32,000 nucleotides of DNA from an uncultured Pelagibacteraceae bacterium (GTDB taxonomy: Bacteria; Pseudomonadota; Alphaproteobacteria; Pelagibacterales; Pelagibacteraceae). This document shows, piece after piece, positions 1-32,000 of the stretch. How positions within the stretch are numbered: the stretch's first letter is position 1; the number at the start of each line of letters is the position of its first letter. The stretch spans positions 5,596-37,595 of the forward strand of contig CACHWQ010000008.1 in the NCBI GenBank assembly GCA_902583645.1, given 5' to 3'. Below the pieces are notes generated by a model. That model was given only the letters and a program-made list of their open reading frames with translations. It was not told where the DNA came from and ran no database searches. A program made the position numbers and the translations under genes.

Positions 1-1181
1 CTGCAGCTGTTATTAAAGCTTTAACAATTGGTGAGTCTAGAGTTGTTCTATATAAAGTTTGTTTAATAGCTATAACTTTTTTATCATTTGCTGCTTGGTT
101 TAAAAATTCAATTACTGAGTCAAATGTTTCAAAAGGATGATGAACAACTAAATCTTTCTTTTTAATAGTTTCAAAAAAATTATCATTATATTCTTTTAAT
201 CTTTCAACTTCTCTAGGGGTAAAATGCTTAAATCTTAATTTTGGATTTTTTACTTTACATATTTGATCTATATCTTGAATTCCAACAAGGCCAGATACAT
301 CATAAATATAGTCAGGATTTATATCTAATTTATTAGTTATAAATCTTACCAATTCTTTATCGCTATTTTCAAGAACCTCTAAACGAACAATATCACCAGT
401 TCTACGTCTTTTTAAAGCCAATTCAAAAGATCTAACTAAATCTTCTGCTTCCTCTTGAATCTCTACATCGCTGTCTCTTATTACTCTAAAAATCATTTTC
501 TTTTCTAAATCATGATCTGGAAAAATTTCATTAGCAAAAAAACTTATTACGTCATCTAGAATAACAAACTTCTTATGATTTTTTGAAGACTCTATTTCAA
601 TAAATCTAGATAATGCTTTTGGTATTACAATTATTGAGTTTAAAATCCTTTTTTTTATTTTTTTTTCTTAACTTCATTACAATTGCTCTTCCTTGATTGA
701 TTATAAATGGAAATGGGTGTGCAGGATCAATTGCTGATGGTGTTAATAAAGGGTAAATCTCTTCTTTAAATATTTCTAGAAGTTTTTTTTTATCCTTAGT
801 ATTTAAATTAACTGGTTTAACTAAACTGATATTATTTTTTTTTAATTCCATAATCAGTTTAATAAAAATTTTATTCTGTTTTTTTAATAAATTCTTAGTT
901 TCAAGCACTACTTCATCCATTTGCTCTTCAGGTGTCAAACCATCAGAACTTAATGATTCAACTTCTTGTTTTATTTGACTATATAACCCAGCAACACGGA
1001 CCATAAAAAATTCATCTAGATTAGACCCAGCAATTGATAAAAACTTTACTCTTTCATAAAGAGGATTTTCGATATTTTGCGCCTCTAAAAGTACTCTGTC
1101 GTTGAATTTTAACCAAGAAAGCTCTCTATTAATATATTTAGATTTTAGCTCTTCTTTATGTTGTTTTTTTAAAGCAGTCAT
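1..1181 (-). pseudogene. ppk: Polyphosphate kinase 1 (PPK1). The N-terminal roughly two-thirds is present and the gene runs off the left edge. As read, the frame is broken once, in the A9-T-A8 coding-strand tract (plus-strand T runs 649-656 and 658-666).
   Basis: ORF 606..1181 has the PPK1 N-terminus (ELSWLKFNDRVLLEA, NLDEFFMVRVAGL, DPAHPFPF). Hand translation of the minus strand 1..657 in the neighbouring frame continues colinearly (IVIPKALSRFIEI, FRVIRDSDVEIQEEAEDL, RRRTGDIVRLEV, VVHHPFETFDSVIEFL, IKQTLYRT). Removing one A from the A8 run joins the two frames. Confidence 0.85.
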
Positions 1182-1194
1182 ATATTTAGATTTT

Positions 1195-1719
1195 ATGTAT
1201 CAATTATACGTCATGAGACACGCAAAATCTAGTTGGGATGATTTAAGTATTAATGATTTTGATAGACCACTTAGTAAAAGAGGCAAGAAAAATGCAAAAA
1301 TGATTTGTGAATTTTTTGTTAAAAAAAAATTTAAATTTGATTATGCATTAATTTCATCATCAAAAAGAACAAAAAAAACTTTTCAAATTTTATCCAAGAA
1401 AATTAATAAGCCAAAAAAAGTTAATTTTTCAAAAGATTTATATTTAGTTGATGAGAATGCAATTACAAAAAAAATTAAAGAAATATCCAGTGAATATAAA
1501 TCGATTTTGATTATAAACCATGAACCATCAGTGAAAAATTTAGTACGAAATCTTACAAAAAATCATAATACGAATAATTTTAAACTAATGAATTATAAAT
1601 TCCCAACAGCAGCATTTGCAAAAATTGAGTTTGATATTAAATCCTGGAATGAAATTGAGAAAAAAGGAGTTTTAAAAGAATTTATAAGACCCAAAGATCT
1701 TCAAGATTCTAAAGAATAA
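1195..1719 (+). CDS. Histidine phosphatase superfamily protein, SixA-like phosphohistidine phosphatase.
   Basis: RHG-type motif near the N-terminus (LYVMRHAKSSW) and a second catalytic His context (LIINHEPSV). I prefer ATG 1195 (MYQLYVMRHAKS) over the tracked start at 1102, which would overlap ppk by 80 nt. Confidence 0.7.
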   Translation: MYQLYVMRHAKSSWDDLSINDFDRPLSKRGKKNAKMICEFFVKKKFKFDYALISSSKRTKKTFQILSKKINKPKKVNFSKDLYLVDENAITKKIKEISSEYKSILIINHEPSVKNLVRNLTKNHNTNNFKLMNYKFPTAAFAKIEFDIKSWNEIEKKGVLKEFIRPKDLQDSKE

Positions 1720-2384
1720 CCAGCTGATCTCACTGTTCTAATTAAAGGTTTTGTATTTTGTATGTTAATTGCTTGTCTTAATCTTCTAATATGAACATCT
1801 ACTGTTCTAGACTCAACATATATATCTTCCCCCCAAACATTATTTAGAAGTTGTTCTCTTGAATAAACTCTTTTTGGATTTTTGATAAAAAAATCTAAGA
1901 GTTTAAATTCAGTTGGACCCAAAGTAATTTCTTTATCTTTTCTATAAACTCTTTTTGTAATCCGATCTATTTTTAAATCAGTAAATTCTACAATGTCTGA
2001 TGATGATTGAGGTTTAGATCTTCTCAATAAAGATTTTATTCTAGCATTCAATTCTTTTTGACTAAAAGGTTTAGTTACATAATCATCTGCACCTGTATCA
2101 AATGCTTTTAATTTGTCTTCTTCCTCCCCTTTTGCAGTTAACATAATGACGGGAATATCATTAAACTTATTATCTTTTTTTAAGTTTTTACAAATTTCAA
2201 CACCAGATAATTCTGGTAACATCCAATCCATTAATATTAAATCTGGCTGTTTTGATTTTATTTGTTTAAGAGCATCTTCTCCATTTTCTGAATGACTGAC
2301 TTTATAACCTTCTTTTTCAAGATTGTACTTTAACAAACTAACAATTGATGCTTCATCTTCAGCTATGAAAACATGAGCTGACAT
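1701..2384 (-). CDS. phoB: Phosphate regulon response regulator PhoB (OmpR family).
   Basis: Receiver domain (DLILMDWMLPELSG, MLTAKGEE) plus a winged-helix output domain (RTVDVHIRRLR). It lies 3 nt downstream of phoU in the pst cluster. Confidence 0.9.
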   Translation of the reverse strand: MSAHVFIAEDEASIVSLLKYNLEKEGYKVSHSENGEDALKQIKSKQPDLILMDWMLPELSGVEICKNLKKDNKFNDIPVIMLTAKGEEEDKLKAFDTGADDYVTKPFSQKELNARIKSLLRRSKPQSSSDIVEFTDLKIDRITKRVYRKDKEITLGPTEFKLLDFFIKNPKRVYSREQLLNNVWGEDIYVESRTVDVHIRRLRQAINIQNTKPLIRTVRSAGYSLES

Positions 2385-2387
2385 AAA

Positions 2388-3095
2388 TCATTTTTCTCCT
2401 GTTACAATTGGCTCGGTGCCCTTTGGTCTGTCACCTTCTAAATATTCACCTTTAACTAAGTAATAAATTTGTTCTGCAACATTTGTAGTATGATCACCAA
2501 TACGCTCAACGTTTTTGGTCACAAACAACAAGTGAGTTCCATCCTCTAAATTTTTTTCATTGTCTTTAAGATATTTTATAACATCTTGCATACAAAGATT
2601 TGTTAGATCATCTATTTGCTCATCACCTTCCCAAACATTTACTGCTATTGGCGCAGATCTTTCTAGATAAGCGTCTAATGTTGATTTTAATTGTTTTTGA
2701 ACATTGGTAGATACTCTATTTAGTGAATCTACCAAATTCTTTGGAAGATTTTCATTAAGCAAAAGTGTTCTCTTGGATATATTTTTTGCTAAATCACCTA
2801 TTCTTTCTAAATCTGAAGACATTTTCAAAGCCGTTACTGTCTCCCTTAAATCAATTGCCATAGGTTGTCTTAAAGCAATTAAATTTACAACTTGTTGTTC
2901 AATCAAGGCTTCATATTTATCTATTTTTTCATCATCTTGAATTACATTTTCAGCAATATCACTATTTCTTGTTGTAATGGCTTGAATTGCTTTACCTAAA
3001 GCATCCTCACATGCACTTCCCATCTTAACTATATTAGCATTCAGATTTTTTAGTTCTTCTTCGTAAGATTTAACTGTATGTGGTGCTTCAGACAT
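2388..3095 (-). CDS. phoU: Phosphate signalling modulator PhoU. As read, it is fused in frame to pstB within tracked ORF 2388..3851.
   Basis: The C-terminal 235 aa of the 487-aa ORF show the duplicated PhoU repeat ([12 protein letters not shown] and [12 protein letters not shown]). ATG 3095-3093 overlaps the restored pstB stop as TAATG. Confidence 0.85.
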
Positions 3096-3851
3096 TATCC
3101 AAACCTCCCTGTTATATAATCTTGCGTTTTTTTTATTATCAGGATTCTTAAATATTTTATCAGTAGATCCATGTTCAATCAATTGTCCTAAATGAAAAAA
3201 ACCTGTATTTTGAGAAACACGTGCTGCTTGAGCCATAGAATGAGTTACAATTATTATTGTGTGCTCTTTTTTTAACTCGTCAATCAATTCTTCAATTTGC
3301 GCTGTTGCTATAGGATCTAATGCTGAACAAGGCTCATCCATTAATATAACTTCTGGTCTTACAGAAATCGCTCTAGCAATACAAAGTCTTTGCTGTTGTC
3401 CTCCAGATAATCCAGTTCCAGGTTCATGTAATCTATCTTTTACTTCTTCCCATAGTGCAGCCTTTTTCAAACTAGTTTCAACAATTTCATCCATTTCTTG
3501 TTTTGATTGAGCCATACCATGAATTGTTGGACCGTAAGATACATTTTCATATAAAGTTTTTGGAAAAGGATTAGGTTTTTGAAAAACCATACCAATTTTT
3601 TCTCTTAGTCTTACTACATCACAACTTTTATCATTGATATTAAAGTCATTAATTAAAATTTCTCCTTTAACACTACAAATATCAATTACATCATTCATTC
3701 TATTAAGACATCTTAGGAAAGTTGATTTACCACAACCAGATGGACCAATTAATGCTGTTACTTGATTTTCATCAATATCTAAACTTATATTAAAGAGCGC
3801 TTGTTTTTTTCCATAAAAAACATCAACATCTTTTGCTTTAATCTTTATCAT
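3095..3851 (-). CDS. pstB: Phosphate ABC transporter ATPase PstB. The native C-terminus is recovered only after removing one A from the A8 run (plus-strand T8, 3127-3134).
   Basis: Walker [10 protein letters not shown], signature LSGGQQQRL, Walker [12 protein letters not shown]. The shifted frame after NPDNKK reads [10 protein letters not shown]-stop, the canonical PstB C-terminus, with stop at 3095-3097. Confidence 0.88.
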
Positions 3852-5122
3852 TTTAACTCCATTTTTTTTTCAAACTTATGTCTAATTATTTGGGCAAATA
3901 AATTCATTGTTATTAAAAAACCAAGTAAGACCATTATACACGCCGAGACTTTTTCTACAAATCCCCTTTCAGCACTTTCAGCCCAAATATAAATTTGAAC
4001 TGGTAAACTTGCAGCAGGATCCATAGGTGATCCAGGTATCGTGTTAACAAAAGCAACCATTCCAATTAAAATGAGGGGTGCGGTTTCTCCTAAAGCTTGA
4101 GCTAAACCAATTATTGTTCCTGATAACGTACCAGGCATAGAAAGAGGAACTGTATGATGCATTGTGGTTTGCATTCGACTTGCTCCCATAGCAAGTGCTG
4201 CCTCTCTTATACTTGGTGGAACCGCTTTTAATGATGCTCTAGCAGCTATAATTATTGTTGGTAAGGTCATTAAGGACAAAGTGATACCTCCAACTAATGG
4301 TGTAGATCTTGGTAATTGAAATATAGCCAATAAAACTCCTAACCCTAATAGACCAAAAACTATAGATGGAACTGCTGCTAAGTTATTTATATTTACTTCA
4401 ATAAAATCAGTAAATCTATTTTTAGGGGCAAATTCTTCAAGATAGATTGCAGCTAGAACCGCAACAGGAAAAGCTATCATTAAACAAACAAGTATAGAAA
4501 AAATTGAGCCCATAAATGAACTAGCTATACCAGCTAGTTCAGCTTCTCTTGAGTCTGCATTTGTAAAAAAACTAATATTAAATTTACTTTCAACCTTACC
4601 ATTTACAACAAGTTGATCAAAAATTTTTAATTGATAATCGCTTACTCTTCTTTGGTCTTCAGGTAAATCTCTTGGATAATTTCCTTTAAAGACTTGGTCT
4701 AAATCATCTGAAGCAGTTAGATAAACTTCTTTTGTTTTTCCTATTAAATTAGGGTCATTTAAAAGCTCATTTTTAATTTCTTTTTCGAAGAAATAAGACA
4801 CCATTCTCTTCAATTCATTTTCTTGATCCTCATTGGCATTTAGATCTAAATCAGCCATTGATTTTAATGCTATATCGTAATAATCGGCATCTTGTATATC
4901 TTCTTTAGAAGGGTTTTGTTCTAACATCATTAGTTCGGGATCAAAAGTTACTGGAACAATGAGCCAAGTTTTTTGAAAAGCTGAATAGCCAGTTGAAAAA
5001 ATTTTGAAAATAAAAATTGTTAAAAATAAAAGTGCCATAAAAATTGCACTTTGACCGTATAAGCGAAATCTCTGCTCAGCCTTGTATCTTTTATTTAATA
5101 ATTGTTCTTTATTTTTATTCAT
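3848..5122 (-). CDS. pstA: Phosphate ABC transporter permease PstA, long form with a large periplasmic loop.
   Basis: Permease core with the EAA-like loop ([15 protein letters not shown]). The position between pstC and pstB fits. I prefer ATG 5122 (MNKNKEQ), which gives an ATGAATAA 8-nt overlap with the pstC stop; the tracked start 5146 is possible. Confidence 0.85.
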
Positions 5123-6500
5123 ATTTCTCTCTATATTTTTTAACAACTCTTAAGGCCACAATGTTTAAACAAAGCGTTACTAAAAATAATGACATACCTA
5201 AAGCAAAAGCAGCTTGCGTTTTTGGGTCACCAAAAGCTTGGTCACCAATTAGAATAACTACAATTTGAGCTGTAATTGTTGAAGTAGATTCTAATGGATT
5301 TAAAGTTAAATTAGCAGCTAAACCAGAGGCCATAACAACTATCATTGTTTCTCCAATAGCTCTTGAAACACCAAGCAAAATAGATCCAACTATCCCCGGC
5401 AATGCTGCAGGAAAAATAACTCTCTTGATTGTTTCTGATTTAGTTGCTCCCATAGCATAACTTCCATCTCTTAAACTTTGAGGTACACTTGTAATTACAT
5501 CGTCACTTAAACTTGAAATAAATGGTATGATCATAATGCCCATTACCCCTCCTGCTGCTAAAGCACTTTCAGCTGAAACTTCGAGACCCATTGAGGTTCC
5601 TAATTCTTTTAAAAATGGGCCAACAGTTAGGGCAGCAAAAAAACCATAAACAACTGTTGGTATACCAGCTAAAATTTCAATTAATGGTTTTGCATATTGT
5701 CTAACTTTAGCTGATGCATATTCAGCTAAATAAATTCCACTCATTAATCCAATTGGTATAGCAACACACATAGCAATAAATGCAATAAAAAAAGTACCTG
5801 CAAAAATAGGAACTGCTCCAAAAGTATCTGAATACATTGTCGGATCTAAAGCCTCAGAAGAATCTCTAACAAAAGCTTTTGCTGGATACCAGTGAGTTCC
5901 AAAGACAAAATCAAATAATGGAATTACTTTAAAAAAATCTATAGTTTGAAATATAAGTGAGAAAACTATTCCAACAGTAGTTAATATTGCAGCTAAAGAA
6001 GCTGTAAATAAAACTGCGTTCAAAAATTTTTCAACTGGTTCTCTTGTTCTAGAATTAGATGAAATTCTTTTATACGCATAAGCAACAGAGGCAATAATTG
6101 CAGATAATACTATAACAACTTTTGAACTTTGTGCTATTGATCGAAGACTTAAATATTTTTCAGCAGAAGCATCAATGAAAGGTGTAATTTCTCCGGTGAA
6201 TTGACCTCGAGATAATGCTTTTGTCTTTTCGTATATTAAATTTAATTCATCATCAAGATAACCTTGATTTGAATAATCACTTAATATTAATAGTTTTACA
6301 ATTGTGGGCTCAAAAATTGCCCATAAAGAAAAAATTATAAAGGCTGGTATTGCACACCAAATTGCAAGATAATAACCATAAAATTGTGGTAATGCAGTTA
6401 ATCTTTTTTTTGTAGATTGAATTGTATATGCTTTTTTGCGTCCAAAATAATAACTTGTGAAACCTAGAAGAACAATAAATATAAATAATATTAAGTTCAA
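5115..6500 (-). CDS. pstC: Phosphate ABC transporter permease PstC (long form).
   Basis: Multi-pass membrane protein with a permease loop (LRDGSYAMGATKSETI). It lies directly downstream of pstS. Confidence 0.88.
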   Translation of the reverse strand: MNLILFIFIVLLGFTSYYFGRKKAYTIQSTKKRLTALPQFYGYYLAIWCAIPAFIIFSLWAIFEPTIVKLLILSDYSNQGYLDDELNLIYEKTKALSRGQFTGEITPFIDASAEKYLSLRSIAQSSKVVIVLSAIIASVAYAYKRISSNSRTREPVEKFLNAVLFTASLAAILTTVGIVFSLIFQTIDFFKVIPLFDFVFGTHWYPAKAFVRDSSEALDPTMYSDTFGAVPIFAGTFFIAFIAMCVAIPIGLMSGIYLAEYASAKVRQYAKPLIEILAGIPTVVYGFFAALTVGPFLKELGTSMGLEVSAESALAAGGVMGIMIIPFISSLSDDVITSVPQSLRDGSYAMGATKSETIKRVIFPAALPGIVGSILLGVSRAIGETMIVVMASGLAANLTLNPLESTSTITAQIVVILIGDQAFGDPKTQAAFALGMSLFLVTLCLNIVALRVVKKYREKYE

Positions 6501-6535
6501 AGAATCTCCTTTATTGAGGACTGTACTCTTAATTT

Positions 6536-6569
6536 AAAAAAAAGGGGTCTAAAAAAGACCCCCTTTTTT
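6536..6569 (-). terminator. Intrinsic terminator/attenuator hairpin between pstS and pstC, structurally bidirectional.
   Basis: Stem GGGGTCT (6544-6550) pairs with AGACCCC (6556-6562) around a 5-nt loop. It is flanked by A8 (6536-6543) and T6 (6564-6569). On the minus-strand transcript the hairpin is followed by U8. Confidence 0.75.
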
Positions 6570-6593
6570 AATCATTTGTTAACTGAGGAATAA

Positions 6594-7625
6594 TTAATTA
6601 CCCATAGCAACTAGTTTGGTAGCATTAGTTCTAGTTGTTTTATACAACTTAGAGTCTAATGGCACTAAACCAATGTCTGCTAGGTAACCACCTTTTCCAA
6701 TAGCTTTCTTCGTTGTGAATTCTTTCACAAACTCATGTAAACCTGGAATTACTCCAACGTGAGCTTTTTTCACGTAGAAGAATAAAGGTCTAGCAACAGC
6801 ATAACTGTAGTCTTGAATAGACTTCAATGATGGTTGTCCACCATCAATACTTGCTGCTTGCAATTTATCTTTTGCAGCTAAGAAATAACTGAAACCAAAG
6901 AAACCAAACATATCTTTATCTTGAGTTAACTTTTGGATGATTAAACTATCATTTTCTCCAACTTCAATAGCAGCACCATCTTCTCTGTAAAGTTTTTGAG
7001 GTTTTTTGTATTTTTTATTTCCAGCTTCAAAACCAGCTTTATAAAGAGCTTTAGCTTCTTTGGTCATACCTTTTTTCATAACTAAAGAATTCCAAGCATC
7101 TCTAGTTCCTGATGTTCCTGGTGGGATCATCACTGAAATTTTTTGTTTTGGTAAGCTAGGGTCAATTTGGTCCCAAGTTTTATAAATATTTGGAACTAAT
7201 TTACCGTCAACAACTGTATGAGCAGCTAGTGCTAAATACAAATGTTCTTTAGTAAAGTTTACTGGTTTTGCATCTTTGCTGTAAGCTAATGTAATACCAT
7301 CGTTACCAATTACGATCTCAACGATTTCATTTACACCATTTTTCTTACAAAGAGCTTTTTCTTTATCTTTCATAGCTCTTGATGCATTTGTAATATCAGG
7401 ATGTTGTTCACCTACACCAGCACAGAATAGTTTAGCTCCACCACCAGTACCAGTAGATTCGATTACAGGAGTTTTAAATCCTGAACCACCAAATCTTTCA
7501 GCAACAACTGTTGCGTAAGGGAATACCGTAGAAGAACCAACTATCTTAATTTGATCTCTTGCTTGAGCAACAGTTGCTATTGATAAAGCAACTAATGAAG
7601 CAATTACTATAGTTAGTTTTTTCAT
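6594..7625 (-). CDS. pstS: Periplasmic phosphate-binding protein PstS.
   Basis: Signal peptide (MKKLTIVIASLVALSIATVAQA) and PBP-type phosphate-binding motifs (KIVGSSTVFPY, GTSGTRD). It is the first gene of the pstSCAB string. Confidence 0.9.
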   Translation of the reverse strand: MKKLTIVIASLVALSIATVAQARDQIKIVGSSTVFPYATVVAERFGGSGFKTPVIESTGTGGGAKLFCAGVGEQHPDITNASRAMKDKEKALCKKNGVNEIVEIVIGNDGITLAYSKDAKPVNFTKEHLYLALAAHTVVDGKLVPNIYKTWDQIDPSLPKQKISVMIPPGTSGTRDAWNSLVMKKGMTKEAKALYKAGFEAGNKKYKKPQKLYREDGAAIEVGENDSLIIQKLTQDKDMFGFFGFSYFLAAKDKLQAASIDGGQPSLKSIQDYSYAVARPLFFYVKKAHVGVIPGLHEFVKEFTTKKAIGKGGYLADIGLVPLDSKLYKTTRTNATKLVAMGN

Positions 7626-7695
7626 TATCTTTAATCCTTTCTTTATTTTTAATTTAAAAGATTGCTGACAAGTATAAATTTATTGAATCTTTAAT

Positions 7696-7723
7696 ATTAC
7701 AGAATTGTTACACTTTTGTTAAA
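7696..7723 (-). promoter_or_regulatory. Candidate Pho box: three direct hexamer repeats at 11-bp phasing upstream of pstS.
   Basis: The minus strand reads TTTAAC-aaaag-TGTAAC-aattc-TGTAAT, 70-98 nt upstream of the pstS ATG. The geometry resembles PhoB binding sites (direct repeats, 11-bp period). A 15/17 identical copy lies upstream of plcP. Confidence 0.5.
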
Positions 7724-7734
7724 AAGGTAACTTT

Positions 7735-8343
7735 TTAGTTGTATTTTTTTGATATAATTATCTGATCAATATCACTTTCTAGGCCACCAATACATGAAAC
7801 AGGGTTTACCTGTTCATTAAGAGCTAGTTCATTGCTTGGACGTAAAGTTATTTCTAGTTTTACTAAGTTTACTAATTCTTCTCTAATTTCTTCATCATAT
7901 CTCCAGCTTGGCCATGAACTTGGGGTTGAAAATATAGAGGTTAAATAACTTGTAGCCATAGTATATCTGTAATTACTCAAATTTTCATTCCTCAATAAAA
8001 AATCTCTTACAGAATTAAAAATATTTTTACATCTAAAAGAATCTGAAAAATAATTTTCCTTCTTGAGATTTTCATTCATAGGAACAGAAACAATTAAATC
8101 AATTGAATTTTTAGAATACGAGGTAACTACGTCTGTATAAAATTCATCTTCAGTAACTTCTAAATGATCTTTTATAGAAGGATATGAGGTTTTTAAATCT
8201 GCTTCTAATCTAAAAATTCCAATATCAAAAACTGTAAGTTGCTGATTTCTTAATAATGTTGTGATATCTTTAGAAAAAACACTTGTTGTTATAGAACTTA
8301 ACAAAAAAGCAAAAATCAAAATATTTTTGAATATTTTAACCAT
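7735..8343 (-). CDS. Hypothetical secreted/periplasmic protein of unknown function.
   Basis: 202-aa ORF with an N-terminal signal peptide (MVKIFKNILIFAFLLSSITTSVFS) and two Cys residues. I recognise no family motif. It sits between phoR and pstS. Confidence 0.6.
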   Translation of the reverse strand: MVKIFKNILIFAFLLSSITTSVFSKDITTLLRNQQLTVFDIGIFRLEADLKTSYPSIKDHLEVTEDEFYTDVVTSYSKNSIDLIVSVPMNENLKKENYFSDSFRCKNIFNSVRDFLLRNENLSNYRYTMATSYLTSIFSTPSSWPSWRYDEEIREELVNLVKLEITLRPSNELALNEQVNPVSCIGGLESDIDQIIISKKYN

Positions 8344-8433
8344 ATAAAAAATTAATTAAAAGATTAACATTAATCAAGTAAAGAATTGTTAAAAAAACCT
8401 TCTAAAACTATTACAATATAATACTTTTTAAAT

Positions 8434-9580
8434 TTAAGTTTTCGCTGGTAAATAAATTTGAATTTCAGTTCCTTGGTTTTCCTCACTTAGAATCTCATAG
8501 TGTCCACGATGTTGAGTAACTATATGTTTAACAATAGCTAATCCTAAACCAGTTCCACCAACCTTATTACTTTGTTCAAGATCTACTCTAAAAAATCTTT
8601 CTGTAATTCTAGAAATATATCTTTGAGGAATGCCAACACCTTCGTCTTTAACACTGATCATAAAATTTTTTTCTAACAATTTACCATCACTAATTTCACT
8701 TGATATAAAAATAGACTTATTTTCCTTTGAATACTTAATTGCATTATCTAAAAGATTAGAAAAAACAGTTTGTAATTTTTTTTCATCTCCAATAACAATT
8801 GTTGGATTTGTGAGAGATAAATTAATATTTAATTTCTTTTTTTTTAAAACAATCTCAAAATTACTGATGATTGTTTTGAAAAGATCATTTATATTAACTA
8901 AAGAGTTTGGCCTTATGTGTTCTTCTAATTCAATTCTTGTGAGTATTAAAAGATCATTAATTAAATTTTCCATTCTATTTGATTGATCAGTCATTATTTT
9001 CATAAATTTTTTTTTTGCTTTATCGTCTTCTGCCGCTGGACCTTCAATAGTTTCTAAAGATCCTTTGATAGCCATCAAGGGTGTTCTTAATTCATGGCTT
9101 ACATTGGCGACAAAATCAGTTTTAAATTTTTTGTGCTTTTGTAATTTCAGTAAAGTCTTTTAAAAATAACACAACAGAATCTGGTTCAGTAAATAAATGA
9201 GTTGGACCAGGAATAATATAAATTTTATAAAATTGATATGATGGCAAGCCTATTTCAATATCAATATTTTTTGTTTTATTTTCAACTATAGCTTTTTCAA
9301 TATTTTCTATTAATTCTGGTTTTCGAATTACAGATGATATGTTTTTATCAATTAAACTACTACCAAATCTTTTTAATGCACTTGGATTAGCATATTTAAT
9401 TATGTTAAATTTATTTAATGCAAAAAACTGATCCTCAAGCTCATCGATAATTACTCTTTTTGTTTTTTCTTCTCTTTTGTTAATTATTGTGGCGGTATTT
9501 ATTGGTTTGTTTTTTTTTTTGATTAAGTAGATATAGAAGATAAATTATAACAACTATAAGTAGAATGACGAAATATTCCA
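8434..9580 (-). pseudogene. phoR: Phosphate regulon sensor histidine kinase PhoR. As read, it is split into three frames by two homopolymer breaks (plus-strand T6 9127-9132 and T11 9510-9520).
   Basis: The tracked ORF 8434..9078 carries only the N, G1 and G2 boxes (NLLDNAIKY, DEGVGI, GGTGLGLAIVKH). The H-box FVANVSHELRTP lies just upstream in the same frame. Hand translation gives a PAS-like segment (9122-9544; ends DSVVLFLKDFTEITKAQK) in a second frame, and the TM start MEYFVILLIVVIIYLLYLLNQKK (ATG 9580) in a third frame. Removing one A at each tract yields one ORF of about 381 aa. Confidence 0.85.
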
Positions 9581-9645
9581 TAAATTTAGATAGGTTAATT
9601 TTGCATCATTACACTTTTTAATGCAAACAAATTAAGAAAAATTAG

Positions 9646-10653
9646 CTAACGATTTGGTGAAATATTATTAAAAAATATTTTTGCTGTTTCTTCCCATGTG
9701 AATTTTTTTGCAAATTCAAGACAATCATTTCGATCAACTTTTAAAGCTTTATAAGCTGAAACTTTAAGATCATTATCTAGACAATCTATTTTGGAGCCTT
9801 CAAAAATATCTTTAGGACCTGGAACGGGATACGCAGCAACAGGCGTACCGCAATTTAAAGCCTCAGTAACTACAATTCCAAATGTATCTGTTTTACTAGG
9901 GAATACAAAAACATCAGAAGATGCAAAATATGATGCAAGTACACCATTTGTTTTTTCTCCTAAAAATATATCTCTAGGGAATTCTTCTTTTAATTTTTTT
10001 AAATCGGGTCCTTTTCCTATTATTATTTTTGTACCTTCTAAATCACATTCTAAAAAAGCTCTTATATTTTTCTCAACAGCAACTCTTCCAACATAAATCC
10101 AAATTGGTCTTTTGTGGGGTAAATTAATTTTTTGAGGTTTTTTAAAAGCTCCGTGATTTCCTCCTCTGGTCCAAGTAATCATTTTATTATTATCTATACC
10201 TATATCGATTAATTCTTTTCTCATAGATTCTGTTGTTACTAAAATTCTCTCAGCCTTATTATGAAAGTTTGCTAAGAATTTTTCAGCCCATTTTGCAGGT
10301 ATAATTGGAAAGTATAGTTTAAGATATTTATCAAACCTTGTATGAAAACTCGTAGTAAATTTTAGATTATTTTTTAAACAATATCTTCTTGCCATAATCC
10401 CAATGGGACCTTCGGTAGCGATATGAATTGCATCAGGTTTGATTTTCTTTATTAAACTACCAACTCTTGGCCATACATTTATAGATAACCTTATTTCATT
10501 ATATTTAGGCATCGGAAAGGTTAAAAATAAATTTGGAGTAATATATTCTATAGTATGACCTTGTTCTTTTAAGATATTACCTGTTTCATGCAAGGTTCTT
10601 ACGACACCATTTACTTGTGGAAAATATGCATCTGTAGCAATTAAAATTTTCAT
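9646..10653 (-). CDS. agt: GT4-family glycosyltransferase, Agt-like glycolipid synthase (glucosyl/glucuronosyl-diacylglycerol).
   Basis: GT-B fold motifs (MKILIATDAYFPQVNGV, FVFPSKTDTFGIVVTEALNCGTPV). It starts 3 nt downstream of the plcP-like gene, matching the plcP-agt pairing described for marine bacteria under P stress. Confidence 0.75.
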   Translation of the reverse strand: MKILIATDAYFPQVNGVVRTLHETGNILKEQGHTIEYITPNLFLTFPMPKYNEIRLSINVWPRVGSLIKKIKPDAIHIATEGPIGIMARRYCLKNNLKFTTSFHTRFDKYLKLYFPIIPAKWAEKFLANFHNKAERILVTTESMRKELIDIGIDNNKMITWTRGGNHGAFKKPQKINLPHKRPIWIYVGRVAVEKNIRAFLECDLEGTKIIIGKGPDLKKLKEEFPRDIFLGEKTNGVLASYFASSDVFVFPSKTDTFGIVVTEALNCGTPVAAYPVPGPKDIFEGSKIDCLDNDLKVSAYKALKVDRNDCLEFAKKFTWEETAKIFFNNISPNR

Positions 10654-10656
10654 TAA

Positions 10657-11469
10657 CTATGAAGCTTTTTTTAAGTCTTCAGTTTTAATAGGTTTAATTA
10701 TATCTTTAGTGTCTAAATATTGTTCTCTTATTTTATCCCAATATAATATTTCAAAACTACCATCATAATTTTCAGCTAATGCAGTACAAGATTCAACCCA
10801 GTCTCCACAATTTAAATAATTGACACCATTAAAATCTCTATCCTCAGCATGATGGATGTGACCACAAATTATTCCATCAAACTTTTTTCTTTTTGCATAA
10901 TCTGAAACTGTTTTTTCATATTCACCAATATATTTGACTGCGTTTTTGACTTTATACTTTAAAAATTTTGCAAGGGACCAATATTCTTTTCCTCTCAACC
11001 TTCTAAAAAAGTTAATTATTACATTAAATTGTAACAATAAATTATATGCTATTGATCCAATTTTAGATAACCATTTAGCATGTTTCATTACTCCATCCCA
11101 AGCATCACCATGGACAACAACATATTTTTTTCCATTATTTGTTTCATGAATTACTCTATTTAACATATGAATATCACCAAAATGCATTGGAATAAATTTC
11201 CTTAACATCTCGTCATGATTACCCATTATGTAGAACACTTTAGTCCCATGTCTTGCTTTTCTTAAAATTTTTTGGATTACATCATTATGTTCTTGAGGCC
11301 AAAAAAAACTTTTTTGCATTGCCCAGATATCAATAATGTCTCCTACAAGATAAAGATTTTCAGATCTTGAATTTTTAAAAAACTCTAAAATTTTATTCGC
11401 CTGACAACCTTTGGTACCTAAATGCAAATCAGAAATAAATATACTCTTATATTTTAATATATTAGGCAT
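10657..11469 (-). CDS. plcP: LpxH-family metallophosphoesterase, PlcP-like phospholipase C for phosphate-starvation lipid remodelling.
   Basis: Calcineurin-like phosphoesterase motifs (SDLHLG, GDIIDIW, GNHD, VVHGD, GHIH). It forms an operon with a GT4 gene, adjoins the Pho cluster and has a Pho-box-like motif upstream. Confidence 0.75.
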   Translation of the reverse strand: MPNILKYKSIFISDLHLGTKGCQANKILEFFKNSRSENLYLVGDIIDIWAMQKSFFWPQEHNDVIQKILRKARHGTKVFYIMGNHDEMLRKFIPMHFGDIHMLNRVIHETNNGKKYVVVHGDAWDGVMKHAKWLSKIGSIAYNLLLQFNVIINFFRRLRGKEYWSLAKFLKYKVKNAVKYIGEYEKTVSDYAKRKKFDGIICGHIHHAEDRDFNGVNYLNCGDWVESCTALAENYDGSFEILYWDKIREQYLDTKDIIKPIKTEDLKKAS

Positions 11470-11531
11470 TTAAAAATCTTTTTTTTAACACAACTGTAAC
11501 ACGAATCATGTAATTCTTATCTCATTCAAAT

Positions 11532-11548
11532 GTTACAAATTTGTTAAA
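11532..11548 (-). promoter_or_regulatory. Candidate Pho box upstream of plcP-agt.
   Basis: The minus strand reads TTTAAC-aaatt-TGTAAC, 62-79 nt upstream of the plcP ATG. It is 15/17 identical to the first two repeats of the pstS site. Confidence 0.45.
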
Positions 11549-11567
11549 AATTATTTAAGAAATAATT

Positions 11568-12452
11568 ATGTTATATTGTTTAATTTATAATCTAAACTCT
11601 TCTTCAGGAAGAAAATCACAATTCATAAATAGAGTTTTATCTAAGTTAAAAGAAAATAATTCTGTAGACTACTTTGAGACAAAAACAACAAATCAAGCTA
11701 AAGAAATTTTTAGAAATTTTAATCAAAAAAAATACGATCGACTAATAATAGCTGGTGGCGATGGATCGGTATCTTTTGCAATTAATGAACTAATTAAAAA
11801 TGATTTTAACTTTAAACACGATTTTGCCATAGGTTATATACCCGCTGGTACAGCAAATTTACTTCAAGCTGAATTATCAATGAATAAAAAAGTTGATGAT
11901 ATAGTTAATGTATTGATTTCAAACAATTATAAAACCTCTAATCTTGTAAAAATTAACGAAAGTTATTTCTTTTTAATGGCTGGTATAGGATGGGATGCAA
12001 AAATTGTTCATTCAATTAATTCAAAAATTAAAAAGATTCTTGGTAAAATTATATTCGGCATCAAGGGTTTTCAGTATTTCTTATTTATGAATAATAAAAA
12101 ATTAAATGTTACTTTTGATGGACAATTTTATCAAGCAGACTGGATATTATCCTCAAATACCAAATATTACGCTGGCCATCATAAAATAAATAAAACAAAT
12201 ATTTTTGAAGATAAATTAGTTACTTATATATTTAAGGATTTGACTAGAATCAATTTATTATATTCCATATTTTTAATAATCCTTAATGGCGACTTAAGTA
12301 AAAACAAAAATGTTATTACTACTTATTCTCAAAATATCACTATTGAAGGAAATGATTTAATACCTGTTCAAATTGACGGGGATAATTTTGGTTCATATAA
12401 AAAAATTCATTTAAATCAGTCAAATAAAAAAATGAATTTTCTTGTAAAATAA
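11568..12452 (+). CDS. Diacylglycerol-kinase catalytic-domain lipid kinase (YegS/BmrU/LCB5 family).
   Basis: DAGK_cat motifs (IIAGGDGSVSFAINEL, GYIPAGTANLL). It is transcribed divergently from plcP. Confidence 0.7.
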   Translation: MLYCLIYNLNSSSGRKSQFINRVLSKLKENNSVDYFETKTTNQAKEIFRNFNQKKYDRLIIAGGDGSVSFAINELIKNDFNFKHDFAIGYIPAGTANLLQAELSMNKKVDDIVNVLISNNYKTSNLVKINESYFFLMAGIGWDAKIVHSINSKIKKILGKIIFGIKGFQYFLFMNNKKLNVTFDGQFYQADWILSSNTKYYAGHHKINKTNIFEDKLVTYIFKDLTRINLLYSIFLIILNGDLSKNKNVITTYSQNITIEGNDLIPVQIDGDNFGSYKKIHLNQSNKKMNFLVK

Positions 12453-12478
12453 TTATTCGATTATATCTGATTTATTTA

Positions 12479-13576
12479 TTAATTTTTAGATATAATATTT
12501 AATATATCCTTACCATCTATCTTTACTGGATTATTGCCTAATCTTAACAAATTTATACCTTTTAAAACATCCTCAGAACTTTTAATTATATCTATATTAA
12601 ACTTTGTTAAATCATCCTCTAAATTTGCTTTTTTTTTTATTAAAGAAATTTTAGAATTGAAACTATTAATGTCCTGAACATCAAATAAATTAAATATTAA
12701 ATCAAATCTTTTTTTTAAATCAAAAGAAGTTACGGATTTATCTAAATTATCGAAGTTAAATTTAAAAAATTTCTCAAAAAATAAGCTAACTGCATGTCCG
12801 TGACTAATATTAAATAGAGATGTAAATGGATAAGATGCAGCATGTGGGGCAGTAGTTTTAGATATGCTAATTGCTTTACCTGCTAGATTTGAAGCAATAC
12901 TCATCTCTGTTGCATTTTTCATGTTTGGATCGTTAATAAAAGATATAAAACTGTTAACAGAAACTCTTAAAGACTTTGAAGCATATTCAACGCTTTTATC
13001 GTTAGATTTTTTTGACACTAAAGACTCTAAGGCTTGAGCTATAGCATCAAAGCCTGATGATGCTTTTATTTTGTTTGGCGCAGATATTAAAAATTCAGGA
13101 ATTAGGAAAAAATGATCTGGAATTAATAATTCACTTTCAAAAGAGTGTTTAATTCCATTAACATAAATAACTGCATTAGAAGTCACTTCCGCACCAGAGC
13201 CTGCTGTTGTAGGTACAACTGCTAATTTTGTATATTTATTTTTAAACGGATAAGTGTAATTTACAATTAACTCAGCAAGATCGGGTCTAATTTCAACTAC
13301 ATTAGCTATTTTAGCGTAATCGATTACAGCACCTCCACCAATAGCCAAAAATAAATCAGGTTTAAAATTTTTGATATCTTTAATAATTTCAATCAACTCT
13401 TCAAGAATTGGAATTTCTGATTTTTTATAAAATAACTTTATCTCCTTGTTAACAATATTTTTAAGTAGATTTTCAGCACCAGAATTAACAAAAGATTTTT
13501 TGCCACATAAAACAAAAATTTTTTTAAAACTTTTGTCGTTTATGTATTTTAAGATATCTTCACTTGAATTAATCAT
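12479..13576 (-). CDS. Iron-containing (group III) alcohol dehydrogenase, a probable phosphonoacetaldehyde reductase (PhpC/FomC-like).
   Basis: Fe-ADH motifs (GGGAVIDYAK, TTAPHAASYP, ISHGHAVS). Its ATGA overlap with the ppd stop indicates translational coupling within the phosphonate cassette. Confidence 0.7.
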   Translation of the reverse strand: MINSSEDILKYINDKSFKKIFVLCGKKSFVNSGAENLLKNIVNKEIKLFYKKSEIPILEELIEIIKDIKNFKPDLFLAIGGGAVIDYAKIANVVEIRPDLAELIVNYTYPFKNKYTKLAVVPTTAGSGAEVTSNAVIYVNGIKHSFESELLIPDHFFLIPEFLISAPNKIKASSGFDAIAQALESLVSKKSNDKSVEYASKSLRVSVNSFISFINDPNMKNATEMSIASNLAGKAISISKTTAPHAASYPFTSLFNISHGHAVSLFFEKFFKFNFDNLDKSVTSFDLKKRFDLIFNLFDVQDINSFNSKISLIKKKANLEDDLTKFNIDIIKSSEDVLKGINLLRLGNNPVKIDGKDILNIISKN

Positions 13577-14670
13577 TTTTTCATAAATTGATTCTTTATT
13601 TTAATCAAATTGTCTGGTCTAGGTAGTTTTTTAATTTTACTATTAGTTACTTTAACCTCAAAAAAAGCAGGTCCATTTATTTTAATAAAATTGTTAGTTA
13701 TTTTTAATAAATTTTGCTTATTTTTAATTGAATAAAATTTTTTAAAACCTAAACTTTTAGATAGTTTTTCAAAATCTATATTGTTAGCATTAGTGCTTTG
13801 TCCGCCTACAGAGTCATGTGAGTTGTTATTTAATAAAATATATTTAAAATTTTTATTGGCAAAATTACCAGCTGTCATAATCGAGCCTAAATGCATTAAA
13901 AATGAACCATCGCCATCTATACAAAAAGTTTTATTTTTAGAGGCTAATGAATAGCCCAAAGCAACCGATGAAGTATGACCCATGCCACCAACCATATAGA
14001 AATCTTTACTTTTGTTTAAATTAAATTTTTTTCTCAAGTACATTAATTCTCTTGAATTATATCCAGTACTAGAAATGACTTTTGATTTAGATGGAATTTC
14101 TTTAATTAAAGTTTTGAGAAAATATTCTTTGTCTAAACTATAAAAGTCTTTTTTAAAGCTTGATTTACTATTTTTGTGAAGAGTGCCCTGTTCAATTAAA
14201 CAAGCGACTATGGATTGATTTTTTTTTGCATATTTAATTTGCTTATCAAATTTTTTAATATCTTTATTTGATCTTAAAATGGTATATTTAATATTTAATA
14301 GTTTTAAAATCTCTCTAGTAATTTTACCTTTTACATTATGCTGCGGTTCATCTTTAACTCTTGGTGAACCTCTCCACCCTATAATTAATATTAAAGGAAT
14401 TGAGTATACTTTCTTATGAGCTATGGATATTAACGGATTTAAAGCATTAGAAAGTCCTGAATTTTGCATGTAGATGCATGGAATTTTTTTTGTTGAAAGA
14501 TAATGACCTATTGCAATTGAAACTGCGGAGCCTTCGCTAGTTGCAATAATATGATTTCTTTGATTTTTTAAATAAGAAGATAATTCTTTTAAAACACTAT
14601 CAGGTACACCAGTAAAAAAATTAGTGTTATTTTTTTTTAATAAGTTAATTAAAGTATTAACTTTAATCAT
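13573..14670 (-). CDS. ppd: Phosphonopyruvate decarboxylase (thiamine-diphosphate dependent).
   Basis: N-terminal FFTGVPDSVLKEL and the TPP motif GDGSFLMHLGS...LLNNNSHDS. It overlaps the PEP mutase stop by 8 nt (ATGATTAA). Confidence 0.85.
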   Translation of the reverse strand: MIKVNTLINLLKKNNTNFFTGVPDSVLKELSSYLKNQRNHIIATSEGSAVSIAIGHYLSTKKIPCIYMQNSGLSNALNPLISIAHKKVYSIPLILIIGWRGSPRVKDEPQHNVKGKITREILKLLNIKYTILRSNKDIKKFDKQIKYAKKNQSIVACLIEQGTLHKNSKSSFKKDFYSLDKEYFLKTLIKEIPSKSKVISSTGYNSRELMYLRKKFNLNKSKDFYMVGGMGHTSSVALGYSLASKNKTFCIDGDGSFLMHLGSIMTAGNFANKNFKYILLNNNSHDSVGGQSTNANNIDFEKLSKSLGFKKFYSIKNKQNLLKITNNFIKINGPAFFEVKVTNSKIKKLPRPDNLIKIKNQFMKK

Positions 14671-15394
14671 TTTTTATAAGATTAATTATTTTTTTTATTG
14701 GAATTATTTTTTTATCCGCTTCAAGTGCTCTACTATTTTTTAATATAGTTCTGGCTGTATTTTGCATGGCTGGATAAGCTGACCTTAGTAATTGATTTGC
14801 GTAAATTACTAGTTTAAATCCATTTTTAATTAAATCTTTTTCATAAACTTTAGAATAAGTGGATGGAACCGAAACTAAAGGTATAAAATTTTTACTTTTC
14901 CTAAATTCCCTTGCAAAAGAAAAAATTTCTGCAGGGGTTTTTTCTTTACTATGAATTAAAATAGCATCAGCTCCTACTTTAGAATAAATTTCAGCTCGGT
15001 GTAAGGCATCTTTAAGTCCTTTGCCAACTATAAAACTTTCAATTCTAGCTATAACCATAAAATCCTGTGACTGTCTTGTATTACATACTTTTTTAATTTT
15101 ATTTGCAAATAATTTTGGTTTATCTTGCTTAGTGCCTGTCTGATTTTTAAATAATGAATTTTTTTTAAGACCAATTTTATCTTCCATAATTATTGCAGAC
15201 ACGCCAGATCGCTCTAAAGATCTTACTAAAAAAGGTAAATGTTCTATCAAACCACCATTATCTGCATCAAAAACTATTGGTTTAGTCGTAACATCCATCA
15301 AATCATTTAAAGATGAAATACGAGCTGAAAAAGATAATGATGAATTATCAGGAAGACCTTTGGTTGCTGAGTCAGTCAAGCTTGAAGACCACAT
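14663..15394 (-). CDS. pepM: Phosphoenolpyruvate phosphomutase (PepM) catalytic portion. This is the C-terminal fragment of a frame-broken cytidylyltransferase::PepM fusion.
   Basis: Diagnostic PepM motif EDK-X5-NS (MEDKIGLKKNSL), plus DADNGG and ARIESF. The in-frame sequence just upstream of the tracked Met reads KILEFDG, continuing the upstream ORF once one A is removed from the A8 run. Confidence 0.88.
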   Translation of the reverse strand: MWSSSLTDSATKGLPDNSSLSFSARISSLNDLMDVTTKPIVFDADNGGLIEHLPFLVRSLERSGVSAIIMEDKIGLKKNSLFKNQTGTKQDKPKLFANKIKKVCNTRQSQDFMVIARIESFIVGKGLKDALHRAEIYSKVGADAILIHSKEKTPAEIFSFAREFRKSKNFIPLVSVPSTYSKVYEKDLIKNGFKLVIYANQLLRSAYPAMQNTARTILKNSRALEADKKIIPIKKIINLIKND

Positions 15395-15398
15395 TCCA

Positions 15399-15965
15399 TC
15401 AAATTCTAAGATTTTTTTTATTTTTAATTATATTTGTTTTCTCAATAATTAGACCTGTTAGTGAATTGTGTGATTCCAGAATACGCACAATATCTTTAGA
15501 GTTCATTAATCTTTTTAATCTAGAAACACGGTTTTCAGGAGATGTAATGATATTAGACATCTCTTTTTTAATTAAGGTTGATGAAATATTTTTAGTATAT
15601 TTTGGTTCTATAAGTTTTCCTGACCATTTTTTAAGTGCTTTAATTACTCTCTCTCTAGTTTTTTTTTGAACACCTTTTTTCCAATCGTCTCCATGAACTA
15701 CAAAATTTGGTTTTATTAAATTAAGGTTTTCAACATAATCAAGTGTATTTTGTGGAATTACTTTTTTTACGAATTTAATATTTTCAACGACTACTTTTCT
15801 TTTTTCAAAGTTAAGATAAGGAATGTTTTTATAACTGGCTATAGCTTTATCTGTTAAAAGTCCCACATAAACGTCACCATATAAACTCGCTGTCTTTAAT
15901 ATATTGATGTGCCCTTTATGTAAAATATCAGCAGATAAACCAACATAAACTATTTTTTTTTTCAT
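15399..15965 (-). CDS. HxGH-type cytidylyltransferase domain (TagD-like) plus the first ~40 aa of PepM. This is the N-terminal fragment of the fusion.
   Basis: Motifs LHKGHINIL (HxGH), HGDDW and [10 protein letters not shown] (RTxGISTT-like), followed by PepM N-terminal sequence ([27 protein letters not shown]). The ORF ends 7 codons after the A8 tract (plus-strand T8, 15412-15419). Confidence 0.85.
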
Positions 15966-16012
15966 AATTAATTCTCACTATATAATTTTTATACATAAAA
16001 GCGCTAATATTT

Positions 16013-16534
16013 TCATTTAATTAATTTATTAATTTTATTTAACAATTGTTTTGATAAATCTTTTATGGATTTATCAAAATTATTTACTATTATAATGTCA
16101 GGGTTTTTAGGATATTCAGGCTTAATATTTATACCAACTAAGTTTTTTTTTATTTTATTTTGATATAATTTTTTTTTCTTTTTTGATTTTATTATTGTTT
16201 TCACATTACTTTTTATGAAAATCTCTACATAATTTTTAATATTTTTTTTATTCCACATCCTAGGTTTATCCATCATAGCTACAGTCGCAAAAATCAAATT
16301 TATATTTTGGTTGGTAATAAATTTTGCTAATTTACAATATTTTTCTGAAAGTATTTCTCTTTCTTTTAGAGAGTATCCTTTAAAGTTGAATATTCTTCTT
16401 AAATCATCACCACTTATTAGTAAGGTTGGTCCATACAACTTAATTAAATTTTTATGAATTGATTTAGCTAAAGTAGTTTTTCCTGAACCAGAAAGACCTG
16501 TTAACCAAAATAAAATTCCTTTTTTTTTATCCAT
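16013..16534 (-). CDS. cysC: Adenylylsulfate (APS) kinase.
   Basis: P-loop LTGLSGSGKTTLA and an APS-kinase-like length (173 aa). Confidence 0.8.
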   Translation of the reverse strand: MDKKKGILFWLTGLSGSGKTTLAKSIHKNLIKLYGPTLLISGDDLRRIFNFKGYSLKEREILSEKYCKLAKFITNQNINLIFATVAMMDKPRMWNKKNIKNYVEIFIKSNVKTIIKSKKKKKLYQNKIKKNLVGINIKPEYPKNPDIIIVNNFDKSIKDLSKQLLNKINKLIK

Positions 16535-16741
16535 TGTTCACTAAAAAATAAATATTTAATTTATACAATACTTTTTTTAATTATTAATATTTAATTACTT
16601 GATAATATATTTTATATCTATCCTATAAATATAATTAAAATCAATGTAAAACTGAAATATCTCAAATATGTTACTTATAATTAAATAGATTTGTGAAGTT
16701 AAACATTATAAATATAAAATTCTTCTGATAAAAATATTAAT

Positions 16742-17755
16742 ATGGAAATAAAAAAAAGATTAGTTTCATTTTTACGGTCAGGCCTTAGATGGAAATTAAT
16801 AAAATTATCCAAAATAATTAAAATAAACTTATATCCTAAAAAATTTAATTTAAGTATTTATTCCCATAAAATTATTTTCAATTTCATATTTAACGAAAAA
16901 TCTAAAAAAATTAAAAAAATTATTTCACAAAATATAATTGAACAACAAAAATATTCTAAAAAAAATTTAAAATTTCTTGTTTCACCGCCTGGAAGTGGAA
17001 GTACATTTGTAAGATGTATGCTAAGTAGTTATTTTGAAATTTATTATGGTATTGGTAATGGAATACCTAAGTACAATAATATAACTAATGAATGGATGTT
17101 CAGCGGATCACCAATTCTAAGTTCAGATTTGTTTAACTCAATAATAATTGATGAGTCTTTAAATAAAAATAATACAAATAAGTATTTTTCTAAGAAAGAA
17201 TTTTACAAAAATGCTATATTTTTTACTAGGTATCCTTACAAAAATTCAAAAATTGATTTGCACAATTTTAATAATTCAAAATTTATTGTTCTTTTTAGAG
17301 AACCGTATGATTGGATGATTTCACAGTACACAAGGTATGAAAAAAAAAAATATGTTGATAAAAAAAAAGTAAATGTGATTATGATCAAAGAATCTTTAAA
17401 TTACCTTAAAGGATATTATGATTTTTGGATAAAATATTCAAAGCTAAATAAAAAAAAAGTTTTATTCATTGATTACAAAATTCTTACAACAAAAAGTAAT
17501 AAAGCTTTTTTTGAAATATGTAAGTTTATCAATTATAAGATTTCAAATAAGGAATTAATTAACAACTGTGTAAAATATAATTCAAAAAAATATAGTTTAA
17601 AATTAATTAAAGCTAAATTTGAAGGAACCAGATTTTCAAATCCAAATGAAAGAAACAAAATAAAGACTAAGATTTCTAAACATTTGAATAAAGAAATTAA
17701 TAATTTAAATTTTGAAAAAATTTATAATGATCTTTTAAAAAAAGTTGTGATTTAA
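16742..17755 (+). CDS. Putative PAPS-dependent sulfotransferase.
   Basis: 5'-PSB-like loop VSPPGSGSTFVRCML and a 3'-PB-like LFREPYDWMISQY. It is divergent from the APS kinase gene and extremely AT/Lys/Asn rich. Confidence 0.55.
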   Translation: MEIKKRLVSFLRSGLRWKLIKLSKIIKINLYPKKFNLSIYSHKIIFNFIFNEKSKKIKKIISQNIIEQQKYSKKNLKFLVSPPGSGSTFVRCMLSSYFEIYYGIGNGIPKYNNITNEWMFSGSPILSSDLFNSIIIDESLNKNNTNKYFSKKEFYKNAIFFTRYPYKNSKIDLHNFNNSKFIVLFREPYDWMISQYTRYEKKKYVDKKKVNVIMIKESLNYLKGYYDFWIKYSKLNKKKVLFIDYKILTTKSNKAFFEICKFINYKISNKELINNCVKYNSKKYSLKLIKAKFEGTRFSNPNERNKIKTKISKHLNKEINNLNFEKIYNDLLKKVVI

Positions 17756-17799
17756 AGGTTTATTAATAATTATTTTTTAAAAGTAATAATAAATTAAAA

Positions 17800-18990
17800 C
17801 TAACTTACACGACCATATACATCTTGATATCTTACAATATCGCTTTCCTTTAAAATTGAGCCAACCTGAACTTCAACAATTTTAACAGGTTTTTTTCCCG
17901 GATTTTGAACTCTGTGGATTGCTTCTAATGGAATGAATATATGTTCACCTGGTTTTTTAACAATTATATCTTTGTTAAGAGTTATTTTAGCATTTCCTTG
18001 TGTCACTAACCAATGTTCAGCTCGGTGATGGTGTTTTTGCAAACTTAAAATGCCTTTTGGTTTTACATATAACTCTTTAATTAAAAACCCTTTTCCCTCA
18101 AATAGATTTGTATATCTGCCCCATGGACGGTAATACACATTTTTTTTCTTAATATATTTGTTTTTATTTTTGTCATACATTTTCAGAATTTCTTTCCAAC
18201 TACCAAGATCTGACCAAGGAATATTTAGTTTGATAGCATTAGTTTGTTTAGTTTTTTCTAGAATTGCATAATCAAAAGATTTAGCAGTCGCTTTTATAAA
18301 TGAAGCTTTATTTAAGTAATAAGTGTTTCCCTTATATTTTGCTTTATTAACTGCATTTAAACAATTTCTGTAAATTTTGGGCTGATATTTTTTAAAGTTA
18401 TTAATAATAGAATCTTTTCGAAGATAAAACATACCAGAATTCCAATAGCCTTTATTCTTTATAATTTGTTTAGCTTTAGCTTCTTTTGGTTTTTCAATAA
18501 ATCTAGTTACTTCGTTATTTTTTGTTAAAAAATAACCAAATTCACTAGAGGGCATTTTGGGTTTAATACCAAAAATAAAGATATTATTTTGAGTAAGTTT
18601 CTTTTGATTTTTTTTGATAGCTTTATTAAATATTCCGATCTTCTCTATTAAATGGTCTGCAGCTAAAAACATTAGAGGCTGTTGGGTAGGAATATCTTTT
18701 ATTAACGCTGCACTTAATATTGCTGGTGCAGTGTTTCTTTTTGTGGGCTCTAAAACAATCTTAAATTGTCTGAATTTATGTTTTTTGAGATGTTGTTTAA
18801 CTTGTTTTAAGTATTTAGAATTAGTGCTGATAATTGGATAATCGTAAATTGATGATTTTATTCTTTCAAGCGTTTTGCCTAACAAAGTCCAGTTTCCAAA
18901 ATCAATAAATTGTTTAGCCTGATGTTTTTTTTGTTTAGGCCAAAGTCTCGTTCCGGAGCCCCCACATAGAATAACAGGTCTTATTTTCAT
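17800..18990 (-). CDS. manC: Mannose-1-phosphate guanylyltransferase with a C-terminal cupin (ManC/CpsB type, compact).
   Basis: Nucleotidyltransferase motif ILCGGSGTRLWP and a cupin segment (RPWGRY, LSLQKHHHRAEHWLV). TAATG overlap with the ilvD stop. Confidence 0.8.
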   Translation of the reverse strand: MKIRPVILCGGSGTRLWPKQKKHQAKQFIDFGNWTLLGKTLERIKSSIYDYPIISTNSKYLKQVKQHLKKHKFRQFKIVLEPTKRNTAPAILSAALIKDIPTQQPLMFLAADHLIEKIGIFNKAIKKNQKKLTQNNIFIFGIKPKMPSSEFGYFLTKNNEVTRFIEKPKEAKAKQIIKNKGYWNSGMFYLRKDSIINNFKKYQPKIYRNCLNAVNKAKYKGNTYYLNKASFIKATAKSFDYAILEKTKQTNAIKLNIPWSDLGSWKEILKMYDKNKNKYIKKKNVYYRPWGRYTNLFEGKGFLIKELYVKPKGILSLQKHHHRAEHWLVTQGNAKITLNKDIIVKKPGEHIFIPLEAIHRVQNPGKKPVKIVEVQVGSILKESDIVRYQDVYGRVS

Positions 18991-20707
18991 TAAATATCTG
19001 CGTATGTCCTAACTTCTTCTTTTGCTCCCGGGTGTGTAGGTGCGCCAAGATAAGCGGGTCCAACGGTCTGAGCATACTTCCACAGTGTTCCATTACCAAA
19101 ATTAATTTTCTTAGGTTTCCATTTTTTTCGTCTTTTTGCTAATTCTTTTTTAGACAAACGAACATTTATTGTTCCTTTCTTTGCATCTAGATCAATAATA
19201 TCTCCATTTCTTAATAGAGCTATTGGTCCTCCAACTGATGCTTCTGGCCCAACATGCCCAATACAAAATCCTCTTGTTGCTCCTGAAAATCTTCCATCTG
19301 TAATTAGTGCAACTTTTTCACCCTTCCCTTGTCCGTATATTGCTCCTGTGGTTTGAAGCATTTCTCTCATACCTGGACCACCTTTAGGACCTTCGTATCT
19401 AATTATAATGATATCACCATCTTTATACTTTTTATTTTTAACAGCTTTGTAAGCGGCTTCTTCTGTATCAAAACATCTTGCCTTACCAGTAAATTGTAAT
19501 CTTTTTAAACCAGCTACTTTAACAATAGCTCCATCAGGTGCTAAATTTCCTTTTAAACCAACTACACCACCATCTGGAGATAATGGTTGATTATATGACC
19601 TCATAACTTTTTGATTTTTATTAAACTTAACATTTTTTAAATTCTGTCTCATAGTTTTACCTGTAACAGTCATGCAATCACCATGGATATATCCACCATC
19701 TAAAAGTGTTTTTAAAAGCATGGGAACACCACCAGCTTTCCACATATCTTTTGCTACATACTTTCCACCAGGTTTAAGATCTGCAAGATAAGGTGTTTTT
19801 TTGAATATTCTTGCAACATCCATTAAATCAAACTTAATTCCAGCTTCATTTGCAAGTGCTGGTAAATGTAGTGCTGCGTTTGTAGACCCGCCTGTTGCAG
19901 CAACAATAGTGGCTGCATTTTCTAAAGATTTTTTTGTAACAATATCTCTTGGTCTAATTTTCTTTTCTAATAAATTCATTACTGCTTTGCCGCTTTTTAA
20001 TGCATAAGAATCTCTTTGAGTATAAGGTGCAGGTGTTCCAGCAGAATATGGTAAAGCTAATCCAATTGCTTCAGATACACAGGCCATAGTGTTGGCCGTA
20101 AATTGACCCCCACATGCTCCTGCACTTGGACAGGCTTTTAATTCTAATTTTCTTAAAGCATGGGCTGACATTTTGCCTGCAGAAAATTTACCAACACCTT
20201 CGAATACATCGACAACAGTTACGTCTTTGCCATTAAATCTTCCTGGTAGAATAGATCCACCATAAATAAAAACACTTGGAACATTTAATCGAACCATAGC
20301 CATCATCAAACCTGGTAATGATTTATCGCAACCAGCTACACCAACCAAAGCATCATAACAATGTCCTCTAACTGTTAATTCAGTAGAATCTGCAATTACA
20401 TCTCTTGAAATCAATGATGATTTCATACCTTCGTGACCCATTGCTATACCATCTGTTACAGTAATAGTGCAAAATTCTCTTGGTGTTCCACCTGCTTGAT
20501 GGACACCTTTTTTAACAGATTGTGCTTGTCTCATAAGCGCAATATTACATGGAGCAGCCTCGTTCCACGTTGAAACTACACCCACAAATGGTTTCGCGAC
20601 ATCTTTTTCAGTAAGATCCATTGCATAGTAAAAGGATCGTTGTGGTGCTTTATCAGGACCTAATGAGGTATGTCTGCTTGGTAATTTTTTTTTATTAAAT
20701 TTTGGCA

Positions 20708-20708
<1 letters not shown>
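18990..20708 (-). CDS. ilvD: Dihydroxy-acid dehydratase.
   Basis: 572 aa with the IlvD/Edd signatures ([18 protein letters not shown]). Confidence 0.93.
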
Positions 20709-23332
<2,624 letters not shown>

Positions 23333-23459
23333 ATGCCTTTTTAGTTTATAAATTAATCACCTGAATAAACAATAATCAATTTTTAGTGGAAATTTATAGA
23401 CTAATTCTTAAAAACAATTATATAAACATGTATTAAATTGATTTATTATCCTTTTAAAC

Positions 23460-23533
23460 GGTAACGTGGCGGAATGGTTACGCAGAGGATTGCAAATCCT
23501 TGTATCCCGGTTCGATTCCGGGCGTTACCTCCA
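23460..23533 (+). tRNA. tRNA-Cys (anticodon GCA), CCA encoded.
   Basis: Hand-folded cloverleaf: acceptor GGTAACG/CGTTACC, anticodon loop TTGCAAA, T-arm CCCGG-TTCGATT-CCGGG, 3' TCCA. Confidence 0.9.
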
Positions 23534-23582
23534 AAAAAAGAGTTGTTTTAAATTTAAAAAAAAGTAAGTTTTGACTTTATAT

Positions 23583-23658
23583 TCCTCGGTAGCTCAGTTG
23601 GTAGAGCAGTTGACTGTTAATCAATTGGTCGCAGGTTCGAGTCCTGCCCGAGGAGCCA
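23583..23658 (+). tRNA. tRNA-Asn (anticodon GTT), CCA encoded.
   Basis: Acceptor TCCTCGG/CCGAGGA, D-arm GCTC-AGTTGGTA-GAGC, anticodon loop CTGTTAA, T-arm GCAGG-TTCGAGT-CCTGC. Confidence 0.9.
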
Positions 23659-23661
23659 AAA

Positions 23662-24033
23662 CTACCCCGTTTTTGTAATACCAATTTGTGCAACTTGTAA
23701 ATTTTTACTAAATTTAACTTTCTGATCTTGCGTTAATTCAGCGTATAGCTTAGTTAAGAAATTATAGTTCACTGTCATATGGTTTTCTTTTATTTTATCA
23801 GCATTAATCGCATATTCTGAAAAATCCTCGAAAAAATAGTTTATTGGAACTTTAAGATAGTTTGATAATTGAAGCAGTCTAATTGAACTTACTCCATTTG
23901 TTCCCTTTTCGTATTTTTGTATTTGCTGAAATGTAACATTAATTGCTTTTGCTACTTTTGTTTGAGTTAAGCCAAGTGCCAATCTTCTTAGCTTAAGTTT
24001 ATTACCTAAGTGTTTATTAAAATTTTCTTCCAT
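23662..24033 (-). CDS. XRE-family (Cro/CI-type) helix-turn-helix transcriptional regulator.
   Basis: HTH segment LTQTKVAKAINVTFQQIQKYEKGTN. There is a good SD (AGAGGGG) 6 nt upstream of the ATG. The stop lies 3 nt from the tRNA-Asn 3' end (convergent). Confidence 0.75.
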   Translation of the reverse strand: MEENFNKHLGNKLKLRRLALGLTQTKVAKAINVTFQQIQKYEKGTNGVSSIRLLQLSNYLKVPINYFFEDFSEYAINADKIKENHMTVNYNFLTKLYAELTQDQKVKFSKNLQVAQIGITKTG

Positions 24034-24182
24034 TAAGACCCCTCTTAAAAAGAAAGATTGAACTCTATCCTGAAGGTTTATGCAAGCCCTAAAATATTTT
24101 TTTTTTAGCCTATTTATTGGCTTGACAGGAGGAAAAAAAGACTAAACGTGATTTATAAATAAAGTAAACTAATTTAGACTAA

Positions 24183-24917
24183 TTATAAAATTTGGCTTAA
24201 AAATAGCTTAGTTCTATCGCTTTTTGGATTTGCAAAAAATTCTTTGGTCTCGGCTTTTTCTACAATCATCCCCTCGTCCATAAAAATAACCTCATCAGCA
24301 ACTTCTTTTGCAAAACCCATTTCGTGAGTGACAACGATCATTGTCATACCACCCTTAGCTAGATTAACCATAGCATCTAATACTTCTTTAATCATCTCAG
24401 GATCTAACGCTGAAGTAGGTTCGTCAAAAAGCATTATTTTTGGTTGCATACACAATGCTCTTGCAATAGCAGATCTTTGTTGTTGGCCGCCAGATAATTG
24501 ACCTGGAAACTTATTTGCTTGATCGGCAATTTGAACTTGTTCCAATTGTTTCATTGCTAAATCTTGCGCTTCTTTTTTAGCCATTTTTTTTACCCAAATT
24601 GGTGCTAACGTACAGTTATCTAAAATAGATAAATGTGGAAATAAGTTAAATTGTTGGAAAACCATACCTACTTCTGCTCTAACTTGCTCAATATTTTTTG
24701 TATTTTCAGAAAGTTCAGTACCATCAACTACTATAGTGCCTTTTTGATGTTCCTCTAACCTATTAATACATCTTATTAGAGTTGATTTTCCAGATCCAGA
24801 TGGACCACAAACTACAATTTTTTGTTTAGCTGATACGTCTAAATTTATATCTTTTAAAACTTGAAAATCTCCAAACCATTTGTTTACATTTTCAATTTTA
24901 ATTATTGGTTCAGACAT
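24183..24917 (-). CDS. aapP: Polar/general amino-acid ABC transporter ATPase.
   Basis: Walker [10 protein letters not shown], signature LSGGQQQR, Walker [12 protein letters not shown]. It is the last gene of the four-gene transporter string. Confidence 0.85.
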
Positions 24918-24918
24918 T

Positions 24919-26190
24919 TTATCTTTCAGTTTTATATTTTGCTTCTAAGTTATAACTATATTTGCTCATAGCATAGCAAATTATCCAGAAAATTATAGCT
25001 GCAAATACATACCCTTCCATAGCAAATCCTAACCATTTAGGATTTGTTTTTGCTAAAGCTAACATTCCAGCTAATTCAGCTAATCCAACAACAAAAATTA
25101 AAGGAGTATCTTTAACAAGTGCTAAAAATGTATTGCAAATTCCAGGTATTACTAATTTTAAAGCTTGAGGTAAAATTACAAAAATATGCATCTTCCAATA
25201 TCCCATTCCCAAAGATTTAGCAGCATCATACTGACCTCTTGGAAGTGCTTGCAAACCACCTCTTATAACCTCAGCACAATAAGCTCCTTCGAAAAGTGTA
25301 ATAGCTATAATTACTCTTACAAGTTTATCCATAAAGAAATCTTCAGGTAAAAACATAGGAAACATAACTGAGGACATAAATAAAACTGTAATAAGAGGGA
25401 CCCCTCTCCAAAATTCAATGTAGCCAATTGATATATATCGTATCATTGGGAGACTTGATCGCCTACCTAACGCTAAAACCATTCCTAGAGGAAAACAGAA
25501 AATTAAACAGAAAAAAGAAACAATAAATGTTAAAGATAGACCTCCCCATGCACCTGTTTCGACCCAAACCAATCCGAAAGAACCGCCAGAAATTAAGTAG
25601 TATATTACCAAAAAAGCAATTATTGGATAAATAATTACATAATATAATGCTAAATATTTTTTTAAATTATTTCTTAAGAAAAAACCAAAAAATCCTAGAG
25701 CAATTACAAGAATAAATGCTAAGTTAATTCTCCAATGTAAATCATTAGGATACATTCCATACATAAATCTTCTTAACCAAACTTTAACATAAGTCCAACA
25801 AGCACCTGTACCTGTACAAGCTTCCTTTGAATCACCAGAAATATTTGCATCAAATATCATCCAGCTCAAAGATGGAGGCGTGGCTTTAATAAGTGCAAAA
25901 ATTATTAGCAAGGTTAATATTGAATTAAAGTTATTCGTATTAATATTTTTATTAATTAAATCTAAACTTTTTATTCCAGAATATTCTGTCCTTATAAAAT
26001 TTAGCCCTATAAAACCAATTATTAGTGGTAGAAAAATACTTAAAATATTTGGTAAAAAAGCAGTAATGTTTATTTTTAAAAAAGCATTTAAAGTTACATC
26101 TAAAATACTAATAGAAAATAGGAAAAGACCTAAATAAAGAAAATAATAAAAGTTTTGTTTATTAGATTTAATTAATTGTAGACTACTCAT
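24919..26190 (-). CDS. aapM: Amino-acid ABC transporter permease (AapM/YhdY-like).
   Basis: His/Glu/Gln/Arg-type permease core ([19 protein letters not shown]) with an extended N-terminal membrane region. Confidence 0.8.
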
Positions 26191-27341
26191 TATTTTTCCT
26201 TGATTTCAATTTTTTTGTTATACCAATTCATTATTGCAGCAATTGCTAAACTTATAGATAGATAAGTAAGCATTGTTATCGATACTATTTCGATTGCCTT
26301 TCCAGTCTGCATTAATGCAGTGCCAGCAAAAACTAAAACTAGATCAGGATATGCTATGGCAGCTGCTAAAGATGAATTTTTTGTTAAATTAAGATATTGA
26401 TTGGTAGTTGGTGGAATTATAATTCTTAAAGCTTGTGGCATAACAACTAATTTTAATATTTGATTAGGTGTTAAACCTACAGATGCTGCGGCTTCTTTTT
26501 GGCCTTTGCTAATACCCTGAATACCTGCCCTAACACACTCTGCTACAAAAGTAGATGTATATAAGGATAAAGCTAAAACCAAAGCTATTAACTCTGGCGG
26601 TAGTCCTATACCGCCCTCATAAATATAAGAAGTTTTTGATAACTTTTTCAATACTGGAATTCCAAAATCTAAAGTGACTCCACCTATTAAAAAAGTTAAT
26701 CCCGGAATAATAAATATTAATCCTAATGAAATTAAAAAAACTGGTATTTGTTTACCTTGATTATCTTGAACTTTTTTTGCATATGTAGTTATTAAAATGA
26801 TACTTATTACTACTGCTAAAATTGAGTATAAAAAAATATCAAGATTATTCCAAATAAATGCAGGAATATAATATCCTTTGATTGTCATATATGTAACGCC
26901 AAACCATGGTTCTGCCTTTTCAGGAAGGGGCAATGCTCTAAGGGCGGCATAATACCAAAAAAATATTTGTAACAATAAAGGGATATTTCTAAAAAATTCA
27001 ACATACCAAGCAGCAGAATTTCTTATAAGGAAATTAGAGGATAATCTTGCTACACCAATTACTACACCTAAAATTGTACAAAAAATAATACTTATAAAAG
27101 ATACAAGCAAGGTATTTAGTAGTCCAACTAAATAGGCTCGTGCGTATGAATGTGAACCACTATATTCAATAAGAGAAAATTGTACATCAAACGAAGATTC
27201 TTGATTTAAAAAACCAAAACCAAAATCAATACCTCTATTATCCATATTGATTTGTGCATTGAATGTAAAAAAACCAAATATACCTAATACAAATAGAACA
27301 GTGATTATCTGAGGCAGAATTTTTTTGATTTTGTTGTTCAT
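26190..27341 (-). CDS. aapQ: Amino-acid ABC transporter permease (AapQ/YhdX-like).
   Basis: Permease loop (RAGIQGISKGQKEAAASVGL). TAATG overlap with the aapM start. Confidence 0.8.
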   Translation of the reverse strand: MNNKIKKILPQIITVLFVLGIFGFFTFNAQINMDNRGIDFGFGFLNQESSFDVQFSLIEYSGSHSYARAYLVGLLNTLLVSFISIIFCTILGVVIGVARLSSNFLIRNSAAWYVEFFRNIPLLLQIFFWYYAALRALPLPEKAEPWFGVTYMTIKGYYIPAFIWNNLDIFLYSILAVVISIILITTYAKKVQDNQGKQIPVFLISLGLIFIIPGLTFLIGGVTLDFGIPVLKKLSKTSYIYEGGIGLPPELIALVLALSLYTSTFVAECVRAGIQGISKGQKEAAASVGLTPNQILKLVVMPQALRIIIPPTTNQYLNLTKNSSLAAAIAYPDLVLVFAGTALMQTGKAIEIVSITMLTYLSISLAIAAIMNWYNKKIEIKEK

Positions 27342-27355
27342 TAGATCGCGAATAT

Positions 27356-27388
27356 AAAAAAAAGGGCTAGAAAAATCTAGCCCTTTTT
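27356..27388 (-). terminator. Intrinsic terminator/attenuator hairpin between aapJ and aapQ.
   Basis: Stem GGGCTAG (27364-27370) pairs with CTAGCCC (27377-27383). It is flanked by A8 (27356-27363) and T5 (27384-27388), so the minus-strand RNA has the hairpin followed by U8. Confidence 0.7.
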
Positions 27389-27406
27389 AAGTATTTAAAT
27401 CAAGAA

Positions 27407-28444
27407 TTATCTTGCTGGTGGTACGTATAATATTCCACCTTTAGTCCAAAGTTGATTTGGACCTCTGTCAGGTAAGATACCTGGATCAGCAATATTTCTC
27501 TTATAGCTTTCTCCGTAGTTTCCTACTTGCTTAATAATTCTTAAGCTCCAGTCATTATCTAGACCAAAAGCTGCACCTAATTCACCTTCTGCTCCAACAA
27601 GTCTTTTGATTGCCGGGTTATCTGAAGTTTTCATAGAGTCAGCATTTGAAGAAGTAATTCCATACTCTTCAGCTTCGATCATAGTGTTTAATGACCAACG
27701 AACAATGTCTTCCCAAACAGCATCACCTTGTCTTACAACTGGTCCTAAAGGCTCTTTAGAAATAGTTTCTGGTAATACCATGTGTTCATCTGGATTTTTC
27801 ATTTTTGTTCTTTGAGCTGCTAATCCTGATTTATCAGTTGTGTAAGTATCACATCTACCTGCATCATAAGCAGCAACAACTTCATCAGCTTTTTCAAAAG
27901 CTACAGGCTCGTACGAAATTCCTCTTGAATTAAAGAAGTCTCTCATATTAAGCTCAGTTGTTGTACCTATATTTGTACAAGCAGAAATACCGTTTTTGAA
28001 TTGGTTAACTGAAGTTATGCCAGAGTTTTTTCTTACCATGAAACCTTGTCCATCGTAAAAATTTACTCCAACGAAAGTAAGACCAATATCAGCATCTCTT
28101 GAAAGTGTCCAAGTCGTGTTTCTAGATAATATATCTATTTCACCAGATGTAAGAGCTGTAAATCTTTCTTTAGCACTTAGTGGAGTAAATTTTACTTTAT
28201 TTGCATCACCAAGAACTGCAGCAGCAACTGCTCTACAAACGTCAACGTCAACACCAGTCCAATTTCCTGACGCATCAGCGTTAGAAAATCCTGGAAGACC
28301 TTGAGAAACACCACATCTTACAAAACCCTTCTTTTGAGTGTTTTTAAGTGTCTTTGACTTTTTAGCCATTGCTTCAGTTGTAAATGCAAAAAGCACTGCA
28401 ACCATAGCAATGAAAGAAGTCAATTTTTTTATAACATTAAACAT
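27407..28444 (-). CDS. aapJ: Periplasmic general L-amino-acid-binding protein (AapJ/YhdW-like).
   Basis: Signal peptide (MFNVIKKLTSFIAMVAVLFAFTTEAMA) and family-3 SBP features (VRCGVSQGLPGFS, DILSRNTTWT). Confidence 0.82.
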   Translation of the reverse strand: MFNVIKKLTSFIAMVAVLFAFTTEAMAKKSKTLKNTQKKGFVRCGVSQGLPGFSNADASGNWTGVDVDVCRAVAAAVLGDANKVKFTPLSAKERFTALTSGEIDILSRNTTWTLSRDADIGLTFVGVNFYDGQGFMVRKNSGITSVNQFKNGISACTNIGTTTELNMRDFFNSRGISYEPVAFEKADEVVAAYDAGRCDTYTTDKSGLAAQRTKMKNPDEHMVLPETISKEPLGPVVRQGDAVWEDIVRWSLNTMIEAEEYGITSSNADSMKTSDNPAIKRLVGAEGELGAAFGLDNDWSLRIIKQVGNYGESYKRNIADPGILPDRGPNQLWTKGGILYVPPAR

Positions 28445-28611
28445 ATTCTTCCTCTTGTTTTAAGTTTATTTGTTAACAAATAATTCAAAAAATATTTTGA
28501 ATTTATAATAGTTAATCACGATATAAATAACTCATCAATAAGAAAAATGTCTTATTTATTCAAAAAAATATAGAATAAAACTCATTATGATACATAAATA
28601 CGATCAATAAA

Positions 28612-29745
28612 TCAGAATGATAGCAATTTTTTGAATTCTAAGTGATGTCTAAACCTTGTGTATTTTAAGACATTTTTTTTGGCTAAGATTCTTTTATCAC
28701 TTAGTTGATTATAATTTAAATCGTTTAAAATTTTGTTTAATGAATTTTTTATATTTGTTTTGAATAAAAATCCACCTGAACCATTGCCTAAAAACTCTTT
28801 AGGTCCATTAGGGCAATCAGAGGATACAATTAATAAATTTGACAAGGCAGCTTCAACGATAACAAAACCAACTTCCTCCCATAAAGATGCTAAAATAAAA
28901 ATAGAGGCTTTTTTCATAAAATAAAAAGGATTATCAACATGTCCAAGAAGAAATATTCTATCATTTAAATTTAAATCATTTATTAAATTTTTTAACATCT
29001 TTTTGTCTTCTCCATCTCCAAGAATTAAAAAATCATAATCTAAATTTTTTTTTAAAAATAAACTTAATTCATTTATCAAATACTCATAATTTTTTTGTCT
29101 AGTTAATCTACCAACAGATAAGATAAATTTTTTTTTAGTTGGTATATTATATTTAATATTTTTTTTATTTATAAAATCTTGAATATTAATTATAGCATCA
29201 GGTAAAAATTTTAATTTAGAATTATCAAATAATTTGGAATTAATTAGTTTTTCTTTAAGTTCTTCTGTAGGGCACGTTGTCAAAAAGATTTTTTTTGATG
29301 TAATTTTCCAAAAAAATTTTCTTAGAATATTTAATTTTGGAAATCCAGAAATTCTTAAAATTATTTTACAATTAAAATTAAAAATTAAATTCAAAAATAG
29401 AGGTAAAGAAGTAATTAAATGTGCTATGAAAAAAGAATTTTTTTCCTTTTTCAAAAGGTTAAGTAATGGAAAGAAGGAAATTAAAAAAATAAATACATAC
29501 GCTAGTCTACTTTTTATGTATCCAGAGGATGGAATAAATTTTGCAATATTTGGGTAAAAATTTATAACCTCAATGTTGTTTTTTTTAATTAAATCTAAAT
29601 GAGGATTCCATTCACCAAATACATTTATAATTTTTACATTAAAATTTTTTTTAGAAAACTTGTTAAAAGCTAAAGCAGAATTTAAACATGATTTAACTGT
29701 TCCAACATTGCTGATAAAAGGTGACCAATAAATTAAATTTTTCAT
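28612..29745 (-). CDS. Glycosyltransferase, GT-B fold (GT1/GT4 family).
   Basis: C-terminal EX7E-type region (ASLWEEVGFVIVEAALSNLLIVSSDCPNGPKEFL). Confidence 0.7.
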   Translation of the reverse strand: MKNLIYWSPFISNVGTVKSCLNSALAFNKFSKKNFNVKIINVFGEWNPHLDLIKKNNIEVINFYPNIAKFIPSSGYIKSRLAYVFIFLISFFPLLNLLKKEKNSFFIAHLITSLPLFLNLIFNFNCKIILRISGFPKLNILRKFFWKITSKKIFLTTCPTEELKEKLINSKLFDNSKLKFLPDAIINIQDFINKKNIKYNIPTKKKFILSVGRLTRQKNYEYLINELSLFLKKNLDYDFLILGDGEDKKMLKNLINDLNLNDRIFLLGHVDNPFYFMKKASIFILASLWEEVGFVIVEAALSNLLIVSSDCPNGPKEFLGNGSGGFLFKTNIKNSLNKILNDLNYNQLSDKRILAKKNVLKYTRFRHHLEFKKLLSF

Positions 29746-29754
29746 TTTTTTCTT

Positions 29755-29831
29755 TGGCGCGCCCTGAAGGATTCGAACCTCCGACCCACGGTTTAGAAAA
29801 CCGTTGCTCTATCCAACTGAGCTAAGGGCGC
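29755..29831 (-). tRNA. tRNA-Arg (anticodon TCT), CCA encoded.
   Basis: The reverse complement folds with acceptor GCGCCCT/AGGGCGC, D-arm GCTC-AGTTGGATA-GAGC, anticodon stem ACGGT/ACCGT with loop TTTCTAA, and T-arm GGAGG-TTCGAAT-CCTTC. Confidence 0.9.
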
Positions 29832-29855
29832 CTAGTTTTAATATATATATTTAAT

Positions 29856-31256
29856 TTAATTTTTAAAAAGAAATTTTTTCAAAATAATTAATATTGATAT
29901 TAATTCAACTCTACCGATAATCATAAACACTATTATACTTTGCTTAGCAAGTACAGATAGCTCTTCAAAGTCAAATAATGCTAAACCTGTCATTGAGGAG
30001 TTTACAGTATTCATCAAAGTTAGAATGGATAATTTAAAAGAATTTTCCATACTTAAATTAAAAATAGATAATAAAAAGGACAAGCTTATTAATGACAGAA
30101 TAAAAATAACAATTGAAAAAAAATATTTATAAAAATCTGTGGTGACCATTGATTTATCTGAAAACCATAATTTATTAGTAAATACATTTTTGGGTTTTGC
30201 ATTAGATATAATTTCTTTTATAGAAAACTTGAATAAAGATAATAATTTTAAAAATCTAAGACCTGAGCTAGTAGAAAAAAATGAGCCGCCTATAATTATT
30301 AATATTAAAAATATAAATGATAGGTAGTTTGGTATATTATTTAAAGAAACACCAATATTAGAAATACTACTAGTAATTGATAAAAAAATTATTGCAAAGT
30401 TCACTGATTTATCAGTTAATAAAAAAAAGAAAAAAATTAATATCAGAAAATAAATTATTAAGTAAATATCTTCTTGTATAAATTTAATTCTTTTTTTCTT
30501 ATAAAGAAGATTATAGAGAAAAAATAAACTAAAAAATGATGTTAGCATTAAGATCGAAAAAACAATTATTTTAGTTTGTGAGTTAAGCAATATATCTAAA
30601 TTATTTACAGGTAAAAAGCCACCTGATGATATTATACTCATTGATAAATTAAGAGATATGAATGATCTAAATTCGAATATGTTCAAAATAATAAAAATTA
30701 ATAAAGTAAATATCGAGTAAATTATGAATATTTTTAATGATTGTTTAAAAATTTCTGCCGAGTTAAAAGCTAAAAAATTAGTTAAAGTTTTTTTTAAATT
30801 GTCATCAAAAATATCAATTAATAAAATTATAGAAAAAAGGAAATATAAGCCTCCAATCCACTGAGATGAAGATCTCCATAAAATTAAGCTTTCATCTAAA
30901 TGTTTAATATTATTAAAGATTGAAAAACCTGTAGATGTAAACCCTGAAACCGCCTCAAAATATGAATTTAAAAAAGAAATGTTATAAATACTGAGAAAAT
31001 AAGGCAATGCTATTAAAATAGGCAGAGTTACATAGCCTAAAATTACTGTAATTATTTTTGTATAAATATCTATTTTTGTATCTTTTTTTTTAAAAAAAAA
31101 ACTTATAAGTGGAATAATTGATATTAATAGAGTGTAAAAATAACTATCTACATTTAAATATAAATCAAAATAATATGAGTAAAGAATATTTAAAAAGCAT
31201 AAAATACTTATTAAAGTTGAAAAAAACCTAAAATAATAAAAATAAAAATTAAGCAT
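29856..31256 (-). CDS. trkH: Trk-type potassium uptake membrane subunit TrkH.
   Basis: 466-aa polytopic protein with a selectivity-filter-like segment (VSGFTSTGFSIF). TAATG overlap with the trkA stop. Confidence 0.75.
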   Translation of the reverse strand: MLNFYFYYFRFFSTLISILCFLNILYSYYFDLYLNVDSYFYTLLISIIPLISFFFKKKDTKIDIYTKIITVILGYVTLPILIALPYFLSIYNISFLNSYFEAVSGFTSTGFSIFNNIKHLDESLILWRSSSQWIGGLYFLFSIILLIDIFDDNLKKTLTNFLAFNSAEIFKQSLKIFIIYSIFTLLIFIILNIFEFRSFISLNLSMSIISSGGFLPVNNLDILLNSQTKIIVFSILMLTSFFSLFFLYNLLYKKKRIKFIQEDIYLIIYFLILIFFFFLLTDKSVNFAIIFLSITSSISNIGVSLNNIPNYLSFIFLILIIIGGSFFSTSSGLRFLKLLSLFKFSIKEIISNAKPKNVFTNKLWFSDKSMVTTDFYKYFFSIVIFILSLISLSFLLSIFNLSMENSFKLSILTLMNTVNSSMTGLALFDFEELSVLAKQSIIVFMIIGRVELISILIILKKFLFKN

Positions 31257-32000
31257 TAAATTGAGCTTATACGAAAAATATTCTCAACTAATTGAATTTG
31301 ATCATTTTTTGCAAGAAAAACCACTCTATCATCTTTTTGAAAAATAAAATTTGACCTTGGAATTATAATATCATTTCCTCTTAATATTGCTCCAATTCTT
31401 ATTTCCTCTGGTAAATTTGTATTTTTTAATTCTTTATTAATTAGCTCTGAGGTCTCAATTATTTCAGCTTCTATAACCTCGTATTCGCCATTTAATATGC
31501 TATATGCTGTTTCTATAGTGCCCTTATGAACATGTTTTAAAATACTTGATACAGTGCTCATTCTAGGATCAATCAAATCATCAATCTTTAATGAAGACTG
31601 TAATAATGAATAGTTTGATTTATTTGTTAGAGCCATTGTTCTTTTGTTTTTTGAAAATTTTTCAACAAGAACACTTATCATTAAGTTGTCCTCGTCATCA
31701 TTAGTTAAAGCTAAGACTGTTTCAATTTCTTCTAGATTTGCCTCGGATAAAACATCTTCCTCTAAGCCATTACCATTTATCACTATTGTATTGTTTAGTT
31801 CACTTGCTATATACTCAGCTCTATCTTTATTTTTTTCGATAATCTTAATTCTTGCAGATTCAAAAGACTCTTCTATGTTTTTGGCTAAATTAAAACCTAT
31901 ATTGCCTCCACCAATAATTAAGATTTTACTTGAGATTTTTTCGTTGTGCCCAAACGCAATAAGTGTTTTTGCCATTTGAGAAGAATTAATTATTACATAA
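31256..32000 (-). CDS. trkA: Trk system NAD-binding subunit TrkA, C-terminal half. The gene continues beyond the right edge.
   Basis: Rossmann motif KILIIGGGNIGFNLA followed by an RCK_C-like end. The frame stays open upstream of the tracked Met (…YVIINSSQMAK), so the true start lies outside the window. Confidence 0.8.
   Translation of the reverse strand, partial: YVIINSSQMAKTLIAFGHNEKISSKILIIGGGNIGFNLAKNIEESFESARIKIIEKNKDRAEYIASELNNTIVINGNGLEEDVLSEANLEEIETVLALTNDDEDNLMISVLVEKFSKNKRTMALTNKSNYSLLQSSLKIDDLIDPRMSTVSSILKHVHKGTIETAYSILNGEYEVIEAEIIETSELINKELKNTNLPEEIRIGAILRGNDIIIPRSNFIFQKDDRVVFLAKNDQIQLVENIFRISSI

Follow-up and report, generated by a model that had tools for sequence, protein, structure and literature searches.

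Six homopolymer runs in the window, the stretch of 32,000 nucleotides from an uncultured Pelagibacteraceae bacterium that was analysed here, carry one A more than the same runs in related sequences. Judged by sequence comparison, these extra A's are one-base expansions of the slippage type in poly(A)/poly(T) runs of one assembly and neither a designed nor a conserved feature; the population and ancestral state is one A fewer at each site, with all genes intact. As to the origin, which we infer, we give a technical miscount of homopolymers about an even chance, and the balance tips slightly towards a source outside the cell. Five of the runs had been listed in an earlier note on this DNA and were present exactly at the positions given there on direct check of the window sequence. 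A sixth, in pstA, had been overlooked. Three-frame translation confirmed that each break consists of one surplus A, that removal of one base restores a colinear ortholog, and that an insertion is needed nowhere: all six sites are +1. All runs are T-runs on the plus strand and thus A-runs on the coding minus strand, a bias that was not significant against the tract counts (~0.07-0.2). A sequence context common to all six was looked for around the tracts and not found.

All affected genes are encoded on the minus strand. The 5' part of ppk (polyphosphate kinase 1) occupies positions 1-1181; the gene extends past the left edge of the window and is intact with 718 aa in relatives. Its A8 at 649-656 adjoins an unchanged A9 at 658-666 and is A7 in 20 of 20 other sequences. 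According to the three-frame translation, the extra A shifts the frame past residue ~176, and the ORF stops at 606. The sensor histidine kinase gene phoR (8434-9581) is distributed over three frames by two extra A's. The first break lies in an A11 past the N-terminal membrane segment (9510-9520; A10 in 7/7 other sequences), the second in an A6 directly upstream of the HisKA phospho-acceptor motif (9127-9132; A5 in 8/8). The cytidylyltransferase-PepM gene (14663-15965), whose fused architecture is the norm among thousands of homologs, is separated into two ORFs of 188 and 243 aa by an A8 within the PEP-mutase domain (15412-15419; A7 in 7/7 other sequences); the repaired gene encodes 433 aa. The run in the last codons of pstA (3862-3870) is A9, against A8 or an interrupted run in all 22 other sequences, and alters C-terminal residues only, from EKKWS to EKKMELK before the stop.

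The run at the 3' end of pstB (3127-3134) is A8; of the 22 other sequences, 21 have A7 or an interrupted run there. It had been described as a frame break; the extra A is real, but nothing is truncated. Instead, the last 10 residues of PstB are exchanged for 10 others and the frame runs into the start codon of phoU, giving a fused PstB::PhoU ORF of 487 aa (2388-3851) with both Pfam domains. In relatives the genes are separate and overlap in TAATG, corresponding to pstB at 3095-3851 (251 aa) and phoU at 2388-3095 (235 aa) in window coordinates. The fused ORF keeps the complete ABC ATPase and two-repeat PhoU domains of the separate PstB and PhoU of the Pst/Pho signalling complex and joins neighbours of the same operon. 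It differs from the separate proteins in that the linker is the out-of-frame pstB tail of 10 residues and the conserved PstB C-terminus (...DYITGRFG) is lost. A clade-conserved fusion with a dedicated linker, as a natural domain fusion would have, was not observed: the fusion is confined to the window and AG-390-C19. AG-390-C19, a SAR11 single-cell genome sequenced by Illumina and 96.7% identical to the window, has the identical A8 and the identical fused ORF, and its change from A7 to A8 is the sole indel in 8 kb on a 3.3% diverged background. The A8 allele of pstB was present in none of 12 metagenome contigs and in one of 10 other genome loci. In LULQ01001187 it is instead a deletion of 98 nt that joins pstB and phoU in the same frame. 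Three distant fused or partial PstB/PhoU records were found among 5.8 billion clustered proteins, and this handful of unrelated records appears sporadic.

Tract lengths in close relatives, the comparison proposed in the earlier note, were determined at each site in between 7 and 22 independent sequences. Among these are six single-cell genomes with 99.3-99.9% identity across 12.4 kb and, for the pepM region, a contig with 99.1% identity. The tracts were one A shorter throughout, with pstB in AG-390-C19 as the sole exception; no other +1 allele was carried by a relative. The five alleles outside pstB were absent from every other genome, metagenome contig and protein record examined. In the pepM-region contig the tract at 15412-15419 was the sole indel over 3.55 kb. 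After removal of one base per site, the proteins were identical to those of an independent single-cell genome (locus L007) for PhoR (381/381), PstA (422/422), PhoU (235/235) and the part of Ppk in the window (393/393), and nearly so for PstB (250/251). The repaired cytidylyltransferase-PepM matched a protein from an independent metagenome contig (P0001) at 433/433 residues. No further sign of decay was visible in the repaired proteins. The truncated or altered products (191-aa Ppk, 188-aa cytidylyltransferase, 424-aa PstA) had no match elsewhere in a search of ~15 billion proteins, and look-ups of the exact products for the fused PstB::PhoU, Ppd, IlvD, AapP and the +1 PstA retrieved no other record.

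The private changes of the window at positions 1-12457 comprised five one-nt indels and four substitutions, whereas the six relatives pooled had one indel and 100 substitutions (Fisher P = 6e-6). From this excess of indels the private-change spectrum of the window appears non-evolutionary. The four substitutions (two synonymous, one Asp/Glu, one intergenic) look like real divergence. Intergenic DNA of the relatives has ~1 indel per 10 substitutions, a ratio exceeded ~10-20x by the window, where both values are based on a single intergenic indel against ~10 substitutions.

The density of coding A/T tracts is equal in both halves of the window, yet none of the six events lies to the right of 15419. 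The probability of six out of six on the left is ~0.013 in a test picked after the data had been seen; the asymmetry is real but modest. The earlier note had stressed that the right half is free of breaks, which was correct in that valS, ilvD, aapJQMP and trkAH contain no event. It had named an intact A-run of at least 10 at 17341-17350; this run, located in the sulfotransferase gene, is indeed intact and is actually an A11 at 17340-17350. The affected genes are, as it had pointed out, all phosphorus genes, but this adds little to the left/right asymmetry, as the left 16 kb consists mostly of such genes. Dependence on tract length was shallow, with a maximum-likelihood slope of x2-2.5 per nt: counted without the extra A, one A5 and three runs of A7 were hit, and most runs of A9-A10 were not. 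The best matches to the right half have 93.7% aa identity for ValS and 89% for the GT1 glycosyltransferase; a single contig of 781 nt came closer, with 99% aa identity across 223 GT1 residues. Lacking a near-identical relative in the right half, the lineage has to be considered rare. The pho block, with 99.87% identity to other lineages, was recently imported or swept.

A technical miscount would have arisen in amplification, base-calling or consensus building and would affect a ~15-kb stretch of a draft assembly made from a single cell or a metagenome, so that ppk, pstB, phoU, pstA, phoR and cytidylyltransferase-pepM would all be functional in the organism. Several results support this origin: the lack of the alleles in the independent sequences at each site, the exact restoration of the proteins by removal of one base, the truncated products found nowhere else, the shallow dependence on tract length, and the private excess of indels without an excess of substitutions. 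As expected of an artefact, five of the six expansions occur in the window alone, with pstB common to one other genome, and over 12.4 kb the surplus changes are restricted to homopolymers. Gene splitting by indels in homopolymers has been documented as an artefact of AT-rich Pelagibacter assemblies (bioRxiv 10.64898/2026.04.03.716430). The window shares with these assembly-induced frameshifts the one-base indels in A/T runs, the splitting of a gene into adjacent ORFs, alleles limited to one assembly, a repair that gives an ortholog-identical protein, and the absence of a substitution excess. It differs in that all events are +1, fall into one half of the window, and include one common to an independent Illumina genome; with ~26 frameshifts reported per genome (bioRxiv 10.64898/2026.04.03.716430), six in 16 kb are locally ~10x that genome mean.

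Other observations argue against a technical miscount. An artefact would be expected to scatter by position and to occur in both directions, but the six events are concentrated in the left 15.4 kb and are all +1. The clustering speaks against a uniform error process and is predicted by selection against frameshifts in needed genes. Most platforms miscount homopolymers both ways, so the uniform direction is a further argument. The source, an unannotated 58.7-kb contig held at NCBI only, resembles the Illumina single-cell assemblies of the nearest relatives, which are nearly free of such indels. Errors from Illumina would be mostly substitutions, of which the window has no excess. Also against a miscount are the double hit in phoR, as for an already dead gene, and, for a simple technical reading, the recurrence of the pstB +1 in AG-390-C19. 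Homopolymer over-calling, as suggested in the earlier note, is still the likeliest kind of explanation, but several results oppose its simple flow-based version.

The real decay of the phosphate circuit, also raised there, is viable and nearly as likely as over-calling; real mutations are a serious candidate to which we give somewhat less than even chances. The replisome would have slipped in six runs of poly(A), and relaxed selection on the phosphate-starvation circuit would have let the changes stand. This circuit comprises the sensor PhoR, PhoU and the Pst transporter, polyphosphate kinase and the synthesis of phosphonates. With phoR broken, the regulon would fall silent and later changes would be neutral, while the altered pstA tail and the PstB::PhoU fusion are mild and could persist regardless. 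This would amount to incipient pseudogenisation by homopolymer slippage without MutS/MutL. SAR11 bacteria are reported to lack mutS and mutL, and thus mismatch repair (PMC12374537), and indels in bacteria deficient in mismatch repair consist almost wholly of 1-nt homopolymer changes (PMC4702332, PMC5854121). In repair-deficient P. aeruginosa insertions outnumber deletions 3.3x and rates plateau at >=7 nt (PMC4702332). The six +1 events, mostly at A7-A10 runs, match this insertion bias and plateau, and in view of both the shallow length dependence is not decisive for a technical origin. The events sit in dispensable genes and spare valS, ilvD, aapJQMP and trkAH; all frame breaks are of 1 nt in A/T runs, and phoR was struck twice, as expected of repeated strikes in dead genes. 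The absence of a substitution excess, the four substitutions of ordinary appearance and the pstB allele of AG-390-C19 also point in this direction.

A precedent exists in AT-rich endosymbionts, whose gene erosion begins with homopolymer frameshifts in runs of A or T (Moran et al. 2009; Tamas et al. 2008; Williams and Wernegreen 2010, PMC3017870). Common to both are the small AT-rich genome, for SAR11 reportedly lacking MutS/MutL, one-base indels in A runs of the sense strand, and several strikes in functionally linked genes with two in one gene. Unlike endosymbionts, SAR11 cells are free-living with a huge population and not bottlenecked, no relative shares the alleles, further degradation is not visible, most tracts stay below 9 nt, and a rescue by transcriptional slippage is implausible for phoR. 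SAR11 bacteria are noted for almost no pseudogenes, a further point against real decay. The 5:4 ratio of private indels to substitutions, so far above that of unconstrained intergenic DNA, and the five alleles that no sampled clone carries also oppose it. Pseudogenes would be expected to share their alleles with clonal relatives or to show other decay; here the repaired proteins were 100% identical to those of relatives. Seemingly dispensable genes with long tracts, those for the sulfotransferase, APS kinase and GT1 glycosyltransferase, have no events, and immediate decay of a recently imported or swept pho block would be odd. That a wild SAR11 cell is dismantling its phosphate-starvation circuit (PhoR, PstA/PstB-PhoU, Ppk) and phosphonate synthesis by +1 poly(A) slippage alone, and this on a newly recombined pho block, is a tentative proposal that we consider less likely than not.

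A mixed origin, with the pstB A8 and perhaps the pstA tail as real, tolerated low-frequency variants and the breaks in ppk, phoR (two) and pepM as technical, is improbable; its share overlaps both main readings, is counted as their mixture and does not add to them. Tolerated variants would recur or spread by recombination, in line with the pstB A8 in two assemblies on backgrounds 3.3% apart, as the only indel in the 8 kb of AG-390-C19, and with the fusion in the same frame by deletion in LULQ01001187. Wild cells would be expected to show only those changes that spare the product. The rarity of pstB A8 among contigs and genome loci and the loss of the conserved PstB C-terminus oppose this, and it is not parsimonious to assume two origins for six such similar events within a single window.

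Functional slippery sites, either phase-variable switches or frameshifts rescued by transcriptional slippage as in Buchnera and Blochmannia, are very improbable, and this part of the earlier note is not supported: the alleles are private and the tracts not conserved. The tracts lie on the sense strand of an AT-rich streamlined genome, the A11 of phoR is long enough for appreciable RNA-polymerase slippage, and rescue has a precedent in endosymbionts, where the tracts have >=9 A's (PMC3017870). However, with lengths of 6, 8, 8, 8, 9 and 11, four of the tracts are A6-A8 and two reach 9, and phoR would need two independent corrections, one at an A6 that slippage could not rescue. As in phase-variable contingency loci, a change in the length of a coding homopolymer toggles the frame. 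Unlike such loci, there is neither conservation nor an on/off polymorphism: tract length did not vary among close relatives at five sites and differed in 1/22 sequences at pstB. Some relatives have interrupted runs, at pstB (L003) and at pstA (L018, L009, L010 and others), the tracts lie away from the 5' ends, and their genes serve housekeeping or regulation, being neither surface nor contingency genes. A chimeric contig was rejected, the junction at 12457-12473 being clean without shared repeat or adaptor, as was a transcript-derived sequence with sense +1 A's from RNA-polymerase slippage, since the contig covers both strands and intergenic DNA and sense A9-A11 runs are unchanged in plus-strand genes.

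Under either reading no new kind of system is present, and the finding is ordinary in kind. If the extra A's are technical, ppk, pstB, phoU, phoR and pepM of this assembly have to be treated as intact, and surveys of phosphonate producers or of Pho-regulon content that draw on such assemblies would mis-score this cell. If they are real, the window would be a rare snapshot of SAR11 gene loss under way, with a bearing on the turnover of phosphorus-acquisition genes among ocean populations and on the mutational cost of a poly(A)-rich genome without mismatch repair. In a free-living, streamlined bacterium that has no MutS/MutL, gene loss would then begin with slippage, which would outpace substitutions, and a PstB::PhoU translational fusion would arise repeatedly and survive in nature.

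Six coding A tracts, all in the left half of the window, carried one A more than their counterparts in relatives: those of ppk (649-656), pstB (3127-3134), pstA (3862-3870), phoR (9127-9132 and 9510-9520) and the cytidylyltransferase-PepM gene (15412-15419). The earlier note had listed five of them as single-A frame breaks. Their positions were confirmed exactly, three-frame translation revealed a +1 shift at each, and deletion of one A gave an ortholog-like protein as claimed, the repaired products matching proteins of relatives at 100 % or, for PstB, in all residues but one. The count of five was one too low: an A9 at 3862-3870 had been overlooked and was found by comparison with relatives; it changes only the final residues of PstA. 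Compared to the single-cell genome locus L007, repaired PhoR (381/381), PstA (422/422), PhoU (235/235) and Ppk (393/393) were identical, and repaired PstB agreed in 250/251 residues. The observation is confirmed and widened to six sites, while its interpretation was partly supported.

The window is AT-rich (G+C about 28 %) with most genes on the - strand, as mapped by Pfam scans and near-identical Pelagibacter (SAR11) sequences. The pho block (1-12457) starts with ppk (1-1181, -), which extends past the left end, and continues with a histidine phosphatase (1200-1719, +), phoB (1701-2384, -), pstB and phoU as a single ORF (2388-3851, -), pstA (3848-5122, -), pstC (5115-6500, -), pstS (6594-7625, -), a 202-aa ORF without Pfam match (7735-8343, -) that has the same position and length in all relatives fetched, phoR (8434-9581, -), a GT4 glycosyltransferase (9646-10653, -), a metallophosphoesterase (10657-11469, -) and a diacylglycerol-kinase-like gene (11568-12452, +). 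A 5.3-kb island (12458-17811) separates the latter from manC; it encodes an Fe-alcohol dehydrogenase (12479-13576, -), phosphonopyruvate decarboxylase (13573-14670, -), cytidylyltransferase-PepM (14663-15965, -), APS kinase (16013-16534, -) and a sulfotransferase (16742-17755, +). From 17800 onward follow manC, ilvD, valS, an HTH gene, aapPMQJ, GT1, trkH and trkA, all on the - strand. ManC (17800-18990, -) has an in-frame deletion of five residues, 396 aa vs 401 aa in all relatives compared. Long in-frame sense-strand A runs crowd the APS kinase and sulfotransferase genes (16013-17755) and GT1 (28612-29745), including an A11 at 17340-17350, several A9 and, in GT1, seven runs of 8 or more; all three genes are intact.

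An exact-sequence look-up with the PstS of the window yielded ten independent loci. Six single-cell genomes matched positions 1-12457 at 99.3-99.87 % identity, and all of them aligned to the window with precisely five gaps each, at 656, 3134, 3870, 9132 and 9520, every one an extra A on the side of the window. In these genomes ppk (718 aa), pstB (251 aa), phoU (235 aa), pstA (422 aa) and phoR (381 aa) were intact. The repaired cytidylyltransferase-PepM protein (433 aa) was 100 % identical to one on an independent metagenome contig, which aligned to the window over 3.55 kb at 99.1 % identity with the extra A at 15412-15419 as its single gap; six more contigs, at about 95 % identity, had an A7 there. 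When metagenome contigs were scanned for both the A7 and the A8 allele of pstB, twelve further contigs came up; all carried A7 at that site, and those reaching ppk and pstA had the shorter tract at both genes too. The truncated products of the window had no other occurrence in a collection of 15 billion proteins.

In pstB, the effect of the extra A departs from the earlier account. No truncation results: the last ten residues of PstB are exchanged for ten others, and the shifted frame runs into the phoU start codon. The outcome is one ORF of 487 aa, in which the Pfam scan shows the ABC ATPase and PhoU domains both complete. Among species-representative genomes the pstB A8 had one match, the single-cell genome AG-390-C19, which is distinct from the window (96.7 % identity over 6 kb, ppk and pstA tracts normal) and encodes the same fused 487-aa ORF (locus L018, 4396-5880); its pstB tract lies at 5122-5151 of L018, on contig CACDSN010000005.1. 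Aligned over 8 kb with every other sequence, AG-390-C19 shows no indel but the extra A. In a third record, LULQ01001187, pstB is joined to phoU in the same frame by another kind of lesion, the loss of 98 nt; beyond these, 5.8 billion clustered proteins contain next to no fusions of this type. The ten-residue out-of-frame linker is common to three independent records (window 2388-3851, L018 4396-5880 and comparison locus L031 2829-4193), two of them arising from the same +1 in an A7 tract and one from the 98-nt deletion. The PstB::PhoU fusion may be tolerated or functional, or the three records may be artefacts.

The six extra A's stand an even chance of being a technical homopolymer miscount. 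The +1 alleles are private to this assembly, the repaired proteins are those of relatives, the dependence on tract length is shallow, and artefacts of this kind are already known from Pelagibacter assemblies (bioRxiv 10.64898/2026.04.03.716430). The spectrum of private changes is dominated by indels: 5 indels and 4 substitutions in 12.4 kb of the window vs 1 indel and 100 substitutions in the six close relatives pooled (Fisher P = 6e-6), with 0-1 gaps over 17-21 kb between pairs of close relatives. Intergenic DNA of the same population has about 1 indel per 10 substitutions, so that the private ratio of the window exceeds that of unconstrained sequence 10-20 times. The over-calling proposed in the earlier note is favoured by this spectrum and by the private alleles, but weakened by three observations: every event adds one A, the change in pstB is also present in AG-390-C19, an independent Illumina single-cell genome, and the events are confined to one half of the window. 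Flow-based sequencing, which the earlier note proposed as the specific cause, was not established. With coding A/T tracts at the same density in the two halves, the clustering has P about 0.013 in a test picked after the data were seen. The left-right asymmetry described before stands but is modest; the restriction to phosphorus genes adds little, as the left half consists mostly of them. The strand bias of the six tracts was not significant. Moreover, the source assembly, unannotated, present at NCBI only and with a 58.7-kb contig, resembles the Illumina single-cell assemblies of its nearest relatives; those come from phi29-amplified DNA sequenced on NextSeq (PMC5519541) and are clean in the region.

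That the extra A's are real slippage mutations of very recent date, in genes on which selection was relaxed, is a serious possibility, at somewhat below an even chance. SAR11 lack mutS and mutL (PMC12374537), and repair-deficient bacteria yield almost only 1-nt homopolymer indels (PMC4702332; see also PMC5854121), in P. aeruginosa with insertions outnumbering deletions 3.3:1 and rates that level off above 7 nt (PMC4702332). Selection would then have kept valS, ilvD, aapJQMP and trkAH untouched; phoR was hit twice, and the four private substitutions resemble ordinary divergence. However, the indel-to-substitution ratio is too high, no clone-mate shares the alleles, the tract-rich and apparently dispensable sulfotransferase, APS kinase and GT1 genes were spared, and decay would have to come straight after a recent import of the pho block. 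A mixed origin, real at pstB and technical at the other sites, is already covered by the chances given to miscount and slippage. Phase variation or expression rescued by transcriptional slippage, also suggested before, did not pass the tests that define it: relatives show neither conservation of the frameshifted alleles nor polymorphism for them, some relatives have interrupted tracts, just two tracts are as long as those typical of Buchnera and Blochmannia, with 9 or more A's (PMC3017870), and phoR would require two corrections, one of them in an A6 tract. Given the clean junction at 12457-12473, the contig is unlikely to be chimeric. A transcript-derived sequence is excluded, as the contig covers both strands and its + strand genes have kept long A runs on the sense strand unchanged. 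The extra A's are either no biological feature or ordinary private gene decay, and not a new system.

The regions of the window differ in their relatives. Single-cell genomes 99.83-99.87 % identical to the pho block are only about 82 % identical in the adjoining manC-ilvD-valS region (17812-22960); among themselves they share about 99.9 % in the block and about 97 % in the flank, and comparison locus L002 has 95 % vs 85 %. The island is missing from the closest pho-block relatives, and its cassette directly adjoins phoR in other SAR11 contigs (L012, L013); its junction in the window is clean. The backbone (17812-32000), with best full-length matches of 93.7 % (ValS) and 89 % (GT1) on the amino acid level, belongs to a lineage sparse in public data compared to the heavily sampled pho block. 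Judged from these identities, the pho block looks like a case of recent recombinational spread or a gene-specific sweep across diverged SAR11 backbones.

Follow-up and report, generated by a model that had tools for sequence, protein, structure and literature searches.

A probable SAR11 phosphonate biosynthesis operon of the Fom1/Fom2/FomC type, with candidate sulfation genes in its variable slot

Introduction

Methylphosphonate clusters of the arrangement pepM-ppd-pdh-mpnS were reportedly described from Nitrosopumilus maritimus and SAR11 by Metcalf in 2012 and Born in 2017. SAR11 and Prochlorococcus are putative phosphonate producers for which phosphonoglycoproteins have been proposed; pepM is present in 18% of SAR11 cells, the SAR11 clusters were placed at most 5 kb from capsule and glycan genes, the trait was argued to be gained and lost frequently, and production by SAR11 is unconfirmed (Acker et al. 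2022, PMC8931226). Marine 2-hydroxyethylphosphonate (2-HEP) occurs as polysaccharide esters. Fusions with the cytidylyltransferase domain PF01467 account for 23.6% of Ppm proteins (PMC6697681). SAR11 also has cysC and cysQ, and its AprBA produces APS (PMC5069961).

Here, we analyze a phosphonate cassette within a window of 32,000 nucleotides from an uncultured Pelagibacteraceae bacterium (assembly GCA_902583645.1, contig CACHWQ010000008.1, positions 5,596 to 37,595), using Pfam scans of all window ORFs of at least 100 aa, tblastn searches of the whole window, and a comparison set of 57 Pelagibacteraceae (SAR11) loci. The explanation that we favor as a whole, and regard as the probable one, is that the operon serves SAR11 phosphonate biosynthesis of the Fom1/Fom2/FomC type.

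Results

Operon enzymes and predicted route to CMP-HEP

The operon enzymes are encoded by the following features.

12479..13576, minus strand: Fe-dependent alcohol dehydrogenase (PF00465 and PF25137), putative phosphonoacetaldehyde reductase of the Pdh/PhpC/FomC type that would yield 2-HEP
13573..14670, minus strand: phosphonopyruvate decarboxylase, Ppd (TIGR03297 equivalog)
14663..15394, minus strand: PEP mutase domain, the downstream piece of a split CyTase-PepM (TIGR02320)
15399..15965, minus strand: Fom1-type cytidylyltransferase domain plus the first ~34 PepM residues, ending at a premature stop (PF01467)
15412..15419, unstranded: A8 homopolymer on the coding strand (T8 on the plus strand) with the +1 insertion that splits CyTase-PepM, recognized by comparison with relatives

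A previous sequence-only reading had described a CyTase::pepM fusion, ppd and an Fe-ADH coupled by overlaps. The three enzymes and both overlaps are exactly as it described, with ATGA at 13573-13576 joining the ADH start to the Ppd stop, ATGATTAA joining the Ppd start to the PepM stop, and the aaaaATGATTAAag overlap located at 14663-14670, but the single fusion ORF does not hold, because CyTase and PepM occupy two ORFs in different frames in the given sequence. The HMM matches greatly exceed what chance would give: Ppd scores 368.7 bits against TIGR03297 (HMM cut-off 312.5), and the PepM ORF aligns to positions 41-282 of TIGR02320 (HMM, E=1.9e-94), its translation carrying the catalytic motif EDKIGLKKNS of the EDKxxxxxNS type. 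The CyTase translation contains LHKGH (HxGH) and matches the structure of the Fom1 HEP-cytidylyltransferase domain (5x3d) at 2.2e-51. The Fe-ADH lies under the TIGR03405 cut-off (108 vs 423.7) and shares 80% identity with the ADH from collinear relatives, which have flanks 93-96% identical and carry a gene matching N. maritimus MpnS (6b9s) at 1.4e-113; since MpnS needs 2-HEP, this identity points to HEP as the product. The CyTase-PepM fusion has more than 8000 homologues, JGI names homologues 'PEP phosphomutase / 2-HEP cytidylyltransferase', and the notion that the cassette is unusual was rejected in view of this very large, already annotated family and of the 18% of SAR11 cells with pepM.

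In the proposed route, PepM would convert PEP to phosphonopyruvate, Ppd would decarboxylate it to phosphonoacetaldehyde, the Fe-ADH would reduce the aldehyde to 2-HEP, and the CyTase domain at the N terminus of the PepM protein would form CMP-HEP from 2-HEP and CTP. This predicted sequence of steps, also the one proposed in the sequence-only reading, is well supported by homology and context, and given the 5x3d match, the Ppd score above the equivalog cut-off and the ADH identity it is the best reading of the operon.

Frameshift in CyTase-PepM

The 188-aa ORF comprises the CyTase domain and PepM model positions 1-34 (residues 150-183) up to the stop at 15399, and the 243-aa ORF picks up the PepM model at position 41. 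Removal of one A restores a 433-aa protein that scores 358.9 against the PepM model (cut-off 319.55) and is 100% identical to database protein P0001. The run is A7 in loci L001-L005, L007 and L088-L090, and A7 with an intact 433-aa protein is found in 10/10 related assemblies, four of them 98.6-99.5% identical; across 2-3.5 kb at that identity, the extra A is the only indel. The reading frames of ppk, pstB and phoR are likewise interrupted, by four further +1 insertions in homopolymers (phoR twice; further homopolymer runs at issue, 649-666, 3127-3134, 9132 and 9510-9520), and the insertions of this kind in the window, five coding and one intergenic, all go in the same direction. Given the A7 of the relatives and these same-direction insertions, the break is most probably a homopolymer sequencing error, of the sort documented in ONT Pelagibacter assemblies, so that in the organism itself the gene is most probably intact. 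The genes hit by the five coding frameshifts all relate to phosphorus and lie within the first half of the window (first 16 kb), and valS, ilvD, manC, the ABC transporter and the trk genes of the window carry none. Such a concentration is somewhat unexpected for random errors.

Partners absent from the window

Pfam scans of the window ORFs (at least 100 aa) returned no class-V aminotransferase, MpnS/HepD, radical-SAM, LicD or CDP-alcohol transferase match, and whole-window tblastn with the relatives' MpnS, LicD, CDP-OH-PT, c5, PhyH, ATP sulfurylase and sulfatase-family proteins gave nothing better than E=0.01, revealing in the window neither an mpnS remnant nor an ATP sulfurylase. The absence of an AEP transaminase, an MpnS/HepD dioxygenase, a radical-SAM enzyme and a LicD or CDP-alcohol transferase, as the sequence-only reading had it, is thus borne out, and the enzyme that passes the phosphonyl group from CMP-HEP to an acceptor is not encoded in the window.

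Candidate sulfation genes beside the cassette

16013..16534, minus strand: APS-kinase family protein (PF01583, NF004041), which leads the minus-strand operon and precedes the fusion gene by 47 nt
16535..16741, unstranded: divergent intergenic region with, judging from the gene layout, presumed promoters for the sulfotransferase (plus) and the APS-kinase/phosphonate operon (minus)
16742..17755, plus strand: sulfotransferase-fold protein (PF00685), divergent from the APS kinase

The kinase exceeds the NF004041 subfamily cut-off (134.7 vs 127), lies below the canonical CysC model TIGR00455 (76 vs 138.7), and, compared with five solved APS kinases, is missing the first Asp of DGD as well as the N(I)R and ISP motifs. 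It is directly upstream of, or overlaps, CyT-PepM in 15 of the 57 SAR11 loci. The sulfotransferase scores 32.6 bits against PF00685 (cut-off 22) and belongs to a small family, with only 40 clusters in 5.8 billion proteins, in which the 3'-phosphate-binding motif RxPxDWxxS is conserved and the 5'-phosphosulfate loop reads PGSGST throughout, without the usual Lys/Arg. In its AF2 model (pLDDT 86.9), the top PDB fold matches (low TM-scores of 0.35-0.5) are all PAPS sulfotransferases, the closest being small-molecule SULT/SOT enzymes. Members of the family lie at most 6 kb from an APS kinase and CyT-PepM in seven of the eight sub-lineages examined, despite gene rearrangements, and the family is tied almost exclusively to such clusters; 14 of the 15 kinase-bearing SAR11 species loci have no member of it within 10 kb.

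Modular architecture of the island

17800..18990, minus strand: manC (GDP-mannose pyrophosphorylase/PMI; TIGR01479 at 3.2e-109), conserved left border of the island and possible supplier of a glycan acceptor

Each of the 14 SAR11 loci that occupy this chromosomal site has manC next to the cassette, and in L018 manC overlaps the APS kinase start. The operon is the conserved part of an island that is modular in build and bounded by manC on one side and the pho regulon on the other. Between manC and this core, upstream of the latter, lies a variable slot that would set the end product. In relatives, this slot holds MpnS with a small second CyTase, a PhyH dioxygenase, an unnamed c5 family, an APS kinase, or nothing. 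At other SAR11 loci, LicD, CDP-alcohol transferases, sulfatase-family proteins and glycan genes are found around this core, and ATP sulfurylase also occurs in some phosphonate loci. The flanks are 93-96% identical across relatives and the cassettes only 75-80%, indicating that they evolve as separate units.

Because the slot of this lineage contains an APS kinase and a dedicated sulfotransferase, PAPS-dependent O-sulfation is the most likely tailoring, and these two proteins are most likely the tailoring enzymes of the cassette. Sulfation would act on the free HEP hydroxyl (in HEP, CMP-HEP or glycan-bound HEP) or on a carrier glycan. The likely end product, presumably destined for the cell surface, is a HEP derivative or HEP-glycan that bears sulfate. 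The sequence-only reading is therefore upheld in its enzymology and its absent partners, but neither in an intact fusion nor in its statement that no tailoring enzyme was in sight.

Flanking lipid genes

9646-10653: GT4, whose best NCBIfam hits are glycolipid synthases
10657-11469: metallophosphoesterase, followed at once by the GT4 in a PlcP-Agt-like arrangement beside the pho regulon

Pho-box-like repeats precede pstS and are also found in the gap from plcP to the lipid kinase. In the cassette promoter region (16535-16741), there is no good Pho-box-like repeat, the sole match having two mismatches and being within chance.

Discussion

Alternative explanations

Taken literally, the stop in the given sequence would make CyTase-PepM, ppk, pstB and phoR recent pseudogenes, leaving no phosphonate or, at best, small amounts owing to slippage on A8 during transcription or translation. 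The frequent gain and loss of the trait argued by Acker et al. and the confinement of the five coding frameshifts to phosphorus-metabolism genes would suit such a decay, yet we consider it unlikely: 6/6 indels add one base (+1) to a homopolymer, and such a one-sided bias is typical of base-calling, no lesions other than indels separate the genes from intact relatives, and joint loss of pstB, phoR and ppk would be surprising in a streamlined genome. Alternatively, the three genes might act alone, CMP-HEP being passed to an acceptor by the lipid kinase, the glycosyltransferase or the manC product, in keeping with the candidate partners named in the sequence-only reading. Bare three-gene cassettes do exist among relatives (e.g., L008, L009 and L011), and nine loci at this site have the lipid kinase, metallophosphoesterase and GT4 alongside the cassette; however, these three genes do not intervene in L008 and L009, where phoR directly borders the cassette, the separate evolution of flanks and cassettes argues against a joint function, and Pho-box-like repeats mark the lipid genes and not the cassette. 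The GT4, proposed as a transfer partner, instead fits, together with the metallophosphoesterase, a PlcP-Agt lipid remodeling pair as arranged in SAR11 HTCC7211/HTCC7217, and we regard the stand-alone cassette as highly improbable.

Cj1415 of Campylobacter jejuni is an APS-kinase homologue. By analogy, the kinase could be a nucleotide 3'-kinase acting on CMP-HEP, and the sulfotransferase-fold protein could move the HEP-phosphonyl group from 3'-phospho-CMP-HEP, a PAPS look-alike, to an acceptor. APS and CMP-HEP are isosteric, C. jejuni Cj1415-Cj1418 make CDP-phosphoramidate 3'-phosphate as a donor (PMC11800397), many SAR11 loci devoid of any sulfotransferase show translational coupling of the kinase to CyT-PepM, the phosphosulfate-binding motifs are missing from the kinase and the canonical 5'-PSB Lys/Arg from the sulfotransferase, and tblastn finds no other transferase in the window. 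Against this, the same divergent motifs recur in homologues of the kinase (62-64% identity) whose operon, APS kinase/YmdB-like/ATP sulfurylase, has no PepM in its vicinity and speaks for ordinary PAPS synthesis; with the ATP sulfurylase of some phosphonate loci and the uniformly PAPS-dependent structural neighbors of the transferase, this makes the 3'-kinase very unlikely in our view. A different end point would be a released small molecule, sulfated HEP or HEP itself, if cytidylylation were as transient as that of HEP by Fom1 in fosfomycin biosynthesis (Cho 2017, as cited in PMC6697681). The small-molecule character of the closest sulfotransferase relatives, the missing transferase and the position of the island outside any glycan locus are compatible with this, but the low TM-scores weaken the first point, the window ORF scans showed no FomD-like hydrolase or exporter, and both the transferase and glycan genes around the core in other SAR11 loci and the polysaccharide-bound HEP of the sea speak against release; we consider a free product unlikely.

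Comparison with known systems

With the methylphosphonate clusters, the window shares the PepM-Ppd-Pdh core leading to 2-HEP (pathway as drawn in Acker 2022), and collinear SAR11 relatives carry an MpnS homologue in the slot beside the same core. The window has an APS kinase and a sulfotransferase there instead of mpnS; this lineage is therefore not predicted to be a source of methylphosphonate or of a methane precursor, and conversion to methylphosphonate is not expected in it. The producers of Acker et al. belong to the same organism group, and their pepM marker with EDKxxxxxNS and their island-like, horizontally exchanged trait recur here in a cassette more divergent than its flanks. However, the window represents a second site, from manC-ilvD-valS to the pho regulon, without glycan-assembly genes, and the pairing of APS kinase and sulfotransferase is not mentioned in Acker et al. 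2022 (PMC8931226).

The phosphonyl-tailoring (Pnt) pathways with PntC cytidylyltransferases (Rice et al. 2019, PMC6697681) likewise activate the phosphonate with a nucleotidyl group before its transfer to a cell-surface acceptor by LicD-like transferases. PntC is a PF12804 protein that prefers AEP, whereas the CyTase of the window is PF01467 with HEP as its predicted substrate, and the window has no LicD, its relatives carrying LicD, CDP-alcohol transferases or sulfatase-family proteins. In the O-methyl phosphoramidate pathway of C. jejuni (Cj1415-Cj1418; PMC11800397), a cytidylyltransferase and an APS-kinase-like kinase also stand side by side and serve surface decoration, a likeness of arrangement, and a PAPS-like 3'-phospho-CDP-X donor has its precedent there. 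Unlike in that pathway, the SAR11 kinase has close homologues that are paired with ATP sulfurylase, and the transferases come from a different family. The lipid pair of the window, which adjoins the pho regulon and is preceded by Pho-box-like repeats, resembles in its order, metallophosphoesterase directly before GT4, the PlcP-Agt system of SAR11 HTCC7211/HTCC7217 (PB7211_983 and PB7211_960; Sebastian et al. 2016, PMC4796936), and it lies outside the phosphonate cassette.

Fom1-Fom2-FomC of Streptomyces fosfomycin biosynthesis (Cho et al. 2017, cited in PMC6697681) comprise the same three proteins, a bifunctional CyTase-PepM, Ppd and Fe-ADH, in the same domain order, with the PF01467 CyTase N-terminal to PepM, and the predicted intermediates HEP and CMP-HEP are common to both. 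Fom3 (a B12 radical-SAM enzyme), Fom4 and FomD are absent from the window, and the product is thus not fosfomycin. In contrast to the fosfomycin cluster, the cassette of the window is part of the chromosome of a streamlined marine heterotroph and has an APS kinase and a sulfotransferase at its side.

A conserved core predicted to make CMP-activated 2-hydroxyethylphosphonate

The sequence-only reading of the window described three translationally coupled genes, a fused CyTase-PepM, Ppd and an Fe-ADH, with CMP-activated 2-hydroxyethylphosphonate (CMP-HEP) as the predicted product. The genes and their overlaps are real, and the overlaps ATGATTAA and ATGA can be read directly in the sequence exactly as described. 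However, the fusion is frameshifted in the window sequence, and the minus strand between 12479 and 15965 holds four open reading frames (ORFs) where three genes had been described:

12479-13576, minus strand: Fe-ADH, 365 aa; PF00465 and PF25137
13573-14670, minus strand: Ppd, 365 aa; TIGR03297 at 368.7 bits (cut-off 312.5)
14663-15394, minus strand: PEP mutase part, 243 aa; TIGR02320 positions 41-282, E=1.9e-94; motif EDKIGLKKNS
15399-15965, minus strand: cytidylyltransferase, 188 aa; PF01467 (2.5e-12), LHKGH motif

The last 34 residues of the cytidylyltransferase ORF correspond to positions 1-34 of the PEP mutase model, and the repaired CyTase-PepM scores 358.9 bits against TIGR02320 (cut-off 319.55), compared with 315.9 for the split ORF. 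The catalytic motif EDKxxxxxNS is present in the PepM ORF, where it reads MEDKIGLKKNS, and solved PEP mutases are among the structure matches of this part. Residues 1-135 of the window CyTase match the structure of the CyTase domain of Streptomyces Fom1 (PDB 5x3d; 2.2e-51), a bifunctional HEP cytidylyltransferase/PEP mutase (Rice et al. 2019, PMC6697681). Ppd scores above the curated equivalog cut-off of its model, and a gene of Fe-ADH fold follows it directly through the ATGA overlap. This ADH reaches 108.2 bits against the specific model TIGR03405 (Phn_Fe-ADH), below the cut-off of 423.7, and its solved neighbours in the PDB are generic Fe-ADHs; its predicted role as a phosphonoacetaldehyde reductase rests on context, namely an orthologue beside MpnS. 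Loci L026, L029, L030 and L035-L038 show collinearity with the window, at ~89% nucleotide identity, between pstC and the beginning of the fusion gene. Immediately upstream of that gene, these loci encode a 433-aa protein whose match to N. maritimus MpnS (6b9s; 1.4e-113) is stronger than that to HEPD (1.2e-59). The ADH of these MpnS-bearing loci is 80% identical to that of the window. Since MpnS uses 2-HEP, the orthologous ADH must supply it, which argues strongly, if indirectly, for 2-HEP as the likely product of the window ADH. For the CyTase, homology and the lack of an AEP route point to a putative CTP:2-HEP cytidylyltransferase activity; PF01467 fusions occur in AEP clusters too (Li and Horsman 2022). 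The family models, the 5x3d match and the orthologous ADH of the MpnS-bearing relatives thus uphold the HEP/CMP-HEP route.

The partners listed as missing are indeed absent. Pfam scans of every window ORF of at least 100 aa reveal no MpnS, AEP transaminase, radical-SAM enzyme, LicD or CDP-alcohol transferase, no aminotransferase domain of any kind, and no radical-SAM domain such as a Fom3-type B12 enzyme would carry (a B12 radical-SAM gene occurs in one related sulfotransferase-bearing locus, L091). With the relatives' MpnS as query, tblastn for an MpnS/HepD bicupin reaches no better than E=3.3 in the window; 11 of the 57 SAR11 loci have the gene. Six-frame tblastn of the whole window for remnants of MpnS, LicD, three CDP-alcohol transferases, an NTP transferase, PhyH, ATP sulfurylase, a sulfatase-family protein and the c5 ORF family, all taken from relatives, returned nothing beyond chance, and hidden transferases were dropped from consideration. 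No gene of the window is assigned to the transfer of the phosphonyl group from CMP-HEP, and none is in the many relatives with a bare three-gene cassette.

Homopolymer insertions in phosphorus-related genes

Both domains of the claimed CyTase-PepM fusion are present, but in different frames, with a stop at 15399 just after the run aaaaataaaaaaaat. Dropping one A of this A8 (T8, 15412-15419) restores a 433-aa protein that is 100% identical to the database protein P0001. Six close relatives have A7 at this run. One of these six and three further assemblies align to the window over 2.2-3.6 kb at 98.6-99.5% identity, with the A8/A7 difference as the sole indel; all relatives compared have A7 and an uninterrupted ORF of 432-438 aa.

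Similar lesions occur elsewhere. The phoR gene (8434-9600) is spread over three frames by two +1 insertions, T6 versus T5 at 9132 and T11 versus T10 at 9510-9520, and is intact in relatives L013, L030 and L036 (381-385 aa; T5, T10). An apparent 487-aa PstB-PhoU fusion (2388-3851) arises from a +1 in an A8 run (T8, 3127-3134), so that the final 12 pstB codons are read in the frame of phoU. Once the frame is corrected, phoU starts at an overlapping TAATG, and in relatives the two are separate genes of 256 and 230 aa. In ppk (window 1-1181) the frame changes in a T8/T9 stretch at 649-666, a lysine-rich poly-A region, in the same direction as the other insertions, the base count here being read from the window alone. 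Downstream of pstC, the terminator-like hairpin GGGGTCT-AAAAAA-GACCCCC (6545-6575) has A6 where relatives have A5 (6556).

All of these lesions are +1 insertions in homopolymers, a kind of assembly-induced frameshift documented in Pelagibacter genomes (recent preprint), and for this reason we read the CyTase-PepM break as most probably a sequencing artefact. Every one of the five coding lesions lies in a phosphorus-related gene and in the window's first half, and on this account real pseudogenes are kept as a less likely reading. Taken at face value, the frameshifts would cause pepM, pstB, phoR and ppk to be miscalled.

A variable slot upstream of the core

ORFs were called in all fetched loci and clustered, and gene orders were read. 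The core of CyT-PepM, Ppd and ADH is conserved, with the ADH present in 48 of 57 SAR11 loci (several of the nine others reach a contig end before its position). It lies at two or more chromosomal sites, one between valS-ilvD-manC and the pho regulon, as in the window, and another adjoining an rRNA operon in a glycan-rich hypervariable region. The latter site is seen in L020-L024, L043, L048 and L056 (e.g., L020 15060-19550); ORF clusters c14, c33 and c32 at this site were rejected as spurious ORFs inside rRNA genes. What varies is the position between manC and the core, just upstream of CyTase-PepM, hereafter the slot, which in the window is occupied as follows:

16013-16534, minus strand: APS-kinase family gene
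16742-17755, plus strand: sulfotransferase, divergent
17800-18990, minus strand: manC, bordering the slot

Occupants of the slot in the loci compared
Nothing: L009, L011
MpnS and a separate 146-aa CyTase: 8 loci
PhyH-type dioxygenase: 12 loci
c5 family, 373-415 aa: 8 loci
APS-kinase family gene: 15 loci
APS kinase and divergent sulfotransferase: window lineage

Other loci carry LicD, CDP-alcohol phosphatidyltransferases, sulfatase-family proteins and NTP transferases. Identity between the window and its MpnS-bearing relatives is 93-96% for the flanking lipid kinase, metallophosphoesterase and GT4 but only 75-80% for the cassette proteins, indicating that the cassette with its slot behaves as an exchangeable unit. 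The claim that no tailoring enzyme is in sight fails, with an APS kinase and a sulfotransferase standing next to the core in a variable tailoring slot.

Two slot occupants merit description in their own right. The second, 146-aa CyTase is 52% identical to the fused one and accompanies MpnS in eight of nine loci of collinear SAR11 relatives (e.g., L029 8605-10411; also L026, L030, L035-L038 and L044), which suggests a second cytidylyltransferase, possibly specific for methylphosphonate, in MpnS loci. The c5 family (e.g., L013 8043-9164 and L067 13630-14868), found in eight SAR11 loci, also stands directly after the ADH in loci from Bacteroidales, Ignavibacteria and Planctomycetota, followed in Bacteroidales by YidC-like and sulfatase-domain proteins of 800-1230 aa. 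A guess that c5 is TagF-like was dropped, since neither Pfam nor NCBIfam models matched the family, which stands as a candidate phosphonyl transferase.

A sulfotransferase family tied to phosphonate clusters

The sulfotransferase belongs to a small family (40 clusters among 5.8 billion proteins) and scores 32.6 bits against PF00685 (cut-off 22). Its AlphaFold (AF2) model has a pLDDT of 86.9. Each of the 50 best PDB matches by fold is a sulfotransferase or the closely related retinol dehydratase, solved with PAP or PAPS; the fold neighbours are mostly small-molecule SULT/SOT enzymes, with modest TM-scores. Across 24 members, the 3'-phosphate-binding motif RxPxDxxxS (here RxPxDWxxS) is kept, with R186, P188, D190 and S194 invariant or nearly so. 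The canonical 5'-phosphosulfate-binding loop is P[KR]xG[ST]T; no Lys or Arg is found at this loop in the family, which reads P(G/S)SGS(T/N) and resembles a P-loop (PGSGST). A GNGIPK motif is invariant in the family and may substitute for the basic residue of the loop. A regular expression for PAPS-binding motifs gave no match, the pattern being too strict.

An APS-kinase gene and CyT-PepM are found beside family members or no more than 6 kb away, in differing gene orders, and only L094, the most distant member examined (36% identity), is unlinked.

Loci in which the sulfotransferase is linked to the APS-kinase gene and CyT-PepM (identity; companions)
L001, L003-L007, window lineage: 92-100%
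L096: 49%; PhyH
L091: 43%; TauD-type oxygenase and B12 radical-SAM enzyme
L092: 41%; TylF methyltransferase, GT4, small CyTase and Glyphos_transf protein
L104: 40%; TauD-type oxygenase and TylF-type methyltransferase
L105: 38%
L050

A family HMM run over all fetched loci found no distant members in loci with the kinase only, and the family is absent from all MpnS loci. The sulfotransferase family is specifically tied to phosphonate clusters. A TylF-type O-methyltransferase stands beside the sulfotransferase/APS-kinase pair in L092 (2614-3303), L104 (4317-5009) and L105 (1214-1861), a hint that O-methylation may be an additional tailoring reaction or a substitute one.

The product of the adjacent APS-kinase family gene has a P-loop and matches PF01583 (8.8e-19) and NF004041 'adenylyl-sulfate kinase' (134.7 bits, cut-off 127), and falls below the cut-off of the canonical TIGR00455 (76.2 bits versus 138.7). 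Three motifs shared by five solved APS kinases are changed in the window protein: DGD to SGD, N(I)R to LSE and (I/V)SP to VAM. No ATP sulfurylase is encoded in the window, and in many SAR11 loci the kinase gene overlaps the CyT-PepM start with no sulfotransferase within 10 kb. Two homologues that are 62-64% identical and share the divergent motifs belong to operons in which APS kinase is joined by a YmdB-like phosphoesterase and ATP sulfurylase, away from any PepM, and this association argues for ordinary PAPS synthesis by the subfamily. A SAR11 operon of APS kinase, YmdB-like metallophosphoesterase and ATP sulfurylase (L102 5001-9883, L101 5001-9693) also encodes a 515-aa NAD_binding_9 protein and a further protein, of 306 aa in L102 and broken into separate ORFs in L101, and in L102 it adjoins the glycan genes NeuB, DegT and a formyltransferase; it may be a module for PAPS and sulfated glycan in an organism said to lack sulfate assimilation.

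Proposed sulfation and a less likely phosphonyl transfer

We infer PAPS supply, sulfation and the other pathway steps as follows. PepM, Ppd and the ADH would make 2-HEP, which the fused CyTase would convert to CMP-HEP; the kinase would supply PAPS, and the dedicated sulfotransferase would sulfate either HEP on its free 2-hydroxyl, whether HEP is then free, bound to CMP or bound to a glycan, or alternatively a carrier glycan. Of these, the hydroxyl of HEP suggests itself most readily because the sulfotransferase tracks the phosphonate core and not any glycan gene, because the family is absent from the MpnS loci, whose product has no hydroxyl, and because its structural neighbours act on small molecules. 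We tentatively propose, at somewhat below even confidence, that this dedicated PAPS sulfotransferase makes a sulfated phosphonate, either 2-sulfooxyethylphosphonate or a sulfated HEP-glycan. To our knowledge, compounds of this class have so far not been described from the ocean.

The missing APS-binding motifs of the kinase, and its tight coupling to CyT-PepM in many SAR11 loci that have no sulfotransferase, suggest a parallel with C. jejuni, in which Cj1415-Cj1418 make CDP-phosphoramidate 3'-phosphate, a PAPS-like donor (PMC11800397). By analogy, the kinase would phosphorylate the 3'-OH of CMP-HEP, and the protein of sulfotransferase fold would be a phosphonyl transferase using this PAPS look-alike for HEP attachment; the missing transferase would then be in plain sight, a sulfotransferase fold recruited for P-C group transfer. 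The 62-64% identical homologues, which have these motifs too, are encoded together with ATP sulfurylase in an operon, and on this finding we downgraded the Cj1415-type CMP-HEP 3'-kinase to an improbable explanation. SAR11 can make APS from sulfite via AprBA, with cysC and cysQ common (PMC5069961), which together with the ATP sulfurylase association favours PAPS-dependent sulfation.

An apparently positional adjacency to the phosphate-starvation genes

The neighbouring lipid kinase and glycosyltransferases had been put forward as candidate partners of the cassette. In the window, a metallophosphoesterase (10657-11469) followed by a GT4 (9646-10653) fits the domain pair and order of plcP-agt, which drives phospholipid-to-glycolipid remodelling in SAR11 HTCC7211/HTCC7217 (Sebastian et al. 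2016, PMC4796936). A YegS/DAGK-type lipid kinase (11568-12452) diverges from the same intergenic region as the metallophosphoesterase, and this trio is 93-96% conserved in nine loci. Between pstS and phoR lies a 202-aa protein (7735-8343; cluster c30) with a signal-peptide-like N-terminus and no Pfam or NCBIfam match, found in the same place in seven relatives.

The Pho-box-like direct repeat GTAACA-N5-GTAAYA, with at most one mismatch, occurs only upstream of pstS (7695-7722, as three half-sites) and between plcP and the lipid kinase (11485-11547). The intergenic DNA in front of the APS kinase and cassette has just a two-mismatch match at chance level, and the window total (11 versus 7.6 +/- 2.7 expected) is not above chance, giving no sign that the cassette is under Pho control; scans for sigma-70 promoters and terminators gave no useful information in DNA so rich in AT. 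The metallophosphoesterase, GT4 and lipid kinase are missing beside the cassette in L008 and L009, where it borders phoR directly. This layout and the repeat distribution make the adjacency to phosphate-starvation genes look positional, and neither the GT4 nor the lipid kinase shows any sign of being a partner of the cassette. Overall, the route and the listed absences survive from the earlier interpretation, and the lack of tailoring and the proposed partners do not.

Comparison with known phosphonate systems

SAR11 is a possible major marine phosphonate source: 18% of its cells carry pepM, and experimental confirmation of phosphonate production is still awaited (Acker et al. 2022, PMC8931226). 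Our comparison describes one conserved HEP/CMP-HEP core with interchangeable tailoring modules in the same slot, namely MpnS with a second CyTase, a PhyH dioxygenase, or an APS kinase with or without a sulfotransferase. Metagenome pepM counts hence do not equal methylphosphonate or methane potential, and the window lineage is predicted not to make methylphosphonate. A compact five-gene module of sulfotransferase, APS kinase, CyTase-PepM, Ppd and ADH is nominated for further study.

The likeness of the window pair to PlcP-Agt (PB7211_983, PB7211_960) is drawn from domains and gene order. At the rRNA site, an L056 operon (8142-17338) with an MpnS-like gene, APS kinase, CyT-PepM, Ppd, ADH, an FkbM methyltransferase, a 575-aa sulfatase-family protein and a radical-SAM/SPASM maturase-like enzyme resembles the methylphosphonate cluster of N. 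maritimus. The repaired CyTase-PepM has >8000 homologues, many carrying the JGI name 'phosphoenolpyruvate phosphomutase / 2-hydroxyethylphosphonate cytidylyltransferase', and a scan of species-representative genomes yielded 57 Pelagibacteraceae loci alongside Bacteroidales, Ignavibacteria and others. A PF01467 domain is present on 23.6% of all Ppm proteins (Rice et al. 2019, PMC6697681), and HEP ranks third in commonness among early intermediates, with marine sequences under-sampled (Li and Horsman 2022). This large annotated family and the literature place the three-gene core among known systems, and it is an abundant one. What appears to be new, in the literature searched, is the modular slot with its dedicated sulfotransferase/APS-kinase add-on.

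Follow-up and report, generated by a model that had tools for sequence, protein, structure and literature searches.

A Fom1-type cytidylyltransferase::PEP mutase fusion gene in a SAR11 phosphonate island, split by one of six probable homopolymer length errors

Described systems and the identity of the enzyme

The closest described counterpart of the enzyme considered here is Fom1 of Streptomyces wedmorensis, which acts in fosfomycin biosynthesis and joins an N-terminal PF01467 cytidylyltransferase carrying an HxGH motif to a C-terminal PEP mutase (Ppm), the precedent for a bifunctional enzyme of this kind being Cho et al. (2017), as cited in PMC6697681. The PF01467 fusion is found in 23.6% of RefSeq Ppm enzymes (PMC6697681). 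The PntC-Ppm fusions (Rice et al. 2019) likewise combine a nucleotidyltransferase with Ppm and activate a phosphonate as a CMP conjugate for cell-surface tailoring (PMC6697681). However, their LicC-like nucleotidyltransferase belongs to fold family PF12804 rather than PF01467, and the characterised PntCs favour 2-AEP (PMC6697681). Each half of the fusion also has more distant kin, in the PEP mutase of Mytilus edulis (PDB 1pym/1m1b), which stands alone, and in the glycerol-3-phosphate cytidylyltransferase TagD (PDB 1coz), which shares the PF01467 HxGH nucleotidyltransferase fold family. Within Pelagibacterales, pepM, aepY and phpC have been reported to co-occur (PMC9381506), and SAR11 is a major predicted phosphonate producer (PMC8931226).

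The gene examined here lies on the minus strand at 14663..15965 of the window, by which is meant the whole 32-kb stretch of DNA that was analysed, and would comprise 1302 nt and encode 433 aa if a critical A tract were seven bases long. The sequence as read divides it between two minus-strand ORFs, 15399..15965 (188 aa) and 14663..15394 (243 aa), both of which were confirmed where the initial annotation had placed them. The 188-aa ORF contains the cytidylyltransferase domain (aa 1-135; 15561..15965, minus strand; PF01467, E 2.5e-12), with an HKGH motif at residues 16-19 (15909-15920, minus strand), and it runs, as had been proposed for an HxGH cytidylyltransferase, directly into the N-terminus of the PEP mutase. 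The first ~40 mutase residues (aa ~145-184; 15414..15533, minus strand), delimited by alignment to the mussel enzyme from its residue 6 onward, thus stay joined to the cytidylyltransferase ORF in the sequence as read. The rest of the mutase barrel (14663..15411, minus strand) matches 1m1b with E 3.6e-45, and the 243-aa ORF matches PF13714 (PEP_mutase) from profile position 33 on (E 1.5e-42). This ORF also contains the EDK-X5-NS motif that had been cited as diagnostic, in the form EDKIGLKKNS (15155-15184, minus strand), the corresponding residues E261, D262, K263, N269 and S270 being invariant in the fusion-family alignment. The mussel mutase has the same EDKX5NS motif and its catalytic domain is homologous over the whole length, but the SAR11 protein differs in carrying a 9-residue Lys/Asn-rich insertion exactly at the frame break. 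The 284-position model TIGR02320 is divided in the same manner, with positions 1-34 in the 188-aa ORF and positions 41-282 in the 243-aa ORF; the latter alone scores 315.9 bits, slightly below the equivalog cut-off of 319.55, whereas the joined protein scores 358.9 bits and exceeds it. A 118-aa antisense ORF (15313..15669, plus strand) was rejected as spurious, as it is entirely contained within the coding region of the opposite strand; in relatives, antisense ORFs of this type owe their presence solely to AT-rich codon usage.

On the identity of the protein, the initial annotation was correct. Its reading of the protein as a Fom1-type HxGH fusion is borne out by the alignment of the N-terminal domain to the Fom1 cytidylyltransferase structure 5x3d (E 2.2e-51), which is gapless and 59% identical (80/135), while matches to ECT (E 2.6e-14) and to TagD (E 7.5e-10) are both weaker. 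The domain is not a TagD: TIGR01518 reaches only 55.9-57.7 bits against a cut-off of 165.4. A PntC/LicC-type domain was likewise rejected, as the N-terminal domain matches PF01467 and PF12804 (MobA-like) is not among its matches. When the joined product is aligned with SAR11 fusions and with those of other phyla, the alignment is continuous over the junction, and the best 120 family members, which are 432-449 aa long (mostly 433-435), each contain both domains. These comparisons identify the protein as a fusion of a Fom1-type (PF01467) cytidylyltransferase with PEP mutase.

The phosphonate island and its proposed pathway

The genes surrounding the fusion are those of an established module. Immediately downstream, and sharing 8 nt with the end of the fusion gene, lies a phosphonopyruvate decarboxylase gene (Ppd/AepY; 13573..14670, minus strand), which scores 368.7 bits against TIGR03297 (cut-off 312.5) and which follows the fusion gene directly in nearly all related loci. 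Next to it is an Fe-dependent alcohol dehydrogenase gene (12479..13576, minus strand; PF00465 and PF25137), for which no NCBIfam equivalog cut-off was reached; its conserved synteny nonetheless makes it a probable phosphonoacetaldehyde reductase, in the PhpC/FomC role, that would make 2-hydroxyethylphosphonate (2-HEP). The trio of fusion, Ppd and Fe-alcohol dehydrogenase is kept in SAR11, Bacteroidales, Ignavibacteria, Planctomycetota, CPR bacteria and archaea. On its upstream side, the fusion gene adjoins an adenylyl-sulfate kinase-like gene (16013..16534, minus strand; PF01583; NF004041, 134.7 bits, cut-off 127), followed by a sulfotransferase-family gene (16742..17755, plus strand; PF00685, E 7e-8) that is kept in L001 and L003-L007 among the related loci. 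In ~10 SAR11 loci, a homologue of the kinase-like gene precedes the fusion gene at a distance of ~0.5-1.3 kb. Together these five genes form a 5.3-kb island, with the module sited between manC and the DAGK-PlcP-GT genes, the same site as in several related SAR11 loci. An Rfam scan of the window returned three tRNAs only, none of them near the fusion locus.

The Pelagibacterales PepM fusions, including P0066 of Candidatus Pelagibacter sp. RS40 (annotated as 'phosphoenolpyruvate mutase'), are 86-100% identical to the joined protein over its full length and have the same pepM-ppd-FeADH module, the sole difference being the extra A that breaks the frame here. Three of the relatives (P0023, P0033 and P0047) carry the JGI label 'phosphoenolpyruvate phosphomutase / 2-hydroxyethylphosphonate cytidylyltransferase'. 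Its gene content identifies the locus as the pepM-aepY-phpC module for 2-hydroxyethylphosphonate that is already known from Pelagibacterales.

The comparison allows a pathway to be proposed. The C-terminal PEP mutase domain would convert PEP to phosphonopyruvate, which Ppd and then the Fe-alcohol dehydrogenase would carry through phosphonoacetaldehyde to 2-HEP. The N-terminal domain, by analogy with Fom1, may then combine 2-HEP with CTP to give CMP-2-HEP, its 59% identity to the Fom1 domain being what suggests a CTP:2-HEP cytidylyltransferase activity. CMP-2-HEP would presumably serve as the donor for decorating a cell-surface macromolecule. Fom1 and the SAR11 fusion each adjoin a phosphonopyruvate decarboxylase and an Fe-alcohol dehydrogenase expected to supply 2-HEP, although the two systems differ in host, an actinomycete as opposed to SAR11, and in that the gene is split as read here. 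They differ further in the probable fate of the nucleotide conjugate, as CMP-HEP is presumably an end-use donor in SAR11 but a transient intermediate in the fosfomycin pathway. The window holds no equivalents of Fom3 (the B12 radical-SAM methylase), Fom4 (the epoxidase) or FomD, with no radical-SAM or epoxidase family match among its assigned ORFs, so that the product is not fosfomycin. This check covered ORFs of at least 90 aa, excluding antisense overlaps of longer genes, each assigned through Pfam/NCBIfam or through the gene calls of near-identical relatives; the sole exception to assignment was a conserved 202-aa ORF (7735-8343) that has no Pfam or NCBIfam match. The SAR11 cluster possesses a reductase and lacks an AEP transaminase, which points to 2-HEP.

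Origin of the frame break

The PEP mutase frame is interrupted across the barrel in the sequence as read, and the shift occurs at an A8 tract (15412..15419, minus strand; T8 on the plus strand) located exactly where it had been reported. Deletion of one A fuses the two ORFs into a product of 433 aa that matches P0001 with 100% identity along its entire length, and the join is therefore not a chance reading. The two domains thus occupy one polypeptide after removal of this base, as they do in every relative, but not in the window as read. The geometry given by the initial annotation is also accurate: the break falls at residue ~185, ~50 aa past the end of the cytidylyltransferase at residue 135 in the 5x3d alignment, and it detaches ~40 residues of a mutase domain that starts at residue ~145-150. 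The tract is A7 in all seven of the closely related loci L001-L007. In L001, the nearest relative at the DNA level (99.1% identity over 3553 nt), this difference of A7 against A8 is the only gap in the alignment. Exact-pattern searches for the A8 allele gave no match in GTDB species-representative genomes and none in metagenome contigs, where power was low, as the control A7 pattern itself was found in only 3 contigs.

Phosphonate decoration has been proposed to act at the cell surface and to influence mortality from grazing and phages (PMC8931226). Surface traits of this sort are often phase-variable, and RNA polymerase is known to slip on long A tracts. The tract could be read on this basis as a functional switch, either in phase variation of a surface-decoration pathway by slipped-strand mispairing or in a programmed event, such as transcriptional slippage on A8 or +1 ribosomal frameshifting, that yields the full-length fusion. 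However, the recurrent out-of-frame state that either form of switching should leave among relatives was found in 0 of 83 related loci, all 83 being in frame, and in relatives the A run of the loop ranges in length between 2 and 12 bases without ever altering the frame. The tract merely encodes a variable Lys/Asn-rich loop in a window of 32 kb and 28% GC, with 129 A/T runs of at least 7 bases. Further, identical +1 changes occur in housekeeping phosphate genes, which argues against an effect specific to this locus, and a functional switch is accordingly regarded as highly improbable.

Relative to sequences at least 99% identical to it, the window has six indels, each of which lengthens a T tract by one base (+1). 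The ppk gene is truncated by a +1 at 649..656 (minus strand; T8, T7 in relatives). A +1 near the 3' end of pstB (3127..3134, minus strand; T8, T7 in relatives) causes read-through into phoU, giving a 487-aa ORF (2388..3851), and another (3862..3870, minus strand; T9, T8 in relatives) changes the last residues of pstA. Two break phoR, at 9127..9132 (T6, T5 in relatives) and at 9510..9520 (T11, T10 in relatives), both on the minus strand, and the sixth is that in the fusion gene. At least six independent SAR11 single-cell genomes share 99.8% identity with the window from 591 to 12465, and the only indels common to the comparisons with all of them are the five single-T insertions in ppk, pstB, pstA and phoR. 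Removal of one base per site fully restores phoR (381/381), phoU (235/235), ppk (196/196) and the fusion (433/433), and restores pstB (250/251) and pstA (420/422) nearly exactly. In the 13-kb phosphate-gene loci to the left of the island, the single-cell genomes differ among themselves by 31-116 substitutions and 0-1 indels, the single indel being intergenic, whereas the window differs from them by only ~15-18 substitutions yet by 5 coding indels. The six changes are without exception insertions (sign test, p 0.03). All six are also insertions of T on the plus strand, although the strand bias (5/40 against 0/26 tracts, p 0.15) is not significant and is uninformative because most genes here lie on the minus strand.

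The initial annotation had implied that the break was of biological significance, and this part of it is not upheld: the extra A is one of six identical +1 insertions, and none of the 83 related loci is broken, so that the break is most likely a property of the sequence record and not of the organism. Very probably, then, the locus encodes an ordinary SAR11 Fom1-type enzyme, the break is one of six homopolymer length errors, and the gene carried by the organism is intact, with A7 and 433 codons. Homopolymer miscalling in this assembly is, on this comparative evidence, the most likely origin of the extra A.

The distribution of the insertions within the window speaks against a sequencing error. 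All six fall within 649-15419, and no frame break was detectable in 15.5-32 kb by a check of frame integrity; a search for relatives at least 99% identical to 18-32 kb gave best matches of at most 83% identity. Among T tracts of at least 8 bases, 5 of 20 carry an insertion in the left part as opposed to 0 of 25 in the right (15.5-32 kb; Fisher p 0.013), the counts of long T tracts being similar. Such clustering is not expected of errors that arise uniformly; it could be explained by local differences in coverage, by a mosaic assembly, or by real mutations retained only where the genes are dispensable.

The last of these possibilities leads to a reading in which the extra A is a genuine and very recent frameshift, pepM has been pseudogenised, and the breaks in phoR, pstA, pstB and ppk are real as well. 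Their source might be a SAR11 clone hypermutable at homopolymers, or a culture that had adapted to replete phosphate, in which phosphate-scavenging and phosphonate-synthesis functions were lost. Homopolymers are the expected hotspots of such mutations, and the mutLS mismatch repair genes are reportedly absent from SAR11, which would make genuine homopolymer indels more frequent. In addition, the breaks occur only in phosphorus-related genes, all within the left 15 kb, while the essential and transport genes of the right 16.5 kb are intact, a distribution that could result from selection acting on real mutations. However, the left 15 kb contains almost only phosphorus genes, and 'phosphorus genes' and 'left half' are consequently indistinguishable. 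Genuine loss would also require six independent events with no change of amino acid in the restored phoR, phoU, ppk and fusion products, all of them +1 insertions with zero deletions, and once phoR had been lost there would be no obvious selection for the remaining breaks. Natural single-cell genomes at similar divergence, moreover, have no coding indels. A genuine frameshift is thus considered unlikely. RNA polymerase slippage on lengthened A tracts has been described as a means of rescue in AT-rich endosymbionts. A form of the genuine-mutation reading may be constructed on this precedent, in which a homopolymer-prone SAR11 clone has had phoR, pstA, pstB, ppk and the phosphonate gene knocked out by six real insertions and slippage might partly rescue their expression, but the chance that this is so appears slim.

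Implications for SAR11 phosphonate synthesis

The PF01467-Ppm architecture and its SAR11 family are already described and annotated, and the enzyme is thus already known; with an architecture this common, the locus has little value as a discovery. Of more practical consequence is that apparent pseudogenes at A/T runs are systematic in this record, which has six +1 insertions in 15 kb, and calls of broken genes elsewhere in the genome should first be compared in tract length with close relatives. No obvious candidate for a CMP-HEP transferase was found within the 5.3-kb island. The underlying gene, if intact as the comparison with relatives suggests, is part of the module to which SAR11 is believed to owe its role as a major marine source of phosphonates (PMC8931226, PMC9381506).

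Identity of the cytidylyltransferase-PEP mutase fusion

Positions 14663-15965 of the minus strand hold two neighbouring ORFs, 15399..15965 (188 aa) and 14663..15394 (243 aa). The former carries a CTP_transf_like domain (PF01467, E 2.5e-12) with HKGH at residues 16-19 and ends in ...[28 protein letters not shown]; the latter matches PEP_mutase (PF13714, E 1.5e-42) only from profile position 33 on and contains EDKIGLKKNS, the EDKX5NS motif specific to PEP mutase (Ppm). Upon removal of one A from the A8 run at 15412-15419, the two are joined into a single 433-aa product through the junction ...[20 protein letters not shown]..., and this product is matched at 100% identity over its full length by the database protein P0001. 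ORF reading and Pfam thus bear out the initial annotation in its coordinates, both domain assignments, its motif and its one-base joining. That the break detaches roughly the first 40 mutase residues also holds, as positions 1-34 of TIGR02320, the NCBIfam PEP-mutase equivalog (284 positions, cut-off 319.55 bits), lie in the 188-aa ORF and positions 41-282 in the 243-aa ORF, which at 315.9 bits falls slightly below the cut-off; the joined protein, at 358.9 bits, exceeds it.

The best 120 homologues listed are 432-449 aa long and 86-98% identical, and all possess both Pfam domains; several are named Candidatus Pelagibacter 'phosphoenolpyruvate mutase' at source, and some bear the JGI label 'phosphoenolpyruvate phosphomutase / 2-hydroxyethylphosphonate cytidylyltransferase'. 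Among solved structures, residues 1-135 match the Fom1 cytidylyltransferase domain (5x3d) without gaps (E 2.2e-51, 80/135 identical), whereas ethanolamine-phosphate cytidylyltransferase and TagD are matched at only E 2.6e-14 and E 7.5e-10, respectively; residues 145-433 match mussel PEP mutase (1m1b; E 3.6e-45). Two other nucleotidyltransferase classes were rejected: the N-terminal domain reaches 55.9 bits against the glycerol-3-phosphate cytidylyltransferase cut-off of 165.4, and it belongs to PF01467 instead of the PF12804 fold of PntC/LicC-type enzymes. An alignment of fusions from SAR11, Ignavibacteria, Bacteroidales, Planctomycetota, a CPR bacterium, a Thermoplasmatales archaeon and a cyanobacterial MAG runs unbroken through the junction, with a mean column identity of 71%. 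Given these structure and model scores and the continuous junction, the Fom1-type architecture withstands the tests that had been proposed alongside it. Among RefSeq Ppm enzymes the PF01467 fusion is common (23.6%), and Fom1 is its characterised precedent (PMC6697681; see also PMC8942020). Neither the enzyme nor its architecture nor the SAR11 cluster is new, all having been described and annotated before.

Origin of the frame break

At the DNA level the closest relative is the metagenome contig L001 (99.1% identical over 3553 nt), which shows a single gap against the window: it has A7 in place of A8 at 15412-15419. A7 is likewise found in six further loci (L002-L007, 93-95% identical), and the fusion gene is split between frames in none of the 83 related loci. 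The loop in which the break falls is variable and Lys/Asn-rich and forms an insertion of 9 residues compared with mussel PEP mutase; its A runs vary among relatives from 2 to 12 bases, always in frame. Phase variation or programmed slippage at the tract therefore finds no support from relatives, and we regard it as highly improbable.

Similar changes occur elsewhere in the window. Compared with at least six independent SAR11 single-cell genomes, 591-12465 is 99.8% identical, and the only indels common to all those comparisons are five single-T insertions, all in T tracts of the window: T7 to T8 at 649-656, breaking ppk; T7 to T8 at 3127-3134, at the 3' end of pstB, with read-through into phoU as a 487-aa ORF (2388..3851); T8 to T9 at 3862-3870, altering the last residues of pstA; and T5 to T6 at 9127-9132 and T10 to T11 at 9510-9520, each breaking phoR. 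When every one of the six tracts is shortened by one base, the identity of the products to relatives is 381/381 for phoR, 235/235 for phoU, 196/196 for the part of ppk inside the window, 250/251 for pstB, 420/422 for pstA and 433/433 for the fusion. Over 13 kb, the single-cell genomes differ among themselves by 31-116 substitutions and only 0-1 indels, that indel being intergenic; against them, the window shows approximately 15-18 substitutions together with five indels in coding sequence. The six changes are insertions without exception (sign test p 0.03), and in comparable regions 5/66 A/T tracts with a true length of at least 7 are lengthened.

The simplest reading is sequence error: homopolymer length has very probably been over-called systematically in this record, the gene being intact with A7 in the organism. 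The genes hit are a sensor kinase (twice), two high-affinity phosphate transporter subunits, a polyphosphate kinase and the PEP mutase. Genuine mutations, retained only in phosphorus genes that the cell can spare, are the alternative; this is unlikely, as six independent loss-of-function frameshifts of the same direction and kind of site cannot plausibly have arisen in a lineage otherwise identical in protein. Most likely, the frame break is not genuine.

The insertions all lie left of 15.5 kb (Fisher p 0.013 for the left/right contrast in long T tracts), and no frame break is seen in the right 16.5 kb, where long T tracts are about as numerous; errors arising uniformly would not be expected to cluster in this way. 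The window is also mosaic: while the left flank (591-12465) is 99.8% identical to the single-cell genomes, identity to them drops to 74-83% in the right flank (17812-21982; manC, ilvD, valS), the change coinciding with the edge of the island. It points to a recombination breakpoint or else to a composite assembly, and uneven coverage or composite assembly could therefore explain the clustering. Within the right flank, manC encodes 396 aa versus 401 aa in relatives; a frameshift was ruled out, the difference being an in-frame 15-nt indel at 18510-18520.

The phosphonate island and its predicted pathway

The island, a 5.3-kb insertion at 12466-17811 between a diacylglycerol-kinase-like (DAGK-like) gene and manC, comprises five genes. 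Directly downstream of the fusion gene lies phosphonopyruvate decarboxylase (Ppd, AepY; 13573-14670; TIGR03297 368.7 bits, cut-off 312.5), followed by an Fe-alcohol dehydrogenase (FeADH, PhpC role; 12479-13576); upstream are an APS-kinase-family gene (16013-16534), which passes NF004041, and a sulfotransferase-family gene (16742-17755) that travels with the phosphonate module. The single-cell genomes closest on the left flank are without the island, manC there abutting the DAGK-like gene, and several related SAR11 loci possess it at the same site. In some SAR11 clusters (loci L038, L041, L042, L047-L050 and L056), a second, stand-alone cytidylyltransferase paralogue of ~135 aa, 45-54% identical to the fused domain, lies ~400 nt upstream of the fusion gene.

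Elsewhere in the window, a GT4 glycosyltransferase, an LpxH-like metallophosphoesterase and the DAGK-like lipid kinase (9646-12452) adjoin the phoR-pstSCAB-phoU-phoB operon and resemble the PlcP/Agt phosphate-starvation lipid-remodelling genes known from SAR11. Between phoR and pstS, a 202-aa ORF (7735-8343, minus strand) matches no Pfam or NCBIfam family and is conserved in place and length in all close single-cell genomes. The only Rfam matches in the window are tRNA genes at 23460-23530 (+), 23583-23655 (+) and 29758-29831 (-).

The order fusion-Ppd-FeADH is kept in nearly all of the 83 related loci, distant phyla included, and the Pfam/NCBIfam profile hits of the window ORFs include no AEP transaminase, radical-SAM methylase or epoxidase; together these point to a predicted pepM-aepY-phpC route to 2-hydroxyethylphosphonate (2-HEP). 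Co-occurrence of the three genes in Pelagibacterales has been reported (PMC9381506), and SAR11 is regarded as a major potential marine phosphonate producer (PMC8931226). Judging from sequence, the PEP mutase domain would convert PEP to phosphonopyruvate, Ppd would yield phosphonoacetaldehyde, FeADH would reduce this to 2-HEP, and the cytidylyltransferase domain, by analogy with Fom1, may form CMP-2-HEP, which might then be passed to a glycan or glycoprotein at the cell surface, the fate suggested for marine producers (PMC8931226). No transferase for CMP-2-HEP is evident among the five island genes. Roughly ten SAR11 loci carry an APS-kinase homologue ~0.5-1.3 kb upstream of the fusion gene; among the related loci, no non-SAR11 locus does. 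Sulfation of the same surface polymer is the simplest reading of the APS-kinase-like and sulfotransferase-like genes; that they act on CMP-HEP, in a step analogous to that from APS to PAPS, is purely speculative.

Were the break real, the cytidylyltransferase domain would remain whole in the 188-aa product, the 243-aa product would be without the first 40 of 284 TIGR02320 positions, with which the barrel would probably lose its first strand and helix, and the pathway would be without its entry step. The finding serves mainly as a caution when a 'pseudogene' is called elsewhere in this AT-rich record, and it directs attention to the CMP-HEP acceptor in SAR11.
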